A stretch of 64,000 bases of DNA, taken from the NCBI GenBank assembly GCA_001821935.1, contig MHOU01000003.1, positions 11,873 to 75,872 on the forward strand, read 5' to 3'. The stretch is from Candidatus Staskawiczbacteria bacterium RIFCSPHIGHO2_02_FULL_43_16 (GTDB lineage: Bacteria; Patescibacteriota; Minisyncoccia; Minisyncoccales; Staskawiczbacteraceae). The position numbers were made by a program, and so were the translations under genes. The first letter of the stretch is position 1, and the number at the start of each line of letters is the position of its first letter. This document shows, one piece after another, positions 1-64,000 of this stretch. The notes beneath the pieces were generated by a model. The model was not told the origin of the DNA. It saw only the letters and a list, made by a program, of their open reading frames with translations, and did no database searches.

Positions 1-2
1 TT

Positions 3-125
3 GTATTAAATAATAGTGAGCATAAAGATATTAGATGGTTTAGTAGAGAAGATTTGGATAAACCGGAGTTTAATCTTAATGAAGCTGTTAAGTTATATGC
101 AAAAGAGGCGATGAATAGAACTTAA
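3..125 (+). CDS. C-terminal fragment of an upstream gene (partial, hypothetical)
   Basis: Frame 3 from the window edge is open to TAA at 123-125 (…VLNNSEHKDIRWFSREDLDKPEFNLNEAVKLYAKEAMNRT*). No start in window; no recognisable family. Confidence 0.2.
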   Translation, partial: VLNNSEHKDIRWFSREDLDKPEFNLNEAVKLYAKEAMNRT

Positions 126-265
126 CACCAAATTAGATAATTCTATTTTATTTCGTTATCGTCAATCATATAAGGGATTCCACCTCTTCTTCAATATAGG
201 TTCTAATCTGGTCTAATCCCTTCCACAGAATTGAATTTTGACGAAAATTAAGCTAGTATCATTGA

Positions 266-1843
266 ATGATAAAGAAGAAAACTGCTTCGGCAGTCAAGCC
301 CAAAAAGACAAAGGCTCAAGTAATTCCGGAAACGCCGAAAAAACCAATTGAACCCGTCATCAAACGCCCGCCGGTGGTGGTGGTTTTGGGGCACGTGGAT
401 CATGGAAAATCTTCCCTGCTTGAAGCCATCAGAGATTTTAAAATTACCGCCAAAGAGTCCGGCGGAATCACCCAGCATATTGGAGCTTATGAAGTGGAGC
501 AACACGGCAAGCATATCACCTTTATTGATACTCCCGGCCACGAGGCCTTTTCCGCCATGCGTACGCGCGGCGCCAGTGTGGCTGACATTGCGCTTTTAGT
601 GGTTGATGCCGCCCAATCTGTGCAGCCCCAAACCAAAGAGGCCATCAGTGCCATAAAAAATGCTGGTATTCCCATGATTGCGGTGCTAAATAAAATTGAC
701 TTACCCAGCGCCAACCCCCGTAAAATAAAAGAAGAACTTTCGCGCGCCGATGTGTTTGTGGAATCATTGGGCGGCACCGTGCCCTGCGTTGAAGTTTCTG
801 CCAAAGAAAAAACGGGTATAGACGAATTGTTGGAAATTATTTTACTGGTGGCCGATTTGCAGGATTTGACGGCCGATATAAAAAGCCCGGCCGAGGCCCT
901 GGTGATAGAATCGTACATGGACAGCTTAAAAGGTCCCGTGGCGACGGTAATTGTGCAAAAGGGCATTCTGCTTGCCAAAGATATTGTCGCCACCCAGACG
1001 GCCATGGCCAAGATAAAACTGTTGCAAGATTTCCAGGGTAAAACCGTGGAAAAGGTCATGCCCGGATCGCCCACCATTATATTGGGGTTTGAAAAGGTGC
1101 CGGGAGTTGGTGAAGTGTTAAAAAGTTACCCCAGCATGGAAGCGGCCGGCGCGGCTATCAAAACGCATGGCGATAAAAAAGAAATTAATTATGGCGGGGC
1201 GGCAGAGGGTGATGGCTCAAGGAAAACCGCCAATATTATTTTAAAAGGCGATGTCTTCGGGTCACTGGAAGCGATTGATGGCATGTTAAAAACTTTGCCA
1301 AGTGACCAGGTAACCCTGCGCGTCATTAAAGCCGAAGTGGGGGATATCAACGAAAGTGATGCCAAGCTGGCCGAAACCACCGGCGCCCATATCATTGGCT
1401 TTCGGGTGAAAATCAACCCGGGCGTGCTGGCCCTGATGCGCAATGACACCCAAAAAAGGGTGCGCATCAAAACCTTTGATATTATTTATGAACTAATCCA
1501 AGAGGTGCGCAATGGCATGGAAAAATCATTGGACGCCGAAAATGTACGCAAAGAAGTGGGGAAATTGAAAACCATTTTGGTATTCTGGGCTGAAAAAAAC
1601 CGCCAAATTGTGGGCGGAAAAATTACGGAAGGTGAATTGAAAAAAGGCTTGAAGCTGGACGTGGTGCGCGCCGATGTAAAAGTGGGCGCAGGCCGGATTG
1701 TTAATTTACAGCGCGACAAAAAAGATATTGACTTGCTTAAAAAAGGGGACGAGGCCGGGATTTTATTTGAAGGCAACATCAAAATTGAACAGGGGGATAT
1801 TCTGGTGGCGTACGTTGAGGAACGGCAAAAAGGAATACTCTAA
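266..1843 (+). CDS. infB: Translation initiation factor IF-2 (short form lacking the long N-terminal region)
   Basis: G-domain motifs VVVLGHVDHGKSSLLEAIR, DTPGHEAF, NKID. Domain order and length match IF-2. rbfA follows, as in the classical infB-rbfA arrangement. Confidence 0.9.
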   Translation: MIKKKTASAVKPKKTKAQVIPETPKKPIEPVIKRPPVVVVLGHVDHGKSSLLEAIRDFKITAKESGGITQHIGAYEVEQHGKHITFIDTPGHEAFSAMRTRGASVADIALLVVDAAQSVQPQTKEAISAIKNAGIPMIAVLNKIDLPSANPRKIKEELSRADVFVESLGGTVPCVEVSAKEKTGIDELLEIILLVADLQDLTADIKSPAEALVIESYMDSLKGPVATVIVQKGILLAKDIVATQTAMAKIKLLQDFQGKTVEKVMPGSPTIILGFEKVPGVGEVLKSYPSMEAAGAAIKTHGDKKEINYGGAAEGDGSRKTANIILKGDVFGSLEAIDGMLKTLPSDQVTLRVIKAEVGDINESDAKLAETTGAHIIGFRVKINPGVLALMRNDTQKRVRIKTFDIIYELIQEVRNGMEKSLDAENVRKEVGKLKTILVFWAEKNRQIVGGKITEGELKKGLKLDVVRADVKVGAGRIVNLQRDKKDIDLLKKGDEAGILFEGNIKIEQGDILVAYVEERQKGIL

Positions 1844-1887
1844 TTTGAAATTTACAATTTAAAATTTGAAATCAATTTGAAATATTT
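1842..1887. repeat. 45-nt AATTTGA-heptamer element; near-identical inverted copy at 63245..63290
   Basis: aatttgaaatttacaatttAaaatttgaaatcaatttgaaatatt matches the reverse complement of 63245-63290 with one substitution. Both copies lie immediately 3' of a gene (infB here; the pilB-like gene there), in the same orientation relative to that gene. Confidence 0.7.
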
Positions 1888-1899
1888 GAATTTTCAAAT

Positions 1900-1928
1900 G
1901 AGAAAAACCCAGATATCACTACCTGGGT
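1900..1928 (-). terminator. Rho-independent terminator hairpin for the minus-strand small ORF
   Basis: Plus strand has aaaaACCCAGatatcactaCCTGGGT. On the minus strand the stem CCCAG/CTGGG is followed by a T-run (TTTTTCTCATTT). Confidence 0.5.
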
Positions 1929-1949
1929 CTCGACAAACTCACGCGGGCT

Positions 1950-2180
1950 TTATTTAGCCTTGACGGTATTGCGATCATGCACCCGAAAAACCTTCTTGCC
2001 GCCATTTCCCTCCACGGGCTTGCCGCCGGGCCAGTAGAGCCTGCGGCACAAGGGGCATTCACACACATCGATTACAGTCCAATAGCCAGGATTAGCATTG
2101 GCAAGATTGGCCAACACCCCTTTGATATTGGTAATATCTACTTGGCCACTGCAACCAAGTTCCACGCAGGGCTTGAGCAT
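1950..2180 (-). CDS. Hypothetical small Cys-containing protein (76 aa)
   Basis: ORF with CECPLC pair. A terminator hairpin plus T-run lies immediately downstream on the same strand. No recognisable family. Confidence 0.35.
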   Translation of the reverse strand: MLKPCVELGCSGQVDITNIKGVLANLANANPGYWTVIDVCECPLCRRLYWPGGKPVEGNGGKKVFRVHDRNTVKAK

Positions 2181-2249
2181 AGAAATGCCCCTTTCTCGCT
2201 AAGGTGTGGTTTCCCAAAACTAATGGAATATTAATAAAAACTAGTAGCA

Positions 2250-2591
2250 ATGTCAACACGTATTGAAAAAGTGAATTCACTCCTGCAACACGAAATCAGC
2301 AAGATTTTGGCTGCGGATTTTGGGTTTAGCGGGGCTTTGGTGACGCTGACCCACGTTGATACTTCGCCCAATTTAATCCAAACTAAAGCCTATATTTCTG
2401 TCATGCCCGAAGAAAAAACCGACCATGTTATTGGGGTGCTCAACAGAGGCGTCTATGATGTGCAAAAAAAAATTAACAAGATGGTCAACATGCGCCCGGT
2501 GCCTAAAATTATGTTCGTGCGCGACAAAGAAGTTGCGGAAGCTTCACGAGTGGAAGAATTGTTAGAAAAAATTAAGGAAATTGAAAAGTAG
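2250..2591 (+). CDS. rbfA: Ribosome-binding factor A
   Basis: 113 aa. N-terminal RIEKVNSLLQHEISKIL… matches the RbfA pattern. Position after infB is the conserved operon order. Confidence 0.85.
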   Translation: MSTRIEKVNSLLQHEISKILAADFGFSGALVTLTHVDTSPNLIQTKAYISVMPEEKTDHVIGVLNRGVYDVQKKINKMVNMRPVPKIMFVRDKEVAEASRVEELLEKIKEIEK

Positions 2592-2618
2592 CGAAAAGGT
2601 GATAATATAATACCCATT

Positions 2619-2690
2619 GGCCTAGTAGCAAAGTAGTAATGCAAGGGACTGCAAATCCCTTATACGTGGGTGCGATTCCCGCCTAGGCCT
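2619..2690 (+). tRNA. tRNA-Cys (GCA)
   Basis: Cloverleaf read by hand. Acceptor GGCCTAG/CTAGGCC. Anticodon stem AGGGA/TCCCT with loop CTGCAAA (anticodon GCA). T-arm contains GTTCGATTC-like loop (GCGATTC). Confidence 0.75.
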
Positions 2691-4485
2691 CAAGTTGTAA
2701 TTTTTGCCCGGGTGGCGGAAAGGCATACGCGCGACACTTAAAATGTCGTGAGTTTCGACTCATGTGGGTTCGAGTCCCACCCCGGGCACAAGGAGCAACA
2801 AAACGAGTTTCAAAACGGCTTTCAAGCGATTGGAAGCCGTTTTTAGCTTTAAAATCAAGTGTTTTGCCGGATAAATTGAGTTCGGAAAATACAATCTTGG
2901 CTAATTCCTCTTTTTCTTGCGGACTGGCTAAATGGTAGGTGGGAAGGGCTTCTTTTAGCAGTTCGGAAAGTTTTATCACTTCTTGGATAGTTTCTATCAT
3001 AGAAGCCCCGGAAGCCTGTTGTACATTATTTAATGCGTTCAAGCTAAGGTTCAAAGTTGCTTCTTCAGAGGCTAGTTTTTCCGGGCTATATGCACGAGAT
3101 TTAAGAAGCGACAATCTATTGGCGTCCATATAGGCTAAGTCTTCAAGGATTTTCTTTTTCTTGCGCTCAGCTTCTTCCAGGTGATTGGTGCGTTTTTTAT
3201 CCAATTCAACGGCATCAGTATTCGCTAGTTTATCCAAACCAGCAAGCTCGTCTTCTGTAAGCAAGAGTTTGCCCATGATTTCTGTAGTTTCTTTAGTAAG
3301 AAAATTCAAATTGAAGTTCTTATTGGGGTTAGTGCAACCCGGAGCACAGCGTGAACCAAAGTAGATAATCCCCTTTTTCACATAAGGAGTGTACAAGCGA
3401 CTACAGTCCGTACAACGTACTATTCCCCGAAATGGGTAATCAATTACTTTAATGTAGTGAGCACTCTTGTTGCTCTTTTTCAGTTGTGCTTGAACCCTAG
3501 CAAAGAGTTCAGGCTTAGCTAATCCTTCATGGCTGGTGCTCTTGATATACTGCCCATCATTACCTCGTATCATGCCCATATAGAACGGATTTATTAGGAT
3601 TTTATGAATACTGTTATAGGTGGGAATACGGGCTATTTGCTCAATTTTTGCCGGATCATCATCCCCATCATCCGCCAGCATTTCTTCTTTTGTTCGGTGC
3701 CGACGAGCAGGCACCATAGTGAATCCTTGCTCAATCGCCCATCTGGAAAGGTCCATCAAGCTCCATTCTCCGGTCGCATACATTTCAAAGAGCTTGGCTA
3801 TAATCGGCGCACGCTGGGGGTCTTTTGGCTTGTGGAGCATATTTCCCTCATTCAGATAGCCAACCGGCGCCTTATTAATACACAAGCCCGCCGCACGGCT
3901 TTTATGAATGGTTAGCATTACTTTTTCCCTAGTAACGCGGGAATGATGGATTGAAAATGTGCCTTCTATGTCCATCTGTAACTCGCCCGAACTTGTTTTA
4001 TCATAAGTAGCCAGCGCAAATTGTACATCAATTCCAGCTCTCATTAATTTTCGGAGTATGGTTTCGTCGCCCTTGTTTCTGCATGCTCTATCATAGCAAA
4101 GGAATATCACTCCTTTAAAATAGCGCTTGTTAAGCCATTCGGCCAACTTATAGAACTTGGGACGCTCAACGCGGTACTGGACGCTATTATTCGCCCCAAA
4201 CACCATGTCAAAGTCTTCCTTAAAGGCAGAGTGTTTTTCGGAAATAACTCCGTCCTTGATAAAGTTGTCCAGAGAAATGGGGGCAATCGGAATCTTTTTT
4301 ACGAAAGCGAACCTGGTATTTTCTGCCAGTTGGTATTTTATAGAATTTTTCTGATTATCTGAGTCGTCCGTGCTTTTACGGTTATAGATGAGGTAATAAT
4401 CACGGTATTTGCCAGCAATGATGTCTTTTTCTATTTGTGTAATTTCCATATGTTTATTTATGGTTAATATTATTTTACAAAACAC
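2683..4485 (-). CDS. Large serine recombinase (resolvase/invertase-family integrase); its 3' end runs antisense through tRNA-Leu and tRNA-Cys
   Basis: N-terminal resolvase domain with the catalytic Ser context (YNRKSTDDSDNQ…SIKYQ) and the DRxxR-like motif (FLCYDRACRN). Recombinase domain follows. Zinc-ribbon (CTDCSRLYTPY…CAPGC) and coiled-coil tail as in large serine recombinases. The last ~35 codons are the reverse complement of the two tRNAs. Confidence 0.85.
   Translation of the reverse strand: MFCKIILTINKHMEITQIEKDIIAGKYRDYYLIYNRKSTDDSDNQKNSIKYQLAENTRFAFVKKIPIAPISLDNFIKDGVISEKHSAFKEDFDMVFGANNSVQYRVERPKFYKLAEWLNKRYFKGVIFLCYDRACRNKGDETILRKLMRAGIDVQFALATYDKTSSGELQMDIEGTFSIHHSRVTREKVMLTIHKSRAAGLCINKAPVGYLNEGNMLHKPKDPQRAPIIAKLFEMYATGEWSLMDLSRWAIEQGFTMVPARRHRTKEEMLADDGDDDPAKIEQIARIPTYNSIHKILINPFYMGMIRGNDGQYIKSTSHEGLAKPELFARVQAQLKKSNKSAHYIKVIDYPFRGIVRCTDCSRLYTPYVKKGIIYFGSRCAPGCTNPNKNFNLNFLTKETTEIMGKLLLTEDELAGLDKLANTDAVELDKKRTNHLEEAERKKKKILEDLAYMDANRLSLLKSRAYSPEKLASEEATLNLSLNALNNVQQASGASMIETIQEVIKLSELLKEALPTYHLASPQEKEELAKIVFSELNLSGKTLDFKAKNGFQSLESRFETRFVAPCARGGTRTHMSRNSRHFKCRAYAFPPPGQKLQLEA
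2706..2788 (+). tRNA. tRNA-Leu (TAA), long variable arm
   Basis: Acceptor GCCCGGG/CCCGGGC. Anticodon stem CGACA/TGTCG with loop CTTAAAA (TAA). Long variable arm tgagtttcgactcat. T-arm GTGGGTTCGAGTCCCAC. Confidence 0.8.
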
Positions 4486-4775
4486 ACATCTTCTTCACTA
4501 ATTTCGACTTCGCAGAATGGGATTGGCGCACATTTGAAAATATTCCACATCTTGCCGCCAGAATATACATAAAGGTATTCCTCAGCAACTAGACGTTTGC
4601 GGATACGCCTTAATACACCGCCAAAAGCAGTGATATTTTTAGTGGCTTCATCATCAAATCCATTTTTAACGCTGATAGCACTATTTTCTATATTTTCATT
4701 CATAAGATTGGGAAATTTAGTATTATTATTACTAATATTACTAAAGTCCCTCACCGCCAATCGGTTAGCGAACAT
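4470..4775 (-). CDS. Hypothetical protein (start chosen at internal Met MFANR…; the ORF track gives 4470..4859)
   Basis: ORF on the element side of the recombinase. Using the longer start it overlaps the upstream ORF by 95 nt. No family recognised. Confidence 0.3.
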   Translation of the reverse strand: MFANRLAVRDFSNISNNNTKFPNLMNENIENSAISVKNGFDDEATKNITAFGGVLRRIRKRLVAEEYLYVYSGGKMWNIFKCAPIPFCEVEISEEDVCFVK

Positions 4776-5145
4776 CGGCTTTGGGAATAACCGGATACTG
4801 TAAGGTCTTGGAGCAACCACTGCTTCCAAAATGTGGGCAGCCGAAGAAAATTCCGGCATCTGCCCTCCTAGTTCGCATAAGCATCTTAACCTTATGGTCT
4901 GGGCATTCTGGGAAAGCCATAACCTCTTTGGGGTTTACTTGTCCACCCATGCTCTTTTCAACGACTTCAATCTGTTCTTTTATCTCTCGGTATAGTTTAA
5001 CGGCACCTTCAACACTTTCTTCATAAAGATTGACCATTATTGATGACCTGATAATTGTGCCATCACTTGCCCGATCTACGGAGTAGTTAACGTGGACTCT
5101 ATTATTTGGATCAAACATATTTTTATTTGATGTATTAAAAAACAC
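4765..5145 (-). CDS. Hypothetical protein with a degenerate topoisomerase-type zinc-ribbon-like C-terminus
   Basis: C-terminal CPDH…FFGCPHFGSSGC resembles the CPxCG…FxGCSxYPxC zinc-ribbon pattern. Otherwise unassigned. Confidence 0.4.
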   Translation of the reverse strand: MFFNTSNKNMFDPNNRVHVNYSVDRASDGTIIRSSIMVNLYEESVEGAVKLYREIKEQIEVVEKSMGGQVNPKEVMAFPECPDHKVKMLMRTRRADAGIFFGCPHFGSSGCSKTLQYPVIPKADVR

Positions 5146-5186
5146 TCCGGACTAGGGAGTGTTGATGATTATTAATCATTTAACGT

Positions 5187-5387
5187 CTATTTTGAACCGC
5201 CAGCCGGTTCACCTTGAACCGGCAGACGAGTAATAGTAATAACTCCTTGGCCGTATTTGACTTCGAACTTACTGCCAATAGAGAAATCTGCCTTGAGCAA
5301 AAAACTATTGGTAATCCTTAGCATAGGTTTGCTGTTATCATCCCCGGGAGCACGTGTGATGGTCATAACTCTTTTTATGTTATTCAT
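5187..5387 (-). CDS. AbrB/MazE/SpoVT-family (swapped-hairpin) DNA-binding protein
   Basis: 66 aa. MLRITNSFLLKADFSIGSKFEVKYGQGVITITRL fits the looped-hinge beta-barrel pattern of AbrB/MazE antitoxins and regulators. Confidence 0.5.
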   Translation of the reverse strand: MNNIKRVMTITRAPGDDNSKPMLRITNSFLLKADFSIGSKFEVKYGQGVITITRLPVQGEPAGGSK

Positions 5388-5608
5388 AATAATGTGAATG
5401 CTTGTGCCAGGCTGGTTCGACTAGCCAGCCAAAGAATATCAGTGGCGTTTTATTTAAAAATATTCCACTTATAAAAGTTGGTAGACCATGGTTGTGCTGA
5501 TGAATGAGTATTGGGCGATAGACATTGGGGGGTCGTTTAGCTAACTTCAAGGCGTGACTTGAGCCTCAGACTGAGAGGAACCGAGAGACGGTTATTTCAC
5601 CACAGGGA

Positions 5609-6076
5609 ATGGGACCCCTTTTGAAACGATCCCCGGTTCAGTCTGAAAATTTTGCGCATTTTTTTTCAAAACGAGGAAAACAGTGGGCTTGTTGTATGAT
5701 TTATGATATGGCATGGAAACCAGATATAGGGCATTTAAAAAGTAAAGAACTGCTAAATCGGCGGAGGTTTTATCGGTTACTTAGCGAACAAAGCAATTTC
5801 GTTGACCATGACTTGGCTCTGATTTTTTATACCGGCTTGCTGGTATTGGTGCATGAGGAACTGCGTCAAAATAAGTTTTGCAGATTACCGGGATTGGGGG
5901 ATTTTGTATCGATGGAACAGAAAAGACGGCCGGCGTGGTGCGGGAAAGCACATTTAGTAATTGAGCCAAGACAAATCATAAAATTTTACCCAGCTGAGCG
6001 CTTAAGACGATACTTTGGCAAGCGTCAAGGGTTTCCGCGCTATAGCGAGGTGATGCCGCCAAAACCAATCCAATAG
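5609..6076 (+). CDS. Divergent HU/IHF-like DNA-binding protein (start uncertain, possibly near 5712 at MAWKPD)
   Basis: C-terminal half CRLPGLGDFVSMEQKRRPAWCGKAHLVIEPRQIIKFYPAERLRR matches the HU/IHF arm pattern (GFGxF…RxGRNPxTGxxIxIxAxxVxxFxxGxxLK). It is divergently transcribed from the AbrB-like gene. Confidence 0.45.
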   Translation: MGPLLKRSPVQSENFAHFFSKRGKQWACCMIYDMAWKPDIGHLKSKELLNRRRFYRLLSEQSNFVDHDLALIFYTGLLVLVHEELRQNKFCRLPGLGDFVSMEQKRRPAWCGKAHLVIEPRQIIKFYPAERLRRYFGKRQGFPRYSEVMPPKPIQ

Positions 6077-6224
6077 CCCCTGTATATCGGAGATTTGAAG
6101 CCATCCTGCGTGCAGGGGAGTTGTGGATATTATCTAGGTATAGCTCAGTAAAAATGGCAATTTGACACAGCTTTGCTCGATTATTCAAAAGCATCCTCTG
6201 GTAGAACAAGCTTAAAAGTACACA

Positions 6225-6261
6225 AAAAGCCCCTATTTCCAGACTAAATATGGGCTTTTTG
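6225..6261 (+). terminator. Terminator-like hairpin after the HU-like gene
   Basis: AAAAGCCCC-ctatttccagactaaatat-GGGCTTTTT: stem plus 3' T-run. Confidence 0.4.
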
Positions 6262-6375
6262 CTTAAATCAAGAATAAAAAGGGACTGAGCTATGATTACA
6301 AATAAGGTATTGCTGAATAAAAAGCAATACGGTCGATAATGATCAAATCATTAACAATAAGTAGTAATAAAATCT

Positions 6376-6558
6376 ATGGATACAAAAGATATAAATGAAT
6401 TATTTATTTTTAGGCGTTCATGCGAAAAGTGTGATCATCAATGGTTTCCTCGTGCAAGTAGTCCCCAAAGGTGTCCACGATGCCAAACCTGGCTCGATAA
6501 GCCTAGTAGCAAGGGAGCGCCGAAAGTAAACGAAGTGCCTGCTGGTAAATTCCAGTAG
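6376..6558 (+). CDS. Small zinc-ribbon protein (CxxC…CxxC)
   Basis: 60 aa with CEKCDHQW…CPRCQTW. It lies just upstream of the replicase gene. Confidence 0.4.
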   Translation: MDTKDINELFIFRRSCEKCDHQWFPRASSPQRCPRCQTWLDKPSSKGAPKVNEVPAGKFQ

Positions 6559-6619
6559 CACTGTAAACAAAACCCCACGCTAGAAACGTGGGGCAATACT
6601 AATTAAATTAATCAATCAA

Positions 6620-9154
6620 ATGTATATAAATTATAGCACAATTCTGTGCGAAGAGATAGAGTTGAGTGAGTGGGTAAATATCAAAATAATTAACCCTTTT
6701 CTTGGCTTTAAAGAAACCTATGGACTTTCCGAGCCAAGCGATGAATACTGGGTAAATTGGCGTCTTGAGATGCGAAATGCCAAAAAAACAAAAGTGCCCT
6801 ATATGCCAAATGGGAAACTAGCAAGCACTACTGATCCGGTGACTTGGAGTACCTTTGACGAAGTAATAGCCGCACAAAGCCGTTTTAGCGGCATTGGTAT
6901 CGTGTTCACAGGTCTATTACTGGGAATAGATGTGGACAAATGCCTTGAAGGCAGGGATATAACGCACGAACAAAGGAAAAAGATAGCAGAACTTATCACA
7001 AGGGCAAATACTTATACAGAAGTATCACCATCTGGAACTGGTTTGCATCTTTTTCTCAAACTTACTGCTCCGCTTAATCTTAAGGCAAATCGCCATGGTA
7101 ATTTTGAGGCTTATACTTTAGGAAGGTACTTCACTGTGACGCAAAACTTCTACCAAGATATAAAGTCTGTTAGGCTAGTGACACCAGAGGAAGCTGAATC
7201 TTTGCTTTCAATCATTGGTTATCCTTGGGAAAAAGGCGAACAGCCCAAAAATACACTCCATAGCCCAACAAGCAAAGAGATTGAATTAAGCGACGATGTG
7301 GTTCTTCAAAAAATGTTTGCTTCTAAGAATGGTTCAGCTATCAAGTTGTTATACAACGGAGATACTTCAGAATTTGATGGAGATGAATCAGTGGCTGATG
7401 CTTCTCTCTGTTCACACCTTGCTTTTTGGGTCGGCAAGGATGCTTCTCGCATAGAATCTTTGTGGCTTGCTTCTCCGCTTGGCAACAGAGAAAAGACACA
7501 ACAGCGCAAGGATTACCGAGACCACACCGTCGAATTTGCTATACAACACTGTACAGGAGTATACGATAATTCGGTTTCTATGGAAAAAATAGAGGGAATG
7601 CTAGAGCAAATACCTGTTGACATGTCAAAATTGAAATTAATGGAGGTGTTGAGTCCCATTTTTCAGGCTCTTATCCATATTGAAAGGACAACTGCAGAAT
7701 TGTTCATTCTGAACAATATTAAAGAACACTTCAGTATCACCAAGGCGGACGCCCAGAAGTATATTCCCCATTTGAATAACCTAAGGTTAAAATCACTGGC
7801 GGCAGACAAAGAGGAGAGGGAAAAGGAAGAAAAACTACCACTGCTGGCTAGGGACATAGACTACGGAGAGGTATTTGATGCTATATCTGAAATAGGTATT
7901 ATCCATGAAAGTACGCTAAAAATAATCACAGCGGTCATTATCTCTTCCCAATTACGATGCAATCCTCCTTTGTGGTTATTTCTCATTGGAGTACCATCGT
8001 CGTTAAAAACCGAGCTTGTTGGTTTATTTAGCGCGACAGATGAAGTCTATACATTGGATACGCTTACAGAGAATGCGTTTGCTTCTGGGTTTGTGCCAAA
8101 AGACGGTAAAGAACCACAGGATTTACTGCCACTCATTGATAACAAGGCATTTATCATAAAGGATCTGAACACTCTCTTTTCATTGAACGAGGAAACGGTA
8201 AAAAAGATCCTTGGCGATCTGACAAGCATCTTTGACGGTAAATTCGAAAAGTTCACAGCCACAAGGGGACTGATTAGCTATAGCTCGTTGTTTTCAATGA
8301 TCGGATGCATCACGCCTTCAATTTTGATTAAACACTATAACTATGCGACACAGCTTGGCCCACGATTTTTGTTCCTGCGACTTCCGGAATTAGACAGTGA
8401 TGAAATGAACCAAAGTTTAGAGAACTTTTGGAATGAGAAAAACAGGAAAGAAAAAATCATAAAAACACGGCAAATAGTGTCCTCCTATTGCACTCAACTC
8501 ATCAAAAAAATCAAACAATACGAACCTGCTGATGAAACTAAGGAAATCCAGGATAAAATTAGTGATATTTCTCTGCTTATTTGCCGGGCTCGTGGCATTG
8601 CTATTACGCAAAAATCAAGTTTTACAGACGAAAAAACAGGGAAAAAGGTGGAATATTATGAAATAAATAACTTTCAGGTAGAGCAGCCCTGGAGAATAAT
8701 CAATCAGCTAAAGTCCTTACTTCAAATCTTGAGTTTTATCAACGGAAACGCTGGTGTGGGCGAAGATGAAATAAATGTTATCAGGCCTGTCATCCTATCA
8801 ACTATGCCGGTAGATAGGTCAGAAGTAATGGGTATTCTTGTGAAAACATGCGGACGTTCGGCAACTGAAATTGGCAAACAAGTCGGAAAATCAGGGAAAA
8901 CCGCGCGTAGAACCCTAAAAGAGTTAGAAGCACTTGGGCTTGTTGACTGGTATCAAGACCCAAGCAATACATCAGGAAAAGCCGCCAAATTATACTTTGT
9001 CTCTGATAAATTTGCTTCTATCCTTCAGGCACCCATGCCCTCCCCGGAGTGTCTGTCCCTTTCAAAGATTGTGGCTGACGTGAATACGGCGATTTTTGAC
9101 GAAGCAGAGTACGAAATAGAAGATACTAACCCCCAACTTCCTGTGAATGGTTAA
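6620..9154 (+). CDS. Prim-pol (archaeo-eukaryotic primase-fold) domain protein, with a primase C-terminal-like region, a degenerate P-loop segment and a C-terminal winged-helix; putative replicase of the element
   Basis: AEP motifs hhhDVD (GIDVDKC) and sxSGxGxH (VSPSGTGLHLFLK). A PriCT-like block follows (DASLCSHLAFWVGKDASRIESLWLASPLGNREKTQQRKDY). Then a GxxxxxKT-like segment (GVPSSLKTE). C-terminal HTH-like region GRSATEIGKQVGKSGKTARRTLKELEALGLV. Confidence 0.7.
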   Translation: MYINYSTILCEEIELSEWVNIKIINPFLGFKETYGLSEPSDEYWVNWRLEMRNAKKTKVPYMPNGKLASTTDPVTWSTFDEVIAAQSRFSGIGIVFTGLLLGIDVDKCLEGRDITHEQRKKIAELITRANTYTEVSPSGTGLHLFLKLTAPLNLKANRHGNFEAYTLGRYFTVTQNFYQDIKSVRLVTPEEAESLLSIIGYPWEKGEQPKNTLHSPTSKEIELSDDVVLQKMFASKNGSAIKLLYNGDTSEFDGDESVADASLCSHLAFWVGKDASRIESLWLASPLGNREKTQQRKDYRDHTVEFAIQHCTGVYDNSVSMEKIEGMLEQIPVDMSKLKLMEVLSPIFQALIHIERTTAELFILNNIKEHFSITKADAQKYIPHLNNLRLKSLAADKEEREKEEKLPLLARDIDYGEVFDAISEIGIIHESTLKIITAVIISSQLRCNPPLWLFLIGVPSSLKTELVGLFSATDEVYTLDTLTENAFASGFVPKDGKEPQDLLPLIDNKAFIIKDLNTLFSLNEETVKKILGDLTSIFDGKFEKFTATRGLISYSSLFSMIGCITPSILIKHYNYATQLGPRFLFLRLPELDSDEMNQSLENFWNEKNRKEKIIKTRQIVSSYCTQLIKKIKQYEPADETKEIQDKISDISLLICRARGIAITQKSSFTDEKTGKKVEYYEINNFQVEQPWRIINQLKSLLQILSFINGNAGVGEDEINVIRPVILSTMPVDRSEVMGILVKTCGRSATEIGKQVGKSGKTARRTLKELEALGLVDWYQDPSNTSGKAAKLYFVSDKFASILQAPMPSPECLSLSKIVADVNTAIFDEAEYEIEDTNPQLPVNG

Positions 9155-9178
9155 GAGCTTCATTGCTTAATATCTACC

Positions 9179-9210
9179 AAAAAAGCCACAATACTATCGT
9201 GGCTTTTTTG
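9179..9210. terminator. Bidirectional rho-independent terminator
   Basis: aaaaAAGCCACaatactatcGTGGCTTtttttgg lies between the convergent replicase (+) and the acidic protein gene (-). Confidence 0.6.
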
Positions 9211-9404
9211 GATGAGAATTATTTTCTAACTTTTACAATTAAATCCGTAACCATTTTATCTGTTTTCCTAACAAAAAAATTTATTTCTTTCAGTAGTTTT
9301 AATTTTTCTTTGGGAGAAACGCTGGCTTTATTTAATTTTTCCAATGCCTCTTTAATTGCTTTTTTTGTTAATGTTTTTGCCATAGTTTTTTATTTATTGT
9401 TAGT

Positions 9405-10037
9405 TTATTCTGTCTTATCTTTATACTTTTCATCAAGGTCATTTTTTAGCTTTTTTATTTGATTTTCAGTATCATCTTCTGATGGTAATGCCTCCTCTAC
9501 TTCCTCAACTGGTTGAGCCTCCACGACTTCGCCATCTTCTACTGGCACAGCCTCTTGCGCTTCATTATCTCTTTCAGCTCTTGCCATTTCTTGTTGTTGC
9601 GCCTTTCTTCCCCATCCTAAATAAGCCACGGCTTTGGCAATTCCCCAAAATACTACTCCGCCTAACACCGTGGTAGCCACTTCTTTAATATCTTTGTCGC
9701 CCGATGCCAATTCGCGAATACTTTCACCCACGGTTCCAGCCATAGCAATTCCCGCCAACATATTAACCATAGAATTGGCAGATACATAGTCCTTAATTTC
9801 TTTAATACCTGCCATTAGAACATTCTTTGCTTTTTCGGACAAACTTTCATCGCTTTGCAATTCTTCTAATTCGTCCAAATGCTCATTAAGCTCGCCGACA
9901 CCCTCTCGAAGTTCCGCTTGGACTTCCCTTATCTCCTCCTCTATGCGAGTTTCTTCTGCTTGTTCAATTCCTGCTTCCGCCACTTGTTCTTGTGGAGATT
10001 CTAATTCTTCGCGATTTAAGCCGTCTGGATTTTTCAT
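9405..10037 (-). CDS. Hypothetical acidic coiled-coil protein with a central hydrophobic segment
   Basis: 210 aa, strongly E/D-rich. Central MVNMLAGIAMAGTV…VVFWGIAKAVAYLGW looks like a TM or amphipathic segment. No family recognised. Confidence 0.5.
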   Translation of the reverse strand: MKNPDGLNREELESPQEQVAEAGIEQAEETRIEEEIREVQAELREGVGELNEHLDELEELQSDESLSEKAKNVLMAGIKEIKDYVSANSMVNMLAGIAMAGTVGESIRELASGDKDIKEVATTVLGGVVFWGIAKAVAYLGWGRKAQQQEMARAERDNEAQEAVPVEDGEVVEAQPVEEVEEALPSEDDTENQIKKLKNDLDEKYKDKTE

Positions 10038-10151
10038 ATCTTGATTTTAATTAATGGTATATTTTTTCTTTAAGTAATCATACATTTTAAAAAAGAAAAG
10101 AAAAAGACCTCGAGGGAGCAAAGGTGCTCTTTCGAGGTCATGTTTAGTGGG

Positions 10152-10805
10152 TTATTTCCCCCACTTTTTGTAGTGCTTGTCTTTGACGGCCTGTTCAACG
10201 AACGGCCACATAGCCAGTCCGCCTTGCACGAAACAGCAGAGGATAAGGTGAAGACGCAACTTCACCCCAAGCCACGCTTGGCCACTCATCGGGTACTCCT
10301 TCCGAGAGTCATTAAGTAACATCTCGCCACCCGCCTGAGCGATCTCATTGCGGACCTCGTCCTGAACGCCACGGCGCTCTTCTTCCAGCCATTTTGCCGG
10401 ATCGAAATCCTTGGGCGCCTTGAAGACGGTGATGCTGTAGGTGATGTGACTGGAAACAAAGTCCATCAGCCAGGAGAAGAAGCCGTATCCTCCGTAAGAA
10501 GGGTCATGAATCGTCTTTTCCACGATGCATCCCATGTTCTGGATGCCGAGACGGTTGAGCGTGTCGTTGAGGGTTCTGTCCCACAACGCACTCGTTTCTC
10601 CGAGCAAGACCCCCTGCCTGTCGAAGACATAGAAATCTCCCTGCGCCTTCACGGTGGCCAGATTCACTCTCGACACCTTGACTTCGCAGGTTTTCCTCTC
10701 TTTGACAATCCTTGTCAAAAAGGGAAACTCTTGGAAGAACGCGGCGATCTTCTCCCTACTCTGATGCTGACACATGACGCACCTCTTTCTGTGGCATCTC
10801 GCCAC
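10152..10805 (-). CDS. Hypothetical protein encoded in a GC-rich segment
   Basis: 217-aa ORF. Local GC is visibly higher than the flanks (for example ccacggcgctcttcttccagccattttgccggatcgaaatccttgggcgcc). No family recognised. Confidence 0.5.
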   Translation of the reverse strand: MARCHRKRCVMCQHQSREKIAAFFQEFPFLTRIVKERKTCEVKVSRVNLATVKAQGDFYVFDRQGVLLGETSALWDRTLNDTLNRLGIQNMGCIVEKTIHDPSYGGYGFFSWLMDFVSSHITYSITVFKAPKDFDPAKWLEEERRGVQDEVRNEIAQAGGEMLLNDSRKEYPMSGQAWLGVKLRLHLILCCFVQGGLAMWPFVEQAVKDKHYKKWGK

Positions 10806-10997
10806 ATTTGGGACTTTAGCATCTCGCCAAAGTCGGATGGATGCCTTTAGCTTCTCGCTAAGAGCAACGTTTCAGAAACTACTTATACCATACACTTTTT
10901 ACAGTTCATTGTCAAATTTTTCGTGTTCTATGCAGTAATTAAAAACCCCAAAAAAGCATCGTGCTTTTTCGGGGTAATGGTAGGCGAAAGTGATCAC

Positions 10998-11702
10998 CTA
11001 CTTTTTGGGGTTGGCTGTTTGTTGAGCCTTTTTGTGTGCTACGACTACTGCCATAGCACCTGGGTAAAAGATCCAAGCGCAGATCCATCCTATGGCCTCG
11101 AATACCTGGAAAACAGGTGACTTTGGCGCTGGCGGAATTTCATCGTCCGCCAGAAGGAATGTCGCCGGGTTCAATTGGTCGAAATTACCCGACTTCATTT
11201 CCATGATGAAACACAAGATGTAGAATACTCCGCCGACGAGTGCAGTCCACATCACCGGACCTCGAAGGTCACCTGTGATAAGGTTCCACACGCACATCAC
11301 GCTGGCCGCGATTCCTACTCCAAAGTAGAATAGGTGCAGGATTCCAGCAAAGCTCACTTTGTCGCGATCGGGAAATCCGTAATCGGGCTTGTGGGCGTTG
11401 CCAAGGCACATCTTCAGGAAGCCCAAGCCACTGACCACGACGATTGGCAGACTCCACCACAAGTTGGTGATGTCTTTGACCGCCAGATGCACAAAGGCGT
11501 TGGTAATCAGCAGAACTCCGATCCCGTCGCCCCAGGTCATTGTCCAGAAGTCTTGGATGTACAGGAACCTCTGCTTGGTCATCGGAATGAATGAGTTGCG
11601 CGACGGCAGATTTCTGTCCACCGCCTGCGCCAGAAGCATCACACCGATGCACGCGACATTGGCGACCATTACCGATGCAAAAATCAGCCAAGAAAATTCC
11701 AC
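10998..11702 (-). CDS. Hypothetical multi-pass membrane protein (GC-rich segment)
   Basis: Six or more hydrophobic helices (LIFASVMVANVACIGVMLLA, WWSLPIVVVSGLGFL, GILHLFYFGVGIAASVMCVW, WTALVGGVFYILCFIM, IGWICAWIFYPGAMAVVVA). Confidence 0.55.
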   Translation of the reverse strand: MEFSWLIFASVMVANVACIGVMLLAQAVDRNLPSRNSFIPMTKQRFLYIQDFWTMTWGDGIGVLLITNAFVHLAVKDITNLWWSLPIVVVSGLGFLKMCLGNAHKPDYGFPDRDKVSFAGILHLFYFGVGIAASVMCVWNLITGDLRGPVMWTALVGGVFYILCFIMEMKSGNFDQLNPATFLLADDEIPPAPKSPVFQVFEAIGWICAWIFYPGAMAVVVAHKKAQQTANPKK

Positions 11703-11803
11703 GATATCCTCCCTTAAAGAACGCCCTTAAACAGATTTAACACCAACAAGGTGAAAAAGAGCTGTTTATTTGTCAAAGTTCACTATACCCTAATTATAGC
11801 ATA

Positions 11804-12658
11804 TTATGGTATAATGTCAATAGTTGAGGGGTGAACGCCCTCTATCCAATTCCTTATGATATTTGCCGTGATTTTGGGTTTTTCTAACGGTAAAAGATGT
11901 CCGCAATTTTTCATAATTTCCAATGTGGAGCCAGATAACTGCTGGCTAAATTCTTGTATTGAATATAGGGGTGCAACTCGGTCTAATTCACCAGCGATTA
12001 TCAAAGATTTTATTTTTATTTTTTTACCAAATGGAATAAGGCTGAATTTATGAAATTCATCAAATAAATCATTGCTCACCTGCGGACTTAATTTTTTAAT
12101 TTCTTCAATATCCCTGATTATTATTTCTGTATGTATTCTTTGGTTGGCTGATTTAAAAATAATCATATCCCCTAATTTTTTACCAAAACCATTAGATATC
12201 ATTATTTTTTGCAAATATTCTGGTAGCATTTCTGTAATTTCAAAGTAGAGCGAAGCAATCCTATCAAGCAATCCCTCAACTTTTAAAACGGGGGCAATAA
12301 GAATAAGTTGCTTAACCTTTTTAGAATAATGATTAGTAAAAATTAAGGCAACTCTTGAACCAAAAGAATGACCAATAATAATCACTTCTTCCACAGACAA
12401 AATTTCCAAAAAATCATTCAACCAATCGCTATAATTTTTTAAATTATGTTTTTTATGCAAGGGTTCTGAAAACCCACAAGCAGGTAAATCGGGTATTATA
12501 AATCTGTAATCACCAAGGTCATTTGCTAAATCAAGCAATCCCCTGTGATTGCCAGGAAAGCCATGCAACAAAACTATGACCTTTTTATGCATATGGTTTT
12601 TCTGCCAATAAAAAAACTTCCTCCCGTTAATCGTAATTACGTTTTTTTTAAATTTCAT
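11804..12658 (-). CDS. Alpha/beta-hydrolase fold protein (start taken at MKFKK; the ORF track extends to 12844)
   Basis: HGFPGNHRGLLDLANDLGD… and the nucleophile-elbow motif IIGHSFGSRVALIF (GxSxG). Typical esterase/lipase/haloperoxidase-family layout. Confidence 0.7.
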   Translation of the reverse strand: MKFKKNVITINGRKFFYWQKNHMHKKVIVLLHGFPGNHRGLLDLANDLGDYRFIIPDLPACGFSEPLHKKHNLKNYSDWLNDFLEILSVEEVIIIGHSFGSRVALIFTNHYSKKVKQLILIAPVLKVEGLLDRIASLYFEITEMLPEYLQKIMISNGFGKKLGDMIIFKSANQRIHTEIIIRDIEEIKKLSPQVSNDLFDEFHKFSLIPFGKKIKIKSLIIAGELDRVAPLYSIQEFSQQLSGSTLEIMKNCGHLLPLEKPKITANIIRNWIEGVHPSTIDIIP

Positions 12659-12662
12659 TTTT

Positions 12663-12798
12663 GTCGCAGTGGATTTGGGAGTACAGAAAAGGCACCTCCC
12701 CTTGCCAATAACACCCTTTCGGATATTATCTCCTATCCTCGCGAATAGGAACCACTGCGACGTGTGGCAGGTAGAAATGCCATCTCTATGTCGCAGTG
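12663..12798. promoter_or_regulatory. Repeated 10-mer GTCGCAGTGG (two direct copies and one inverted copy) upstream of the hydrolase gene
   Basis: GTCGCAGTGG at 12663-12672 and 12789-12798; CCACTGCGAC at 12755-12764. The 12755/12789 pair forms a 10-bp stem with a ~24-nt loop. Possible operator or leader structure. Confidence 0.3.
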
Positions 12799-13059
12799 GT
12801 CTTTGCCATGCTCCGTAAAAATTTACAGAGTTTAGGCAATTCAATTATTAAATTGTTATCTTAATACTAACTCAAAATCATTAAAAAATAAAGAGGTTTG
12901 TATCATTAAAAAGCCCCACGGGATTGGGGACTTTTCACGATATTACTCCCGGATAGTAAGACTAGATAGTGCATTGATGCTATTTCTGATATTATGGATT
13001 TGAGGCAATAGTTCGGAAAGCCAACCTTCTTCGGCACTATTTTGTAGTAAAAAGGTCGG

Positions 13060-13563
13060 TTGAAGTTTAATAGCAAAAAAGAGATGAAATTACTTATTAG
13101 ATTAATTCCCTTGTGGATTATCCTTATTGCCACCTTGGTGCTGACATTTTGGTCAGTGCGGCAATTGGCCGTATCCGTTATAAAAACCACCACAGCCCCT
13201 GAAGCCGCTTCGGTTAAAATGGACCCGTACGCCGGAGGAATGGGCATGGGCCCAGGATATAGCAATTATTGTTTGACACCGCCCATGTACCCTGCGCTAT
13301 CTTCCGCCATGATGCCCGGAACGGTTATGACCAAAGAAGACAAGGCTGCCATGGAAAAGTACGAGAAAGAAATGCAAAAGTATAATGAAGAATACACTGC
13401 CGCTTGCAAGGCAGAACAGCAAAAGCAGGAAAAACTGAAAGAACGAGGGTTGAATTCAGCCTGGTTTTCAAGCGTAGCGGTGTATTCCATTCTTTTCTTA
13501 TTCGGAATATTCGCAACGGCTCTTACGTTATTGGTGATAAAAAAGAGTGAAACAGAGGGATAG
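13060..13563 (+). CDS. Hypothetical membrane protein (N- and C-terminal TM helices, Met/Pro/Gly-rich and coiled-coil middle)
   Basis: LIRLIPLWIILIATLVLTFWSV and AWFSSVAVYSILFLFGIFATALTLLVI. A strong terminator follows. Confidence 0.5.
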   Translation: MKFNSKKEMKLLIRLIPLWIILIATLVLTFWSVRQLAVSVIKTTTAPEAASVKMDPYAGGMGMGPGYSNYCLTPPMYPALSSAMMPGTVMTKEDKAAMEKYEKEMQKYNEEYTAACKAEQQKQEKLKERGLNSAWFSSVAVYSILFLFGIFATALTLLVIKKSETEG

Positions 13564-13573
13564 CTTGTAGGAC

Positions 13574-13608
13574 AAAAAAACCGGGCCGCCCAGCGGCCCG
13601 GTTTTTTT
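13574..13608. terminator. Bidirectional rho-independent terminator
   Basis: aaaaaaACCGGGCCGCccagGCGGCCCGGTttttttt between convergent genes. Confidence 0.75.
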
Positions 13609-14107
13609 AACTTTGCACGATTAACATAGTAGCCCTTCTTGCTCCAAATTCTATTGCTTTTTGTCTTCCCTCTTCTTTATTCGGAAAGAAAATATCCACT
13701 CGATTCTTGCCGGTATACTTTTTGTTCATCCTGTCTTCAACCACGAATTTCTTGTCTCCAAACAATTCGGGGATCATGACAATTGTTCCGAAGGGATAGT
13801 CGTTGGTAGCAATGAACCCGTCGGCCACGTGCTTCCCAGAGGCTGTTTCCCATTCCCTATCGTCAGTTTGATCTTTTGTGTCTGAATATCCGGTAAATAC
13901 CACGCCCTTTATAGTTTTTACCACTTCATAGTGAGATTTATCCAACTTGCAAATGGTAAGGTGTCCATTGTAGACCAAAGTGACTTTTGTGTCACTTGCG
14001 GTGTTATTAGGTTCGGCATGGGTAGTGTTTGGGGCTACGATGGCATATAAGGCGATTCCCACAATAAAGCCCATAAGGATAGATCTAATCAATAAAGATT
14101 TATTCAT
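13607..14107 (-). CDS. Secreted 3D-domain protein (YuiC/MltA-type lytic-transglycosylase-like fold)
   Basis: Signal-peptide-like N-terminus. C-terminal 3D-domain pattern …ASGKHVADGFIATNDYPFGTIVMIPELFGDKKFVVEDRMNKKYTGKNRVDIFFPNKEEGRQKAIEFGARRATMLI. Confidence 0.6.
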   Translation of the reverse strand: MNKSLLIRSILMGFIVGIALYAIVAPNTTHAEPNNTASDTKVTLVYNGHLTICKLDKSHYEVVKTIKGVVFTGYSDTKDQTDDREWETASGKHVADGFIATNDYPFGTIVMIPELFGDKKFVVEDRMNKKYTGKNRVDIFFPNKEEGRQKAIEFGARRATMLIVQS

Positions 14108-14305
14108 AAATTAGGCTTAATAGTATAAAATCCACTAAAAAATGCCCTTCTTTGAGCATGTCTTGATATTAGCATACTCAAGCACCTTTGTCAATAGCTA
14201 TCCCACATTTATCCGCAGGTGTCAAATAGGCGTTTTAGAGGGTAAAATGGCTCAAAAAACCCCAAAAAAAGAGCCTAAAAATAGGCTCTTTTTTGGGGTT
14301 TTGGT

Positions 14306-14379
14306 TGGAGCGGGTATGGGGAGTCGAACCCCACTCATTAGCTTGGAAAGCTAAGGTAATACCGATATACGATACCCGC
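14306..14379 (-). tRNA. tRNA-Gly (TCC), CCA encoded
   Basis: Minus-strand cloverleaf. Acceptor GCGGGTA/TACCCGC. Anticodon stem TTAGC/GCTAA with loop TTTCCAA. T-arm GGGGTTCGACTCCCC. 3' CCA present (TGG on the plus strand at 14306-14308). Confidence 0.75.
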
Positions 14380-14446
14380 CTGCGCCCGCCATATCGGGCT
14401 TCGGCGGGCAATGCCCACTAAGACCGCAAAGGAAGGGGCTCTTTTG

Positions 14447-14517
14447 TCGGGGTACTCGGATTCGAACCGAGATTAAGTCGTCCCAAACGACTCGTGCTGC
14501 CGTTACACTATACCCCG
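14447..14517 (-). tRNA. tRNA-Pro (TGG)
   Basis: Acceptor CGGGGTA/TACCCCG. Anticodon stem AGTCG/CGACT with loop TTTGGGA. T-arm TCGGTTCGAATCCGA. No CCA encoded. Confidence 0.75.
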
Positions 14518-14964
14518 TTTTGCTATCTTAGGTAATTTTTGAAACCGCTGATCGTGATGCCAAACCTGCCCATAATGTATTATTCTGTGACAATTAGCAC
14601 AGACAACAACACATTTTCCAATTTCTTTTTTCACTCTTTCTATCCCAAAATGATTATAGCGCGCAGATCCAATTGAGAACTCCTTATCATTGCCAGTGTG
14701 GTGAAAATCTAGGATTCGATGATCCTTTGTGCCACATTTTATGCACCCACTTTTTATCTTATACCCATCCAATATTTTTTGGTATTTTTCTACAAGCGCC
14801 TTCTTAGTTTTACCATAACAAAACCGACATTTTAAGCGACGGTAGATTTTATCGGGCGTTGAAAGGGCAACCCCAAAATCAGATTCAGGATAATATTGAC
14901 TGCAATATTTGCATAGCTTCATTAGTCTATCATAATATCTTTGGGAGCGGGAATCAAGGTGCAA
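14503..14964 (-). CDS. HNH endonuclease
   Basis: Cys-rich with C-terminal HNH motif (…VVVCANCHRIIHYG…) and zinc-ribbon CxxC pairs. The 3' end overlaps the tRNA-Pro 5' end by ~15 nt. Confidence 0.65.
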   Translation of the reverse strand: MHLDSRSQRYYDRLMKLCKYCSQYYPESDFGVALSTPDKIYRRLKCRFCYGKTKKALVEKYQKILDGYKIKSGCIKCGTKDHRILDFHHTGNDKEFSIGSARYNHFGIERVKKEIGKCVVVCANCHRIIHYGQVWHHDQRFQKLPKIAKRGIV

Positions 14965-15071
14965 ATTACCAAAAACTTAAAAGTAGAATCTGCTTAGGAT
15001 TATATCTCAAAAAATCTTCCTTGTCAAAGGCAAAAAATCATGATAACATCCAAAATAACCCCAGGGGATAT

Positions 15072-15143
15072 GCCCTCGTAGTTCAATGGACAGAACAGCG
15101 CTCTTCTAAGGCGCATATGTGGGTTCGATTCCTACCGAGGGCA
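15072..15143 (+). tRNA. tRNA-Arg (TCT)
   Basis: Acceptor GCCCTCG/CGAGGGC. D-stem GTTC/GAAC. Anticodon stem GCGCT/GGCGC with loop CTTCTAA. T-arm GTGGGTTCGATTCCTAC. Confidence 0.8.
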
Positions 15144-15160
15144 CATGGTTTAAAAATCAT

Positions 15161-15234
15161 GGCGGTCGTAGTGTAGTGGCCTAGCACAGCGCTCTGTGGC
15201 AGCGCTAGCGGGAGTTCGAATCTCCTCGATCGCC
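15161..15234 (+). tRNA. tRNA-His (GTG) with encoded G-1
   Basis: Extra 5' G then acceptor GCGGTCG/CGATCGC. Anticodon stem GCGCT/AGCGC with loop CTGTGGC (GTG). T-arm GGGAGTTCGAATCTCC. Discriminator C. Confidence 0.8.
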
Positions 15235-15240
15235 CATACC

Positions 15241-15270
15241 AAAAGCCGCCCCGTTCGCGGGGCGGCTTTT
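15241..15270 (+). terminator. Rho-independent terminator after the tRNA pair
   Basis: AAAAGCCGCCCCGttcgCGGGGCGGCTTTT. Confidence 0.75.
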
Positions 15271-15296
15271 GCATAGACAGGAGTATAAAAAAGTTC

Positions 15297-15815
15297 TTGA
15301 CATATCAAAAATATTTGTTAGAATATGATTGTCGCCCTTTTCCAACCCACAATCCAGCTACGGAGAATCACATGGTAAGTAAAATTTTTTCCGCGTCTGA
15401 ACAAAGAAAAGAAAGAAAGCTTGAAAGATTCATCAAGAGAAAGAACAAACTAATATCGGCTGCCCAACCGCCCTCCGGCAACACTAAAAATCCCAAGCCG
15501 TGGACATTTTTTTGCAGACTAAATGGCTTAGAAGAAGCACTGCCGCCAGACAAAGAAGGATTTGTGAAAAAACTCGCCCAAATCATGGCGAATGCCAACT
15601 ATCAAAACCTTAATCCCACTATCGTTTACAAGAAGCTTTGCGGGATTCTGGAAATGGAGGTGGCTCAACGGCAAATGATAGGCAAAGCCATAGACCATCG
15701 AGAGTGCAAAAAATGGTCTGTCGGAAAGCACCGCGTATTCTTTGCGGTGGATGAATCCAATCGTATCGTACGCATTTCATTTTTATGGAGAAAAGATGCG
15801 TACGGAGGGCACTAA
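15297..15815 (+). CDS. Protein with a C-terminal RelE/ParE-like toxin domain and a long basic N-terminal extension
   Basis: C-terminus …WSVGKHRVFFAVDESNRIVRISFLWRKDAYG fits the RelE/ParE pattern (yRiiYxvddexxxvxvlrighRkdxY). The N-terminal ~80 aa are unassigned. No separate antitoxin ORF is obvious. Confidence 0.4.
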   Translation: MTYQKYLLEYDCRPFPTHNPATENHMVSKIFSASEQRKERKLERFIKRKNKLISAAQPPSGNTKNPKPWTFFCRLNGLEEALPPDKEGFVKKLAQIMANANYQNLNPTIVYKKLCGILEMEVAQRQMIGKAIDHRECKKWSVGKHRVFFAVDESNRIVRISFLWRKDAYGGH

Positions 15816-15859
15816 CTTCCCAAGGCACCAACCGAAGTTGGTGTCTTTTTTTGTAAACT

Positions 15860-15891
15860 AAAAGCGTCGCGCCTTCGGGCGCGACGCTTTT
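15860..15891. terminator. Bidirectional rho-independent terminator
   Basis: AAAAGCGTCGCGCCttcgGGCGCGACGCTTTT between the RelE-like gene (+) and rny (-). Confidence 0.75.
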
Positions 15892-15894
15892 AGT

Positions 15895-17436
15895 TTATCT
15901 GGCATATTCAATCACCCGGTTCTCCCTAATCACTGTCACTTTAATTTCCCCCGGATATTTCAATTCTTCTTCAATACTGGCGGCAATTTGGCGAGCCATT
16001 TTTGCCACGCCCAAATCATCCACTTTATCGGCCTTCACAAATACCCGGATTTCCCGACCGGCTTGAATAGCATAAGTTTTTTCTACCCCTTCAAAGCGGT
16101 TGGCGATATCTTCTAAGGCCTTCAAGCGCTGCAAGTAATTTTCAATGCTGTCTTTGCGGGCTCCTGGGCGCGAAGCGGAAATGGAATCGGCCACAATGAC
16201 AATGGTGCCTTCAATAGAATCAATAGGGTAGTCACCGTGGTGGCTGCGCATAGCATGGATAATTTCTTCTTTTTCACCAAACTTTTCCAAAATTTTAATG
16301 CCAATCTCAATGTGACTACCTTCCATTTGCTGGTCCAGTGCCTTCCCAATGTCGTGGAACAGGCCGGCGCGTTTAGCCACCTGGGCGTTGGCCCCCAGTT
16401 CTTCGGCAATGGTTTCGGCGATTAAGGCTACTTCCATGGAATGTTGCAATACATTCTGGCCATAGGAAGTTCGGTAATGCAGCCGGCCCAAAATTTGCAC
16501 CAGTTTTTCATGGGCGGCCAGCTGGTTCATTTCAAACATAGTTTTTTCCCCGGCCTTTTTAATTACATCGGCAATTTCTGCCGTGGCTTCCGCGATTTTT
16601 TCTTCAATTTTGGCGGGCTGGATCCTGCCGTCGGCGATCAATTTATCCAGTGCCATTTTGGCAATCTGCCGGCGAATGGGGTTAAAACAGGAAATAACCA
16701 CCGAATCGGGGGTTTCATCTAAAATCAGTTCAACCCCGGTCAGTTTTTCAAAAGTTTTAATGTTTCTGCCTTCTTTGCCGATGATTCTGCCTTTTAAATC
16801 TTCGCTAGCCAGGGTGATGGTGGTGGTGCTTAATTCCAGCGTGTGAGCCACGGCGCATTTTTGGATGGCCAGGGTTACAATTTCCCGCGCCTTGGTTGCC
16901 AGCGCATCCTGGCCGGATTCTTCCATTTTACGCATGCGCTCTAATAAATCTTTTTCTGAATCTTTTTCAACCAAGCCCAATAATTCTTTTTTGGCATCTT
17001 CGCGCGTAAGGCTGGCTACTTTTTCCAGTTTGCCCTCAGCTTCAAGACGCAGTTTGTCTAAGTTTTCTTTGACTTCTTTTAATTTCTCCACTCTCTGGCC
17101 AAGGTCTTCTTCTTTCTTTTCAAACCCGGTTATTTTTTCTTCCAGCAGTTTTTCTCGGTCTAAAATAAGTTGCTGGGCTTTCAAAAACTCTCTCCGCCTA
17201 TCATCAACTTCTTTTTGGGAATCTTGTAAAATCTTTGAAGATTTTACTTCGGCTTCTTTTATTAACTTTGCCGTTTCTTCTTTGGTGTCCTGTACCTTTT
17301 TGACCAGTTTCGCTTCTAAAGAGCCAGCCCGTTGCTTGGCAATGGATTGGCGGATATAGTAGCCCACAATAGTTCCGCCACCCAGCGCTAATGCCAGGAG
17401 CAGTGATAGTATAATAGTGTCCATGTTTTTTAACAT
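15895..17436 (-). CDS. rny: Ribonuclease Y
   Basis: N-terminal TM helix, long coiled-coil, KH domain, and HD domain (…LFHDIGKA…HHGD…). 513 aa. Confidence 0.9.
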   Translation of the reverse strand: MLKNMDTIILSLLLALALGGGTIVGYYIRQSIAKQRAGSLEAKLVKKVQDTKEETAKLIKEAEVKSSKILQDSQKEVDDRRREFLKAQQLILDREKLLEEKITGFEKKEEDLGQRVEKLKEVKENLDKLRLEAEGKLEKVASLTREDAKKELLGLVEKDSEKDLLERMRKMEESGQDALATKAREIVTLAIQKCAVAHTLELSTTTITLASEDLKGRIIGKEGRNIKTFEKLTGVELILDETPDSVVISCFNPIRRQIAKMALDKLIADGRIQPAKIEEKIAEATAEIADVIKKAGEKTMFEMNQLAAHEKLVQILGRLHYRTSYGQNVLQHSMEVALIAETIAEELGANAQVAKRAGLFHDIGKALDQQMEGSHIEIGIKILEKFGEKEEIIHAMRSHHGDYPIDSIEGTIVIVADSISASRPGARKDSIENYLQRLKALEDIANRFEGVEKTYAIQAGREIRVFVKADKVDDLGVAKMARQIAASIEEELKYPGEIKVTVIRENRVIEYAR

Positions 17437-17508
17437 TTAATAATTTTACAAACAAATAAACCCACCAACGTAGTGGGCCCGTACATGACACATGATATTT
17501 TTGAAAAT

Positions 17509-18093
17509 CTACTTAGTTCCCTCTATGACTTCGTCAATCAGCCCGTACTTTTGGGCCTCAACGGCTGTCATATAAAAATCGCGGTCGGTGTCTTTTTCAA
17601 TCGTGGCCATGGGTTGGCCCGTTTTACCGGCCAGAATCTCGTTGATCTTACCTTTGATTTTTATAATCTGCTTGGCTGCAATTTCAATTTCCGTTGCCTG
17701 TCCCTGGACTCCGCTGGCCACCTGGTGAAGCATGATTTCGGCGTTAGGCAAGGCAAAGCGTTTGCCTTTTGAACCGGCTGCTAAAAGCACTGCTCCCATG
17801 GAAGCCGCAAGACCCACGCAAATGGTGGAAACGGGGCATTGGATGAACTGCATCGTGTCATAGATTGCTAAACCGGCAGTTACTGAACCGCCAGGGCTGT
17901 TAATGTAAAGCTTAATATCTTTTTTGGGGTCCTTGCTAACCAAGTAAAGCATTTGCGCTATCACCACATTTGCGTTCATATCGGTTACCGGCCCAGCCAA
18001 AAAAATAATACGCTCTTCTAAAAGCCTAGAAAATATGTCGTATACGCGCTCACCGCGCTGCGTTTTTTCTACAATAGTTGGTACTATTGGCAT
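17509..18093 (-). CDS. clpP: ATP-dependent Clp protease proteolytic subunit
   Basis: [19 protein letters not shown]…[33 protein letters not shown], the ClpP catalytic-triad context. Position after tig is conserved. Confidence 0.9.
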
Positions 18094-18106
18094 CTTTTAA
18101 TTTTTA

Positions 18107-19438
18107 CTATTTTGCCTCGCCCGTTTGGCTACGGCCAAGGGAAAAACTCTCTAATTTTTCAAACACTTTCTCGTTAAACTTCGCTCCTTTACTATACTCC
18201 CTTAACTGCCCCATGTCAATTTTCTCTAACTGCTCTTTACTGTAATTTTTGACGGCTTTGTTCATCTCCTCTTGCAACTCCGCCGTTGAAACTTCCACCT
18301 TTTCAGCCTTGCCAACCTGGCGCAATACCAAAAAATCTTTAATGCGCTTTTCCGCTTCTAACTTGAAAGAATCTTTCACTTCTTGTTCGGTTTTTTTCAC
18401 GTTCTGCAAGTATTGCTCCAGTGTCATCTTAAACCGGCTAATTACGCCATTTTTCATGTCTTCAAATAACCTTTCCTGTTCATACTGGACCATTTTTTCT
18501 GGTAGTTCAAACTTAACTTTTTCAGCAATTTTGTTTAATAATTCACCGCGTTTGCGTTGTTTTTCGGTTTCTTGTTTTTCAGCTGTAATGCCTTCTTTTA
18601 AATTTTCTTTCAAAGCCACCAGGCTCTCAAATACGCCTAGCGCTTTAGCAAAATCATCATTAATCTCCTGTAATTCCATGGTTTGCACGGAAATCATTTT
18701 CACCTTAAAATCTCCCATCTTACCACCAAGGTTATTTATAGCATTGTCCGGAAACTTAGCGGAAAATTCTTTTTGGTCACCCGCCTTCATTCCCAAAACA
18801 TTATCTTCAAAGTCTTTCAAAAACCCTCCTTCACCCAAAATAAACCGGTCCTTGACGGTTTTACCTTCATTGATATCTTTGTTAGTATATTCAATTTCCA
18901 CAAAGTTTTTATTTGCGGCCGGGGCGTCAACTTGGGAAAACTTGGCCCGGCTTTTTTGCAAATATTCCAGCGTTTCCTGGATTTCCTTGTCATACACCGC
19001 CACTTCATTGCTTTTTATACCCTTGGCAATTTCTTTGTAATCAGGCAATTCAATTTCCGGCAACACGGCAACGGTTACTTTAAACAAAAAGGGATTTCCT
19101 TTGGCAATTTTTACAATTTGCACATCCGGGTCGCCAATGGGTTCCAGTTTATTTTCTGCCACAAATTTGCTATACGTTTTTTTCACCGCCAATTCTCCCG
19201 CTTCCATCAGCACATTTTCCGCCCCCGCCTTTTTCTCAACCATTTCCAAAGGCACCTGCCCCTGCCTAAAACCATCCATTTTCACATGGCCTTTTAAATG
19301 TTCCAGTGCCTTTTGCCAATATTCCGCAAACTCTTTTTCATCTAACTCAAAGTTAATCTCTACTTGCGACTTTGGCAATTTTTTTAGTTCTGCTTTCATG
19401 AATTTATGGAGCGAAGCTAAGGGAGCCTTGGCGAACAC
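18107..19438 (-). CDS. tig: Trigger factor
   Basis: N-terminal ribosome-binding region with the GFRQGQVP motif, PPIase-like middle, C-terminal arm. tig-clpP synteny. The C-terminus ends …SLGRSQTGEAK (see the in-frame repeat finding). Confidence 0.85.
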   Translation of the reverse strand: MFAKAPLASLHKFMKAELKKLPKSQVEINFELDEKEFAEYWQKALEHLKGHVKMDGFRQGQVPLEMVEKKAGAENVLMEAGELAVKKTYSKFVAENKLEPIGDPDVQIVKIAKGNPFLFKVTVAVLPEIELPDYKEIAKGIKSNEVAVYDKEIQETLEYLQKSRAKFSQVDAPAANKNFVEIEYTNKDINEGKTVKDRFILGEGGFLKDFEDNVLGMKAGDQKEFSAKFPDNAINNLGGKMGDFKVKMISVQTMELQEINDDFAKALGVFESLVALKENLKEGITAEKQETEKQRKRGELLNKIAEKVKFELPEKMVQYEQERLFEDMKNGVISRFKMTLEQYLQNVKKTEQEVKDSFKLEAEKRIKDFLVLRQVGKAEKVEVSTAELQEEMNKAVKNYSKEQLEKIDMGQLREYSKGAKFNEKVFEKLESFSLGRSQTGEAK

Positions 19439-19606
19439 TTATCCCAGACTTTTATTTTTTATAATAAAATGGGATTTGGAAATTCACCTCGAAAATGGGG
19501 TTTGAGGGAGCGTAGCGACACTCAGTTCGCATTTTGTAAAAAATGAGAACATACCATTCCCTTGTGACCCCATTTTCGCTGGATACCTTGCTACGCTTTT
19601 TATTCT

Positions 19607-19930
19607 TTATATATTATCTATCTTTGCCGCCATTATAAAATCATTTTCCGACAACCCGTTTACAAAATGGGTCCAAAGCGTAATTTCCACTTTACTATAA
19701 TTGATTGCAATATCCGGATGATGCCCCTCTTCTTCTGCCAACACGGCTATTTTATTTACAAACTCCATTGCCTTTACAAAATCTTCAAATTTGAATTCTT
19801 TTACAATTTTTTGAGTCTCTAAAAACTCCCATCTCTCTTTCAATTCAGAAAGATAACCTTTAATTTCGTGCTCGCCAAGCAAAACTAATTTATCATGAGG
19901 CAAACATTTCTTGTTAAGTAAATTTTCCAT
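19607..19930 (-). CDS. Pterin-4a-carbinolamine dehydratase (PCD/DCoH family)
   Basis: 107 aa. …EEGHHPDIAINYSKVEITLWTHFVNGLSENDFIMAAKID matches the PCD signature (EGHHPxI…THxxGGLSxxDF). Confidence 0.75.
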   Translation of the reverse strand: MENLLNKKCLPHDKLVLLGEHEIKGYLSELKERWEFLETQKIVKEFKFEDFVKAMEFVNKIAVLAEEEGHHPDIAINYSKVEITLWTHFVNGLSENDFIMAAKIDNI

Positions 19931-20152
19931 AAGTTTATTTGGGGATGTAAAGTATTTAATATGGACGTCGCCTGCCTGCCGGTAGGCAGGGGCGTCTACG
20001 CTATTTTACTCGGTACCGTGAATTTAACGACCGTGAGATTTATGGTACTTTTTATTTAAAATGGTGGCTGTTCCCATTCTGTCCCCATTTTCACTTGCTT
20101 TTTATTATTTCTCAAATACAATTAAATCAGTTCCCCTTCAAAAGGAGGCTTT

Positions 20153-20353
20153 ATGCCAAGCAGACTGACGATTCACTGGTTTGTAGCGATTATACTGATA
20201 ATCGCATTTGCGCTTGTCTATTCAAATCCCTCGGTGGGACAATGGATAGAAGAAATCTTCGGCCAGGGAAGCCGAAATATCCTGGCATTCGCCATCGTTG
20301 TCATCACGGCCATTCTTGCCCTCGCTTTCAACACAAACTGGAGAAAGCAGTAA
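20153..20353 (+). CDS. Small two-helix membrane protein
   Basis: 66 aa with two hydrophobic helices. A terminator follows immediately. Confidence 0.4.
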   Translation: MPSRLTIHWFVAIILIIAFALVYSNPSVGQWIEEIFGQGSRNILAFAIVVITAILALAFNTNWRKQ

Positions 20354-20357
20354 TCGC

Positions 20358-20394
20358 CCAAGCCCAACGACGCGTCGTTGGGCTTCTTTTTTTA
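20358..20394. terminator. Bidirectional rho-independent terminator
   Basis: GCCCAACGACGcgTCGTTGGGCttcttttttt. It also sits at the 3' end of the convergent pyrophosphatase gene. Confidence 0.7.
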
Positions 20395-22422
20395 TACTAA
20401 GAAAGCAACGATCAACAACGCCACGATATTCAACACCTTAATCATAGGATTTATTGCGGGTCCCGCTGTATCCTTATAGGGATCGCCGACGGTATCTCCG
20501 GTAACCGCTGCCTGGTGGGCAAAACTGCCTTTTCCGCCCAGGTTTCCTTCTTCAATGTACTTTTTAGCATTATCCCAAGCGGCGCCTCCAGTGGTCATAG
20601 AAATGCCCACAAAGAGTCCTGTAACAGTAGCTCCAATTAACAATCCCCCCAGTGCTTCAACTCCCAAAAACATACCCACCAAAATTGGGGCAACTACCGG
20701 AATTAATGCTGGAATCATCATTTCTTTAATGGCGGCTTTGGTTACAATATCAACGCACTTTCCGTATTCTGGTTTGACAGTGCCTTCCATTAAACCTTTG
20801 ATGTCGCGAAATTGTCTGCGAACTTCTTCAACCACTTTACCGGCAGTTTTTCCAACCGCACCCATCAAAAAGCTTGCAAACAAGTAGGGAAGCAAACCTC
20901 CAATTAACAAACCAACAATCACTTTTGGGTTAGACAAATCAAATACCAGCATTCCGCCGCCCATCCTGCTTGAAACTTCTTGAGTGTAAGCAGAAAACAA
21001 TACCAAGGCGGCTAAACCAGCCGAAGCAATGGCATAACCTTTGGTTACGGCTTTGGTGGTGTTTCCAACAGCATCAAGGGCATCGGTAATTTTTCTGATT
21101 TCCGGTGGCATTCCACTCATTTCAGCAATTCCACCGGCGTTATCGGTGATTGGGCCATAGGCGTCAACACCAACTACAATTCCTGAAATGGATAACATGC
21201 TGACTACGGCCAGTGCCACTCCGTAAATGCCCGCGAAATAAAAGCTCAGCATGGTTCCGGCGGCAATTAACAAAACCGGGAAAGCGGTTGATTGCATACC
21301 CAAACCAATTCCTCGGATAATGTTGGTGCCATGGCCAGTTTCAGAAGCTTTGGCGATTGAACGCACCGGCGTAAACTTTTTAGAAGTGTAATATTCTGTG
21401 ATAACAAACATTCCAACCGCAATTACCAAACCAACTAAGGTTGATAAGTACAAATTCATAACGGTAATATCTTGGCCTACCATCATTTTGCTGATAAGTG
21501 GATAAAAAGCGATGGCTGAAAGCACCACTGAAACTGCTAAGCCTTTATACATAGAGCCCATGATTGATTTGCTTTTGCCAAGCCTTACAAAGAAGCTTCC
21601 AATGACGCTGGTTAACATTGAAACGCTGGCCAACATTAGTGGCAGTAAAATAAACTGTGGGCTTCTTGGGAATAATAGGGCGCCCAAAATCATAGTGGCT
21701 ATCATGGCAACCGAATAGGTTTCAAAAATGTCTGCGGCCATACCTGCGCAGTCCCCCACATTGTCACCAACCTGGTCAGCAATTGTGGCCGGGTTTCTTG
21801 GATCATCTTCGGGAATGTTTTTTTCAACTTTTCCCACCATGTCGCCTCCCACGTCGGCGGCTTTGGTGTAAATTCCGCCTCCAACTCTGGCAAATACGGA
21901 AATCAAGCTAGCTCCAAAACCTAAACCAATCAAACCTTCAATTCCGGTGGCAAAATAATATCCGGCAACGGCAATCAATCCTAAGCTCACCACCATTAAA
22001 CCGGTAATTAATCCCCCTTTAAATGAAATGTCTAAGGCGTGGTCCATACTGCGTTCAGCGGCTTTAGCAACTCTGGTATTCGCTTGTGTTGAAACAATCA
22101 TACCAATAAACCCTGAAAGTCCTGACAATACTGCTCCCAATAAGAATCCAATGGCTATTTCCCAACCTAAGAAAATCCAAAGCGCTATAAACAAAATTAC
22201 CGCAACCACAGCCACGGTTTTATACTGACGTTTTAAGTAAGACATTGCGCCTTCTTGAATCGCTTGAGTAATAGCAACGGCTTTATCTTTGGCAGCTGGA
22301 GATTTTTGAATCTGCATTACCAAAAACACCACAAACGCGATGGTAAACAACGAAACGATAATTGGGAAATAAGTTATGAGAGCCATGAATTGATGAGCGA
22401 AGCGAGGAAATTCACTTCGCAA
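20392..22422 (-). CDS. hppA: Membrane-bound proton/sodium-translocating pyrophosphatase
   Basis: 676 aa, many TM helices. Signature motifs [18 protein letters not shown] and [18 protein letters not shown]. Confidence 0.9.
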
Positions 22423-22512
22423 ATCAGGCTGAAATTTTTATATATAATATTCAGCTAGGCCTAATTTGCGTTGCGACACCTTACTTGCTATTAATTATTT
22501 TTATTAATTTTA

Positions 22513-23223
22513 TTATTTTGTAATTTTAAACGTGGAAAGTATTCTAGTATTTAAATCTTCTAATTCAAAAAAGTCAGAGTAATCTTTTCTTTTTAATTTC
22601 TCAATGTCTATCTCTTTATTTCCTAATATTGATAATACTATTGATCCATTACCATACTTTATAATCGTTGCGATAGTAGGAGTAAGTGAATAATAGGAAT
22701 AAACATTTTCTTCTTTTATTATATCTGTTTCTTTATAATCTTTTGCTATATATTTGGAATCTACCCTTTCGAAAGACAATGCTTCTACATTCTTTGTATT
22801 CTGATTTAAAACTCTTTGAAAATATACATATCCACCCTTTACTGCAAATGGATCGTTCATTTCACCAGTCACAGCAACATTAAATGGGCTGGGCTCATTG
22901 CACATCTCGCATATATTTAATCTCAAAGAGAACAACCTAATACTATCGTTATCAATATTCTTCTCAAAAAAGACATATGGCGAATCATTATCTTCGATTG
23001 TAAAATATTCTGGATATTTTATTTCAAATTTATAGCCCCCAAAAAATTTATTACTTTCACTTCTATACGTTTTCCAATTGGACATTTCATTTTGAAATTT
23101 TGCATTGTCATTTCGATTTTTGATATTTGCATTTTGCATTATCAAAAAACCCCCGCCAAACAATACTATTGCCGCGACCAGAATAATTAAAATTCCCTTG
23201 GACGTTAAAATTCTTTCTTTCAT
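22513..23223 (-). CDS. Hypothetical membrane-anchored protein
   Basis: N-terminal TM (ILIILVAAIVLFGGGFLIM) then a ~200-aa Asn/Tyr-rich domain. No family recognised. Confidence 0.5.
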   Translation of the reverse strand: MKERILTSKGILIILVAAIVLFGGGFLIMQNANIKNRNDNAKFQNEMSNWKTYRSESNKFFGGYKFEIKYPEYFTIEDNDSPYVFFEKNIDNDSIRLFSLRLNICEMCNEPSPFNVAVTGEMNDPFAVKGGYVYFQRVLNQNTKNVEALSFERVDSKYIAKDYKETDIIKEENVYSYYSLTPTIATIIKYGNGSIVLSILGNKEIDIEKLKRKDYSDFFELEDLNTRILSTFKITK

Positions 23224-23229
23224 TTATTT

Positions 23230-24753
23230 TTAATTTTGAATGTATCTGATGCCGACGTATTCATTGGAAGATATTGTCTGATTTTTAACTACCTGACCTT
23301 TCGCCACGGTGATCCCAGAAAGCCTACCAAGCTGATTTTTCAGTCGTTCATATAATGCCTCTATTTTTTGATCATCGGGAGTATTTATAAAATCTTCTTG
23401 CCCATGACTTATTGCGGCCACCAGGCGAACTTGGCCGGTTTTAAAATCATATTCTTTAATTTTTATCGCGTAAGCACCCGCATCGCCAAAAGTCCATCTC
23501 ATATATAATTTATTTAGAGCGGGATCGTAACCAACGATAGACGGGAAATCAATGTTTTCTGCTAATATTTTCCCCTGTTTTGAAACCAAATCGTACTGCC
23601 AAAGAGTTAATCTGCAATCTGCCATATAATAATTGCAATTTTCCCCAGAAAGATAGTACAAAATATCTTTGTAAATAAAGAAGTCATTTATTACGTCATC
23701 AGGTAACGTGGATTTTTGTGCACGACGAACCCCTGGCAAATCAATACTTTCAATTTGCTTTGACAAAAGATCGATAGAAGAAAGTTGCCCATACAAATCC
23801 ACGAAGTAGGCCTTGTTTCCCACAAGCTGCATTTGAGGCTCAGAGTTACTATACAAGTCAAGGTAAGCCATAACCTCTTTGTCACCGCCTTGATCCTTAA
23901 AAATTAAAACTGTTTTTGTTTTTGCCCATTGCGGATCACCACTGAAGCCCACCGAGTTAAAAATTACTTCTGTTTGAATTAATCCATTTGATTCTGGAGT
24001 AATAGAATACAGCGAACTAGATAAGTTAATTCCACTCGTTAGTAATGCGAGAAAGTCATTCGTACAGTCGCCATCAATAGCTAGTCCGTTTTCATGCAAC
24101 ACCAAACTATTCTGGCTGTCTTTTTGGGGGAAATGATTTATATACACACCAATATTTTTAGTTCCGCCACCATTTTGATTTCTTTGCCAAAAAGAGGTAA
24201 TCCGAAAATAACTGTCTGACAGATAAATATCCTTAGTTTCCTTCTCAAAAAAATCTCGCGTAGATTCATCGAGATGATAATCGTAGTTGCTGCTTAACGC
24301 TTCAGTATCTAGTTTTCCATAAGAAAGCATGCATCCAGAAGAATGTTTTAACTGCAAGGGCATATTTTTGTCGCTTGTGTTAATGGCAGACCATTTTCCA
24401 TTATAATTTATTTTAAATCCATACTCATTATTGGTATATGTTTCCCAGTGGGAAACAATTTTAGCAGTCCTGTAATCTTGGTACATAAAGGTTCCAACTG
24501 CAATAATGGGTAAAAGTATCATGATAATTGCTAAAATCGGAAAAACTTTTTTTTCATTCTCTCTCCGTAATGCGAAAGTTGAAAGAACAAAAGTGGTAAC
24601 TGCAAGAAAGATAAATAAAATAATGAACACCAAGTAGGTAGAAATTTCTACAGAATCAGTGGCACTAAGCGGGGAAGTAAGAGGGAGAACAAAAAACAGA
24701 ACAATGGGAAAGAGAGCAATAGCCAACGCCGTAATCCCTAATTTATTTTTCAT
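23230..24753 (-). CDS. Hypothetical membrane protein with a large extracytoplasmic domain
   Basis: Three to four N-terminal TM helices then a ~400-aa domain. Co-directional with the preceding gene, and both lie downstream of nusA. Confidence 0.5.
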   Translation of the reverse strand: MKNKLGITALAIALFPIVLFFVLPLTSPLSATDSVEISTYLVFIILFIFLAVTTFVLSTFALRRENEKKVFPILAIIMILLPIIAVGTFMYQDYRTAKIVSHWETYTNNEYGFKINYNGKWSAINTSDKNMPLQLKHSSGCMLSYGKLDTEALSSNYDYHLDESTRDFFEKETKDIYLSDSYFRITSFWQRNQNGGGTKNIGVYINHFPQKDSQNSLVLHENGLAIDGDCTNDFLALLTSGINLSSSLYSITPESNGLIQTEVIFNSVGFSGDPQWAKTKTVLIFKDQGGDKEVMAYLDLYSNSEPQMQLVGNKAYFVDLYGQLSSIDLLSKQIESIDLPGVRRAQKSTLPDDVINDFFIYKDILYYLSGENCNYYMADCRLTLWQYDLVSKQGKILAENIDFPSIVGYDPALNKLYMRWTFGDAGAYAIKIKEYDFKTGQVRLVAAISHGQEDFINTPDDQKIEALYERLKNQLGRLSGITVAKGQVVKNQTISSNEYVGIRYIQN

Positions 24754-24770
24754 AAATTATAATTTGTTCT

Positions 24771-26171
24771 TTATTCCGCTGATTTTTCCTCAGCTGGCTT
24801 TTCCTCTACAGAAGTTTCCTCGGCAGGGGACTCTTCCGAAGGCGTGCCTTCGTCCACCGAAGCTTCAGCGGAGGCGGATTCCTCCTCCTTAACTTTTTTT
24901 GCTCTTTTCTTTTTTGCCTCGCCCGTCTGGCTACGGCCAAGGGGCTTTTCCCCAGTAGTAGAATCCATGGATTCACTACGGGGCTGCGCTTCGCTTGCTT
25001 CTTTTGCTTCTTCTCCTTCCGCGGCCTTTGGCTTATCAGCTGTCTTAATATCTATTTTCCAACCGGTTAATTGGGCGGCTAATCTTACATTCCTGCCCTC
25101 TTTTCCAATGGCAAGCGAAAGCTGATCTTCTGGCACAAAAACCGTGGCGGAATTATTTTCTTGAATTTTTACCGCGGCTATTTTAGCGGGGGACAGCGAG
25201 TTACCAATAAACTTTTCCGGATCTTCATTCCAAGCAATCACATCAATTTTTTCTCCGCCCAATTCATTGATGACCGCCATAATGCGCGTTCCGCGCTGGC
25301 CAACACAGCTACCAATTGGATCAATGCGCTCTTCCGTTGAAGCCACTGCCATTTTGGTGCGATAGCCCGGTTCGCGGGCGATGGATTTAATCACCACAAT
25401 TCCACTGGCAATTTCCGGCACTTCAAGTTCAAATAATCGTGAAACCAATTTTGGATATGCGCGGCTCAAAAGCACGGCCGAGCCTTTCGGGGTATCTTCC
25501 ACTTTTACAATGTAAAATTTCAAGCGCTGGCCTTGTTTGTAAAATTCACCGGGAATATGTTCTTCGCGGTTTAAAATGCCCAGGGTTTTGCCAATGTCCA
25601 CCAATACCGTACTACCCTCAATACGCTGAATAATTCCGGAAATAATTTCACCTTCTTTGCTTTTGTATTCGGCGGCAATCACCCCTTTTTCCGCCTCGCG
25701 GATTTTTTGCAAAATCACCTGTTTGGCGGTTTGGGCGGCGATACGACCGTAATCTTGCTTTGAAACCAGGGGAATTTCCAGTTCTTCACCCAGCTTGATA
25801 TCCGGATTTTTTTTCCGGGCCTCGTCAATCATAATGTGCTTTTCCGGGTTAAAAACCACTTTTTTGGGCGCCTCCTGACCTTCTTGCAAACGGTCAAAAT
25901 CTTCGGCCGGCACCAATTTTTGGGCTTTTAATTCTTCAATTTCTTCTGGTGTGTACAACATAGATTCATCAACCACTAATTTTAATTGCCAAAACTGCCC
26001 GTCACCGGACACCTGGTTGAACTTGGCTTTGATTTTTTGCCCCTTTTGCCCGTAATCTTTTTTATAGGCGGTTGCCAAAGCCGCTTCAATCGTTTCTATG
26101 ATTGATTCGGGTGAAATTCCGCGCGCCTCCGCAATTTGGGCCAACGCCCGTTGAAAAGATTTTATGTCCAC
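24771..26171 (-). CDS. nusA: Transcription termination/antitermination factor NusA with an acidic C-terminal extension
   Basis: N-terminal domain, S1-like domain, and KH domains (…PIGSCVGQRGTRIMAVINELGGEKIDVIAWNEDPEKFI…). The C-terminal tail is E/S/A-rich and contains PLGRSQTGEAK. Confidence 0.85.
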   Translation of the reverse strand: MDIKSFQRALAQIAEARGISPESIIETIEAALATAYKKDYGQKGQKIKAKFNQVSGDGQFWQLKLVVDESMLYTPEEIEELKAQKLVPAEDFDRLQEGQEAPKKVVFNPEKHIMIDEARKKNPDIKLGEELEIPLVSKQDYGRIAAQTAKQVILQKIREAEKGVIAAEYKSKEGEIISGIIQRIEGSTVLVDIGKTLGILNREEHIPGEFYKQGQRLKFYIVKVEDTPKGSAVLLSRAYPKLVSRLFELEVPEIASGIVVIKSIAREPGYRTKMAVASTEERIDPIGSCVGQRGTRIMAVINELGGEKIDVIAWNEDPEKFIGNSLSPAKIAAVKIQENNSATVFVPEDQLSLAIGKEGRNVRLAAQLTGWKIDIKTADKPKAAEGEEAKEASEAQPRSESMDSTTGEKPLGRSQTGEAKKKRAKKVKEEESASAEASVDEGTPSEESPAEETSVEEKPAEEKSAE

Positions 26172-26186
26172 AACTTTTGCTCCGCA

Positions 26187-26290
26187 AAAGAAACTCTAAA
26201 TTCTAAACACTAAACTCTAAACGTCTTAAGGCTTAGAATTTTGGATTTGTTTAGGATTTAGGGTTTCGGATTTAGGATTTTAAAAAAAGA
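26187..26290. repeat. Inverted arrays of telomere-like heptamers (CYCTAAA x4 then TTTAGGN x4)
   Basis: aaactctaaattctaaacactaaactctaaacg … tttggatttgtttaggatttagggtttcggatttaggatttt. An imperfect long palindrome built from heptad repeats, between yraN and nusA. Confidence 0.6.
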
Positions 26291-26312
26291 TGTCCGCTTT
26301 CAGACGGACATG
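26283..26312 (-). terminator. Rho-independent terminator downstream of yraN (minus strand)
   Basis: Plus strand aaaaaaagATGTCCGctttcagaCGGACAT. On the minus strand the hairpin is followed by a T-run. Confidence 0.55.
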
Positions 26313-26363
26313 AGTTAATTCAGCATTAATTAATTATGAGTTTAGCAGAATGCAAGTCCGATG

Positions 26364-26762
26364 TCAAACATCTTGGACTGCATTAGGGAAATAATGGAGC
26401 TTGGCATTGCGGGTGGCTTCATTGACCAAAATGCCAATGACGTCAATTTGATAGGGGATATCTTGGGGATAGTTGTTTTTTTGCAGCCAAATCTGGGCCA
26501 TATTGCGCAACTTGCGCTGTTTTTTATAATCCACCCGCTCTTCGGGGAAAAAATCCTGCTGGCCGTTGCCCATAATGGCTTTCACTTCAACAAAATGGAT
26601 GGTTTTATCAAAGCGCGCAAAAAGCTTTTGCTTTTTGCGCGCGATAATATCAATTTCTCCAAACTTTATACTATAGTTTTTCCCCAAAATCTTAAACCCC
26701 TTCTTCACAAGATACTCACAGGCTATGCGCTCACCAAGCGCGCCTAATTCTTTAGTGGTCAT
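26364..26762 (-). CDS. yraN: YraN-family (UPF0102) endonuclease
   Basis: 132 aa. …GERIACEYLVKKGFKILGKNYSIKFGEIDIIARKK…HFVEVKA… matches the UPF0102 pattern. Confidence 0.8.
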   Translation of the reverse strand: MTTKELGALGERIACEYLVKKGFKILGKNYSIKFGEIDIIARKKQKLFARFDKTIHFVEVKAIMGNGQQDFFPEERVDYKKQRKLRNMAQIWLQKNNYPQDIPYQIDVIGILVNEATRNAKLHYFPNAVQDV

Positions 26763-27787
26763 TTCGCCGGATTAGTGATGGGCGGATAGAGCTGCTTATC
26801 AATGGTCCGGTCAAAACAGACCCGGCCGGCGGCATGGTCAAAGTTTTGCGAATACGCGTCGTAATAACCTGCCGGAACCGGCGCAGTTTTGGGATTATTG
26901 GCCATAGCCGCGGTTTCAAAGGTGGCACATAGTTCAAAACTCAAATTAGTCGCATCTTTGACAGTATACTCATATGGCAATTTAGTTTTGGGGTCAACGG
27001 GTACGGCGTAGCCGGAAATCGGATCATTTAAATCTTTCAAGTTGGTTGGCAATGCCTGTTTGCGCTGCCAATAATTGACTACTTGGTATTGAATACCCTG
27101 TAAATCATTAACGCGCTGCTGGTCAACCCTTGCCAAACCGGCGTTCATGGGAGAGCCGATAATAAAGAACGAACCAATAATGGCCAATGCCACCACCAAT
27201 GAAGAAACCCAAGCAAAATATTTGGCTGATGGCGAAGAAATATTCCTTCTGACATCATCTAAATAATAGCCAAAGATCGCCCCGGCTACCATGATAATGG
27301 AAAGAGCTTTTAAAATAAACCGTATGGTAACTTCGCCGTTTAAAAAGGTGTTAATGACAAACACCAGGTCACCAATGATGACCAGCGCAGCCACAAACAA
27401 GGTTAAGTAAATGAGCCACTTGCGGATTTTGCTTTCGCGCACGGCCGATTCTTTGGCGTAAATCCGGTTTAAAAACCAGGAAGACAAAATAAAAATTGGG
27501 AAAACAATAATGAGCGATGAAACGGCAAATCGCATAGACCCGGTTACACCCATGTAGCCATAATTTATAATATCCGGGAAAAAATAATTTAATGCTTCGT
27601 GGCACAGGGTAATAAAACTGATGGCTGACCAGTACAGGGTTACCATGGCCAGAAGATGCAAAAACACATCACGGGGCAAGTTTCTTTTTACCTCGCCCAT
27701 AGGCTCGCCCGTCGGGCTATGCCCCAAGGGGCTACGGCCGAGGGGGCCAGCTGTTAATTCGTTACTTGGAGTGATATTATTTTCCAT
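26759..27787 (-). CDS. Hypothetical polytopic membrane protein with a Pro/Gly-rich N-terminus
   Basis: About six TM helices. N-terminus …GPLGRSPLGHSPTGEPMGE… is encoded by a diverged, duplicated copy of the in-frame repeat. Confidence 0.55.
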   Translation of the reverse strand: MENNITPSNELTAGPLGRSPLGHSPTGEPMGEVKRNLPRDVFLHLLAMVTLYWSAISFITLCHEALNYFFPDIINYGYMGVTGSMRFAVSSLIIVFPIFILSSWFLNRIYAKESAVRESKIRKWLIYLTLFVAALVIIGDLVFVINTFLNGEVTIRFILKALSIIMVAGAIFGYYLDDVRRNISSPSAKYFAWVSSLVVALAIIGSFFIIGSPMNAGLARVDQQRVNDLQGIQYQVVNYWQRKQALPTNLKDLNDPISGYAVPVDPKTKLPYEYTVKDATNLSFELCATFETAAMANNPKTAPVPAGYYDAYSQNFDHAAGRVCFDRTIDKQLYPPITNPAK

Positions 27788-27913
27788 ATTTTTATCTCTT
27801 TAATGATATATATTGATTTTACCATACCATTTTTAACAATTAAATGCTATGATAGGGCATATAGGCAAAGGTCGCAGTTGCAATTCTAAAAAAATTAAGT
27901 TTTACTTAAAAAT

Positions 27914-28093
27914 ATGGACGAAGCACAAAAAGCTAAATTAGAAGCCACCTGCTCTTGCGGCTCCGGCAAAATGTACGGAGTTTGCTGTGGCAAAGAAGAA
28001 ATGTGTTTTTGCGGGTCAGGCAAAGCGGTCAAAGACTGCTGCATGGTAGCCCCAGAAGCGCACGGAGTTGATCCAAGCGCCGTTAAAGAATAA
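27914..28093 (+). CDS. Small SEC-C-motif (zinc-binding) protein, 59 aa; below the ORF-track length cutoff
   Basis: Two SEC-C-like repeats CSCGSGKMYGVCCG and CFCGSGKAVKDCCM (SecA C-terminal metal-binding motif, CxCGSGKKYKxCCG). ATG at 27914, TAA at 28091. A strong terminator follows. The annotated antisense 73-aa ORF is less plausible. Confidence 0.55.
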   Translation: MDEAQKAKLEATCSCGSGKMYGVCCGKEEMCFCGSGKAVKDCCMVAPEAHGVDPSAVKE

Positions 28094-28114
28094 GCCTTTC
28101 GCAACAAACAACAC

Positions 28115-28140
28115 AAAAAACCGCCTCGGCGGTTTTTTGT
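28115..28140. terminator. Bidirectional rho-independent terminator
   Basis: aaaaaaCCGCCtcgGCGGtttttt. Confidence 0.65.
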
Positions 28141-28145
28141 TTTTC

Positions 28146-28523
28146 TTAAAATTTGAATAATCGTTTCAGAAATCCTGCAAGCGTTTTCTTGGGGGCGGGC
28201 GCTGATTGAATAAATTTTAATTTGGGAGATCTTTTCAGCAAATCTTTTTCTACCTCAAGGGCATTTTCTTCTTGGCCTTCTCCCATTGCCCTGTCTAATT
28301 CTTCATACATTTCTGGCGGAATCTGAGGCACTTTTATCCTGGCTATTTTTTCTTTTTCTTCTAGTTCTTTCAATTCTTCGGGAGTTAAAACTTCAAACGG
28401 ATTGCCGTAGCGCGTTCCGTCTTCGTTTTTATCATCGGTTTCTCTTTCTTCAATGGGGCGCACAACAGGATTTCCCCCTGCCCCTTCCCTGTCTAGCCAT
28501 CGCTCCTTAAATTTTCCGATCAT
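28146..28523 (-). CDS. Hypothetical acidic protein
   Basis: 125 aa, E/K-rich. No family recognised. Confidence 0.45.
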   Translation of the reverse strand: MIGKFKERWLDREGAGGNPVVRPIEERETDDKNEDGTRYGNPFEVLTPEELKELEEKEKIARIKVPQIPPEMYEELDRAMGEGQEENALEVEKDLLKRSPKLKFIQSAPAPKKTLAGFLKRLFKF

Positions 28524-28524
28524 A

Positions 28525-28710
28525 TTATTTTTTGTAAAGACTCTCTATTTGTTTTTGAGTAAAATAATTACCCTTTTTAATTTCTTTTTTTGCCAGTTTC
28601 AATTTAGCAAGTAAAGTAGCGTCTTTGGAGACTGAATCATCCGAAACCGGTTTTTTAATTTGCATAAAAAGTATTGACAATAAGATTTTAATATAATAGC
28701 ATAGCCTCAA
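28525..28710 (-). CDS. Hypothetical small protein (start uncertain)
   Basis: 61-aa ORF abutting the previous gene (4-nt gap). K-rich helical C-terminus. Confidence 0.25.
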   Translation of the reverse strand: MRLCYYIKILLSILFMQIKKPVSDDSVSKDATLLAKLKLAKKEIKKGNYFTQKQIESLYKK

Positions 28711-28724
28711 GGAAGATGCTCTTA

Positions 28725-28797
28725 GCCTCTGTGGTCCAATTGGTCAGGACGCTACCTAGTCACGGTAGAGGTATAGGTTCGAATCCTATCAGGGGAG
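28725..28797 (+). tRNA. tRNA-Asp (GTC) with a G1-A72 mismatch
   Basis: Acceptor GCCTCTG/CAGGGGA (G1-A72 mispair, T4-G69 wobble). D-stem GTCC/GGAC. Anticodon stem CTACC/GGTAG with loop TAGTCAC (GTC). T-arm ATAGGTTCGAATCCTAT. Confidence 0.6.
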
Positions 28798-28822
28798 TTT
28801 CAAAAACCAGAACATCATTCAA

Positions 28823-28862
28823 AGGCCTTGCTATTCTTTCAGCAAGACCTTCTTTTTTTGCA
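28823..28862 (+). terminator. Terminator-like hairpin plus T-run after tRNA-Asp
   Basis: GGCCTTGCTattctttcAGCAAGaCCttcttttttt. Confidence 0.5.
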
Positions 28863-29010
28863 AAACGAAGCGAGGGTGTATTGTTCAAGGGACGCTTCGG
28901 AAGCGATTTTGCATGGTTCGCCGATGAGGCGAAAAATCGCTGAGACGCGAACTGTGATTTTGCGCTGGCAAAATCAACAGTGACCCTTGAGCAATATACC
29001 CGAGCGCAGC
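28863..29010. other. Highly structured intergenic segment (three consecutive stem-loops); candidate small RNA or complex terminator region
   Basis: GAAGCG…CGCTTC; AGCGATTTTgcatggTTCGCCgatgaGGCGAAAAATCGCT (nested); ACTGTGATTTTGCgctgGCAAAATCAACAGT. No protein-coding potential seen. Confidence 0.3.
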
Positions 29011-30479
29011 TATTTCACCCAATATTTCTTCTTAGTACTCTCATCTTGCTCCGTCTGCACTTCTGATTTTTCTTCTTTGCTCTTTCCAGCTAACTCTTTT
29101 AACTTTTTATCATCTATCGCACCCAAAGCTAAAATTTCTTTTTCTAACAATACCTTAGTGTTTTTTTTAGGGTCGTCTAACACATAACCTAATAGGACAT
29201 CTAATATTTGTCCTATCTTCGGTCCGGGTTCTATCTTTAATACATCCATCACGCTTTTTCCATCAACTTTTAGCATTTTCACTGAAATAGGATCTTTGGA
29301 AACCTTTTCTATAATGTATTTTAAGTGGCGCAGTTTATAAGGTTCTGCCTTGGGCACCCCGCTGCCAATTCTATCCGCCTCACGAAGCTGTAAGAGTTCT
29401 TCCATATTTTCCGGACCCATATTTTTTACCAGGCGCCGCACCGAAGATTCTGAAACTTCGTCCACATTGTAATAAAACATGTGGTATTTTATCAGCTTTA
29501 CAATCTTTTCAATATCTTTTTTGGAGAATTTCAAACGATCTAAAATAGTATAAGCCATTTTTGCCCCCACCACTTCATGGTTGTAAAAGGTAGACTCTTT
29601 GCCATCGCCAACCTTCACCCTGGGCTTGCCAACATCATGCAAAAGCGCTGCAAGCCGTACCTGCATATTGAATTTCTTTTTTGCGGTGTATTCCAAGGCC
29701 TTTAAGGCGTGTTGGTAACAATCATAAATGTGATGCTTATTCTGGCCAACACCGTAATTTTCCAGAAGCTCCGGCACGATAAATTTCAGTAAATCCATTT
29801 GGCGCAACAGCTCAACACCATCGGCGGCACGGTCAGCCATAATGGTTTTTACGAATTCATCCCGGATTCTTTCTTGTGAAACTTTTGCCAGCCACTGGCT
29901 GTGTTTTTTAATGGCCGTGGCAGTTTCCGGCTCAATTTCAAAATTCAACACGGTAGCCAGCCTTACCGCCCGCAACATCCGCAAAGCATCTTCAGAAAAT
30001 CTTTCATCCGGATTTCCCACGGCCCGAATTATTTTCTTTTTTAAGTCTTCCTTCCCTTCAAACAAATCCGTTATTTCTTTTTTCTCATTCATTGCCATGG
30101 CATTTACCGTAAAGTCACGGCGAGCCAAATCTTCTTCCAGTGTTTTTGCGTACTGCAATGTATCGGGGTGTCGTTTGTCTGAATATTCAGCTTCCAGGCG
30201 ATAGGTAGTCACCTCAACAATACCAATATCTGTTTGCACTCCAACCGTCAGAAAATTATTTTCATAAAAACTATCAGGAAATACTTTTTGGATTTCTTCG
30301 GGCTTGGCATTGGTAGTTACGTCCCAATCGTTCGGCTCCACCCCAACCAAAAAATCGCGGACACAACCGCCCACAATGTAAGCTTCAAAGCCCGCCTTTT
30401 TTAACTCTGTCAAAATATTTTTTACTTCTTTGGGAATAACCATTATGGTTATGCTATCGTAAAAATTGATTAATTTCAA
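29010..30479 (-). CDS. cca: CCA-adding tRNA nucleotidyltransferase with C-terminal HD domain
   Basis: Pol-beta-like head GGCVRDFLVGVEPNDWDVTT, HD motif LLHDVGKP. 489 aa. Confidence 0.85.
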   Translation of the reverse strand: MKLINFYDSITIMVIPKEVKNILTELKKAGFEAYIVGGCVRDFLVGVEPNDWDVTTNAKPEEIQKVFPDSFYENNFLTVGVQTDIGIVEVTTYRLEAEYSDKRHPDTLQYAKTLEEDLARRDFTVNAMAMNEKKEITDLFEGKEDLKKKIIRAVGNPDERFSEDALRMLRAVRLATVLNFEIEPETATAIKKHSQWLAKVSQERIRDEFVKTIMADRAADGVELLRQMDLLKFIVPELLENYGVGQNKHHIYDCYQHALKALEYTAKKKFNMQVRLAALLHDVGKPRVKVGDGKESTFYNHEVVGAKMAYTILDRLKFSKKDIEKIVKLIKYHMFYYNVDEVSESSVRRLVKNMGPENMEELLQLREADRIGSGVPKAEPYKLRHLKYIIEKVSKDPISVKMLKVDGKSVMDVLKIEPGPKIGQILDVLLGYVLDDPKKNTKVLLEKEILALGAIDDKKLKELAGKSKEEKSEVQTEQDESTKKKYWVK

Positions 30480-30515
30480 ATATTCTGGTAAAATAACACA
30501 ACGGTTTGATTTCCC

Positions 30516-30587
30516 GCTCCCGTGGTGAAATGGATATCACGACAGGCTTCGAACCTGTTATTGGGAGTTCGAATCTCTCCGGGAGCA
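30516..30587 (+). tRNA. tRNA-Arg (TCG)
   Basis: Acceptor GCTCCCG/CGGGAGC. Anticodon stem ACAGG/CCTGT with loop CTTCGAA (TCG). T-arm GGGAGTTCGAATCTCTC. Confidence 0.8.
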
Positions 30588-30615
30588 CCCTTCGATAAAC
30601 TCAGGGTAAACCATT

Positions 30616-31134
30616 ATGAAAAAAATTTTACCAATATTTTTACTATCATTCGCCTTTTTGTTTTTACTTTCCACCACAAGCTACGCGGCCAATTTGTGCG
30701 ATGAATCGGTAAAGCGGGGATCAAACGGAATTGTCCCATGCGGACGCGGCGGTTGTTTTGACCCTGCTACCTGCGTCAACCCAAATACTGGCGAAGTGGC
30801 TGCCTGCGACACCCCTGGGGCTGTTTACAAAACCGTAACTTGCAGCGCCGAATTCACCAGAAAATGCAATTGCACAATAGACCACTTCTTTTTAATGGTA
30901 AGAAGTATTTACATATTCATCACCTGGTTTTTAGCTATCCCGCTGGCGGGACTATTGATTGTCATCGGAGGAGTCATTATGCTGGTTTCTGGCGGTAACC
31001 CGGGGATGTTTGATAAAGGAAAAACTGTCTTGTGGGGGGCCGCCTGGGGGCTTATCTTGGTCTTTGGCGCCTGGTTGGTAGTCAACATTATTTTCATGGC
31101 GCTGGGATACGCCGGTTCGTGGTTCGCGTTTTAA
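30616..31134 (+). CDS. Secreted Cys-rich protein with two C-terminal TM helices; VirB2/TrbC-pilin-like topology
   Basis: Signal peptide, Cys-rich ~70-aa domain, then LAIPLAGLLIVIGGVIMLVSGGNPGMFDKGKTVLWGAAWGLILVFGAWLVVNIIF (two helices separated by a short charged loop). Sits between two tRNAs. Confidence 0.45.
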   Translation: MKKILPIFLLSFAFLFLLSTTSYAANLCDESVKRGSNGIVPCGRGGCFDPATCVNPNTGEVAACDTPGAVYKTVTCSAEFTRKCNCTIDHFFLMVRSIYIFITWFLAIPLAGLLIVIGGVIMLVSGGNPGMFDKGKTVLWGAAWGLILVFGAWLVVNIIFMALGYAGSWFAF

Positions 31135-31139
31135 GACAG

Positions 31140-31212
31140 GCCTCCATAGCTCAACTGGTAGAGCAGGACCCTCTTAAGGTCAAGGTTTCAGGTTCGAGCC
31201 CTGATGGAGGCA
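31140..31212 (+). tRNA. tRNA-Lys (CTT)
   Basis: Acceptor GCCTCCA/TGGAGGC. D-arm TAGCTCAACTGGTAGAGCA. Anticodon loop CTCTTAA (CTT). T-arm TCAGGTTCGAGCCCTGA. Confidence 0.8.
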
Positions 31213-31279
31213 CACATTTTGCTGGACAATTAGGGTAAAATATATTATACTAGCCCTATCAATAATTAAATTAATCATT

Positions 31280-31549
31280 ATGTCGCTAAAAAAGGAAAAA
31301 AAGATAAAAATTATCAAAGACTTGGCCATTAACGAAAAAGATACTGGTTCAGCAGACGTGCAAGTCGGGCTGCTTTCCGAAGAAATGGAAAAATTGGTTG
31401 GCCACTTAAAAGACCATCCCAAAGACCTGCACTCAAAACGGGGATTGATTGGCATGGTGGTAAAACGGAAAAAACTGCTGGCTTATTTGAAGAAAGACAA
31501 CGAAAAAAGATATAACGAAGTCATCAAAAAAATCGGTTTGAAAAAGTAA
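31280..31549 (+). CDS. rpsO: 30S ribosomal protein S15
   Basis: 89 aa. …TGSADVQVGLLSEEMEKLVGHLKDHPKDLHSKRGLIGMVVKRKKLLAYLKKDNEKRY… is the S15 signature. Confidence 0.9.
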   Translation: MSLKKEKKIKIIKDLAINEKDTGSADVQVGLLSEEMEKLVGHLKDHPKDLHSKRGLIGMVVKRKKLLAYLKKDNEKRYNEVIKKIGLKK

Positions 31550-31558
31550 GCACTTTTA

Positions 31559-32086
31559 GTGCTTCTTTTTGTTATTAAAGATATGGCCGTAAAACCAAAA
31601 GAACAACGAGTGGAAATATTGATAGACGTGCAGAATTTGTATTATTCGGCGCGAAATTTGTATTCCAAAAAAGTAAATTTCGGCAAGGTGCTGGAAGAGG
31701 GCGTGGCAGGAAGAAAGTTTATCCGATCATTTGCTTACGTGGTGCGAACTAAAACCGGCGAAGAAAAGCCTTTTTTTGAAGCGCTTACTAAGTTAGGCAT
31801 TGAAACCCGGGTGCGCGATTTGCAAGAATTTTATGACGGCACCAAAAAAGCGGATTGGGATGTGGGAATTGTGATTGACGCCATTAGGACAGCATCAAGT
31901 TTAGATGTGATTGTGCTGGCTTCCGGCGATGGTGATTTTATTCCCCTGGTTGAATATTTAAAAAACCAGGGCAAGCGGGTTGAAGTAATGGCATTTGGCA
32001 AAACCACCTCATCAAGATTAAAGGAAGCGGCTGACGAATTTATAGATTTGGATTTTGGACTAGAAAAGTTTTTATTAAAAAAGTAA
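31559..32086 (+). CDS. NYN-domain (LabA-like) protein
   Basis: ILIDVQNLYYSA… and LASGDGDFIPLVEYLKNQGKRVEV, the NYN/LabA acidic-residue pattern. Inserted between rpsO and pnp. Confidence 0.65.
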   Translation: MLLFVIKDMAVKPKEQRVEILIDVQNLYYSARNLYSKKVNFGKVLEEGVAGRKFIRSFAYVVRTKTGEEKPFFEALTKLGIETRVRDLQEFYDGTKKADWDVGIVIDAIRTASSLDVIVLASGDGDFIPLVEYLKNQGKRVEVMAFGKTTSSRLKEAADEFIDLDFGLEKFLLKK

Positions 32087-32094
32087 TTAATCGG

Positions 32095-32165
32095 CGATCC
32101 TAATTTACGAATAGCATCCGAATGCTCCGAATACATTATTCGGATAATTCGGATGAAGATTCGGA
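32095..32165. repeat. Inverted arrays of heptamer repeats (TCCGAAT x3 then ATTCGGA x3)
   Basis: tttacgaatagcatccgaatgctccgaatacattattcggataattcggatgaagattcggatcatt, 3' of the NYN gene. Confidence 0.6.
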
Positions 32166-32188
32166 TCATTAGCCTCGCTTCAAAATAA

Positions 32189-34306
32189 ATGCAAAAGGAT
32201 GTATTTGAGTTAGAAATTGGGGGCAGGCTGATGAAAATCAAGATCACCGACTGGGCTTCGCAGGCCTCGGGGTCTTGTTTGATTAGTTATGGAGATACCG
32301 AACTGATCGCCACGGCAACCGTGAGCAATAAAGACGTTTCGGGACAAGATTTTTTCCCGCTAAGCGTGGACTACGAAGAAAAGTTTTACGCCGCCGGAAA
32401 AATTTATGGCAGCCGTTTTTTAAAACGCGAAAGCCGGCCAACCGATGATGCCATTTTAACTTCACGAATGATAGACCGAGCCGTGCGGCCACTTTTCCCT
32501 AAAGATTTCAAAAAAGAAGTTCAGGTTATTACCACCTGCCTTTCGTGGGACGGCGAAAACGATCCTGATCTTTTTGGCATGATTGGTGCTTCGTTTGCTC
32601 TGGCAAGCTCGCCTATTCCGTGGAACGGCCCACTGGCCGCGGTGCGTGTGGGCAAAGTAGGTGGAAATTTTATCATCAACCCAACGTACGCTCAGCGCGC
32701 CGAAGGCTCTATGGACCTAACCCTGGCCGCATTGGAACGCGATGGCAAGGTGCTCATCAACATGGTTGAAATGGGCGCCAAAGAAGTGATGGAAGAAGAT
32801 GTGGTGGCGGCCATGGAATTTGCCGGAAAAACTCTGCACCAGATTATTGAATTCCAAAAAGACATTGTCAAAAAAATCGGTAAAGAAAAAGTGGTCTTTG
32901 AAGCGGCGGTTCATTTGGATGTGCAAAAAGATATTGAAGATTTGCTGGGCAATCGGTTGGAGCAGGCCATTACGGGGGCACCCAAAGGAGAAAAAAATAT
33001 GGACGGCGTGGACGCGCTTAAAAAAGAGTGCGTGGACATGGTCAAAGAAAAATACCCGGACCAAGGCAAAGAAAAACAGGTATTATATTTTTTTGAAAAG
33101 GAAACAGAAAAAATACTTATCCACAATATTTTAGAAAAAAACCAGCGGCCCGATGGCAGAACTCCGGAAGAAATCCGTCCCCTGTGGTGCGAAGTGGCCG
33201 TGTTGCCGCGCACCCACGGCAGTGGAGTCTTCCACCGTGGACTGACTAAAATTTTGTCTATTTTAACCCTGGGCGGCCCGGGAGACCAGCAAATTTTAGA
33301 AGGCATGGAAATTGTGGGCAAAAAACGCTTCATGCACCACTATAATTTCCCGCCATTCTCCACCGGTGAAACCGGCTTTATGCGCGGTCCAAAACGGCGT
33401 GAAATCGGCCACGGCCACTTGGCGGAAAAAGCCTTGCTGCCATTAATCCCCGATCCGAAAGATTTCCCCTATACTATCAGAATTGTATCCGAAGCTTTGA
33501 GCAGTAACGGATCAACTTCCATGGCTTCCGTGTGCGCCGCTTCCATTGCTTTGATGGACGCGGGTGTGCCCATCAAAGAACCGGTAGCCGGCATTTCCAT
33601 CGGACTGGCCAAAAACGAAGAGACGGGAAAATATAAAGTTTTGACCGACATCCAGGGCCCGGAGGACCATTTTGGCGATATGGATTTTAAAGTGGCTGGC
33701 ACCAAAAACGGTATTACCGCCATTCAGATGGATGTTAAAATTGACGGCATCAATATGGACATTGTCAAAGAGGCTTTACAAAAAGCAAAAGATGCAAGAT
33801 TTAAAATTCTTGATATAATAAAGCAGGGCATTGCCGAGCCGCGCAAAAACCTTTCGGTGTACGCGCCCAAGATGCTTTCCCTGCAAATTAATCCGGCCAA
33901 GATTGGCGAAGTAGTGGGCCCTAAGGGAAGTGTAATCAATAAACTGATTGAGGAATTTGGCGTGACCATTGATATTGAAGACTCCGGTCTGGTGTTCATC
34001 ACCGGCGACAAGCAAGAAGGTGTTGATGGCGCGGCAGACAAAATCCGCAGCATCGCCCGCGAAATTGTGATTGGCGAAGTCTTCCAGGGAACGGTGCGCA
34101 AGATTATGGAATTTGGCGCCTTTGTTGATATTTTACCGGGACAATCGGGCTTGGTGCATATCTCAAAATTTGTGCCGGGCAAAATTAATAGCGTCAAAGA
34201 TGTGGTAAAAGAGGGCGATATCATCCCGGTAAAAGTGGTTGAAATTGACGCCATGGGCCGCCTGAACTTATCAGCCATTGACGCGGGGTTTAAACCTAAG
34301 AAATAG
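32189..34306 (+). CDS. pnp: Polynucleotide phosphorylase
   Basis: 705 aa. Two RNase PH domains, then KH and S1 domains. rpsO-pnp synteny. Confidence 0.9.
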   Translation: MQKDVFELEIGGRLMKIKITDWASQASGSCLISYGDTELIATATVSNKDVSGQDFFPLSVDYEEKFYAAGKIYGSRFLKRESRPTDDAILTSRMIDRAVRPLFPKDFKKEVQVITTCLSWDGENDPDLFGMIGASFALASSPIPWNGPLAAVRVGKVGGNFIINPTYAQRAEGSMDLTLAALERDGKVLINMVEMGAKEVMEEDVVAAMEFAGKTLHQIIEFQKDIVKKIGKEKVVFEAAVHLDVQKDIEDLLGNRLEQAITGAPKGEKNMDGVDALKKECVDMVKEKYPDQGKEKQVLYFFEKETEKILIHNILEKNQRPDGRTPEEIRPLWCEVAVLPRTHGSGVFHRGLTKILSILTLGGPGDQQILEGMEIVGKKRFMHHYNFPPFSTGETGFMRGPKRREIGHGHLAEKALLPLIPDPKDFPYTIRIVSEALSSNGSTSMASVCAASIALMDAGVPIKEPVAGISIGLAKNEETGKYKVLTDIQGPEDHFGDMDFKVAGTKNGITAIQMDVKIDGINMDIVKEALQKAKDARFKILDIIKQGIAEPRKNLSVYAPKMLSLQINPAKIGEVVGPKGSVINKLIEEFGVTIDIEDSGLVFITGDKQEGVDGAADKIRSIAREIVIGEVFQGTVRKIMEFGAFVDILPGQSGLVHISKFVPGKINSVKDVVKEGDIIPVKVVEIDAMGRLNLSAIDAGFKPKK

Positions 34307-34380
34307 GTGTTAGGTAATAGGTGTTAGGTGTTAGCCGAACGCGGCGCACTAATACCCAACACCAAGCACCCAACACCCAT
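34307..34380. repeat. Inverted arrays of heptamer repeats (TAGGTGT x4 then ACACC-type x4)
   Basis: taggtgttaggtaataggtgttaggtgttagcc … taatacccaacaccaagcacccaacaccc, immediately 3' of pnp. Confidence 0.6.
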
Positions 34381-34971
34381 ATGGAGCCACAGGGCAAAAT
34401 TTTGTTCAAAAGAACCGATATCGTCACCATGCGAAAGGACATTAAGATGTTGCGGGAATTTGATACGCAAAAAGAGGCTGAAAAAATTGTTACGCCCGCA
34501 TCTGCAAATCCGGCAGAGGCCATGGAAATAGAAAAACAAAGAGCATTCACCCTGAAAACAGAAAAGGAGCAGGTGGAAGCTACATTAAAGCAGCTTGAAG
34601 CTAGCAAAGAATCTGTGTTGACCAAAGAAAAAGAACAGCCTGCGGCAGTGTCAAAAAATGTACAGTTAGACGAAATGGAAAAAAGGCGCTGGGCAGCCGA
34701 ACGAAGCGCCCTGGAAGCGAAAAAGCGAGCCAATGAAGTGGAGGCAAAAAACAAAGAAGCAGAACGCCAAAAAATCCAGCTTCAGGAAAAAATCGCTCAA
34801 ACCAACGATGCTTTGCAAGCAGCCAGCGCCGCTATCAACAAACAAAAAAACCAGCCCGCCCAGCCTGTCCAGCCTGCTTCTAGTCCTGCTCCGGTTGGCG
34901 AAAACGAGCGCCGAAAAAAATTCATGGAAGACATTGAAGCTTGGGCGAATTCCGCGGATAAAAAATCTTAA
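34381..34971 (+). CDS. Hypothetical coiled-coil protein (start taken at MEPQGK, downstream of the repeat array)
   Basis: E/K/Q-rich helical protein. The annotated longer start would translate the heptamer repeat array. Confidence 0.5.
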   Translation: MEPQGKILFKRTDIVTMRKDIKMLREFDTQKEAEKIVTPASANPAEAMEIEKQRAFTLKTEKEQVEATLKQLEASKESVLTKEKEQPAAVSKNVQLDEMEKRRWAAERSALEAKKRANEVEAKNKEAERQKIQLQEKIAQTNDALQAASAAINKQKNQPAQPVQPASSPAPVGENERRKKFMEDIEAWANSADKKS

Positions 34972-34980
34972 TATAAAAAT

Positions 34981-35361
34981 ATGGATACAAAACTCATTGA
35001 AGAATTAACACTAAAATTAAACCACCAAAAAGCCAGCCTGGAAAAAGAATTGGCCAGTTTTGCGGTGGAAGATAAAAAGGTGAAGGGCAACTGGGACGCC
35101 AAACGCGTCAACAATGAAGATTCCGATATGGAAGAAAAAGCCGATGAAGTGGAGGAATATGATAATTTGTTAAGCCTGGAACACAGCCTTGAATTAAAAC
35201 TGAAAAACGTGAACGCGGCTCTGGAAAAAATTACCCGTTCAACAAGCTCAGGGCAGGCCGCGGGCAGCTACGGCACATGTGAAAAATGCGGCAAACAAAT
35301 TGAAACAGATAGGCTGCAAGTGGCTCCGGAAGCACAATTATGCATGAACTGCAATAAATAA
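34981..35361 (+). CDS. DksA/TraR-family C4 zinc-finger protein
   Basis: Coiled-coil N-terminus and C-terminal CEKCGKQIETDRLQVAPEAQLCMNC (CxxC-x17-CxxC). Confidence 0.65.
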   Translation: MDTKLIEELTLKLNHQKASLEKELASFAVEDKKVKGNWDAKRVNNEDSDMEEKADEVEEYDNLLSLEHSLELKLKNVNAALEKITRSTSSGQAAGSYGTCEKCGKQIETDRLQVAPEAQLCMNCNK

Positions 35362-36882
35362 ATGCCAAGCAAAGTTTTTTCAGCGGCTATCGCGGGGCTG
35401 GACGCCAAGTTGGTGGAAATTGAAGTGGATGTTTCAAAAGGGTTACGTTCATTTACCATTGTCGGGCTGGCCGACAAAGCCGTGGAAGAATCCAAAGAAC
35501 GCATAGAAGCCGCCATTAAAAGCGCCAAACTGTTGTCACCCCATTCGCGGACTTTCAGGATTTTAGTCAACCTGGCGCCCGCCGATTTAAAAAAAGAAGG
35601 CTCTCTCTACGACCTGCCAATTGCCTTGGCTTTTTTAATGGCTTCGGGGCAGACAAAGCTCAATTCCCAAAAAAAATTATGCCTGGGAGAACTTTCGCTA
35701 GACGGAACACTGCGGCCCATCAAAGGAGCCCTCTCATTTGCCCTGCTGGCTAAAAAACTGGGCTTTACCGAAATCATTTTACCCAAGCACAACGCCCGGG
35801 AAGCGGCGCTCATCAAAGAAGTAAACATCATCGGAGCCGAAACCCTGGGCCAGGCGCTGGCCCACCTTGAAGGTAGGAACGTTATCGCGCCACTGGTTTT
35901 AGACCGGGAAGATTTACAAAAGCATGGTAATGATTCCGTTGATATCAGCTGGATCCAGGGCCAAGAATACGCCAAGCGAGCTTTGGAAATCACTGCCGCC
36001 GGAGCCCATAATTTATTTTTCTTCGGCCCGCCCGGGGGCGGTAAAAGCCTGTTGGCCAAATCATTACCTTCCATTTTACCTTCGCTGACCTTTGAAGAAT
36101 CACTGGAAGTGACTAAAATTTACAGCGTGGCGGGATTATTGCAAGATGGACAAACATTGGTTAGTCACCGGCCGTTTAGAATGCCTCACCACGTTTCCAG
36201 CGATGTGGCGCTGGTGGGCGGTGGCAGCCCACCACGACCAGGGGAAATAACCCTGGCTCACCGGGGCGTGCTGTTTTTAGACGAATTCCCAGAATTTCAC
36301 CGCGACGTTTTGGAATCACTGCGCCAGCCCATTGAAGACGGCAAAATCACCATTTCCCGCGCCAAACATTCCTTTAGTTTCCCCAGCCGCTTCATGCTGG
36401 TAGGAGCCAGCAACCCCTGCCCTTGCGGATATTTAAACAGCCCTGACATTGCCTGCACCTGTTCCAATGCCCAAATTTCCATGTATAAACGCAAGCTTTC
36501 CGGGCCGCTCATGGACCGGATGGATATTTTTATTGAAGTGCCGGCGGTAAAATTTGAAAAATTGATTTCCACCGGCATTGACGGCCGCAGCACCGCCATG
36601 AAAGAAAATATAGAGAAAGCCAGAACCCTGCAAACGGCGCGGTTTGCGGGGTCAAAAGTGCTGGTAAATGCTGAAATGCAAATTCCGGAAATTAAGAAGT
36701 ATTGCGCCTATGATTCCCAATCTGAAAGCTTGTTGAAAAAATATGTGGATTCAGGAAAATTATCAGCCCGGGGATACCATCGGATTTTAAAAGTAGCCCG
36801 AACCATTGCCGACCTGGCAGCCTCGTCCAATATCAAATACGACCACATTGCCGAAGCCTTAATGTATAGGATTAAGAGTTAG
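35362..36882 (+). CDS. comM: YifB/ComM-family Mg-chelatase-like AAA+ ATPase
   Basis: N-terminal Lon-like domain (MPSKVFSAAIAGLDAKLVEIEVDV), Walker A FFFGPPGGGKS, C-terminal ChlI-like region. Confidence 0.85.
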   Translation: MPSKVFSAAIAGLDAKLVEIEVDVSKGLRSFTIVGLADKAVEESKERIEAAIKSAKLLSPHSRTFRILVNLAPADLKKEGSLYDLPIALAFLMASGQTKLNSQKKLCLGELSLDGTLRPIKGALSFALLAKKLGFTEIILPKHNAREAALIKEVNIIGAETLGQALAHLEGRNVIAPLVLDREDLQKHGNDSVDISWIQGQEYAKRALEITAAGAHNLFFFGPPGGGKSLLAKSLPSILPSLTFEESLEVTKIYSVAGLLQDGQTLVSHRPFRMPHHVSSDVALVGGGSPPRPGEITLAHRGVLFLDEFPEFHRDVLESLRQPIEDGKITISRAKHSFSFPSRFMLVGASNPCPCGYLNSPDIACTCSNAQISMYKRKLSGPLMDRMDIFIEVPAVKFEKLISTGIDGRSTAMKENIEKARTLQTARFAGSKVLVNAEMQIPEIKKYCAYDSQSESLLKKYVDSGKLSARGYHRILKVARTIADLAASSNIKYDHIAEALMYRIKS

Positions 36883-36887
36883 CGCGC

Positions 36888-36926
36888 AACAAAAAAGTGG
36901 ACGCCCGACGTCCACTTTTTTGTTGC
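36888..36926. terminator. Bidirectional rho-independent terminator
   Basis: caacaaaaaaGTGGACGcccgaCGTCCACttttttgttg. Confidence 0.75.
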
Positions 36927-36935
36927 TAAGAAATT

Positions 36936-38021
36936 TTACTTAAAGGTGACAGGAGTATGCAACAATAGAGATGTTAGAAAGTTTTTTGCCCCCCTTACTT
37001 CAAAGTGAAGATGGCATCCCGTTGCGGCCGTTCCTGTTTTTCCCATCAACCCAATTCTTTGGCCCACGCTCACCGGGTCCCCAGACTTTACTTCCAGAGT
37101 CTGTAAATGACCAGAATAAGTAGAAACGTTGCTAGAATGAGCAATTATAACAAAATTTCCATACAGCCTATTAAATTGCGCTCCCTTTACCACTCCGGCG
37201 GCTGCGGCATACACTGGGGTTCCGCACTTGTTGGCAATATCCACTCCTCTGCCACCAACGCCATGAGCCCGTTGGCTAATTTCCCCATTGGTAGGATTAA
37301 TAAAGAAGGTATTTGGTAATATATTCTGAATACCAATAGACGCAGCAATTGATGTTTTTGGAGCTACCGTACCGCCTGGAACTATAGCAATATCTCCGAC
37401 AAAAATATTTCCATCAGAAAAACCATTAATTTCAATAATGTCTTCTGCTTTGGCTTTATAGGTTTTGGCAATACTTTCAACCGTATCTCCAGATTTTACA
37501 ACGTGTAGTGCACCATCTACCGGTAGGATGGCCAGTGATTGGCCAGTTTTTAAGACGGTGTTTTTGGTAATATCATTGGCTAACAATAAGGTGGTTAGTG
37601 AAATATTAAAATCGCTCGCAATGCTGGCGGAGCTATCGCCCGGCTTTACCTCATAATCAATAATCTCATTGCGGTTTTGATCTTGATTGGCGCCCCCCAT
37701 AATAGCCCCCAGTGTTTGAGGGCTAACTATGCTGGGAGTGGCAACGCCGTACACAAAACTATCGGCTATCTTTAACTCAGGGGTTTCCATGGCAACGGCG
37801 CCTTGCTGGGTAAAATATAAATCGCCGTTATCGGGCGTGTTTTCAGGAGAAATATCGGCCAGCACCATCAGCTTATTGCTATCCAACTGGGCCAATGTGC
37901 CGGAACCAAAAAACAGCATGCCCAGCAATATCATTGATATGCTGCCAAAATATAAAAAAGGATTTTTGTGAAAATCCCCAGAGTTTTTCTTTATGTGTTT
38001 TTTACCGGAAAATATAGACAA
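36936..38021 (-). CDS. LysM-domain M23-family peptidoglycan endopeptidase
   Basis: LysM (HVVKSGDTVESIAKTYKAKAEDIIEINGF) and C-terminal M23 motifs (…GVDIANKCGTPVYAAAAGVV…GHLQTLEVKSGDPVSVGQRIGLMGKTGTAATGCHLHFEV). Confidence 0.8.
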   Translation of the reverse strand: MSIFSGKKHIKKNSGDFHKNPFLYFGSISMILLGMLFFGSGTLAQLDSNKLMVLADISPENTPDNGDLYFTQQGAVAMETPELKIADSFVYGVATPSIVSPQTLGAIMGGANQDQNRNEIIDYEVKPGDSSASIASDFNISLTTLLLANDITKNTVLKTGQSLAILPVDGALHVVKSGDTVESIAKTYKAKAEDIIEINGFSDGNIFVGDIAIVPGGTVAPKTSIAASIGIQNILPNTFFINPTNGEISQRAHGVGGRGVDIANKCGTPVYAAAAGVVKGAQFNRLYGNFVIIAHSSNVSTYSGHLQTLEVKSGDPVSVGQRIGLMGKTGTAATGCHLHFEVRGAKNFLTSLLLHTPVTFK

Positions 38022-38119
38022 TTCGTCAAGAAACCTTATCTGTTACAAAATGTTAATATTACATTAAAAATATCATTTCCAAGCACCTCGGTCAATAGGT
38101 ACTACAACCCTTTTTATTT

Positions 38120-38989
38120 TTGTCAAATCTGCTATACTCAACCCAAATGAATCTTCTTCCCCCATCACAAATCAAAGAATTATTGGCAAGCCATGGCGCC
38201 GTGCCCTCAAAACGGCTGGGGCAGAATTTTTTAATAGACAAAAATGCGCTGGCCAAGGTTGTGGAAGCGGCAAATTTACAACCAACTGACGTTATTTTAG
38301 AAATTGGCCCCGGTATCGGCACCCTAACCCAAGCCCTGGCTCAAAAAGTGAGAAAGGTGATTGCCATAGAGAAAGATGCCGGCATGGTGGATATATTGGG
38401 GAAAACCCTGAAAGACTTTAAGAATATTGAAATTGTCCAAGGCGATGCCTTAAAACTAGACCCTAGCCCCTATACCCTAGCCCCTTACAAGGTTATCGCC
38501 AACATTCCCTATTATATTACATCTCCATTGATTAGAAAATTTTTGGAAACACCAAGGCAACCGGAACACATGGTGCTCATGCTGCAAAAAGAAGTGGCTC
38601 AACGCATCGTGGCTCGCCCGCCAGACATGAGTATTTTAGCAGTTTCAGTGCAATTTTATGCGGAGGCTAAAATAGTTTCTTACGTTTCAAAAGGCTGTTT
38701 TTGGCCGGTGCCGAATGTGGATTCTGCCATCATTGCCATAAGATCGCGGAATGACGCAAAACCAAGCGGAAAAATTAACACTGATTTATTCTTTAGAATT
38801 GTAAGGGCCGGCTTTTCCCAACCAAGAAAGCAACTAGGTGGGAATTTGGTAAAAGAATTAAAGGGGAATAAAAAGGGGATAACCGAATGGCTTTTAGCCA
38901 ATAATATTCAACCCACCCAGCGGGCAGAGACCTTGAGCCTCAAAGACTGGCAAAACCTAACCAAAAATTCACCCTTAGGTGAAAATTGA
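38120..38989 (+). CDS. rsmA: 16S rRNA (adenine1518/1519-N6)-dimethyltransferase
   Basis: LGQNFLIDKNALAKVV… and SAM-binding EIGPGIGTLTQAL. Length as for KsgA. Confidence 0.85.
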   Translation: MSNLLYSTQMNLLPPSQIKELLASHGAVPSKRLGQNFLIDKNALAKVVEAANLQPTDVILEIGPGIGTLTQALAQKVRKVIAIEKDAGMVDILGKTLKDFKNIEIVQGDALKLDPSPYTLAPYKVIANIPYYITSPLIRKFLETPRQPEHMVLMLQKEVAQRIVARPPDMSILAVSVQFYAEAKIVSYVSKGCFWPVPNVDSAIIAIRSRNDAKPSGKINTDLFFRIVRAGFSQPRKQLGGNLVKELKGNKKGITEWLLANNIQPTQRAETLSLKDWQNLTKNSPLGEN

Positions 38990-39419
38990 ATATTTTTGGC
39001 TAACGTGCTATTATTTCATCATGGATACTCTTCCGTTAATACAGTATTGGGAGAAATCTTCAAAAAACGATTTTGCGGTAGCGCAGTATCTTTTCAAGTC
39101 TAAAAAATATTCCTACGCCTTGTTTTTCTGCCACCTCTCATTAGAAAAATTGTTAAAAAGTTTTATCGTCAAGCACAGTAAAAAGTCAGCGCCACTAGAG
39201 CATAATTTAGTGCGACTTGCCAATAAAGCTGGCTTCACCTTAAGCGGAGAACAAAAAGACTTATTATCAGAAATCACCACGTTCAATATCAAGGCCCGAT
39301 ATGACGATTACAAAACTAATTTTTATAAAAAAGCTACTCGGGTATATGCTCAAAGCTACATTACTGAAACAAAAAATCTCATAACATGGTTAAAAAAAAA
39401 TTACCCGCACATATCTTAA
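38979..39419 (+). CDS. HEPN-domain protein (probable start at MDTLPL, ~39000)
   Basis: …YALFFCHLSLEKLLKSFIV… matches the HEPN helix pattern. Paired with the downstream nucleotidyltransferase. Confidence 0.55.
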   Translation: MKIEYFWLTCYYFIMDTLPLIQYWEKSSKNDFAVAQYLFKSKKYSYALFFCHLSLEKLLKSFIVKHSKKSAPLEHNLVRLANKAGFTLSGEQKDLLSEITTFNIKARYDDYKTNFYKKATRVYAQSYITETKNLITWLKKNYPHIS

Positions 39420-39712
39420 AAACCGTGAATGAATTCAAAAAAACCTTGCAGGCGTCGGGAATGACGGTTGATTTTTTGATTGTGTTTGGATCCTACGCTA
39501 AAGGATTGGCCCGGGCCGATAGCGACATTGACGTGGGCGTTGTTTCAAAAATGTTCGGCAAAGACGATGTTGTGGAAATGCAGGAGCTTTTCAAAAAAGC
39601 TTCGCGGGTCAATACTTTTATAGAACCCTATCCCCTCAATCCCAAAGACCTAAAAGACACCTATAATCCTATTATCCAGGAGATTCTCAATACGGGTGTG
39701 GCGGTTTATTAG
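39386..39712 (+). CDS. Minimal nucleotidyltransferase (MNT; polymerase-beta-fold)
   Basis: LIVFGSYAKGLARADSDIDVGVV (GS…DxD). Overlaps the HEPN gene by ~30 nt. Confidence 0.7.
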   Translation: MVKKKLPAHILKTVNEFKKTLQASGMTVDFLIVFGSYAKGLARADSDIDVGVVSKMFGKDDVVEMQELFKKASRVNTFIEPYPLNPKDLKDTYNPIIQEILNTGVAVY

Positions 39713-39723
39713 ACTCTACTCTT

Positions 39724-39756
39724 GGGCCGAACTTGCGCGGCGGTTTTGCCGCGGCA
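39724..39756. terminator. Perfect GC-rich palindrome / terminator after the MNT gene
   Basis: GCGCGGCGGTTTTGCCGC|GGCAAAACCGCCGCC. Confidence 0.5.
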
Positions 39757-39901
39757 AAACCGCCGCCACTCCATTTTCCGCAAAAAATTAATCAATAATT
39801 TAACTAAAAAAATTACAATGGGGGAAGCTGCGCTACTACTTGGTTCTTTAACAATCCAGACCTCCCCCAACCCCTAGACACACTACACCAAAATCGGCCT
39901 C

Positions 39902-39929
39902 TTGACACCAGGCCTTGATGTGATAAAAT
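39902..39929 (+). promoter_or_regulatory. Sigma70-type promoter (TTGACA-16-TGaTAAAAT, extended -10)
   Basis: cTTGACAccaggccttgatgTGaTAAAATg at the head of the VirB-like cluster. Confidence 0.45.
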
Positions 39930-39961
39930 GAAGGCAGTACAAAAAGGGGCTTTGTCGCCCT

Positions 39962-40138
39962 GAGACGAGAATTACGAAACCCCTCGGCGGTATTTTCCCA
40001 AAATTTAGAGATAGAAGTTTGATAGAATTTTTAGGCTTAGCCAAAGGCTCCGCCTAAAAATTATAGCGAACTTATAGCCTAAATTTTGGGAAAAGACCCC
40101 GAAACTCTTTTAAAATGGGGTTTCGTAATTCTCGTCTC
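39962..40138 (+). other. Structured ~180-nt leader with nested inverted repeats (22-bp outer arms); candidate riboregulator or MITE-like insertion
   Basis: Outer arms GAGACGAGAATTACGAAACCCC (39962-39983) and GGGGTTTCGTAATTCTCGTCTC (40117-40138). Inner pairs CCCAAAATTT/AAATTTTGGG and TTTTTAGGC/GCCTAAAAA. Confidence 0.4.
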
Positions 40139-40184
40139 CCGAAATCACAGTTCTTTCACCTCCTCATTCGAAAGGGGAATTTCC

Positions 40185-40490
40185 ATGGCCATCGGCACCG
40201 CCTCTGTGCCCCAAAAAACTGGGCAAACCGATCAACTTGTCGACCTGTTCGCCAAAGCCGTGCTTTTCGCGAAAAAGCACTGGATTGCCTTCGCCTTTCT
40301 GGCGATTGCGCTCTTGTTCGTAGGCATTCCCGTCGCGGGAACAGCCACCTACTTCGGCGTCAAGGCTTTCGCGGACACGAAAGCTACCAGCCCAGAAGGA
40401 AGGGAAAAAACCCAGCAGATTGAACAAGAAGTCATGGATGGCTACAACAAAAATGGAGACAACTTGGCAAACTCGTTTAGGGTTCCATAG
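40185..40490 (+). CDS. Small single-pass membrane protein (start at MAIGTASVP; the ORF track's longer start would translate the structured leader)
   Basis: AGGGG-type RBS 8 nt upstream of ATG at 40185. TM helix WIAFAFLAIALLFVGIPVAG. First gene of the cluster. Confidence 0.4.
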   Translation: MAIGTASVPQKTGQTDQLVDLFAKAVLFAKKHWIAFAFLAIALLFVGIPVAGTATYFGVKAFADTKATSPEGREKTQQIEQEVMDGYNKNGDNLANSFRVP

Positions 40491-40503
40491 TGGAACTGCT
40501 CAA

Positions 40504-40536
40504 TAAAGACTTTGACGCCCAATCAAAGTCTTTTTT
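40504..40536 (+). terminator. Rho-independent terminator or attenuator
   Basis: AAAGACTTTgacgcccaatcAAAGTCTTTTTTC. Confidence 0.55.
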
Positions 40537-40595
40537 CATACTTAAAAATAAAAATTTCTTGCTAAAGGCTATTGCTGTGGATTACCTGTTAATTA

Positions 40596-40620
40596 TTGAC
40601 ATTCAAATTCATGATATAAT
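40596..40620 (+). promoter_or_regulatory. Extended -10 promoter (TTGACA-13-TGaTATAAT)
   Basis: aTTGACAttcaaattcaTGaTATAATg, just upstream of ATG 40619. Confidence 0.35.
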
Positions 40621-42892
40621 GAAAAAATGTTTTATGTATAAATTCCCTTCATTTATCTATCAAAATAAAAAAGCACCCCTGTTTGCTGTTTTATTATTTT
40701 TTACTCTTATAGGTCTTGTGATGCCCAACATTTCAAATGCTGCCCCTGAAGATTGCGGCGTTTTAAATGCTGTTAGTTGCAATATAGGTTATGCAGTAAA
40801 AGGACTCATTTCGCTACTTGGATATCTAGTCTTAATTGCCCAAGTGATCGTAAATCAAACACTTAAATGGATTATTGGGTTTACAATAGATCGCATTAGC
40901 TATACTAGCCTTGACCCAGTTGAAAATTCAGCAGTTGCTTTGGGGTGGCCCATCGTAAGAGATTTTGCCAATATCCTTGTGGTGCTTGGCTTTATTGCAA
41001 TAGCGCTAGCCACCATATTGCGCTTTAAAGAATATGAAGCAAAAGCCCTGTTGGCAAAACTCATAATAGCTGCTCTCTTAATCAATTTCTCTTTGATAAT
41101 ATGCGGAGTTGCAATTGACGCATCACATATAGTTATGAAAAATTTCCTAGATGTGAATCAAACATTTATGGGAGAGTTCCAGTCCTCCGCTGACGCCTTA
41201 AGTAGGGGTGTAAATAATAATGGTAGCGTCGAATCTGGCGGCGTAAGTGTAATGAGTTTTGCCTTAGTAGTTTTGTCTATGGCGGTTGTAGGAATACTAA
41301 AAACAGCCGCTTATGGCTTGTTTGCTATTTTATTTCTCTTCCGAATGATGGCACTTTGGATATTGGTCATTTTATCACCCCTGGCTTTTGTATGCTATGT
41401 TTTTCCTGCAACAAAGAAAGTATGGGATATGTGGTGGAGTAATTTTTCGCAGTGGGTCTTTATTGGTATTCCTGGAGCTTTTTTCCTTAATCTTTCTGGT
41501 CAATTAGTGGTAGCACAACTCAATAGGCCCGCTCCCTTAAATTTCACGGGGAATGGCCTTGCTGGACTTGGCAATAGCGTTGCAAATCTTTTAGGGTTTT
41601 TAGTGCCGGGAGTATTTTTAATCATTGGTTTTATTTTCTCGCTACAAATTTCGGCTATGGGTGGAACAATGGCAATTTCAACAGCCAAAAAGGTTGGTGG
41701 ATGGACCGGTAAATTTGCAACAGATAAAACACAACTAACAAGATTAAAAAATTCAGTAGTAGATAGAGCAACCTCTTTTGGCGAGAGAATAGGCGCCATA
41801 GATCAAGGAACCACCAAAGCAAGACAGGGGAATAGGCTAGAAGAGGCGAAGAAGCGACTAGCTTATGCAAAAGATGATCATGAAAAGCTTGCAGAAATTG
41901 CAGCAACGCCAATAGGAAGAATGACTTCTGAGAAAGTGCGAGAGGAAAAAGCGGCGGCGGCGGCCATGCTGGCCAAAGAGAATAAATTCAATATGATTGA
42001 TGTCAGCGAGAGAGAATCTGTTGCATCCCATGCCGTTGCTTATGGGGCCAGCAAAGATGCTATTACAAAAAATAATCCCGAACTCTTAACGGGAGCAAAA
42101 GATAAAAATCCAATATCACAGGGAATACTAAGAAAGGTGCCGGGGCTTAAAGGTGTTATGGGAAAGAAAAGATCGGCCGCAGAACAAACTGCAGAGCAGT
42201 CGCTCGTATTAGAAGAAAGAGCAACGCTGGAGGCAGCGGGAACCAGCCCGGAAGAAGCAAAAAGATTGGCAGAACACCGCACGTTCTCTGATCTTGAAGT
42301 TAAAGTAGCTCAACAGAAAATACACGAAAACACTGTCAGGCAGAGGGCTTTAGGATATTCTCCAACATCCGAAAAAGAAGTACGTAACAAAGCTATTGAT
42401 GATAGGCTGGAGAACGAAAAAGATGGCATGAAAAATGTAGTAAGACTTCAAAATGTTGGTGCCACAGATAAGCAGGTGGAAATTTTGCTAGAGGAAGAAA
42501 TAGCAAGAAAGAAGAAAGAATACCAGCAAACATACATCCCATCTGCTTCAGCCACTATACAAGCCAAGGAACATGCTATCAAAGAAAAGGTAGCGAAAAC
42601 AGTAGGGAAATTATCCCCCTCCAAAGCTGCAGAGCTTCCTAAAGAGGCAATATCAGCCCAGGTGCTCTCAGTTCTAAGCGACAGCCAGATAGAACAAATT
42701 GGAAAGCGAGGTGGACCAAACCTAGTTAGCGAGATTAAAAAATATGTACGAGATACAAGCAAGTCACTCGCAGACCAGTCTCAAGAGTTTAAAGATATTC
42801 GAGCTCTGCTTTTAACATTGCCCGCCGGCTCACCAGAACGCATGCGTATTGGTGAAATCATGAGAAAAATACGACGACCTGACTTTAAGTAA
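40619..42892 (+). CDS. Large polytopic membrane protein with a long C-terminal coiled-coil; VirB6/TrbL-like candidate (start at MKKCFMYKF)
   Basis: Signal-peptide-like N-terminus, then at least six TM helices spread over ~400 aa (for example ILVVLGFIAIALATIL, LIIAALLINFSLIICGVAI, ALWILVILSPLAFVCYVF, VPGVFLIIGFIFSL). Hydrophilic K/E-rich tail. Similarity to VirB6/TrbL is by topology only. Confidence 0.45.
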   Translation: MKKCFMYKFPSFIYQNKKAPLFAVLLFFTLIGLVMPNISNAAPEDCGVLNAVSCNIGYAVKGLISLLGYLVLIAQVIVNQTLKWIIGFTIDRISYTSLDPVENSAVALGWPIVRDFANILVVLGFIAIALATILRFKEYEAKALLAKLIIAALLINFSLIICGVAIDASHIVMKNFLDVNQTFMGEFQSSADALSRGVNNNGSVESGGVSVMSFALVVLSMAVVGILKTAAYGLFAILFLFRMMALWILVILSPLAFVCYVFPATKKVWDMWWSNFSQWVFIGIPGAFFLNLSGQLVVAQLNRPAPLNFTGNGLAGLGNSVANLLGFLVPGVFLIIGFIFSLQISAMGGTMAISTAKKVGGWTGKFATDKTQLTRLKNSVVDRATSFGERIGAIDQGTTKARQGNRLEEAKKRLAYAKDDHEKLAEIAATPIGRMTSEKVREEKAAAAAMLAKENKFNMIDVSERESVASHAVAYGASKDAITKNNPELLTGAKDKNPISQGILRKVPGLKGVMGKKRSAAEQTAEQSLVLEERATLEAAGTSPEEAKRLAEHRTFSDLEVKVAQQKIHENTVRQRALGYSPTSEKEVRNKAIDDRLENEKDGMKNVVRLQNVGATDKQVEILLEEEIARKKKEYQQTYIPSASATIQAKEHAIKEKVAKTVGKLSPSKAAELPKEAISAQVLSVLSDSQIEQIGKRGGPNLVSEIKKYVRDTSKSLADQSQEFKDIRALLLTLPAGSPERMRIGEIMRKIRRPDFK

Positions 42893-42910
42893 AAATAGAA
42901 TAATTTAATC

Positions 42911-43849
42911 ATGCAAGAAAATAACGAACAAAAAATAGTATTTCCAGATAATACTTCGGGGATAATTTCAGATATCCTAAGAAAACACGGCATCAAAGAT
43001 ACCGATCAAGAAATTGAGGATAAACTATTTGGAGAAAATAATGAGCCCTTGAAAGAAGAGGCTATATTAAATTCGGCGATAGAGGTTATTAACGGAAAAA
43101 CACAAAAGGAGAACTTGGCTACTTTATTACAAAAAGAATTAAAGGTGCCATTGCCAACAGCAGAGGATATAGCGAAAGTTATAGAAGAAAAAATCATTAA
43201 CCTGTCTAAAAGAGTTTCTGCGGAAGAATGGGCAAAGGGGAGATTAAAAGATACTATATATAAAGAAGAATCAGACGAATCGTTAAATGCAAAGATAATT
43301 TTTGAATTGCCAGAAACTACCATAATAGAGAAAATTATCAATGAAATACTAAAAGATAATAATTTAGAAGAAAGCAGTGATGAAGCTTCAAGAAAATCAA
43401 CGCAAGGTGGTGAATCAAGGGCAATTATATTGAAAGATACTATCTCGGTTGTTTTACAGAAAAAAATACCTGATGAAAAATTAGTTGAATTTTTAGTAAA
43501 ACATCTTGAAATCTCTGAAGAGGTTGCTATGAAAATAATACGGGCCATACACGAAAAAATCATTACTTTTGCAAAAATAACGAATGCAAATGAAGAAAAT
43601 TCTGTTTACGATAAAGAAAAATATAAGGAAGCGTTATTAAATAAAATACGTGGAAATAAAAGCACTGCTGGTGCAAATAAAGAAGCGTCTGCTATGCCCT
43701 ACAAAAAAAATCCTAGCATTACTGATGTAGAAGATAATGCTGAAGCCATGCAAAAAGAAAATAAGTTGATCATTCCAAATAGTGAAAAACTAGCACCTCA
43801 GCAGAAACAGGAGAAACAACCAGACCCATACAAAGAAGCTATTGAATAG
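42911..43849 (+). CDS. Hypothetical acidic coiled-coil protein
   Basis: 312 aa, E/K/I-rich. No family recognised. Confidence 0.5.
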   Translation: MQENNEQKIVFPDNTSGIISDILRKHGIKDTDQEIEDKLFGENNEPLKEEAILNSAIEVINGKTQKENLATLLQKELKVPLPTAEDIAKVIEEKIINLSKRVSAEEWAKGRLKDTIYKEESDESLNAKIIFELPETTIIEKIINEILKDNNLEESSDEASRKSTQGGESRAIILKDTISVVLQKKIPDEKLVEFLVKHLEISEEVAMKIIRAIHEKIITFAKITNANEENSVYDKEKYKEALLNKIRGNKSTAGANKEASAMPYKKNPSITDVEDNAEAMQKENKLIIPNSEKLAPQQKQEKQPDPYKEAIE

Positions 43850-43864
43850 CATTTATAAATAAAG

Positions 43865-43893
43865 AAAGGTTGGACTTATGTCCAACCTTTTTG
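43865..43893. terminator. Bidirectional rho-independent terminator
   Basis: aaAGGTTGGACttatGTCCAACCTttttg. Confidence 0.75.
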
Positions 43894-43895
43894 CG

Positions 43896-45131
43896 TTATT
43901 TCCCCCCTTTCAAATCAAACAATTCATCTTCATCATCATCGTCATCGTCGTCATCCTTGGGTGGTCGCGGTTTTTGGCCTCCCTTTTTGCCTTTGCGATT
44001 CTTTCCACCGCCCTGGTTTTGGCCACCTCCAGACCCACCGACCAAAATGCCCGTACCACCAGTTCCACCCCCAACAACTGCGGTGGTAGCGTTTTCAAGC
44101 CCCTTGATGTGGACTTGTTGATATCCGGGAGTCTTGGCAAGAGACCGCTGACGAAGCTCTTCCTGCTTTTCACGAATCTGGTCTGGAGTAGCATTGGGGT
44201 GGGCTTCCCGCCAAGTTTTCAAAGCTTGGTTGGTGTCATCAAACAATATGGCGCTTGCTTCTGCTTGATGTTTAGCGGCCTCTTTCTCTCTCTGCGCTTT
44301 GTAGGGCGCGAGAGTGGTGGCACGCCAATCTGGTGGTGGGTCAACATTTCGAAGTTGGACTGACTTGATTTTGATACCGTAAAGATTAAGTAGTCCGTCC
44401 AAAACCGAATCCTTGTCACCTTCCTTGTTGTTCAGTCTTTCCCACAAGCGCGTAGAGAAAGTTTGCAGTTCCTGCTCCTCCTTCTTATTCCGCCCAACGA
44501 TATCATCGTCATACGAAACTTGAGCCAGAACGTTGCGGAAGCAAGGCATGACCTCGCTGTTCACAATTGAGTACCAGTCGCTTGCCTTAAAAAAGGCCTT
44601 ACCGTAATCCTCAATAACACCAATGACCGCCAAAGTGCCGGACAGGGGCAAGCCATGGCTATCCTCTTCATCTTGAAAGGGGAGAGCGTAGGGGTAGTCA
44701 GTAGTCTTAAAGCTACTGATGTCCGGGTCATCATGAGGCTCGGCTTGAGCCCTGCCGTCTTTGTCAGTCACACTCTTGAAAAACGTCATCTTGCGTTTGT
44801 AAAGAGAGTGGGTGCCGGGCAGACCAATCCATCTCAGTCCGGGTCCAATGGTTTTTCCATAGTCTCCCCAGACCAGAACAATCTTACACCAACCTTTGTC
44901 CACGATGGTCCACAGGATGTTTGCTTTGGCTAGGAAAAAAACAAGGTAATATCCTGCCCCAGGAGCAATCAACCCAAGCGAAAAGATGAGCCAACCGAGC
45001 CAGGTGAACGAATCCCAGTCGACGATGAAAATCACCGCTAAAAGGATTGCAAGAACTGCCACAAAAGACCAGAAAGTTACCGACCGAAGAATGGAGCGAA
45101 ACATGGCTATTTCCTTCCAGAAAATTCCCAA
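43896..45131 (-). CDS. SPFH/band-7 (stomatin/prohibitin/HflK-like) domain membrane protein with a Gly-rich, poly-Asp C-terminal tail; GC-rich gene
   Basis: Two N-terminal TM helices. SPFH core …IKSVQLRNVDPPPDWRATTLAPYKAQREKEAAKHQAEA…. Tail …GGGTGGTGILVGGSGGGQNQGGGKNRKGKKGGQKPRPPKDDDDDDDDEDELFDL. Base composition is visibly GC-richer than the neighbours. Confidence 0.65.
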   Translation of the reverse strand: MGIFWKEIAMFRSILRSVTFWSFVAVLAILLAVIFIVDWDSFTWLGWLIFSLGLIAPGAGYYLVFFLAKANILWTIVDKGWCKIVLVWGDYGKTIGPGLRWIGLPGTHSLYKRKMTFFKSVTDKDGRAQAEPHDDPDISSFKTTDYPYALPFQDEEDSHGLPLSGTLAVIGVIEDYGKAFFKASDWYSIVNSEVMPCFRNVLAQVSYDDDIVGRNKKEEQELQTFSTRLWERLNNKEGDKDSVLDGLLNLYGIKIKSVQLRNVDPPPDWRATTLAPYKAQREKEAAKHQAEASAILFDDTNQALKTWREAHPNATPDQIREKQEELRQRSLAKTPGYQQVHIKGLENATTAVVGGGTGGTGILVGGSGGGQNQGGGKNRKGKKGGQKPRPPKDDDDDDDDEDELFDLKGGK

Positions 45132-45312
45132 TTAAATGTTCTGCCCCAAGCAGAGTTTAATGGGAAAAGATAGTTTTCAAAGGACGACCCAGAACATCTG
45201 GGTTAATACTTAACCATATCATACTCATACGCCCTTGTCAATAGTGAATAATCTGTGCGCTTGCCAAGTGTTTTAATATGCTATAATTATCTATTAATTA
45301 GGAAATAATAAC

Positions 45313-45352
45313 GTAGCCGCCTAGACCCTAACCCCTAGACCCTACACCCTAA
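45313..45352. repeat. CTAGACCCTAACCCCTAGACCCTAYACCCTAA-family intergenic element (copy 1)
   Basis: cgcctagaccctaacccctagaccctacaccctaagc. Related copies at 48858-48900 (inverted), 49266-49306, and 52025-52062 (inverted, adjoining (TTTAGGG)6). Confidence 0.65.
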
Positions 45353-45355
45353 GCA

Positions 45356-45781
45356 ATGCCTCAATATCCCATTCCACAATTTATAGAAGAAGAGGGCAAA
45401 ATCATTTCCTTCCTCACCTTCCGGCAGTTTTGGTGGCTGGTGGGTGGCGGGGCGGTTATTGTTTTACTGTATTATATTTTGCCGTTTTATTTTTTCATTT
45501 TGACGGCACTTTTGGTGGCGGCCCTGGTGGGCACCATCGCCTTTGTGAAAATTAACAACATGTCACTGATAAAAATATTTTTGAACTTTTTAGGGTTTAG
45601 CCTGGGCGCCAAAACCTACACCTGGGAACGCAAAGAAACGCCGCGGAATAACGCAGAATCTTACGCGGAAAAACGCGGAATAAAAAACATCCCAGAGACT
45701 CTTGCGCGACCGCCCTTAAACTCAACTTTACGACCCAGCAGATTACAACAGATACAGAAAATAGTAGAAACAAAGCGATAA
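45356..45781 (+). CDS. PrgI/VirB3-like small membrane protein
   Basis: MPQYPIPQFIEEEGKIISFLTFRQFWWLVGGGAVIVLLYYIL… matches the PrgI-family N-terminal pattern (IPxxxxxxxKIxgxfTxRQfxxL). Two TM helices. A VirB4-like ATPase lies downstream. Confidence 0.5.
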   Translation: MPQYPIPQFIEEEGKIISFLTFRQFWWLVGGGAVIVLLYYILPFYFFILTALLVAALVGTIAFVKINNMSLIKIFLNFLGFSLGAKTYTWERKETPRNNAESYAEKRGIKNIPETLARPPLNSTLRPSRLQQIQKIVETKR

Positions 45782-45847
45782 TTTGATTATCGCCGCGAAA
45801 CGAAGCGAAATCTTACGCGGAAAGACGCGGAATAAAACGAATACAAT

Positions 45848-46246
45848 ATGTTATTATATGAAAAAGAGTCATATAAAATTAGGAAGGCAGTATTTAATGT
45901 TTACAAAGAATTGGGATGCGGCCACAAAGAAACCGTTTATCAAAAAGCGTTTTACATAGCGCTACTAAAAGAAGAATTAAAAATAGAAAAAGAAAAACGC
46001 CTGCCAGTAATATTTGATGGCGCCAATGTCGGCACATATATTCCAGATTTCCTTATTGAAGAAGCCATTATTGTTGAACTAAAATCCAAATCATTTATTA
46101 CCAAAGAAGACACATTGCAATTCTGGCAATATCTTAAAAGCACAAACTATAAGTTAGGTTTTTTAATAAATTTCGGCATACCCGGCAAAGCACAAATCAT
46201 TCGGCGCGTGTATGATACAGCAAGAAATAATTCACTAAACTATTAA
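45848..46246 (+). CDS. GxxExxY-family (PD-(D/E)xK-like) protein; cassette flanked by inverted CGCGGAAT repeats
   Basis: …LPVIFDGANVGTYIPDFLIEEAIIVELKSKSFITKEDTLQFWQYLKSTNYKLGFLINFG… matches the GxxExxY family. Flank 45815-45845 is tcttacgcggaaagacgcggaataaaa (a direct copy also lies at 45656-45690 inside the upstream CDS). Flank 46250-46300 is ttccgcgtgattccgcgttaatttccgcgcgattccgcg (inverted). Confidence 0.7.
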   Translation: MLLYEKESYKIRKAVFNVYKELGCGHKETVYQKAFYIALLKEELKIEKEKRLPVIFDGANVGTYIPDFLIEEAIIVELKSKSFITKEDTLQFWQYLKSTNYKLGFLINFGIPGKAQIIRRVYDTARNNSLNY

Positions 46247-46303
46247 AGGCTTTCCGCGTGATTCCGCGTTAATTTCCGCGCGATTCCGCGAAAATCCATC
46301 ATC

Positions 46304-46966
46304 ATGGATTCCGCTACACAGGATTTTTTAGAAATCAAAGACATCCGCGAGGGGGTTTTGGTGTTGAAAAATAACGGCTTGCGGGGAATTTTGATGGTTT
46401 CTTCCTTGAATTTCGCCTTAAAATCTTCCGAAGAACAGTCTTCCATTATTTACGCCTATCAGAGTTTTTTAAATTCCCTGGATTTTTCCTGCCAAATTGT
46501 CATCCAATCACGCAATGTCAACATCACCCCCTATTTGGACACGGTTAAAAACTTGGCAGAAAAACAAACCAATGAATTGCTGAAAGTGCAAACTTCTTCA
46601 TACGCGGATTTTATCAAAGAACTGGTACAGGGTGATAACATCATGACCAAAAGTTTTTACGTGGTGGTCCCCTACACCTTGACCGAGGCGTTAGGGGCGG
46701 GGGCGGCCCTTAATAAATCTGGCTTATTTGATATTTTTAAAAAAAATAAAAACAAAAACCAACAGCTGGGCGATGAAGATTTTGAAAAATGCAAAAACCA
46801 GCTGTGGCAAAGGATGGAATTCTTGGCTATGGGACTAAAACGCTGCGGGCTGGATGTCATGCCCCTGACCACCCCGGAACTGATTGAACTGTTTTGGGCC
46901 ATGCACCACCCCGACCAAGCAGAAGTGGGATATTACCCGGAAATACTGCCTGAATTATTGAAATAA
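46304..46966 (+). CDS. Hypothetical protein resembling the N-terminal region of VirB4-type ATPases (no NTPase motifs)
   Basis: LEIKDIREGVLVLKNNGLRGILMVSSLNFALKSSEEQSSIIYAYQSFLNSL… parallels the N-terminus of the next gene (IINIRDIIAPPYIGIGQDSIKLGEK…FFIFSYPRYLNTGWLSPAINL…). Confidence 0.45.
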   Translation: MDSATQDFLEIKDIREGVLVLKNNGLRGILMVSSLNFALKSSEEQSSIIYAYQSFLNSLDFSCQIVIQSRNVNITPYLDTVKNLAEKQTNELLKVQTSSYADFIKELVQGDNIMTKSFYVVVPYTLTEALGAGAALNKSGLFDIFKKNKNKNQQLGDEDFEKCKNQLWQRMEFLAMGLKRCGLDVMPLTTPELIELFWAMHHPDQAEVGYYPEILPELLK

Positions 46967-46968
46967 AT

Positions 46969-47077
46969 TTTTAATTTCCAATTTTTAAATAATTTTTTAA
47001 TGTTAAAATTTATAAAATACCACGCGCTTAAAAATTAGCAAATTAAAATATTATTTAAAAATTGGAAATTAAAAATT
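46969..47077. repeat. AT-rich palindromic element, core TAATTTCCAATTTTTAAATAAT with its inverted copy ~55 nt away; second locus at 60433..60500
   Basis: tttttaatttccaatttttaaataat … attatttaaaaattggaaattaaaaatt. The same 22-nt core and inverted partner occur at 60433-60500. Confidence 0.65.
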
Positions 47078-47084
47078 AATAGCT

Positions 47085-48872
47085 ATGGCATTTTTTAAGA
47101 AAAAAATTGAAGCTGAAGAAAAGATTTTTGAGCAGGAGACCATCAACATCCGCGACATCATTGCCCCGCCCTACATTGGTATTGGACAGGATTCCATAAA
47201 ACTGGGCGAAAAGATTGCCAAGTCTTTTTTCATCTTTTCGTATCCGCGCTACTTAAACACGGGCTGGCTTTCACCTGCCATCAATTTAAATGTGCCCATG
47301 GACATTTCCTTTTTCATCCACCCAGTTTCCAGCCAACTTATCTTAAAAAAATTACGTTCAAAAATTACCCAGGTGTCTTCAGAATTAATAGAGCGGCAGG
47401 AAAAGGGGTTGATCCGCGATCCCGCTCTTGAAACCGGCTACCAAGACATTGAAAACCTACGGGATAAAATCATCACCGCCCAGGAAAAAATGTTCCGCTT
47501 CGGGTTGTATATTACGGTTTATGAAGATACTCCGGAAAAGTTAAAAGAAACCGAAAGCACCTTCCGGTCTATTTTTGAATCGCGGCTGATTTACATCAAG
47601 CCAGCTATCTTTAAACAAAAAGAGGGCTTTATATCCACCAGCCCTTACGGCATGGATTTGCTGGACGTAAACGTGCCCATGGACACCGAACCGCTTTCCA
47701 CCACCTTCCCATTCGTTTCCTTTGACCTAAGCAGCAATGAAGGCATTTTATACGGCATCAACCGCCACAATAATTCCTTAGTGTTATTTGACCGTTTCAC
47801 GTTAGAGAATGCAAATATGGTTGTCTTCGCTAAATCAGGATCCGGTAAGAGCTACGCCATAAAATTGGAAATTTTGCGCTATTTGATGTGGGGCGTAGAT
47901 GTGATTGTCATTGACCCGGAAAACGAATATGAATTTTTGGCAGACGGGGTGGGGGGTGACTTCTTTAAAATTTCCCTTACTTCGGGCAACCATGTCAACC
48001 CCTTTGACCTACCGGTGCCCGGCCCGGACGACAGCCCCGAAGATATTTTGCGCTCAAACATCATTAACCTGGTGGGGCTGCTGCGCATCATGCTGGGCGG
48101 CTTAACCGCCGAAGAAGACAGTATTTTAGACCAAGCCATCACAGAAACTTACGCCGTACGTGACATTACCCCGCAGAGCGACCCGGCCAAATGGCAGGAG
48201 AACATTCCCATCATGTCTGATTTTGCCGAAGTGTTGGAAAACATGACCGGGGCCGAAAGCCTGGCCCGACGCCTTAAAAAATTCACCACCGGAACCTTTG
48301 GCGGATTCTTCAACCAAAGGTCAAACCTTAAAATTGATAAGAATTTTATTGTCTTTGGCATTCGTGACATGGAAGAATCGCTCAAAACCATCGCCCTGTA
48401 TATCATTATGCGCTATGTTTGGAACATTGTGCGCACTAATTTGAAAAAGCGAATTTTGGTGGTGGACGAGGCTTGGTGGCTAATGCAATCTGAAGATGGC
48501 GCTTCATTTTTGTTTGGTCTGGTCAAGCGCGGCCGCAAATATTGGCTGGGGGTTACCACCATCACCCAAGACATTGAAGACTTCATGCGCTCAAGCTACG
48601 GCAAAGCCATTATTACTAATTCTTCACTGCAACTATTACTTAAACAATCTCCGGCGGCCATTGAAATACTGCAAAAAACCTTTGACCTGACCGAACAGGA
48701 AAAAATGCTTTTGACCGAGGCTTCGGTAGGCGAAGGGCTCTTTTTTGCCGGCAAAAAACATGTCTTTATGAGTGTTAAAGCCAGCTACACCGAAGACCAG
48801 ATTATTACCACCAACCCCGGTGAAGTGGAAAAAATCAAAGAAGCGCGAAGACAATTAGGGTCTAGGGGATAG
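47085..48872 (+). CDS. VirB4/TrbE/PrgJ-family type IV secretion ATPase
   Basis: VirB4-type N-terminus. Walker A VVFAKSGSGKSYAIK. Walker B RILVVDEAWWLM. C-terminal …GKKHVFMSV…. 595 aa. Confidence 0.75.
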   Translation: MAFFKKKIEAEEKIFEQETINIRDIIAPPYIGIGQDSIKLGEKIAKSFFIFSYPRYLNTGWLSPAINLNVPMDISFFIHPVSSQLILKKLRSKITQVSSELIERQEKGLIRDPALETGYQDIENLRDKIITAQEKMFRFGLYITVYEDTPEKLKETESTFRSIFESRLIYIKPAIFKQKEGFISTSPYGMDLLDVNVPMDTEPLSTTFPFVSFDLSSNEGILYGINRHNNSLVLFDRFTLENANMVVFAKSGSGKSYAIKLEILRYLMWGVDVIVIDPENEYEFLADGVGGDFFKISLTSGNHVNPFDLPVPGPDDSPEDILRSNIINLVGLLRIMLGGLTAEEDSILDQAITETYAVRDITPQSDPAKWQENIPIMSDFAEVLENMTGAESLARRLKKFTTGTFGGFFNQRSNLKIDKNFIVFGIRDMEESLKTIALYIIMRYVWNIVRTNLKKRILVVDEAWWLMQSEDGASFLFGLVKRGRKYWLGVTTITQDIEDFMRSSYGKAIITNSSLQLLLKQSPAAIEILQKTFDLTEQEKMLLTEASVGEGLFFAGKKHVFMSVKASYTEDQIITTNPGEVEKIKEARRQLGSRG

Positions 48873-48900
48873 GGTTTAGGGTCTAGTAAAACCAAAAACG
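48858..48900. repeat. CTAGACCCTAA-family element (inverted copy), left flank of the four-helix-bundle cassette
   Basis: aattagggtctaggggatagggtttagggtctagtaaaac. Confidence 0.6.
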
Positions 48901-48910
48901 CAACATCCTG

Positions 48911-49267
48911 ATGTTAAAATCACATAAAGAACTTATTGTTTGGCAAAAATCTATTAAATTAGTAAAGGAAATTTATATTCTTACTAGTAACTTTCCTCAA
49001 AATGAGATTTATGGACTATCTTCTCAAATGAGACGCGCGGCGGTATCTATACCATCAAACATTGCCGAAGGATATTCAAGAAAGAACATAAAAGAGTATT
49101 TACAGTTTTTAAGGATCAGCTTTGGATCTTCCACAGAACTGGAAACACAAATAATTATTGCAAAAGATTTATACAAAAGCGTGGATTATAAGCCCGCCGA
49201 ATTATTACTAGAAGAAGTATTGAAAATGTTAAATACTATGATAGAAAAATTAGAAAATAACGCGTAG
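48911..49267 (+). CDS. Four-helix-bundle protein (the family formerly called '23S rRNA intervening-sequence protein')
   Basis: …WQKSIKLVKEIYILTSNFPQNEIYGLSSQMRRAAVSIPSNIAEGYSRKNIKEYLQFLRISFGSSTELETQIIIAKDL… matches the family consensus. Confidence 0.7.
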   Translation: MLKSHKELIVWQKSIKLVKEIYILTSNFPQNEIYGLSSQMRRAAVSIPSNIAEGYSRKNIKEYLQFLRISFGSSTELETQIIIAKDLYKSVDYKPAELLLEEVLKMLNTMIEKLENNA

Positions 49268-49306
49268 CCGTCTAGACCCTAACCCCTAGACCCTATACCC
49301 TAAAGC
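49266..49306. repeat. CTAGACCCTAA-family element, right flank of the four-helix-bundle cassette
   Basis: tagccgtctagaccctaacccctagaccctataccctaaagc. Confidence 0.6.
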
Positions 49307-49310
49307 AGAG

Positions 49311-49742
49311 ATGAAAAATTTGACGTCGCCAGAGGCAATTTTAATACTACCCATAGCAGTGGTGCTAGATTTGGTGGGTTTTATTATATTTTGCCTGGGA
49401 ACTTGGGTTGGCATTGACGACTATGGTATACTTGAAATAATCGGGGGGGCGATTATTGGGCTATGGATGATATTGCGGGGCAGCGGCAGTTCCGTGGGCC
49501 AGCAAAAAAGTGCAGAGCCCCAAGAAAAACCGGTGCCGCCCAAAAAAGAACTATCAACGGATAAAAATACCCTGGCGCCTAAAGCTAAAACCCTGCAAGC
49601 GAAAGATTTGGTAAAAAATCCAAAGGAATTCGCAAAAAAAACCTTTAAAACCTTTATTTGGAATTATATTGTAGAGTTAATTCCTTTTGTCGGGGGATTT
49701 TGGCCGGGGTGGACCATTATTGTTTATAAAACACTAGATTAA
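49311..49742 (+). CDS. Hypothetical membrane protein (three to four TM helices)
   Basis: ILILPIAVVLDLVGFIIFCLGTWVGI, ILEIIGGAIIGLWMIL, C-terminal ELIPFVGGFWPGWTIIVY. Confidence 0.5.
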   Translation: MKNLTSPEAILILPIAVVLDLVGFIIFCLGTWVGIDDYGILEIIGGAIIGLWMILRGSGSSVGQQKSAEPQEKPVPPKKELSTDKNTLAPKAKTLQAKDLVKNPKEFAKKTFKTFIWNYIVELIPFVGGFWPGWTIIVYKTLD

Positions 49743-51436
49743 TGAAGAGAAATTATTCAATATATATCTTGTTATTTGCGGCAACCATGTTGCTGGTTTC
49801 AATGGCTCAACCGGCGCTGGCACTTGAAGTAACTTATCCTAAAATAGGGACTTTTGAAATAACCTCAGACTCAACCCTGCTTCAATATATAGAATATTTT
49901 TTTGCTTTTGCCATTGCTATATCCGGCATACTGGCAGTTGTTATTTTGGTTATTTCCGGCCTGCAAATACTGGTATTTGCGGGCAGCCCGGAAAAAATAA
50001 ATGAAGCCAAAGAAGGCTTATGGGCCGCAGTTTTGGGGATTGTCCTTTTATTTGCTTCTTTTATTATTATGATGACGATTAATCCCAACCTTGTTAACCC
50101 CAGCACCCAAGCACTACCCCAATCTGACCCTGATGGGGTATTTTTAGATGTTCAATATACTCAGATAACATTTGAAGGTTTCCCTAATCCTGGGCGCGGC
50201 CCCTGCACTGAAGCTCGGTGCAAAAAAACATTTCTCGCCCCGCAAGAGAATCCAAGCATAGGAGAAACCACAGATTTTTCATACAATACCGGTGTTTCAG
50301 CATTTGGCATGGCGACAATGCATGGCGATACTGCAACAAGCCGTATTAGATATAGGTGCACCCCGCCCACCAGCGGCAAAGATGGCACCAGGCTTATGGT
50401 TTCGGTATATGCTAACAAAAATTTTCAAATAGATCGAATTGCCAATGGGGTTGGCGGCAATGTAAGAACATATTTTTTAAAATGCAATAAGAATGACAAT
50501 AATTTTGTCATTGTAGATGCAGGTGTTGTAGAATCTTATAAGTGGGAATATGAAAAACCTGGCGTTTATTTTTATTTAAAAGAAAATTGCCAGGAAAACC
50601 CGGTAACCACTGGACTTACAAGTGCCACGGGCGCGAGCTATACCAGCATAAACTCTAAATTATATACTGGAAGTTCAATAATAGAGCCTTTTGATTGCGA
50701 AGTTGGTGGAGGTGGTGATGATTGGGGCGAAGGGAATGATACTAATACGAACACGTGTCAACCCAGACAAGGCGTACTCCAGGTGCCCACCTGCATGAGA
50801 ATTGTAAATAGTGAACAAGAACAATACGGGACTATTTTAAACCAAAGCGAAGCGGCTGTTGGAGCGTGTACCGAACCTATTTTAAATAAAGATATTCCCA
50901 CTGGTAATGAAATAATAAAAGAAGTTTCTAAGCCTGTACCAACTTTTAATGAATCGCCGAATAATGAGGGTCCCAAATTTGCCTATGTGTTCAAGCATGT
51001 TCCGGCAGATAAATACCCATCCGGAGAAATCAGGTTTGAAAGCGCAGCTACCTATAATGAAGTACTGCCGAATGACTTCACGCTCGAAAACAAGCGCCTT
51101 TACCATTTGCCTGATCTTTATGGTGGAAGCCTTAATTATTTTATTAAAGCAGGGTATCTCCTAAATCCCAACACCACCCCCCTTCCAGAAGAATGTGATA
51201 CCAGTAAAGAGTGTTTGAAATTTATAAGGTCACCCCGTACCGGAGCTTTCAGAACAGTGCTTTATAGTGAAGATGAAAACGGTTTTCGCGATAATGTTTG
51301 CCAAGTGTATACTTGCCAAGAAAATAACTTTGGTGAATTTGTATCAAACAATAATCGTTGGATTTTCAATTCCAGAAGAAAGGTATATGACATGTTTATT
51401 ATTCCCATGCCCAAGCAAACTTGCGACAGGTCATAA
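49742..51436 (+). CDS. Large secreted/membrane protein: signal peptide, two pilin-like (VirB2/TrbC-like) TM helices, then a ~430-aa Cys-containing extracellular domain
   Basis: MKRNYSIYILLFAATMLLVSMAQPALA. Then FFAFAIAISGILAVVILVISGLQILVFAGSPEKINEAKEGLWAAVLGIVLLFASFIIMMTI. Large hydrophilic domain. A strong terminator follows. Confidence 0.5.
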   Translation: MKRNYSIYILLFAATMLLVSMAQPALALEVTYPKIGTFEITSDSTLLQYIEYFFAFAIAISGILAVVILVISGLQILVFAGSPEKINEAKEGLWAAVLGIVLLFASFIIMMTINPNLVNPSTQALPQSDPDGVFLDVQYTQITFEGFPNPGRGPCTEARCKKTFLAPQENPSIGETTDFSYNTGVSAFGMATMHGDTATSRIRYRCTPPTSGKDGTRLMVSVYANKNFQIDRIANGVGGNVRTYFLKCNKNDNNFVIVDAGVVESYKWEYEKPGVYFYLKENCQENPVTTGLTSATGASYTSINSKLYTGSSIIEPFDCEVGGGGDDWGEGNDTNTNTCQPRQGVLQVPTCMRIVNSEQEQYGTILNQSEAAVGACTEPILNKDIPTGNEIIKEVSKPVPTFNESPNNEGPKFAYVFKHVPADKYPSGEIRFESAATYNEVLPNDFTLENKRLYHLPDLYGGSLNYFIKAGYLLNPNTTPLPEECDTSKECLKFIRSPRTGAFRTVLYSEDENGFRDNVCQVYTCQENNFGEFVSNNNRWIFNSRRKVYDMFIIPMPKQTCDRS

Positions 51437-51450
51437 AAATGTTGGTGACT

Positions 51451-51487
51451 AAAAGCGCTCCGATGCCCATCGGAGCGCTTTTTTATT
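51451..51487. terminator. Bidirectional rho-independent terminator
   Basis: aAAAGCGCTCCGATgcccATCGGAGCGCTTTTttatt. Confidence 0.75.
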
Positions 51488-51499
51488 ACTGATTTGGTT

Positions 51500-51976
51500 T
51501 CACTTGGGGGTAATCACCACCCGCCGATCAAGGCCTTCCCCCTGGCTTTCCGTGGCCACGTCATCACGCCCGGCAAGTTCGGCGTGAATGATCCGGCGTT
51601 CATAAGAACTCATAGGAGGCAGGGTTTTGCTGATTTTGGTGAGTGAAACCTGGTCGGCCAACTCGTTGGCTGTTTTTTTCAAGTAAGCCAATTTTTGGGC
51701 CTGGTAGTTATTAATATCAAGCAGAATGTGGCAGGCCCGGCCAAGCTTTTTGGTGGCCAGCATGCGCAAGGTGCGCTGAAGGTCTAACAGGGTTTTGCCG
51801 TTTTCGCCTATTAAAAACTGGGGTTCTGAAAGCGTAACACGCACCTGAGCCGAGTCAACAGTTTCATCGGCCGCCACACCCTCCACCACATCCAGAGTAA
51901 AACCATCCACGGTCATATTGGTCAACAGTTCTTGCGTTAAACCTTTTATTATTTCCAATTCCTCTTTGGTAATCAT
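51500..51976 (-). CDS. jag: Jag/SpoIIIJ-associated RNA-binding protein (KH plus R3H)
   Basis: 158 aa. C-terminal R3H-like …IHAELAGRDDVATESQGEGLDRRVVITPK. Position downstream of yidC in the rpmH-rnpA-yidC-jag cluster. Confidence 0.75.
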   Translation of the reverse strand: MITKEELEIIKGLTQELLTNMTVDGFTLDVVEGVAADETVDSAQVRVTLSEPQFLIGENGKTLLDLQRTLRMLATKKLGRACHILLDINNYQAQKLAYLKKTANELADQVSLTKISKTLPPMSSYERRIIHAELAGRDDVATESQGEGLDRRVVITPK

Positions 51977-52062
51977 AGTTAGGGTTTAGGGTTTAGGGTT
52001 TAGGGTTTAGGGTTTAGGGTTTTACTATACCCTAGACGCTAGCCCCTAGACCCTATCTTTTT
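51977..52062. repeat. Telomere-like tandem heptamer (TTTAGGG) x6 followed by an inverted CTAGACCCTA-type element
   Basis: gttagggtttagggtttagggtttagggtttagggtttagggttttactataccctagacgctagcccctagaccctatc, between yidC and jag. Confidence 0.75.
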
Positions 52063-52765
52063 GTTTGAGAATGAAGTATTGCTGGACAATGGAAAAAGCG
52101 CCGCTGATAATCCAGTACAAACCAAGGGCAGAGGGGAGTTTCCATAAAATAATGACGGTGATGAAGGGGAAAAAATACACCATCTGTTTTTGCATCATGG
52201 TGGCCATGGTGGTGTCTTTGGGCTTAGATTTATCCTGGGCCGGCAACAGCATTTTTGTCTGGAAAAATTGTAACAGCCCTGCCACAAAGGCCAGGGGAAT
52301 GTTTGGCTTTGCTAAATCCACCAAACCAACAAACATGGCGTTAATCTGGCCCGGGTTTGCCACAAAGCTGTACAAATGATCCAGGGCCTCAGGGCGCAGG
52401 CCATGCCAGAACACTTGATAAAGGGCAATGAGAATAGGAATTTGCACCAGCGCCAACAATAAGCCGCTAAACGGGTTTATCTTTTCTGTACGGTACATTT
52501 CTAAGGTTTCCTTGGCCTGTTTTTCTTTATCATCTTTATACTTTTTTTGTATCTCTTGCAGCTTGGGCTGAAGGGCCTGCAAAGCTTTCTGGGAATGCAA
52601 AGCCTTTACGGCAACCGGGTACAAAATAACCCTGATAATCAGGGTCAGTAAAATAATGGCCAGGCCGAAGTCATGGCCGGGCAGGTAATTATAAATAAAA
52701 ATCAGGGAATTAAAAAGCGGGTAGTATAGGGCGGCGTTAAAAATATCAGCAATAAAACCAAACAT
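52046..52765 (-). CDS. yidC: Membrane protein insertase YidC (short form)
   Basis: 239 aa, five TM helices. …YPLFNSLIFIYN…, conserved Oxa1/YidC C-terminal region. Synteny with rnpA and rpmH. Confidence 0.85.
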   Translation of the reverse strand: MFGFIADIFNAALYYPLFNSLIFIYNYLPGHDFGLAIILLTLIIRVILYPVAVKALHSQKALQALQPKLQEIQKKYKDDKEKQAKETLEMYRTEKINPFSGLLLALVQIPILIALYQVFWHGLRPEALDHLYSFVANPGQINAMFVGLVDLAKPNIPLAFVAGLLQFFQTKMLLPAQDKSKPKDTTMATMMQKQMVYFFPFITVIILWKLPSALGLYWIISGAFSIVQQYFILKQKDRV

Positions 52766-52767
52766 TA

Positions 52768-53094
52768 TTATAGTTTCTTAAATAAATGATCCACACTTTC
52801 TTTTAACTCAAAAAGCTCTTTTTTTTGTATTCCCGGCAGGGCGATAAACACAACGTCGGCGGGCGGGGTTGTTTTTGTGGCAGCAGAAATAATACTGCGC
52901 AGTTGGCGCTTAACCTTATTGCGCACAGTGGCCTTATTGGAAACTTTCTTGCTGACAATGAACCCAAACCGGCTTTCTGGCAAATTACTGTCCAAAACTT
53001 TGGCGATTAAAAAATTCCCCTTAATACTTTTGCCCGCGCCAAACACCGCGTCAAAATCTTTTTTTTTGGTTAACCGATTTTGTTTGGGGAGCAT
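52768..53094 (-). CDS. rnpA: Ribonuclease P protein component
   Basis: MLPKQNRLTKKKDFDAVFGAGKSIKGNFLIAKVL…, the RnpA pattern. Immediately downstream of rpmH. Confidence 0.85.
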   Translation of the reverse strand: MLPKQNRLTKKKDFDAVFGAGKSIKGNFLIAKVLDSNLPESRFGFIVSKKVSNKATVRNKVKRQLRSIISAATKTTPPADVVFIALPGIQKKELFELKESVDHLFKKL

Positions 53095-53098
53095 AAGG

Positions 53099-53233
53099 TT
53101 AAACAGTCAGCTTTGCCCTTCCTTTGGCCCGCCTGCGCGCCACCACCTGCTTACCGCTTTTGGTTTTTTTACGCTTCAAAAAACCGTGGGTCCTGGCCCT
53201 TTTCTTCTTTTTTGGGTTATAGGTGAAGCTCAT
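53099..53233 (-). CDS. rpmH: 50S ribosomal protein L34 (44 aa; below the ORF-track cutoff)
   Basis: Minus-strand ATG at 53233. Translates [44 protein letters not shown], the canonical L34 sequence. TAA at 53099-53101. Confidence 0.8.
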
Positions 53234-53337
53234 AGTTGTTGTATTTAATATTAATTTTGTATAATATTGTTAGTGTACTAGAAAATGCGCCCTTGGTCAA
53301 ATGTATTGTGCGTCTGCCCAAAAACACTCCACACAGG

Positions 53338-53346
53338 TTATCCACA
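53338..53346 (+). promoter_or_regulatory. DnaA box (TTATCCACA) upstream of dnaA
   Basis: Perfect consensus 9-mer in the rpmH-dnaA intergenic region. Confidence 0.6.
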
Positions 53347-53451
53347 GCTTAATAACAGATGGGGGCATTTTCCCCTCATTTGACTCTTGGCTTTAAGATT
53401 GATATTTTTATATATACTATTATTTTTGCGCGCTTGGCGATAACCGTATCC

Positions 53452-54816
53452 ATGAACAATAACGAACTCTGGCAATCAGTGCTGGCCCAAATGCAACTTT
53501 CCATATCTAAGGCCAATTTTGCCACTTGGTTTCAAAATACCGAAATTTCCCAAAAAGAAAATGAAAAAGTGGTTATTTCGGTTCCCAATGCCTTTTCTAA
53601 AGAATGGCTGAGCAACAAATACTATAAAATCATGCTCAAAACCATGCGTGACATTGATGGGGGTATTAAAGAATTGGAATTTGTAATAAACCCACAAGCC
53701 CTGCGAAGCCTGCCCACCCAAAGCCAGCCCCAAAAAGAGATTGAAAAAATAGACGCGGAGCAGTTAAAATTTGACGAGTTTAAAGTTAATAAAGAAACCA
53801 ATTTAAACCCCCGGTATACCTTTGAAAATTTTGTGGTGGGCTCTTTTAATGACCTGGCTTACGCCGCCGGCCAAGCGGTTTGTGAAAATCCTGGATATGC
53901 CTATAATCCACTGTTTATTTACGGCGGGGTGGGGCTTGGTAAAACCCACCTTATGCAGGCTATTGGCAATAAAATAGCCGGCGACCCTAAAAAAAAGAAG
54001 GTAAAATACATTCCTTCTGAAAAGCTTATTTCAAACATTGTGGCGGCGATCAGGTCCAACACCATGGAAGCATTTAAGGCCAGCCTGGCCCCTATTGATG
54101 TCTTAATTATTGACGACGTCCAGTTTATTGCCGGAAAGGTCAAAACCCAGCAGGAATTTTTCCATGCCTTTAATTCCCTTTACGAAAAAAACAAGCAAAT
54201 TATCCTATCTTCCGACCGCCAACCTAACGCCATCCCAGAGCTTGAAGAGCGCCTGCGGTCACGCTTTGAAGGAGGGATGATTATAGATGTTAACTTACCT
54301 GATTATGAAACCCGGCTGGTAATATTAAAGCAAAAATTACAGGAAAAAAACCTGAAACTGCCCGAAGAAATTTTAGAATACATCGCCTCTCATGTAAAAA
54401 AGAATGTCAGGGAATTGGAGGGGGCCCTCAATAGTGTACTGATTTACTATAAAATTAACAGTAATATCCCCACCCTGGATGTGGCCAAAAAACTGCTCAA
54501 AAGCTTTATTTTTTCACCCTTTGACGTGACTAATTATAAAAAAATCATTGAAGTGGTTTCTAAATTTTACAACCTTGAAGAAAAACACCTCTTTGATGTT
54601 ACGCGGCGCAAAGAAATAGTAAAGCCCCGCCAAATTGCCATGTTTTTGTTGCGCAAAGAATTAAAATACTCATTTCCCGCCATCGCCCGCAAATTCGGCG
54701 GTAAAGACCACACTACCGTAATTTACGCCTACAAAAAAATCTTGCGGGAAGTGGAAGAAAACAATAAACTAACCGAAGAAATAAACTTAATAAAGCAGCG
54801 GGTATATAGTGGATAA
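53452..54816 (+). CDS. dnaA: Chromosomal replication initiator DnaA (start at MNNNELWQ)
   Basis: N-terminal W…ATWF pattern. AAA+ Walker A GGVGLGKTHL. Walker B LIIDDVQF. C-terminal DNA-binding helix …FGGKDHTTVIYA…. Confidence 0.9.
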   Translation: MNNNELWQSVLAQMQLSISKANFATWFQNTEISQKENEKVVISVPNAFSKEWLSNKYYKIMLKTMRDIDGGIKELEFVINPQALRSLPTQSQPQKEIEKIDAEQLKFDEFKVNKETNLNPRYTFENFVVGSFNDLAYAAGQAVCENPGYAYNPLFIYGGVGLGKTHLMQAIGNKIAGDPKKKKVKYIPSEKLISNIVAAIRSNTMEAFKASLAPIDVLIIDDVQFIAGKVKTQQEFFHAFNSLYEKNKQIILSSDRQPNAIPELEERLRSRFEGGMIIDVNLPDYETRLVILKQKLQEKNLKLPEEILEYIASHVKKNVRELEGALNSVLIYYKINSNIPTLDVAKKLLKSFIFSPFDVTNYKKIIEVVSKFYNLEEKHLFDVTRRKEIVKPRQIAMFLLRKELKYSFPAIARKFGGKDHTTVIYAYKKILREVEENNKLTEEINLIKQRVYSG

Positions 54817-54900
54817 TATAGGGGATAACTTGAAGGTATTTTAAAAAAGAAAAAACTCACCCCTTTATTCCCCTAACTGGTTATACATATAAAAAACACC

Positions 54901-54909
54901 TTATCCACA
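54901..54909 (+). promoter_or_regulatory. DnaA box (TTATCCACA) in the dnaA-dnaN intergenic AT-rich region
   Basis: Perfect consensus. The adjacent 54930-55020 is extremely AT-rich (candidate DNA-unwinding element). Confidence 0.6.
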
Positions 54910-55029
54910 ATTTATAGGTAAAAAAATTAATCCTACTTTGGGATTAAAAAAGATTAAAAATAGATTAAAAAGCCATTAATAATAACAATAATAATATATT
55001 AAATATATTATTTACTATTATAGGGTTGG

Positions 55030-55038
55030 TGTGGATAA
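55030..55038 (-). promoter_or_regulatory. DnaA box (TTATCCACA, reverse orientation)
   Basis: tgtggataa on the plus strand, just upstream of dnaN. Confidence 0.6.
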
Positions 55039-55049
55039 TATAACTTATT

Positions 55050-56177
55050 ATGAAGATTGAAATATTGAAAGAAAATTTAAAATCGGGAATTAATGTAGTG
55101 GAAAGGGTAGTGGGGAAAAATATCTCATTGCCTATTTTAGATAATATGTTAATGACAGCCGAAGACACTTTTTTAAGCTTGGTTTCCACAGATTTGGAAA
55201 CCGCCATTAAACTTTGGATATTGACCAAAATCATTAAAAAAGGAAGTGTGGTGGTACCGGCAAAATTCCTTTCCAGTCTTATTACCTCGCTGCCTAATGA
55301 AAAAATTACCATTGAGGCCAAGGGCCAGGATTTATCTGTGGAGTCCAGCGCCATAAAAACCCAAATAAAAGGTTTTAATCCTGAAGATTTTCCTATCATC
55401 CCGGAATTTAACCGGGACGAATTTTTAGAAGTGGATAACAAGATTTTTTTTGAAGGGCTGGGGCAGGTTATTAATATTGCTTCGCCCTCACAAAGCCGGC
55501 CGGAAATTTCCGGTATTTATTTTCATTTTTTGAAAAATATTATTACCATAGCGGCCACAGACAGTTTTAGGTTGGCGGAAAAACATATCACCCTCAAAGA
55601 GCCGGTCAAAAAAGAATTTTCTTTTATTTTACCACAAAAACCAGCCCGTGAATTAATGGCTATTTTAGAAAATCAGGAAGGGATTCTGAAAATATTTTTT
55701 TCCCAAAACCAAGCCCTTTTTGAACTGCCTATGAAAGAAACCAACCACCCCAAAGCCCAAATTACCTCCCGGCTCATTGACGGCGAATACCCCAACTACC
55801 AGGATATTATCCCCGCCAAATTTAAAACCAATGCCGTGGTGAAAAAAGATGAATTTTTAACTCAGATAAAAACCGCTTCGCTGTTTTCGGGCAAGGTGAG
55901 CGAGGTGAAAATCGCCCTGAATGCCGAAAAAAAAGAGCTGGAAATTTTTTCTAAAAATCCGGATATTGGTGAAAACCGGTCCAGTATGCCCATTCAAATA
56001 AGCGGCCAGTCCATAGAAGTTTCTTTTAATTATAAATATATTATTGACGGGCTGGCTAATATTAAAGGTTCAGAAGTGATGTTTGATGTAAGCAAGGAAG
56101 AGGGTCCCTGTATTTTGCGGCCGGTGGGAGATGGCAGTTACATGTATGTGGTCATGCCCATTAAATCAATGCAGTAA
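55050..56177 (+). CDS. dnaN: DNA polymerase III beta sliding clamp
   Basis: 375 aa. MKIEILKENLKSGINVVERVV…, three-domain clamp length. dnaA-dnaN synteny. Confidence 0.9.
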   Translation: MKIEILKENLKSGINVVERVVGKNISLPILDNMLMTAEDTFLSLVSTDLETAIKLWILTKIIKKGSVVVPAKFLSSLITSLPNEKITIEAKGQDLSVESSAIKTQIKGFNPEDFPIIPEFNRDEFLEVDNKIFFEGLGQVINIASPSQSRPEISGIYFHFLKNIITIAATDSFRLAEKHITLKEPVKKEFSFILPQKPARELMAILENQEGILKIFFSQNQALFELPMKETNHPKAQITSRLIDGEYPNYQDIIPAKFKTNAVVKKDEFLTQIKTASLFSGKVSEVKIALNAEKKELEIFSKNPDIGENRSSMPIQISGQSIEVSFNYKYIIDGLANIKGSEVMFDVSKEEGPCILRPVGDGSYMYVVMPIKSMQ

Positions 56178-56227
56178 TAATAGTCCAGCAAAAAAGCCCC
56201 GCGGGGCTTTTTTGCTGGACTGCGATC

Positions 56228-58483
56228 TTAAAGCGGTAATGATATGGGGATTGGTGTCGGGGTTGGCGCAGGGGTGGGTGAGCTGTTTGGTGGCTGGGTT
56301 TGGTCTGGTTTTGGTGGCAAAGTTCCCAGGTAATTTTGTACCGCCGCTTCCCAAAATAAGTAAAAAGGGTCTTTGCTTGGATCTTGGGGCGTTGGCCCTA
56401 GAGGGTTGTTCTTATCAACGTAATGTAAAATACTATGCGGAGGGTCTTGGAGCGGAGTTTGGCCCACCAGCGCCGGATTTGGGGCTTTAGGGGGCTCTGG
56501 TGCGGTGAAGTTTTCCTCCGGATGATCTTTTAGTATTTTTTCCATCACTTTTCTCCACACAGGGGCGGCAAGCCCAATACCGGTTTTTTTATTAGTTGAG
56601 GCGTTGTTGTTGTTGCCAACCCACACTCCCACCGCAGCAAAGGGACTATAACCCATAGTCCAGGCGTCATTGTAATATTGGGTGGTACCGGTTTTTGCCG
56701 CCACCTGGTAATTATTAAAATACAGGGCGTTGTTGGTTCCAAAAATCGGCGCGCGCGCTGCATTATCGGAAAGGATACTGTTAATTTGGCGCGCCACCTG
56801 GGTGCTAAGTACCTTGGTTGACTCGTTGGCATTTTCTTCAATAACCACGCCGCTTGAATCCTCTATTTTTAAAATGCTCACCGGGTCTGTTTTAAATCCT
56901 TCGGTGGCAAAAATTCCATAAGCCGAGGTCATTTCCAATAAGGTTACTTCGCCGCCACCCAACACCAATGACAGCCCGTAGCGTTCGGGTTCGTTTAGGG
57001 TGGTAATACCCATATCCTGGGCTACTTTCAGACTATCTTTCAGCCCGGCCAAATACAGCAATTCTACCGAAGGAATGTTAAGTGATTGGGCCAGCGCCGA
57101 GCGCAGCGAGGTTTTCCCCCGGTAAAGCCCGTCGTAATTTTGCGGGTTATAGCAGGCAGATCCATCGGCGCCCCTGAGGCTGTTGCCGTCCGGGCTGCAG
57201 CTGGTATTAAATTCCGTTTTTACGTCCCAGAGCACCGTGTCAGGTGTATAGCCTTTTTTAAAGGCGGTAGCGTACACAAATGGTTTAAAGGAAGATCCTG
57301 GTTGACGTTGGCCAATAGTGGCCACATCATAGTTGGGGTCAAACAAGCAGTTGCCATTGGTTTTTTTGTCACAGCCGGCCGGATAAGATTCTGCGAAATA
57401 ATCTTTTGAACCAATGAGTGACAATATTTCTCCGGTTTTAGGATCAATCACCACCATGGCGGTATTGTTGGCGTTAAATTGCATATTGGTTTTGTCGGCT
57501 TCCTGGACCGTTTTTTGGGCATATTCTTGGAGTTCCCAGTCTAAGGTGGTATAGACCCGGAGCCCCTTTTCTTTTAAAAAATCTTCCCCATATTTTTCTT
57601 CCAGGTATTTTTTCACATACATGACAAAATGGGGGGCTTTGATCGGGGTGGCCGAATCGGCAAAATCCAGCACCTCTTCTTTGGCGTTTTTGGCCTGGGT
57701 GCTGTCAATAAACCCGGCCGCCAGCATACTGGCAATGACGTAATCTTTGCGCCCGAGCAGTTGGTCTTTATGGGAGCCGTAGGGCGAGTAATAGCTTGGC
57801 GCCGGCAACAGGGCGGCCAGGGCCGCGGCTTCGGCGATAGAAACATCGGCAGCGGGCTTGTTAAAGTAGGTTTGGCTGGCGGATTCAATGCCGTAGGCGT
57901 TTTCCCCGAACGGAACCTTATTTAAATACCAGTCAAATATCTGGTCTTTGGAATAGCGGCGTTCCAACTCTATACTCAACACAATTTCGCGGATCTTCCT
58001 TTCCAGGGTTTTTTGGCGGGTAAGATAGACCGACCTGATAAGTTGCTGGGTGATGGTGGATGCTCCCTGTTTCGCTGATTGTAGTTTTAAATCAACCAAA
58101 ATAGATCGTATAATAGAAACAATATCAATGCCCCCGTGCTGGTAAAAGCGGGCATCTTCAGAGGCCAACACCGCGTGTTTTACGTTGTCGGAGATTTTAT
58201 CAAACGGCACAATGGACCGCTTCTCTTCCCCGTAAATATCATAGAGCAGCACTTTTCCGGTGCGGTCGTATATTTTAGTTGATTGGATGAACGGGTTTTC
58301 AGTGAACTTTTCCGGCCGGGGTAAGTTATAGGTATAATAAAAAAATAAAAACAGCAGGGCGCCGCAGCCTATTAAAACCAAAAAAAGCAGGTATTTGCCG
58401 GCCAGCAAAGCCAGTTTCATTTTTTTGCCTTTCAGGTAGGCCGGAATTTTTTTGAAAAATCCTATCGCGTGTTTGTGTGCCAT
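56228..58483 (-). CDS. Class A penicillin-binding protein (glycosyltransferase GT51 plus transpeptidase) with a Pro-rich C-terminal tail
   Basis: GT51 motifs (…LASEDARFYQHGGIDIVSIIRS…). Transpeptidase SSFKPFVYATA (SxxK), SxN, and KTG. N-terminal TM helix. Confidence 0.85.
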   Translation of the reverse strand: MAHKHAIGFFKKIPAYLKGKKMKLALLAGKYLLFLVLIGCGALLFLFFYYTYNLPRPEKFTENPFIQSTKIYDRTGKVLLYDIYGEEKRSIVPFDKISDNVKHAVLASEDARFYQHGGIDIVSIIRSILVDLKLQSAKQGASTITQQLIRSVYLTRQKTLERKIREIVLSIELERRYSKDQIFDWYLNKVPFGENAYGIESASQTYFNKPAADVSIAEAAALAALLPAPSYYSPYGSHKDQLLGRKDYVIASMLAAGFIDSTQAKNAKEEVLDFADSATPIKAPHFVMYVKKYLEEKYGEDFLKEKGLRVYTTLDWELQEYAQKTVQEADKTNMQFNANNTAMVVIDPKTGEILSLIGSKDYFAESYPAGCDKKTNGNCLFDPNYDVATIGQRQPGSSFKPFVYATAFKKGYTPDTVLWDVKTEFNTSCSPDGNSLRGADGSACYNPQNYDGLYRGKTSLRSALAQSLNIPSVELLYLAGLKDSLKVAQDMGITTLNEPERYGLSLVLGGGEVTLLEMTSAYGIFATEGFKTDPVSILKIEDSSGVVIEENANESTKVLSTQVARQINSILSDNAARAPIFGTNNALYFNNYQVAAKTGTTQYYNDAWTMGYSPFAAVGVWVGNNNNASTNKKTGIGLAAPVWRKVMEKILKDHPEENFTAPEPPKAPNPALVGQTPLQDPPHSILHYVDKNNPLGPTPQDPSKDPFYLFWEAAVQNYLGTLPPKPDQTQPPNSSPTPAPTPTPIPISLPL

Positions 58484-58520
58484 GAGTTTATAGTTCCATA
58501 ATTTTCAGTAAAAATCAACC

Positions 58521-58550
58521 AAAAAAGCCGCCCGCGGGCGGCTTTTTTGG
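58521..58550. terminator. Bidirectional rho-independent terminator
   Basis: aaaaaAGCCGCCCGcgGGCGGCTtttttgg. Confidence 0.7.
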
Positions 58551-58560
58551 GTTATGGGTT

Positions 58561-58737
58561 ATTCCTCTTCAATAGGGTTGTCATCCAAATCATCATCCCC
58601 TTCTTTGTCATCGTCTTTTTCTTCTTCGTCTAATTCTTCCTTCTCTTCTTCATCGTCGTCGCCAAGGATGACGGCGTCGTCATCAAAGTCATCGGCTTGG
58701 TTCATGGCGTTTTTTACAAAATCCTCCTCCATCTTTT
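58561..58737 (-). CDS. Small highly acidic protein (58 aa; below the ORF-track cutoff)
   Basis: Minus-strand ATG at 58737. Translates MEEDFVKNAMNQADDFDDDAVILGDDDEEEKEELDEEEKDDDKEGDDDLDDNPIEEE*. A terminator follows. The listed plus-strand ORF over the same bases is low-complexity Ser-rich. Confidence 0.25.
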
Positions 58738-58744
58738 GAAAACT

Positions 58745-58830
58745 CGAAACTCGAATTTCGAAATTCGAAACATATTTTGAATTTGTTTCGTATTTCGGAT
58801 TTCGTATTTCGGATTTAATTTTTATTAACT
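58745..58830. repeat. Inverted arrays of heptamer repeats (NCTCGAA x4 then TTTCGNA x4)
   Basis: actcgaaactcgaatttcgaaattcgaaacatattttgaatttgtttcgtatttcggatttcgtatttcggattt. Confidence 0.6.
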
Positions 58831-58888
58831 TCTACCATTATATTTTTTCAGGCACTATTGTCAAGGGCTCGTTCGTCCACAGGGGCTT

Positions 58889-59161
58889 GGGAGTGCGGGA
58901 TCCGAACTAAAATCATCTTGAGAAGCGCAAAAATGAGATCAGTTTTTCGGATTTTTGAGAAGGCGATGTTGCAAGACATCGCCGCCGATAAAATTTGAAG
59001 AAATGAGCCATTTTTGCGCTTCCCTCCAGGCGTCAAGATTTTGCCTCATCTGCGCGCGTTTTGCTCGTCAGCGATGTTAAAAACATCGCTTCCTCACAAG
59101 AACCCGCGCATCTAAAGCAAAATCTTGACGCTCAATCGATTTAGTTCGGATCCCGCACTCC
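58889..59161. mobile_element. MITE-like ~273-bp element with perfect 22-bp terminal inverted repeats and internal hairpins; right end overlaps the last codons of ruvC
   Basis: Terminal inverted repeats GGAGTGCGGGATCCGAACTAAA (58889-58912) and TTTAGTTCGGATCCCGCACTCC (59140-59161). Internal GGCGATGTtgcaagACATCGCC and AGCGATGTTaaaAACATCGCT hairpins. No ORF of its own. Confidence 0.45.
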
Positions 59162-59665
59162 TAACACTGCACAGAGCGCGATTCCCAGGGCATCGGCCGC
59201 GTCATCTTTTTTACGGCCCTTGGTTTTATGGTCAAAACCATCCATGTCCAGCAGCTGCTTGGTCATTTCTTGCACCTGTTTTTTTTCCGCCCGGCCATAG
59301 CCCACCACAGTCATCTTTACTTGCAACGGGGTAAATTCCATAACCGGGATCTTCTTTTGGGCTGCCGCCAACAAAATAACCCCCTTGGCTTGGCTCACCG
59401 GCATGGCGGTTTTTAAGTTCTTAAAGAAGAAAAGGCTTTCAATAGATATTAAATCCGGTTTATGTTTATCAATCAACTTTCCGATTTCTTTATGAATAAT
59501 ATTCAACCTGTCTCCGGGCGAATCAAATTTTGTAGTAGTAATGCATCCAAAATCAATCACTTTGGGTTTTTCGTTTCTATCCTGGCGCAGGTGTTTGGAG
59601 ACGTTGGTTTTGATAATCGCGTATCCCATCAAGGCCACGCCCGGATCCACGCCTAAAATGATCAT
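59141..59665 (-). CDS. ruvC: Crossover junction endodeoxyribonuclease RuvC
   Basis: MIILGVDPGVALMGYAII… (catalytic Asp). 174 aa. yebC-ruvC synteny. Confidence 0.9.
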   Translation of the reverse strand: MIILGVDPGVALMGYAIIKTNVSKHLRQDRNEKPKVIDFGCITTTKFDSPGDRLNIIHKEIGKLIDKHKPDLISIESLFFFKNLKTAMPVSQAKGVILLAAAQKKIPVMEFTPLQVKMTVVGYGRAEKKQVQEMTKQLLDMDGFDHKTKGRKKDDAADALGIALCAVLGVRDPN

Positions 59666-60396
59666 ACCTTGAGATTGGAGTAAATATTTTGCACCGCGTC
59701 ATTGTCATCAAGCATTTCAAATAGTTTTTCCGATTTTTCTTTGTCTTTGTCGCTAATCATCACCTCTTCTTTGGGGACCCAATCCAGCGATCCCGATTCG
59801 GTTTTTATCCCTTTTTGTTCCAGGGATTTTTTAACCGCCTCCAGGTCTTCGGGCTTGGTGTAAACAATATTTTCGCGTATGTCATCTGCCCCCGCTTCAA
59901 TGGCGGTCTCTTCTAAATTTTCTTGCCCTGAGCCTGCCTGCGGTGAGCCTGTCGAACCCGTCGAAGGGTCGGCCACAATAACCCCTCTTCGCTCAAACAT
60001 CCAGCGCACCGCTCCTTCGCCTGCCATTTTTCCTTCATATTGCCCTAAAATGCCTTTTATTTCGCCTAGGGTCCGGTTTTTGTTGTCTGTAATGCCTTCA
60101 ATAATCAAGGCAATGCCGCCCGGGCCGAAGCCTTCAAATGAAACTTCTTGAAGATCTTCGCCCACCAATTCGCCCGTGCCTTTTTTAATGGCGCGTTGAA
60201 TATTTTCGTTGGGCATATTAAACTCGCGCGCTTTTTCAATCAAAGCTTTCAATTGGATGTTGCTGGTAACATCGGCCCCCTTTTCTTTTACGGCAATAGT
60301 AATAACCCTTCCCATTTTGGAAAAGATTTTACCCTTTTTGGCGTCGTTGGCATTTTTGGTGGCCGCGACGGTTTTTGCATGGCTATGGCCTGACAT
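59662..60396 (-). CDS. yebC: YebC/PmpR-family transcriptional regulator (start at MSGHSHAK)
   Basis: MSGHSHAKTVAATKNANDAKKGKIFSKMGRVITIAVKEKG… is the YebC N-terminus. ~245 aa. Confidence 0.85.
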   Translation of the reverse strand: MSGHSHAKTVAATKNANDAKKGKIFSKMGRVITIAVKEKGADVTSNIQLKALIEKAREFNMPNENIQRAIKKGTGELVGEDLQEVSFEGFGPGGIALIIEGITDNKNRTLGEIKGILGQYEGKMAGEGAVRWMFERRGVIVADPSTGSTGSPQAGSGQENLEETAIEAGADDIRENIVYTKPEDLEAVKKSLEQKGIKTESGSLDWVPKEEVMISDKDKEKSEKLFEMLDDNDAVQNIYSNLKV

Positions 60397-60432
60397 AATG
60401 TGAATTTTTAATTTTGTAATTTCCAATTTTTA

Positions 60433-60500
60433 AATAATATTTAAAACATGCCGTAAATTTAGGAATTATTTAAAAATTAAAAATTGGAAATTTAAAATTA
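60433..60500. repeat. Second locus of the TAATTTCCAATTTTTAAATAAT palindromic element
   Basis: ttttgtaatttccaatttttaaataat … aattatttaaaaattaaaaattggaaatttaaaatt. Confidence 0.65.
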
Positions 60501-61514
60501 TTTCTTTAACTTTAATACAAGAAATGCTATTCCAGAAACAATGGCTATTACCCCCGCAACCGCAAAGAGCAACCAAGGGTTTTGGCCACCGCCTTTTAGT
60601 GGCCCGGAAAGTCCGGCAGTGGCCAAGTTTGCCAAATAATCAGTGCTTGTTGATGCCGCTGTTGTTTTATTATCAGTTTTTCTGGCTTTTAGCAAGGTTT
60701 TTGGTTTTGCCGCTACCACGGTAATTTTGTTTGGGTTTGATGGCGTGGGCGTGGTGCTCCAGCTCCAGCCCGATCCTGTTTTGTTGTATGATTGTTTGGC
60801 GGGCGCGCTGGTATAGGAAGTGGTGTCGGCGGTTTGGCCGTTGGGAAACAACAGCGCTATTTGGTCAGTATCGTTGAGCAGAATTTTAGTGACGGGCCGG
60901 GCCAGTGTTAAATATCCGCCCGCCGCCATGGTGGTGTTCGGGAAAGTGTAGGTGGCCTGGGTTCCTTGGGTGTCTTGCAATTTCCAGCCGGTCAGATTAA
61001 TGTCACCACCACTGCCATTATAAAGTTCAATAAATTCATTGGTTTCATCGGCGCCGTCCGGACTGGGTAAGATTTCATTAACAATAACTCCCACAGGGTA
61101 CGTTTTTGGTGTTTCGGGATTTGATATTATTTCGGATTTGCCAGACGCGAGAGTTGCCGGCTTTGCCGGAACTCCCGTCTCCGGATTTTGAGTTTCGAAT
61201 TTCCCTGGCGAGGCCTGGGCTACGGTGGCTAACCCCTGATCCTTTATATTTTGCAAGGTTTTCTCTCCAATACCCTTCACTTTCAGCAAATCATCAATTG
61301 AAGAATATGGCCGGGCGTCAATAATTCTTTGGGCCAGTGTCGGCCCAATCCCCACAATTTCATCTAATTGCCCAAGAGGAGCCGTATTGATATCAACCCT
61401 TTCGGCTGCCAATATAAAAACCGGCCAAAAAAGAAATATTAAAAATAAGAATAAAGACCTCTTCATATTAAATAAGTGGACCCTGTTTAGTATATTTAAT
61501 CCCCAAATGGTCAT
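60498..61514 (-). CDS. comEA: ComEA-like helix-hairpin-helix DNA-binding protein fused to a lamin-tail domain, with a C-terminal TM anchor
   Basis: HhH …VDINTAPLGQLDEIVGIGPTLAQRIIDARPYSSIDDLLKVKGIGEKTLQNI…. Lamin-tail domain …VIVNEILPSPDGADETNEFIELYNGSGGDINLTGWKLQD…. Confidence 0.7.
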   Translation of the reverse strand: MTIWGLNILNRVHLFNMKRSLFLFLIFLFWPVFILAAERVDINTAPLGQLDEIVGIGPTLAQRIIDARPYSSIDDLLKVKGIGEKTLQNIKDQGLATVAQASPGKFETQNPETGVPAKPATLASGKSEIISNPETPKTYPVGVIVNEILPSPDGADETNEFIELYNGSGGDINLTGWKLQDTQGTQATYTFPNTTMAAGGYLTLARPVTKILLNDTDQIALLFPNGQTADTTSYTSAPAKQSYNKTGSGWSWSTTPTPSNPNKITVVAAKPKTLLKARKTDNKTTAASTSTDYLANLATAGLSGPLKGGGQNPWLLFAVAGVIAIVSGIAFLVLKLKK

Positions 61515-62511
61515 AGGCTAATTTTGAAGCCACTCGGCCCTTTGGCGAGCGCTGCAAAAATCCCAGTTGCATCAAATAAGGTTCATACATATCTAAAATG
61601 GTATCCTCTTCTTCAAGGGCGGCGGCGGCCAGTGACTGCAGGCCAACCGGGCCGCCGTCAAATTTTTCAATTAAGGCCAGTAAAATTTTGATGTCGCCTG
61701 GTTCAAGGCCCATTTCATCAACTTCCAGGCTAGCCAAAGCATGTTCGGCAATTTGGCGGGTGGCAATGCCGGTGCTTTTGACTTCGGCAAAATCGCGCAC
61801 CCGTTTTAACAGGCGGTTGGCCACACGCGGGGTAAAGCGCGAACGCGCCGCAATTATTTTTACGGCATCTGGTTCAATGTTGACCCCCAGCAACTTGGCG
61901 GAGCGTTCAATGATTTTTTCAATATCTTCGGGTTTATAAAAATTCAACTGGAAGGTGGCGCCGAAGCGGTTTCTTAATGGCGAGGAAAGCATTCCCGGAC
62001 GGGTGGTGGCGCCAATCAAAGTAAAACGGGGCAATTTTAATTCCATGGTGCGGGCCATGGGGCCTTTGCCTAAAATTAAATTTAGTTTATATTCTTCCAT
62101 GGCCGGGTAAATATATTCTTCAATGGATTTATGCATCCGGTGGATTTCGTCTAAAAACAGCACGTCACCTTCTTGTAGATTAGTTAAAATGGCCGCCAAA
62201 TCTCCCGCCCGTTCAATGGCCGGGCCGCTGGTCATACGGATTTTTTTGCCCATTTCCAGAGCCACTAATTGGGCCAGGGTGGTTTTACCCAAACCTGAAT
62301 TGCCATACAGCAAAAGATGATCGGGGGAGCCGCCACGCCCCTTGGCCGCGGCGATAATCACTTTGATATTTTCTTTGATATTTTCTTGGCCAACGTAATC
62401 AGCCCAATTTTTAGGGCGCAGGGCGGAATCTATAAATTGTTCATCAGAAGGCGGTTTTTCGGGTAATGGGCTTGAGTCTTCACCCATCTTTTTTGATATT
62501 TCTTGTGCCAT
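61468..62511 (-). CDS. ruvB: Holliday junction branch-migration helicase RuvB
   Basis: Walker A LLYGNSGLGKTTLA. Walker B VLFLDEIHRM. Sensor and winged-helix C-terminal regions. Confidence 0.9.
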   Translation of the reverse strand: MAQEISKKMGEDSSPLPEKPPSDEQFIDSALRPKNWADYVGQENIKENIKVIIAAAKGRGGSPDHLLLYGNSGLGKTTLAQLVALEMGKKIRMTSGPAIERAGDLAAILTNLQEGDVLFLDEIHRMHKSIEEYIYPAMEEYKLNLILGKGPMARTMELKLPRFTLIGATTRPGMLSSPLRNRFGATFQLNFYKPEDIEKIIERSAKLLGVNIEPDAVKIIAARSRFTPRVANRLLKRVRDFAEVKSTGIATRQIAEHALASLEVDEMGLEPGDIKILLALIEKFDGGPVGLQSLAAAALEEEDTILDMYEPYLMQLGFLQRSPKGRVASKLAYDHLGIKYTKQGPLI

Positions 62512-62573
62512 ACTTCTTTGGTTTTGCCAAATCTCATAAAAGACCCATTTTTACCGAAAAGATGGGTGAAGAC

Positions 62574-62602
62574 TTGACATAGTTTCTTGATTATGCTACT
62601 AT
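62574..62602 (+). promoter_or_regulatory. Sigma70-type promoter (TTGACA-17-TACTAT) facing the ruvB-upstream intergenic region
   Basis: cTTGACAtagtttcttgattatgcTACTATtggg. Confidence 0.4.
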
Positions 62603-62608
62603 TGGGAC

Positions 62609-62803
62609 ATTGTCTGTATTGAGACTATTTTCTCTATACTACCACAAAAATACTACCACAAAAAAACAGCTGTGGAGTTGGAGGCCTTATATGGGCTTTT
62701 CTTAGTAATGGATAGTTTTGCTCCGGCTCAACTATTCCTCAGAAAAACCTTTACTGCTATCCCAGATAGCACGCGCCTCCAACTCCAGAGCTGTTTTTGT
62801 TTG
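62609..62803 (+). ncRNA. Candidate ~190-nt structured small RNA (promoter, 19-bp closing stem, then U-run)
   Basis: CAGCTGTGGAGTTGGAGGC (62667-62685) pairs with GCCTCCAACTCCAGAGCTG (62775-62793; one mismatch), followed by TTTTTGTTT. Internal GGATAG/CTATCC stem and direct repeat tactaccacaaaaa x2. No ORF. Confidence 0.3.
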
Positions 62804-62822
62804 AGCTTAGAAAACTAATTAG

Positions 62823-63233
62823 TCACGATTTTGATCTTTTTTGTATTGCGCCAAATTGGTTAACAGATTCTTGGAGATTTGCCCTTGCTCGATCGCTAAG
62901 ATCAAAGTCATTTCGTCCACTCTCATCAAAGTCAGCCTTGGCAATTTTATTATCTTCAACTGTAAAGTTTATATCTATAATTATTCCAAAATCAGTTTCC
63001 CTAAGCTCTGAGTATTTTACCCCATTACTCATTTTTGCAATTTCTCCCGTTTGGGCATTAACGACTGCCACCCTAGAGACTCCGCGGTGACGGTAGGAAA
63101 TATTACCTTGCTTTTCTTCAAGCATCTTAATGTTCCGATCAACAATATCTTCATCAATCTTTATTTCAAGAATTCCCTCTTGTTTTTCTTTCCAATTATC
63201 TGGATTTTCTGATCCCAAAACTTTTTCTCCCAT
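62823..63233 (-). CDS. Hypothetical protein
   Basis: 136-aa ORF. No family recognised. Confidence 0.45.
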   Translation of the reverse strand: MGEKVLGSENPDNWKEKQEGILEIKIDEDIVDRNIKMLEEKQGNISYRHRGVSRVAVVNAQTGEIAKMSNGVKYSELRETDFGIIIDINFTVEDNKIAKADFDESGRNDFDLSDRARANLQESVNQFGAIQKRSKS

Positions 63234-63244
63234 ATTTTTAAATT

Positions 63245-63290
63245 TAATATTTCAAATTGATTTCAAATTTCAAATTGTAAATTTCAAATT
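63245..63290. repeat. Inverted copy of the 45-nt AATTTGA-heptamer element seen at 1842..1887
   Basis: Reverse complement reads aatttgaaatttacaatttGaaatttgaaatcaatttgaaatatt, differing by one base from 1842-1887. It lies 3' of the pilB-like gene. Confidence 0.7.
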
Positions 63291-63300
63291 CCGCGCGCGG

Positions 63301-64000
63301 CTAGTCTGCCTCAACCACCTTCTTCACTTCTTCAAGGGTGGTTTCACCCAGTGCCACTTCAATCAGCCCCGCTTGGTACATGGTGACCATGCCGTTTTTG
63401 ACGGCTTTTTCTTTGAGGGCCGATTCGGCCGGGTTGGTCAAGATAAACCGCTCCATGCTGCTTTCCACCAAAAATACTTCGTAAATTCCTTTTCTGCCTT
63501 TGTATCCGGTCAAGTTGCAAGCGGCGCAGCCGCCTTCTTTGGCTTTGGTAATGCGCAGGCCGGCCAAATCCGGCACCTGGACTTCTTTGGGCAATCCCTT
63601 TAATCCTTTTTTCAGTTCCGCCAATTCTTGGGCGGAGGGCGCTTGCATCAGGGCGCATTCTTTGCAGACTTTGCGTATCAATCTTTGGCCGACAGACATT
63701 TTTAAGGCCGAGGCGATGGAAGAGGGATCGGCGCCCAAGTCCACCAGCCGGGGAATGGCGCCCACAGCGCTGTTGGTGTGCAGGGTGGTTAAAACCAAGT
63801 GCCCGGTCAGCGAAGCTTGCAGGGCAATCTTGGCGGTTTCCAAATCACGGATTTCGCCCACTAAAATCACGTCCGGATCCTGGCGCACAATGCTCCTTAA
63901 ACCTTCTGCAAAACCGTAGCCCTTCTCCGGAGCCACCTGGGTTTGTGACAGGCCGGTGATGTGATATTCAATGGGGTCTTCAATGGTGATGATTTTAATT
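63301..64000 (-). CDS. Type II/IV secretion-system assembly ATPase (PilB/GspE family), partial; N-terminus beyond the window
   Basis: The reading frame is open to the window edge upstream of the GTG start given by the ORF track (…IKIITIEDPIEYHITGLSQTQ…). Motifs TIEDPIE, DPDVILVGEIRD, TLHTNSA, and a C-terminal tetracysteine (CKEC…CAAC) typical of GspE/PilB. Confidence 0.75.
   Translation of the reverse strand, partial: IKIITIEDPIEYHITGLSQTQVAPEKGYGFAEGLRSIVRQDPDVILVGEIRDLETAKIALQASLTGHLVLTTLHTNSAVGAIPRLVDLGADPSSIASALKMSVGQRLIRKVCKECALMQAPSAQELAELKKGLKGLPKEVQVPDLAGLRITKAKEGGCAACNLTGYKGRKGIYEVFLVESSMERFILTNPAESALKEKAVKNGMVTMYQAGLIEVALGETTLEEVKKVVEAD

Follow-up and report, generated by a model that had tools for sequence, protein, structure and literature searches.

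REPs form a GTAG-tagged superfamily that includes intragenic members (Di Nocera et al. 2013, PMC3733652). The element described here resembles them in many respects. Both are GC-rich imperfect palindromes of 20-40 nt, dispersed, non-coding by origin and capable of forming stem-loops; both occur in nested or dimeric forms, contain a G/ATAG tetranucleotide, are distributed patchily between related strains, and are sometimes located in ORFs, to which they add a few residues or a stop codon. However, REPs are mainly extragenic and lie downstream of genes, whereas 85 of the approximately 117 copies of the element lie within ORFs that are 150 aa or longer. REPs number tens to thousands per genome, as against a handful of copies (in sampled loci, not whole genomes), and their GTAG (or CGTC) stands at one end, outside the stem, while the (G/A)TAG of the element is central. 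Also unlike REPs, the element has a net size fixed at 27 nt and a sequence common to a class-level clade. In a REPtron, a RAYT (Y1 HUH) gene is flanked by REPs; no such arrangement was found within the 8-kb windows around the element.

Rickettsia palindromic elements (RPEs; Ogata et al. 2000, as presented in PMC10969869) are, by that account, selfish palindromic repeats that have entered unrelated housekeeping genes in frame, in genomes that are small, AT-rich and host-dependent; the peptide they encode is conserved and benign. The element shares these features. RPEs are described there as ~100-150 bp long (30-50 residues), compared with 27-28 nt and 9 residues, their hosts are Rickettsia rather than Parcubacteria, and the two show no sequence similarity. 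The element family is previously undescribed, but its kind is already known from intragenic REPs and RPEs.

Fungal (including yeast) and algal mitochondria contain mobile GC clusters, likewise short palindromes of high GC content that spread in reduced, AT-rich genomes; they encode no transposase and are occasionally found in frame in protein genes (e.g. var1), but they are organellar, usually 30-60 bp long, largely intergenic and of species-specific sequence. MITEs share with the element a non-autonomous nature, dyad symmetry, nested insertion and varying presence among relatives, but they are far larger (50-500 bp). The element lacks separate terminal inverted repeats, the whole unit being one imperfect palindrome, and its target-site duplication is unclear: the single C shared at the junctions is either a 1-nt duplication or a terminal base. 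Uptake sequences (DUS/USS) occur at about one copy per kb genome-wide, far more densely than the element, and those of Haemophilus (USS) also show an intragenic frame bias. The dif locus, a single terminus-proximal, intergenic 28-bp site of 11-6-11 structure, resembles the element only in length and dyad symmetry.

Copies in the 64-kb window and their host genes

The initial annotation of the window (the whole 64-kb stretch of DNA analysed) reported a hairpin-forming motif in three unrelated genes, and pattern searches confirmed three copies. The plus-strand sequence GCCTCGCCCGTYTGGCTACGGCCAAGGG has two exact matches, at 18114-18141 and 24916-24943 (0 expected from 100 dinucleotide shuffles), and a tolerant search of the window (up to 7 edits) revealed one further copy at ~27702-27730. 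The sites had been recognized correctly, although the coordinates were off by 1 nt in tig and by 11 nt in nusA. On the coding strand, the 28-mer of the tig and nusA copies reads CCCTTGGCCGTAGCCA(A/G)ACGGGCGAGGC. The copies and their host genes are as follows:

18107-19438, minus strand: tig, encoding trigger factor (Pfam Trigger_N/Trigger_C on homologues; 120 homologues)
18114-18141, minus strand: element copy 1, coding strand CCCTTGGCCGTAGCCAAACGGGCGAGGC, directly 5′ of the last tig codon, adding LGRSQTGEA (exact pattern match)
24771-26171, minus strand: nusA (NusA_N and KH domains assigned by Pfam to this gene in loci L006 and L007; alignment with locus L004)
24916-24943, minus strand: element copy 2, CCCTTGGCCGTAGCCAGACGGGCGAGGC, within the part of nusA that encodes the charged C-terminal tail, adding LGRSQTGEA between EKP and KKKR (exact match)
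26759-27787, minus strand: DUF5671 membrane-protein gene (Pfam DUF5671 on residues 40-174; alignments with L004)
27690-27744, minus strand: composite nested copy of 55 nt at the 5′ end of the DUF5671 gene, reading PLGRSPLGHSPTGEPMGE (sequence and parse)
27731-27744 (CCCTCGGCCGTAGC) and 27690-27702 (CTATGGGCGAGGT), minus strand: halves of the outer element of the composite, split around the inner copy
27703-27730, minus strand: inner copy of the composite, CCCTTGGGGCATAGCCCGACGGGCGAGC

Translations of the three ORFs, all encoded on the minus strand, bore out the reported common orientation and frame, (P)LGRS..TGE. The TTGGC/GCCAA hairpin attributed to every copy is perfect in the tig copy, but only there; across the family, these arms pair in only 65% of cells.

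Alignment of the three genes with those of relatives identified the segment as an insertion. The Tig protein ends in ...ESFSLGRSQTGEAK, and deletion of 27 nt (positions 1-27 of the element) yields ...VFEKLESFSK; ...FSK is the ending of most of the 40 closest orthologues, and the LG(R/H)S segment is present in none of the 119 other Tig homologues. (The listed GTG start of tig probably adds 13 spurious residues, as the orthologue start, MK(T/A)ELKK, corresponds to the ATG at 19399.) The NusA product contains ...GEKPLGRSQTGEAKKKR..., which after deletion of 27 nt becomes ...TTGEKPKKKRAKK, i.e. ...EKPKKK; at the matching site, the NusA protein of the syntenic relative L004 has the insert-free sequence EKP^KKRKKK (here and below, ^ marks the junction). 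The translation of the DUF5671 ORF contains ...TAGPLGRSPLGHSPTGEPMGEVKR... The third copy does lie at the 5′ end of its gene, but its assignment to the protein N-terminus is less secure: it may form either an N-terminal extension or a 5′ leader, because the L004 start codon corresponds in the alignment to an ATG within the element.

All three copies are absent across 17 kb of L004, whose Tig protein is 89% identical. The insertions are present in all same-species contigs (L006-L012), so that no polymorphism was observed, which counts against mobility. The tig copy is distinguished from the nusA copy at a single position out of 28, and both carry the same rare subfamily signature (T5, A16). This similarity, together with their absence from the relative, points to recent intragenomic spread. 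Another organism (L003) carries a near-identical 55-nt composite in the gene of an unrelated protein with a CAP domain.

The element family and the DHFR insertion site

A first strict pattern, CCCTTGGNNNNTAGCCNNACGGGCGAG, gave no matches in species-representative genomes and three in metagenome contigs (one from the same organism), because it was too specific to the subfamily of the window. With a degenerate pattern, at least 119 stretches were found in the species representatives, compared with ~17 expected by chance, and nearly all of the matching genomes belong to Parcubacteria/Patescibacteria. The three copies are therefore members of a widely dispersed family. Its consensus is a sharply bounded 28-mer, CCCTCGGSCRTAGCCCTACGGGCGAGSC, within random flanks; the unit ends are CCCTC and GAGSC, and both (G/A)TAG (positions 10-13) and its complement CTAC (16-19) are central. 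The GC content of the element is 75%, versus ~43% in the host genomes. Neither a conserved target motif nor a target-site duplication was found in the flanks, which show a weak T/A preference only. Selfish repeats rarely show such near-identity throughout very divergent lineages as the 28-mer does in Parcubacteria; this counts against a mobile repeat and could instead point to function.

Among 32 distinct variants, a simple hairpin is 83% paired. An alternative fold, which includes a pair between the covarying positions 8 and 27 (C-G/G-C), is 92% paired. The fold z-scores of single copies in their context are only -1.4 to -2.0.

Approximately 10 additional copies were detected in 0.95 Mb of retrieved loci, and six pattern or near-consensus copies (L023, L040 ×2, L114 and L124) lie in the four 8-kb pieces that were sampled from contig JBAZVG010000001.1 (813 kb). 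For a REP-type repeat this copy number is low, which counts against reading the element as a mobile repeat. Nesting was seen at 10 or more loci, and locus L041 contains a tandem pair with a 27-nt period. A CRISPR repeat was considered and dropped, since no arrays were seen and the tandem pair is free of spacers.

The element was found in genes for LepA, UvrB, MurC, SecF, PepA, a ComM-like Mg-chelatase, a MiaB-like enzyme, an HI0933-like flavoprotein, a CAP-domain protein and DHFR, which are unrelated hosts. The LG(R/H)SPTGE frame is used in 52 of the 85 long-ORF insertions (bias p=2e-12). Copies also occur in four frames and in both orientations, including antisense, as well as beside or between tRNA genes; in L027, the element fills the spacer between such genes.

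Searches for previously described counterparts were negative. Rfam scans of eight element-bearing loci returned tRNAs only, and in the 17-29 kb part of the window the element remained uncovered even at E<=10. Among 2.9 million viral contigs there was a single chance match, in a GC-rich contig, and the element is absent from this set. Searches at the peptide level lacked sensitivity: a 57-aa concatenate of variants returned one protein (P0121), and an exhaustive phmmer search with the 40-aa N-terminus retrieved three low-complexity repeat proteins only. The peptide and DNA strings were not found in the literature, nor was any paper tying Parcubacteria/Patescibacteria to REP, RAYT or MITE.

In the DHFR gene, one site is filled or empty in sister alleles, and empty, GA(A/G)T^CTATCGG, and filled sites align exactly. 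The site is filled in 13 of 120 orthologues; for 8 of these 13 the nearest neighbour is insertion-free (81-90% identity), and for the remaining five it is also filled. At least 10 changes between the filled and empty states are required on a neighbour-joining (NJ) tree, which was built from a short protein and a hit list biased by the insertion-bearing query. Identity across an unbiased sample of six filled alleles is 95.7% in the element and 73.8% in the flanks. The labels "Saccharibacteria" and "Gammaproteobacteria" on TPA_asm MAGs were distrusted: the DHFR of L077 shows 80-89% identity to Nomurabacteria/Paceibacterota proteins.

Proposed mode of spread and alternative explanations

We consider it probable that the copies are non-autonomous, REP-like mobile micro-elements, whose net length of 27 nt preserves the reading frame. 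This agrees with the initial suggestion of a tiny in-frame repeat (REP-like, or a "nano-MITE") tolerated in protein tails, which is supported by the orthologues lacking the segment, the ancestral reading restored by removal of 27 nt, and the dispersal of the 28-mer. Both findings named at the outset as refuting it were checked for and did not appear: orthologues do not have the residues, and the copies are neither limited to three nor patternless. The 28-nt unit shares one terminal C with its target, so that each insertion adds exactly 27 nt (9 codons) and the frame cannot shift. The element would enter coding and non-coding DNA in either orientation, with a preference for targets resembling its own centre or right arm, which would account for the nested copies and the recurrently hit DHFR site. 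Selection would then retain insertions at tolerant places (termini, linkers and loops) and favour the single frame whose peptide, (P)LG(R/H)S(P/Q)TGE(A/P), is hydrophilic and flexible.

The analysis demonstrates that the copies are insertions, their exact size of 27 nt, the distribution of the family, the frame bias and the existence of filled and empty sister alleles; from these we infer that spread resembles transposition and is catalysed in trans. The favoured, but unproven, candidate for the mobilizer is an HUH/Y1 (RAYT-like) enzyme recognizing a single-strand hairpin. Clustering of 1477 neighbouring ORFs gave housekeeping families only, with no transposase or parent IS tied to the element. 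When the 8-kb windows were searched by tblastn (query, E. coli RayT) and scanned for Pfam domains, a single Y1_Tnp gene was detected (L071:5076-5840, E=3.4e-8), along with a Y1_Tnp fragment in L022; neither is flanked by the element within these windows. A GIY-YIG nuclease was rejected as a partner, as its genes adjoin the element in too few loci (L052 and L127 only).

The same target resemblance fits insertion without a dedicated enzyme, in which microhomology-primed template switching or gene conversion during replication or repair, promoted by the palindrome, would copy the element into new sites. The DHFR target (TCTATCGGCAAACC vs CCTACGGGCGAGCC) resembles the centre or right arm, at nusA the target as reconstructed, AGC^CAAA, agrees with the centre of the subfamily, TAGC^CAAA, copy number is low and no nearby transposase was found. 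However, exact boundaries and a constant 27 nt at dozens of independent sites, left junctions without conserved microhomology, and an identical unit across many genomes make this origin quite unlikely. Only slightly more credible, and still unlikely, is a cis-acting nucleic-acid signal (a site bound by protein, or an RNA hairpin acting in processing or stability) that is under nucleotide-level purifying selection, widely recruited, and tolerated in ORFs without being selfish. Conservation of the element above its flanking coding DNA, the covarying pair in the better-paired fold, the filled tRNA-gene spacer, and one sequence common to many lineages argue for it. Against it stand the patchy occurrence among close orthologues, the two orientations, four frames and inconstant position in unrelated genes, the nested and tandem copies and the lack of an Rfam match; moreover, a single covarying pair may merely mark two subfamilies.

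Two functions proposed earlier were not supported. A DNA-uptake or recombination signal of DNA-scavenging bacteria (DUS/USS-like, or a 28-bp Xer/dif-like 11-6-11 site) would agree with the 28-bp length, the imperfect dyad symmetry, the occurrence in related genomes and a frame bias like that of Haemophilus USS. It is nevertheless highly improbable, since the copy density is orders of magnitude too low for uptake (three per 64 kb; six in the four pieces of JBAZVG010000001.1), dif sites are neither multiple per genome nor intragenic, and viral contigs lack the element. Hardly any credence can be given to a vertically inherited peptide motif (a common tag or linker): the frame and peptide are indeed the same in the three window copies and 52 of 85 family members, but orthologues lack the segment, a comparison that already refutes this reading, unrelated proteins are alike in nucleotides and not just in residues, and this DNA sequence also turns up in antisense orientation, in different frames and in intergenic positions.

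Returning to the mobile micro-element, a bolder and rather doubtful proposal is that it represents a distinct class of mobile DNA, a "frame-neutral" 27-nt hairpin that a trans-acting, Parcubacteria-wide enzyme inserts, and possibly precisely removes, at sites mimicking its centre, or that the hairpin is kept for a host function. Either active frame-neutral insertion or function at the nucleotide level would explain why the element is ~96% identical where its host genes are ~74% identical, and why one DHFR codon boundary has been hit repeatedly.

Significance for streamlined genomes

Even the smallest and most streamlined bacterial genomes, those of CPR/Parcubacteria, carry a spreading repeat, which adds a 9-residue segment to core enzymes (trigger factor, NusA, DHFR, LepA, UvrB, MurC and others) without disabling them. 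Recognition of the family can help to correct annotation (spurious N-terminal extensions and odd "low-complexity" tails). The exact 27-nt addition and near-invariant sequence make the element easy to recognize, and thus a useful marker of recent insertion or loss and for strain tracking in metagenomes. It also poses the mechanistic puzzle of how a unit of only 27 nt is mobilized and what lies behind its strong conservation.

Copies in the window and in related organisms

The motif flagged in the initial annotation is real and non-random: its plus-strand pattern has two exact matches in the window, at 18114-18141 and 24916-24943, and none in 100 dinucleotide-preserving shuffles. A search of the window allowing up to seven edits added a single copy, near 27702-27730. 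Each of the three copies falls within a long ORF and is read from its coding (minus) strand.

Window ORFs carrying the element
18107..19438, minus strand: tig (trigger factor); C-terminus ...ESFS-LGRSQTGEA-K-stop
24771..26171, minus strand: nusA; charged tail ...GEKP-LGRSQTGEA-KKKR...
26759..27787, minus strand: DUF5671 membrane protein ORF (Pfam); N-terminus MENNITPSNELTAG-PLGRSPLGHSPTGEPMGE-VKRNLPRD

The peptides, strand and common frame had been correctly described, but the positions were displaced by 1 nt (tig) and 11 nt (nusA). The third copy is composite, its outer unit being split into CCCTCGGCCGTAGC (27731-27744) and CTATGGGCGAGGT (27690-27702), with an inner unit, CCCTTGGGGCATAGCCCGACGGGCGAGC (27703-27730), between the halves. 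Its assignment to the N-terminus of the membrane protein holds in that it lies within the start of the ORF, but it may belong to the 5′ leader rather than to the protein, because the start ATG of the homologue in the syntenic relative L004 (N-terminus MEIVKRNLPRD) aligns with an ATG inside the element. The window copies represent a minor subfamily (T5, A16, A/G17), also present in loci L037, L088, L119, L094, L048 and L041. L006-L012, seven conspecific contigs from different samples, carry identical insertions.

Comparison with orthologues identified the segment as an insertion. The names of the Tig homologues (Staskawiczbacteria, Parcubacteria and Patescibacteria among them) place the organism in Parcubacteria. 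None of 119 other Tig homologues contains the LG(R/H)S segment, and most of the best 40 of these 119, including those sharing 81-89% identity, end in ...LE(S/N)FSK-stop. The 17-kb contig L004, whose Tig is 89% identical to that of the window, contains no copy of the motif with up to seven mismatches, and its NusA reads EKP^KKRKKK (^, insertion point) without the insert. In silico removal of positions 1-27 of the 28-mer yielded ...VFEKLESFSK-stop for tig and ...TTGEKPKKKRAKK for nusA, with the frame intact in both cases; a C is present at both junctions of the insertion. Each insertion thus adds 27 nt precisely. The tig and nusA copies are recent. These results support the initial reading of a tiny, in-frame-inserting REP-like repeat; the alternatives offered with it, an uptake signal and a peptide tag, are unsupported.

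Several other features of these genes were observed. The mechanically called tig ORF begins at a GTG located 13 codons upstream of the ATG (MKAELKK) used by all orthologues (19399-19438); the true start is probably at 19399. The acidic tail of the window NusA is about 30 residues longer than that of L004. Between nusA and the H+-pyrophosphatase gene (22513-24753, minus strand) are two hypothetical genes, of 236 aa and 507 aa, that L004 lacks; their size differs from strain to strain (498/208 aa in L007 and L008).

The window also contains other repeats. Heptamer-like TTAGGGT / CTAGACCCTAACCCC repeats occur at 48855-48886, 49263-49303, 38455-38485, 45312-45352, 51979-52056 and 26251-26297; at 51979-52020, six tandem TTAGGGT units precede an inverted copy. 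A small ORF (~48900-49260, plus strand), which by eye resembles a four-helix-bundle “23S rRNA intervening-sequence” protein, lies between the arms of one inverted pair. These repeats may constitute a second, cassette-like family. An AT-rich inverted pair of 45 nt, 98% complementary, is located 61 kb apart (1842-1886 and 63246-63290), and related palindromes (AAATTTTTAATTTCCAATTTTTAAAT) are found at two other intergenic sites (46963-47080 and 60401-60508). An 844-aa ORF (6620-9154, plus strand) matches the NrS-1-type primase-polymerase helix-bundle domain PF22763, detected on the same gene in L006; this region may be an integrated element, because the ORF is surrounded by small unannotated ORFs and tRNA genes.

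Distribution, sequence and folding of the family

The strict pattern was not found in species-representative genomes, and among metagenome contigs it matched only the same organism and one other (L002/L003), in which a near-identical 55-nt composite forms part of the linker in an unrelated protein with a CAP domain. A looser pattern, GGSCRTAGCCNNACGGGCGAG, matched at least 119 stretches in species-representative genomes, compared with approximately 17 expected by chance (estimated from 36 bits and 1.2e12 positions). About nine matches, in GC-rich Proteobacteria and Actinobacteria, resemble chance matches; the remainder are in Patescibacteria MAGs (Nomura-, Kaiser-, Adler-, Giovannoni-, Staskawicz- and Uhrbacteria, Paceibacterota, Minisyncoccia). 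The host range can safely be stated as Parcubacteria (Paceibacteria). “Saccharibacteria”-type labels on TPA_asm MAGs are unreliable; the DHFR of one such MAG is 80-89% identical to Nomurabacteria/Paceibacterota proteins. The element was absent from 2.9 million scanned viral contigs.

Alignment of 121 copies defined a sharply bounded 28-mer, CCCTCGGSCRTAGCCCTACGGGCGAGSC, with random flanks, in which positions 1-5 and 27-28 are conserved although they lie outside the search pattern. The element is 75% GC, whereas the loci that carry it average 43%. A related variant with extended conserved flanks, CCCCTCTGGGCGTAGCCCAACGGGCGAGCCTGAG, was observed in L031, L062, L075, L085, L109, L112, L116 and L125 (GC 49-59%), as well as L038, L076 and L107. 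It is hosted by MAGs of higher GC content that bear the labels “uncultured bacterium”, Neomarinimicrobiota or Edwardsbacteria. The family, or a related one, may reach beyond Parcubacteria.

Three folds were scored on 32 distinct variants of the element.

Folds of the element
Simple hairpin CCUCG-G-CCRUA-GCCC-UACGG-G-CGAGG: 83% of cells paired; no covariation
Pairing of 7-9/26-28 plus 13-16/20-23: 92% of cells paired; covarying pair 8-27, C-G/G-C
TTGGC/GCCAA stem: 65% of cells paired; no covariation

The last of these, the hairpin initially attributed to all three window copies, holds only within the window's subfamily. Pair 8-27 is C-G in 74 copies and G-C in 39; as the lone case of covariation, it could be no more than a marker of two subfamilies. 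Folded with their surrounding sequence, individual copies have only a small advantage over shuffles (z -1.4 to -2.0).

Insertion sites, frame use and signs of mobility

Copies lie both outside genes and within long ORFs, where they use four frames and either orientation. Some adjoin or lie between tRNA genes (L027, L069, L090, L127), others within longer palindromic repeats (L015, L117, L056, L100, L102). In these five loci (L015 at ~2650-2760, L117 at ~5400-5520), the 28-mer occupies the loop of GTCATTTCGAGCG…CGGGATGACAA or CTGAGCGAGAGCGAAGGATCCGAC…GCATGGCTCAGGGTGGGAC, forming composite repeat structures. L041 carries tandem copies with a 27-nt period, and nested copies occur in at least 10 loci, in some (L092, L111) in opposite orientation. 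The insertions are carried by housekeeping enzymes unrelated to one another: LepA (within its G domain), UvrB, MurC, SecF, PepA, DHFR, a ComM-like Mg-chelatase, a MiaB-like enzyme, an HI0933-like flavoprotein and, recognized by eye, RNase R, CarB and aminopeptidase N.

When ORFs of 150 aa or longer are considered, 52 of their 85 insertions use the frame LG(R/H)S(P/Q)TGE(A/P) (binomial p = 2e-12 versus one quarter), a count slightly inflated by a few orthologous groups. Insertions are modestly enriched in the terminal tenths of proteins (21/68, p=0.02). Two of the six consensus frames contain a stop (TAG), and the preferred frame encodes the most hydrophilic peptide, rich in Gly/Pro/Ser, so selection after insertion would suffice to explain the bias.

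The clearest sign of mobility comes from DHFR, in which the conserved motif ES^IG is split into ES-LGRSPTGEP-IG. Filled alleles (L077, L136, L021, L047, L131) align base for base, across a 27-nt gap, with the empty alleles L134 and L135, which read GA(G/A)T^CTATCGGCAAA. There are 13 filled alleles among the best 120 DHFR homologues, a list biased by a query that carried the insertion, and the protein is short. When the insert was masked, the nearest neighbour was insertion-free (81-90% identity) for eight of the 13 and another filled allele for the remaining five. A neighbour-joining tree requires at least 10 changes of filled/empty state, with L077/L134 and L136/L135 as filled/empty sister pairs, which indicates that this one site was filled repeatedly, emptied repeatedly and precisely, or both. 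Six filled alleles came from protein similarity and so were not chosen by DNA pattern; among them the element is 95.7% identical and the flanks 73.8%, so that either these copies postdate their genes or the sequence is constrained.

The DHFR target TCTATCGGCAAACC is similar to the right arm of the element (CCTACGGGCGAGCC). Reconstruction of the nusA target gives AGC^CAAA, a match to TAGC^CAAA at the centre of the subfamily itself, and nested inner copies are placed at the centre of the outer copy. We infer that insertion prefers sites mimicking the element's middle.

Two DHFR alleles encode ESLG instead of ESIG (L143, gene 501-992; L144, gene 107-595), with codons TCC CTC GGA and TCT CTC GGC that correspond to the element's first bases. 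These could be footprints of element loss by slippage or deletion between TCGG repeats 27 nt apart; a simple A-to-C point mutation accounts for them equally well.

Candidate mobilizing enzymes and known analogues

Clustering of 1477 ORFs from 107 element loci revealed housekeeping families only. A tblastn search with E. coli RayT led to a single Y1_Tnp gene at L071:5076-5840 (Pfam E=3.4e-8) plus a fragment in L022; in the 8-kb stretches examined, the element flanks neither of them. In only two loci (L052 247-577, L127 136-536) is a small GIY-YIG nuclease gene found at most 20 nt away from an element copy. Such nucleases are trans-acting candidates, and the adjacency is probably coincidental. 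A different GC-rich palindrome, GGGGGACATCGGAAGTCCCCC, is located upstream of and in frame inside the Y1_Tnp gene of the Patescibacteria MAG locus L071 (5072-5101 and 5303-5335; …SGDIGSPPILD…), which suggests that Patescibacteria genomes host several in-frame palindromic micro-repeat families.

Mitochondrial GC clusters are one analogue of the element, which works like these, like intragenic REPs and like Rickettsia palindromic elements (RPEs). Intragenic REPs add protein residues and sometimes provide a stop codon, and GTAG-type REPs are tied to RAYT transposases (PMC3733652). RPEs are the classic in-frame selfish repeats, according to the summary of Ogata 2000 within PMC10969869. In contrast to REPs, the Parcubacteria element has a low copy number, is mostly intragenic, carries its (G/A)TAG centrally rather than terminally, and has no REPtron in the 8-kb stretches examined; it is five times shorter than RPEs. 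Our literature search yielded no paper linking Parcubacteria or Patescibacteria with REP, RAYT or MITE, and no occurrence of the element's peptide or DNA strings. The conservation of its sequence across the family is unusual. Overall, the best description is that of a REP-like micro-element of 27 nt, neutral to the reading frame, that is widespread in Parcubacteria.

What the first reader, a model, noticed from the sequence alone, without database searches (positions are those of the whole stretch)
39902..51490. VirB/Prg-like (type IV secretion-like) gene cluster adjacent to the replication origin; possible ComB-like DNA-uptake or host-interaction apparatus
The plus-strand module contains, in order: a promoter and structured leader; a small membrane protein; a polytopic VirB6/TrbL-like protein with a coiled-coil tail (40619-42892); an acidic coiled-coil protein; a PrgI/VirB3-like protein (45356-45781); a VirB4-N-like protein; a VirB4 ATPase with intact Walker A and B (47085-48872); a membrane protein; and a 564-aa secreted protein with VirB2-pilin-like helices (49742-51436). 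Another pilin-like gene lies at 30616. No relaxase, VirD4 coupling protein or VirB11 is seen in the window. The same neighbourhood encodes comEA-LTD, comM and a pilB-like ATPase. This fits a minimal Gram-positive-type conjugation-derived system, possibly used for DNA uptake as with Helicobacter ComB, or for cell-cell interaction.
Basis: partly seen in the sequence, partly recalled or inferred. Interest (0 to 1): 0.7.

Follow-up and report, generated by a model that had tools for sequence, protein, structure and literature searches.

The report
Known Patescibacteria type IV secretion cluster
This is the chromosomal, relaxase-free type IV secretion gene cluster that nearly all ultrasmall Patescibacteria (CPR) carry next to their replication origin; it was described in 2023-2025, so the finding is correct but not new.

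Summary
Window 39902-51490 encodes a type IV secretion (T4SS) module. Its parts are an extended VirB6, PrgI/VirB3, a split VirB4 (TrsD-like N-domain gene plus a Walker A/B ATPase gene), a conserved membrane protein, and a 564-aa protein with a VirB2-like pilin hairpin. PrgI, VirB4 and the pilin domain pass curated HMM cut-offs. The 64-kb window holds no relaxase, coupling protein or VirB11.

The window comes from a Candidatus Staskawiczbacteria (Parcubacteria/Paceibacteria) chromosome. The order comM-M23-ksgA-VirB6-PrgI-TrsD-VirB4-pilin-jag-yidC-rnpA-dnaA-dnaN recurs in dozens of related genomes. VirB4 is as conserved as DnaA.

This is the Patescibacteria T4SS already published (Wang 2023 Cell; Quinonero-Coronel 2025), which is essential for epibiotic growth in Saccharibacteria and of unknown mechanism. 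I read it as a non-conjugative host-contact apparatus.

- an SPFH gene on the minus strand;
- two inserted small genes (GxxExxY nuclease-like, 23S-IVP-like);
- the "structured leader" is one copy of a dispersed ~188-nt palindromic repeat, not a T4SS-specific leader.

I did not find the following in the papers I read:
- in this lineage the pilin domains are fused to large Cys-rich or adhesin-like ectodomains;
- two unannotated families (an acidic protein ending in D-x-Y-R-E-P, and a small membrane protein) and an SPFH/Band 7 protein recur with the system.

The parts
39902..39929 (+). Sigma-70-like promoter (TTGACA, 16 nt, TAAAAT, with extended TG) upstream of the first operon
   Evidence: 11 of 12 matches, the best site in 39600-51700. 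This is a consensus match only; activity was not shown.
39955..40141 (+). It is one copy of a dispersed intergenic repeat family and is not specific to the T4SS.
   Evidence: Fold energy -109 kcal/mol, z = -9.35. No Rfam family matches. The covariance model finds 47 or more sense copies in L003, L004 and 44 metagenome contigs, with unrelated flanks and random orientation. 93% of cells are paired, and 65 of 71 pairs show changes on both sides.
40086..40490 (+). Small ORF with one hydrophobic segment. Unverified as a gene; if real, it more likely starts at the ATG at 40185.
   Evidence: No family hit. No homologue in 81 related loci. Unrelated to the conserved membrane family A3. Its 5' part overlaps the hairpin repeat.
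40634..42892 (+). Extended VirB6/TrbL-like polytopic membrane protein: signal-like N-terminus, about 7 TM helices, and a ~360-aa helical hydrophilic tail
   Evidence: P0121 is identical at 752 aa. 23 of 45 homologues hit PF04610 TrbL. AF2 pLDDT is 78.5. Foldseek's five best PDB hits are R388 TrwI/VirB6 (7o3v_F: E 0.033, prob 1.0, TMt 0.49). Present in 54 related loci.
42911..43849 (+). Acidic soluble helical protein of a conserved, unannotated family. Its C-terminus carries the family's invariant D-x-Y-(R/K)-E motif, and the helical domain is duplicated in this copy.
   Evidence: Found in 48 related loci, between VirB6 and PrgI wherever both were mapped. Alignment A4 has D305, Y307 and E309 invariant. 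No convincing Pfam or PDB match. The motif is confined to this family within the loci.
43863..43892 (.). Bidirectional terminator-like hairpin between the first operon and the convergent SPFH gene
   Evidence: 13-bp stem with T-runs on both strands.
43896..45131 (-). SPFH/Band 7 membrane-scaffold protein with two N-terminal TM segments and a Gly-rich, poly-Asp tail.
   Evidence: PF01145 E 2.7e-8, 34.5 bits against a gathering score of 23.6. Found on the minus strand in 23 related loci, between VirB6 and PrgI wherever those were mapped. A promoter-like site lies at 45241-45213 on the minus strand.
45356..45781 (+). PrgI/VirB3-like small membrane protein
   Evidence: PF12666, 34.6 bits against 27. 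Present in 72 related loci, immediately upstream of TrsD in the loci mapped by tblastn.
45848..46246 (+). GxxExxY / PD-(D/E)XK_3 protein. An intruding small gene, not part of the T4SS.
   Evidence: PF13366 E 3.7e-33 and TIGR04256. A homologue lies near the cluster in only 1 of 80 loci, and PrgI and TrsD are adjacent in most relatives.
46304..46966 (+). TrsD-like protein, equivalent to the N-terminal domain of VirB4 encoded as a separate gene
   Evidence: NF041427 TrsD E 6.8e-9, and N-terminal positions of two VirB4 models. Present in 77-78 of 80 loci directly upstream of VirB4. The literature reports TrsD in 2,221 Patescibacteria assemblies.
47085..48872 (+). VirB4 ATPase (the remainder of the N-domain plus the C-terminal ATPase domain) with intact Walker A and B
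   Evidence: 8000 homologues of about 600 aa, and every organism name in the list of the best 120 is a Patescibacteria lineage. Median identity to relatives is at least that of DnaA.
48911..49267 (+). 23S rRNA-intervening-sequence-family four-helix-bundle protein. An intruding small gene, not part of the T4SS.
   Evidence: PF05635 E 7e-36. Absent at this position in the closest relative L081, where VirB4 abuts the membrane protein. Found at other positions of the cluster in 8 loci, with up to 81% identity.
49311..49742 (+). Conserved small membrane protein of an unannotated family: an SPEG-x-IML motif, two TM helices, a variable charged linker, and a conserved C-terminal hydrophobic segment E-x-x-P-x-x-G-x-x-P-x-W-T
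   Evidence: Found in 39 loci, almost always directly downstream of VirB4. Alignment A3. No Pfam or PDB relative.
49742..51436 (+). Secreted protein with a signal peptide, a VirB2-like pilin helical hairpin (aa ~46-113) and a 440-aa beta-rich ectodomain with 14 cysteines, of orphan fold
   Evidence: PF18895, 32.4 bits against 26.6. AF2 gives two helices for the pilin part, but overall pLDDT is 47.7, so the ectodomain fold is unknown. The ectodomain has only 37 relatives among 1.84 billion representatives, nearly all 460-580 aa long and matched downstream of the pilin-domain position. Paralogous pilin-fusion genes occupy this position in about 60 loci.
51451..51482 (+). Strong intrinsic-terminator-like hairpin that ends the second operon
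   Evidence: 14-bp stem with 7 GC pairs, followed by a T-run.
36936..38021 (-). LysM + peptidase M23 cell-wall hydrolase. A candidate functional counterpart of VirB1, syntenic with the cluster.
   Evidence: Conserved upstream of ksgA and VirB6 in 30 loci. The literature notes M23/LysM-containing VirB1-type hits associated with virB4 in Paceibacteria. Its role is inferred.
30616..31134 (+). 172-aa second pilin-like protein: signal peptide, a ~65-aa N-terminal segment with 8 cysteines, and a C-terminal VirB2-like hairpin. It is flanked by tRNA-Arg and tRNA-Lys.
   Evidence: PF18895, 22.3 bits, below the gathering score. Local jackhmmer E 9e-13. Sequence. tRNAs.

Best explanation
The cluster is the vertically inherited chromosomal T4SS of Patescibacteria, here in a Candidatus Staskawiczbacteria (Paceibacteria) genome. 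It derives from the monoderm MPF-FATA conjugation machinery but is no longer a conjugation system.

Shown here:
- Two plus-strand transcription units. The first encodes VirB6 and an acidic protein. The second encodes PrgI/VirB3, TrsD, VirB4, a small membrane protein and a pilin-domain protein.
- A convergent SPFH gene lies between the two units.
- The cluster sits between ksgA and jag-yidC-rnpA-dnaA.
- No relaxase or coupling protein lies within 64 kb.

Inferred mechanism:
- The extended VirB6 forms the membrane channel or platform.
- PrgI/VirB3 together with the two-piece VirB4 (TrsD plus the ATPase) form the energising complex. As in other T4SSs, this complex would extract VirB2-like pilin hairpins from the membrane.
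- The pilin-domain proteins (the 564-aa protein and perhaps the 172-aa one) are polymerised into, or inserted at the end of, a short surface fibre or stalk that crosses the wall. The neighbouring LysM-M23 hydrolase may help open the wall.
- This fibre displays Cys-rich, disulfide-stabilised ectodomains that bind the host cell.
- The apparatus then serves as a contact-dependent conduit between the epibiont and its host. The direction (export of effectors or import of host molecules) is unresolved.
- The function is essential and housekeeping-like rather than gene transfer.
For: Identity of the system:
- Curated-threshold HMM hits for PrgI, VirB4 and the pilin domain, and consistent TrsD hits.
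- VirB6 is supported at the family and fold level.
- The window's VirB4 is 100% identical to a Candidatus Staskawiczbacteria protein.

Vertical, core-gene behaviour:
- The same gene order, embedded between comM/M23/ksgA and jag/yidC/rnpA/dnaA/dnaN, recurs across loci whose VirB4 is 52-86% identical.
- Median VirB4 identity (78% and 65% in two distance bins) is at least that of DnaA (76% and 56%).
- Walker motifs are intact.

Not conjugative:
- No relaxase, T4CP or VirB11 appears in any scanned ORF of the window.
- The literature reports relaxases in only 103 of 3,035 Patescibacteria genomes, and VirB4 phylogeny tracks taxonomic class.

Host-interface role:
- Pilin hairpins are fused to 200-2000-aa Cys-rich ectodomains in about 60 loci.
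- One close relative's fusion protein carries InlB B-repeats and SpaA-like, Ig and fn3 adhesin modules.
- The ectodomain is an orphan: 37 relatives among 1.84 billion representatives. It diverges faster than VirB4, at 59% against 94% identity in the closest relative.
- In Southlakia epibionticum the T4SS genes, including the pilin array, are essential for epibiotic growth, while comEC is dispensable.
Against: - No experiment exists for any Paceibacteria T4SS. Essentiality is known only for one Saccharibacterium.
- No pilus or channel has been visualised.
- No VirB8-like subunit was found.
- The window's own VirB6 does not reach any HMM threshold, and its structural match is modest (E 0.03, TM 0.49).
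- The ectodomain model is unusable (pLDDT 47.7), so 'adhesin' rests on a paralogue in another genome and on composition.
- RnpA (56%) and the small membrane protein (45%) diverge as fast as the pilin protein in the closest relative. Fast evolution of the ectodomain is therefore not by itself evidence of host-driven selection.
- The rest of the genome was not searched for a relaxase or T4CP.
Confidence: 0.75

Rival explanations
1. A DNA-uptake T4SS in the manner of Helicobacter ComB or archaeal Ced. The VirB2/3/4/6 core would import host or environmental DNA, for nucleotides or for transformation, feeding ComEA, ComM and the recombination genes nearby.
For: - The system lacks a relaxase and a T4CP, as ComB does.
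- comM (35362-36882), comEA-LTD (60498-61514) and ruvABC-type genes lie in the same 64 kb.
- Reviewers have raised this idea for Saccharibacteria.
- In the ABY1 class, T4SS genes co-localise with comF, recG and radA.
Against: - In S. epibionticum, deleting comEC abolishes transformation without loss of viability, whereas the T4SS is essential. The essential role is therefore not ComEC-linked DNA uptake.
- The window's VirB4 scores only 46 bits against CedB (cut-off 700) and 17 bits against CedD.
- The ComB7-10 equivalents are absent.
- Adjacency of comM to ksgA is simply conserved core synteny.
- A separate type IV pilus/competence ATPase exists at 63301-63936.
Confidence: 0.12
2. A conventional integrated conjugative element (or its mating-pore module) whose relaxase and coupling protein lie outside the window.
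For: - VirB4 belongs to the CD1110/MPF-FATA family typical of Firmicutes ICEs.
- NCBI names it 'conjugal transfer protein TraC'.
- A serine recombinase/Prim-Pol island lies at about 2.7-11.7 kb in the window.
Against: - The gene order is fixed between core housekeeping genes in dozens of genomes, with no integrase or att-like boundaries.
- VirB4 is as conserved as DnaA.
- No relaxase or T4CP lies within 64 kb.
- The literature finds relaxases in about 3% of genomes and almost no inter-class transfer of VirB4.
- The recombinase island is more than 28 kb away and has no T4SS genes.
Confidence: 0.03
3. A decaying remnant: a once-conjugative system interrupted by selfish genes (GxxExxY, IVP, a palindromic repeat) and no longer functional.
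For: Two unrelated small genes and a repeat element sit inside or just upstream of the operons. VirB4 is split into two genes.
Against: - All reading frames are intact and the insertions lie between genes.
- The TrsD/VirB4 split is ancestral and found in 77-78 of 80 loci.
- Walker motifs are intact and identity to relatives is very high.
Confidence: 0.03

Closest known systems
Patescibacteria-clade T4SS (Southlakia epibionticum SEML1_0006-0019, Wang et al. 2023 Cell; survey by Quinonero-Coronel et al. 2025 Microb Genom)
   Same: It has the VirB4 + TrsD + PrgI/VirB3 + VirB6 + VirB2-like pilin repertoire and no relaxase or T4CP in the cluster. It is chromosomal and lies next to dnaA, dnaN, rnpA and ksgA, as reported for Paceibacteria. 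An M23/LysM hydrolase is nearby (searches compared).
   Different: - This copy has a single pilin-domain gene in the cluster rather than an array of six, and that gene is fused to a 440-aa Cys-rich ectodomain.
- It also has an SPFH gene, an acidic D-x-Y-R-E-P protein and a small membrane protein as conserved companions. I did not find these described in the text of those papers; their supplements were not checked.
- It carries two intruding small genes and a repeat element.
MPF-FATA conjugative T4SSs of Firmicutes (CTn2 CD1110 type; the pGO1 Trs system with TrsD; pCF10 Prg)
   Same: VirB4 passes the CD1110-family cut-off. There is a separate TrsD-like N-domain gene as in pGO1, and a PrgI-type VirB3.
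   Different: There is no relaxase, no T4CP, no recognisable VirB8-like protein (PrgL/TcpC) and no PrgB-type adhesin. It has VirB2-like pilins, which Gram-positive systems lack. It is fixed in the chromosome and vertically inherited.
Helicobacter pylori ComB DNA-uptake T4SS
   Same: A T4SS core with VirB2-, VirB3-, VirB4- and VirB6-like parts that works without a relaxase or coupling protein.
   Different: ComB is a diderm VirB-type system with ComB7-10. No sequence-level kinship beyond the generic VirB4 family was seen here. Published genetics in Saccharibacteria separate T4SS essentiality from ComEC-dependent uptake.
ERIC/IRU, Correia, RUP and other MITE-like palindromic intergenic repeats (comparison for the 39955-40141 element only; from my own knowledge)
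   Same: It is a dispersed intergenic element of about 130-190 nt, in either orientation. It folds into a long imperfect hairpin, and its copies keep pairing through compensatory changes.
   Different: It shows no sequence similarity to any Rfam family. It has been seen so far only in Staskawiczbacteria-like groundwater and sediment contigs. No associated transposase was identified.

Membership tests
Patescibacteria-clade T4SS | VirB4 ATPase with intact Walker A and B | tested here: met
   conju_CD1110 scores 359.6 bits against a cut-off of 325, and P-loop_TraG scores 88.6 bits. AKSGSGKS is at aa 249 and ILVVDE at aa 457.
Patescibacteria-clade T4SS | A separate TrsD-like (VirB4 N-domain) gene next to virB4 | tested here: met
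   46304-46966 hits TrsD at E 6.8e-9 and the N-terminal positions of two VirB4 models. It is conserved in 77-78 of 80 loci.
Patescibacteria-clade T4SS | PrgI/VirB3 homologue near virB4 | tested here: met
   PF12666 scores 34.6 bits against 27.
Patescibacteria-clade T4SS | VirB6/TrbL-like polytopic protein near virB4 | tested here: inconclusive
   The window copy has no HMM hit of its own. However, 23 of 45 homologues hit PF04610, and the AF2 model's best PDB matches are TrwI/VirB6 (E 0.033, TMt 0.49). Membership is probable.
Patescibacteria-clade T4SS | VirB2-like pilin gene(s) near virB4 | tested here: met
   PF18895 scores 32.4 bits against 26.6 in 49742-51436.
Patescibacteria-clade T4SS | No relaxase or T4CP associated with the cluster | tested here: met
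   None appears among the probable genes of 100 aa or more scanned from the 64-kb window. The rest of the genome was not examined.
Patescibacteria-clade T4SS | Chromosomal position near dnaA, dnaN, rnpA and ksgA (the Paceibacteria pattern) | tested here: met
   for the window. The same order is found in related loci. Reported in the literature.
Patescibacteria-clade T4SS | VirB4 falls in the monophyletic Patescibacteria clade nested in MPF-FATA | not tested
   No tree was built. Proxies: every organism name given in the list of the best 120 hits is a Patescibacteria lineage, at 78-100% identity, and the best curated model is the MPF-FATA CD1110 family.
Patescibacteria-clade T4SS | Required for epibiotic growth | not testable with these tools
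   Shown only for S. epibionticum by Tn-seq.
Conjugative MPF-FATA T4SS / ICE | Relaxase and type IV coupling protein | tested here: not met
   No MOB, TraG/VirD4 or TcpA family hit in the window.
Conjugative MPF-FATA T4SS / ICE | Mobile-element boundaries (integrase, att sites, variable insertion site) | tested here: not met
   The position between core genes is fixed in dozens of genomes. The only recombinase in the window is more than 28 kb away.
Conjugative MPF-FATA T4SS / ICE | VirB8-like subunit (PrgL, TcpC or TraM type) | tested here: not met
   No Pfam, NCBIfam or PDB-profile hit for any cluster protein. Structure-level similarity was not tested for the small proteins.
ComB / Ced DNA-import systems | Membership of the CedB/CedD or ComB-type families, and the ComB7-10 envelope subunits | tested here: not met
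   CedB scores 46 bits against 700 and CedD 17 bits against 600. No VirB7-10-like proteins are present.
ComB / Ced DNA-import systems | DNA uptake depends on the system | not testable with these tools
   The literature shows comEC-dependent transformation is dispensable while the T4SS is essential in S. epibionticum.

The most novel reading that the evidence does not exclude
In Paceibacteria the T4SS 'pilins' may not be simple fibre subunits. They may instead be modular host-recognition proteins: a VirB2 hairpin that VirB4 loads into a short pilus or stalk, fused to large, rapidly diversifying, disulfide-rich adhesin ectodomains (1-4 paralogues per genome, up to 2,000 aa and 87 cysteines). The secretion machine would then double as a display system for host-range determinants. 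In the same reading, three uncharacterised conserved companions would be lineage-specific subunits: the acidic protein with the invariant C-terminal D-x-Y-R-E-P peptide, the small membrane protein after VirB4, and an SPFH scaffold.
Probability: 0.3. Interest if true: 0.6.

Novelty: already known. Interest (0 to 1): 0.3.

Why it matters
The Patescibacteria T4SS is one of the few machines known to be essential for the epibiotic lifestyle of a group estimated to make up about a quarter of bacterial diversity. Its substrate and its direction of transport are unknown.

This locus adds no new kind of system. It is a clean Paceibacteria example of the published one. What may be useful to specialists is the comparative detail gathered here:
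- the pilin domains of this lineage are fused to large Cys-rich or adhesin-like ectodomains;
- two unannotated families and an SPFH/Band 7 protein recur with VirB4;
- VirB4 is as conserved as DnaA.

These points give concrete candidates for host-specificity determinants and for missing subunits, such as a VirB8 substitute.

Tried and rejected
- **Ectodomain structure.** The AF2 model of the 564-aa pilin protein, built from an 8-sequence alignment, gave pLDDT 47.7. That is too poor for a fold search, so the ectodomain fold stays unknown.
- **Two accessory families.** Pfam and PDB-profile searches of the small membrane protein family (A3) and the acidic family (A4) gave only noise-level hits. 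The weak Rep_fac_C hit (E 0.006) appears in only one member and was rejected.
- **The hairpin as a known RNA.** I considered a 6S-like or other known RNA, or an operon-specific leader or attenuator, for the 39962-40138 hairpin. Rfam at gathering and at E<=10 gave only spurious miRNA-precursor matches. The flanks of 47 copies are unrelated and orientation relative to neighbouring genes is random, so a T4SS-specific leader is rejected.
- **The small ORF 40086-40490.** I tested it as a paralogue of the conserved membrane family that sits upstream of VirB6 in L012 and L020. It is not one.
- **The D-x-Y-R-E-P peptide as a general secretion tag.** Within the 81 loci it occurs only in that one family.
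- **Fast ectodomain evolution as evidence of positive selection.** RnpA and the small membrane protein diverge as fast in the closest relative. I make no such claim.
- **TrsD against the PDB by sequence.** There was no meaningful hit.

Full report
**1. What is in the sequence**

The region 39.9-51.5 kb contains a plus-strand gene set interrupted by one minus-strand gene. HMM scans against Pfam and NCBIfam gave hits above the curated thresholds for three proteins:
- PrgI/VirB3 (45356-45781): PF12666, 34.6 bits against 27.
- VirB4 (47085-48872): NF045971 conju_CD1110, 359.6 bits against 325; P-loop_TraG, 88.6 bits.
- A T4SS pilin domain at residues 50-109 of the 564-aa protein (49742-51436): PF18895, 32.4 bits against 26.6.

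The VirB4 gene aligns to positions 172-732 of the 752-position CD1110 model. The upstream 220-aa gene (46304-46966) aligns to positions 6-134 of the same model, to positions 104-242 of the mycoplasma VirB4 model, and to TrsD (E 6.8e-9). Together the two genes therefore make up one VirB4. Walker A (AKSGSGKS, aa 249) and Walker B (ILVVDE, aa 457) are intact. The closest solved structure is the VirB4 C-terminal domain 4ag5 (E 3e-40).

The large polytopic protein is identical to database protein P0121, whose gene call starts at 40634. It has no HMM hit of its own. However, 23 of 45 aligned homologues hit TrbL/VirB6 PF04610. An AF2 model (pLDDT 78.5) has the R388 TrwI/VirB6 chains as its five best PDB matches (E 0.033, probability 1.0, TM 0.49 on the target). 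It is best described as an 'extended VirB6' with a ~360-residue helical tail.

- an SPFH/Band 7 gene on the minus strand (43896-45131; PF01145, E 2.7e-8);
- a GxxExxY PD-(D/E)XK gene (45848-46246);
- a 23S-rRNA-IVP-family gene (48911-49267).

**2. Organism and context**

The VirB4 is 100% identical to a protein of Candidatus Staskawiczbacteria (Rifle groundwater). It has thousands of ~600-aa homologues, and those in the best-120 list are 78-95% identical; every organism name given in that list is a Patescibacteria lineage.

The rest of the window is ordinary chromosome: infB, rbfA, RNase Y, clpP, trigger factor, H+-PPase, nusA, pnp, comM, an M23/LysM hydrolase, ksgA, then the cluster, then jag-yidC-rnpA, dnaA, dnaN, a class A PBP, ruvC, yebC, comEA-LTD, ruvB and a pilB-type ATPase fragment. 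Three of the four perfect DnaA boxes in the window lie at 53338-55038. None of the ORFs scanned matches a relaxase, a VirD4/TraG/TcpA coupling protein or VirB11.

**3. Comparative evidence**

A scan of species-representative genomes returned 80 loci whose VirB4 is 52-86% identical. By tblastn and local iterative searches, the order comM - M23(-) - ksgA - VirB6 - [acidic protein] - [SPFH(-)] - PrgI - TrsD - VirB4 - [small membrane protein] - pilin-domain gene(s) - jag(-) - yidC(-) - rnpA(-) - dnaA - dnaN recurs throughout.

| Component | Related loci with it |
|---|---|
| TrsD | 78 |
| PrgI | 72 |
| VirB6 | 54 |
| Acidic family | 48 |
| Small membrane family | 39 |
| SPFH | 23 |

The GxxExxY gene (1 locus), the IVP gene (8 loci, at varying positions) and the HEPN/nucleotidyltransferase pair upstream (0 loci) are sporadic. 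In the closest relative (L081), VirB4 directly abuts the membrane protein, with no IVP gene between them. These are therefore insertions, not subunits.

Median identity of VirB4 to the window copy (78% and 65% in two distance bins) equals or exceeds that of DnaA (76% and 56%), and far exceeds that of YidC, KsgA or RnpA. This is the signature of a vertically inherited gene under strong constraint, not of a mobile element.

**4. Prior knowledge**

All of this has been published.
- Wang et al. 2023 (PMC10633639) showed by Tn-seq that the T4SS cluster of Southlakia epibionticum, including its pilin array, is essential for epibiotic growth. They noted the Gram-positive-like composition, the pilins, and the lack of a relaxase and coupling protein.
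- Quinonero-Coronel et al. 2025 (PMC12102498) surveyed 3,035 genomes. VirB4 is present in 2,417 of them and forms a monophyletic Patescibacteria clade nested in MPF-FATA. TrsD is in 2,221 assemblies. PrgI/VirB3, VirB6 and VirB2-like pilins lie near virB4. Relaxases occur in only 103 genomes. In Paceibacteria the cluster lies close to dnaA, dnaN, rnpA and ksgA.
- A 2025 review (PMC12857230) summarises these points. It stresses that comEC is dispensable whereas the T4SS is essential.

The finding is therefore correct but already known. The function remains 'completely unknown' according to a 2024 perspective.

**5. Details gathered here that I did not find in those texts**

(a) Pilin fusions. 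In about 60 related loci, the space between VirB4 and jag holds 1-4 genes. Each has an N-terminal ~120-aa pilin hairpin fused to a 200-2000-aa extension that is usually rich in cysteine, with up to 87 Cys.
- The window has one such gene (564 aa, 14 Cys).
- It also has a distant 172-aa gene in which an 8-Cys segment precedes the hairpin.
- The window's ectodomain has only 37 detectable relatives among 1.84 billion representative proteins, nearly all 460-580 aa long and matched downstream of the pilin-domain position.
- Its AF2 model is unusable.
- A paralogue in a close relative (L006, 1520 aa) carries four InlB B-repeats plus SpaA-like, Ig and fn3 domains, which are typical adhesin modules.
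- With the usual VirB2 topology (my knowledge: both termini outside, loop inside), either type of extension would be extracellular.

(b) The acidic protein. It belongs to a family with one helical domain (duplicated in the window copy), a variable linker and an invariant C-terminal D-x-Y-R-E-P-I-E peptide. Within the loci that peptide occurs only in this family.

(c) The small membrane protein after VirB4. It forms a conserved family with no Pfam or PDB relative.

(d) The SPFH gene. It is a frequent companion. A scaffold role in assembling the machine is plausible by analogy with flotillin-assisted secretion systems (my knowledge) but is untested.

**6. The 'promoter and structured leader'**

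The promoter-like site at 39902-39929 is the best in the region. The downstream hairpin (39962-40138) is very stable. However, it is one copy of a dispersed repeat.
- Homologous copies lie between dnaA and dnaN in L003 and elsewhere in L004.
- A covariance model built from three copies finds further copies in L003.
- A pattern scan found 44 metagenome contigs with the element, several of them with 2-4 copies.
- Copies are intergenic, in either orientation relative to neighbouring genes, and have unrelated flanks.
- Pairing is kept in 93% of cells, with changes on both sides at 65 of 71 pairs. Caveat: that alignment was fitted to the model and includes antisense rows.
- No Rfam family matches.

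It resembles MITE/ERIC-type palindromic repeats and is not a T4SS-specific regulatory leader, although it may still affect expression of the operon it sits in.

**7. Mechanism and rivals**

I commit to a non-conjugative, host-contact apparatus. In this reading:
- VirB6 is the membrane platform.
- PrgI with TrsD and VirB4 is the energising complex that extracts pilin hairpins from the membrane.
- Pilin-domain proteins are assembled into a short surface fibre or stalk that displays disulfide-rich ectodomains toward the host.
- The LysM-M23 hydrolase helps passage through the wall.
- The structure mediates a contact-dependent exchange needed for growth.

The composition, synteny and conservation are shown. 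The assembly steps and the host-binding role are inferred.

| Rival | Main points | Confidence |
|---|---|---|
| ComB/Ced-like DNA uptake | Compatible with the missing relaxase. Disfavoured by the Saccharibacteria genetics and by the lack of family membership. | about 0.12 |
| Conventional ICE | Refuted by fixed core synteny, DnaA-like conservation and the absence of mobility genes. | about 0.03 |
| Degenerate remnant | Refuted by intact frames and motifs and by the ancestral nature of the TrsD/VirB4 split. | about 0.03 |

**8. Verdict**

- Observation: confirmed.
- Novelty: already known.
- Interest: 0.3, for a specialist mainly because of the pilin-ectodomain fusions and the unannotated conserved companions.

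Noticed in passing
window 39955-40141 (+); also L003:17023-17207(-), L003:4069-4191, L003:20879-21066, L004:1171-1359, and L082-L125: A ~188-nt rod-like palindromic repeat family with conserved blocks GAATTACGAAA / TTTGATAGAATT / AATTATAGCG / TTTCGTAATTC. It is multi-copy in Staskawiczbacteria-like genomes (up to 4 copies per ~12 kb), intergenic, in either orientation, and has unrelated flanks. Compensatory covariation is strong: 93% of cells paired and 65 of 71 pairs changed on both sides. It matches no Rfam family. It looks MITE/ERIC-like, but the mobility mechanism and any RNA role are unknown.
   Followed up: yes
window 45848-46246 and 48911-49267; L004:3095, L007:8377, L005:7751 and others: Small GxxExxY (PD-(D/E)XK_3) and 23S-rRNA-IVP-family genes sit between T4SS genes. 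The IVP gene appears at different positions of the same cluster in different genomes, with up to 81% identity, which suggests that these small genes move.
   Followed up: partly
window 38979-39712: An overlapping HEPN + minimal nucleotidyltransferase gene pair (toxin-antitoxin-like) lies between ksgA and the T4SS promoter and is followed by a perfect 15+15-nt palindrome at 39737-39766. It is absent from all 80 related loci.
   Followed up: no
window ~2683-11700: A probable integrated element next to tRNA-Cys and tRNA-Leu (2619-2789). It holds a large serine recombinase (2683-4485, minus strand), an 844-aa Prim-Pol/NrS-1-like polymerase (6620-9154) and several ORFs with no family hit. It has no T4SS or relaxase genes.
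   Followed up: no
window 12707-12838 (-): A LOOT RNA motif (RF03000) scores 58.3 bits against a gathering score of 46.4. It overlaps the annotated 5' end of the alpha/beta-hydrolase ORF 11804-12844, whose Pfam domain starts only at about residue 86. The ORF may therefore start later, with the RNA lying upstream of it.
   Followed up: no
window 30516-31213: The second pilin-like gene (172 aa; an 8-Cys N-terminal segment followed by a VirB2-like hairpin) is sandwiched between tRNA-Arg(tcg) and tRNA-Lys(ctt), 19 kb from the cluster.
   Followed up: partly
L006:8069-12631; L055:11821-18108; L069:11889-15560 and about 60 other loci: Giant pilin-hairpin fusion proteins (up to 2,095 aa and up to 87 cysteines) lie downstream of VirB4. 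The L006 protein carries InlB B-repeat, SpaA-like, Ig and fn3 domains. The number (0-4) and size of these genes vary widely between close relatives.
   Followed up: partly
window 60498-61514 (-): ComEA-type helix-hairpin-helix DNA-binding domains are fused to a lamin-tail domain (LTD).
   Followed up: no
window 47085-48872 compared with 53359-54816, across L001-L080: VirB4 is at least as conserved as DnaA across Paceibacteria relatives (median 78% against 76%, and 65% against 56%). PrgI, VirB6 and the pilin proteins diverge to about 30%.
   Followed up: yes
L012:4615-4923 and L020:2556-2927: In two relatives, a member of the small membrane family that normally follows VirB4 lies instead just upstream of VirB6. 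This is the position that the unconserved ORF 40086-40490 occupies in the window.
   Followed up: partly
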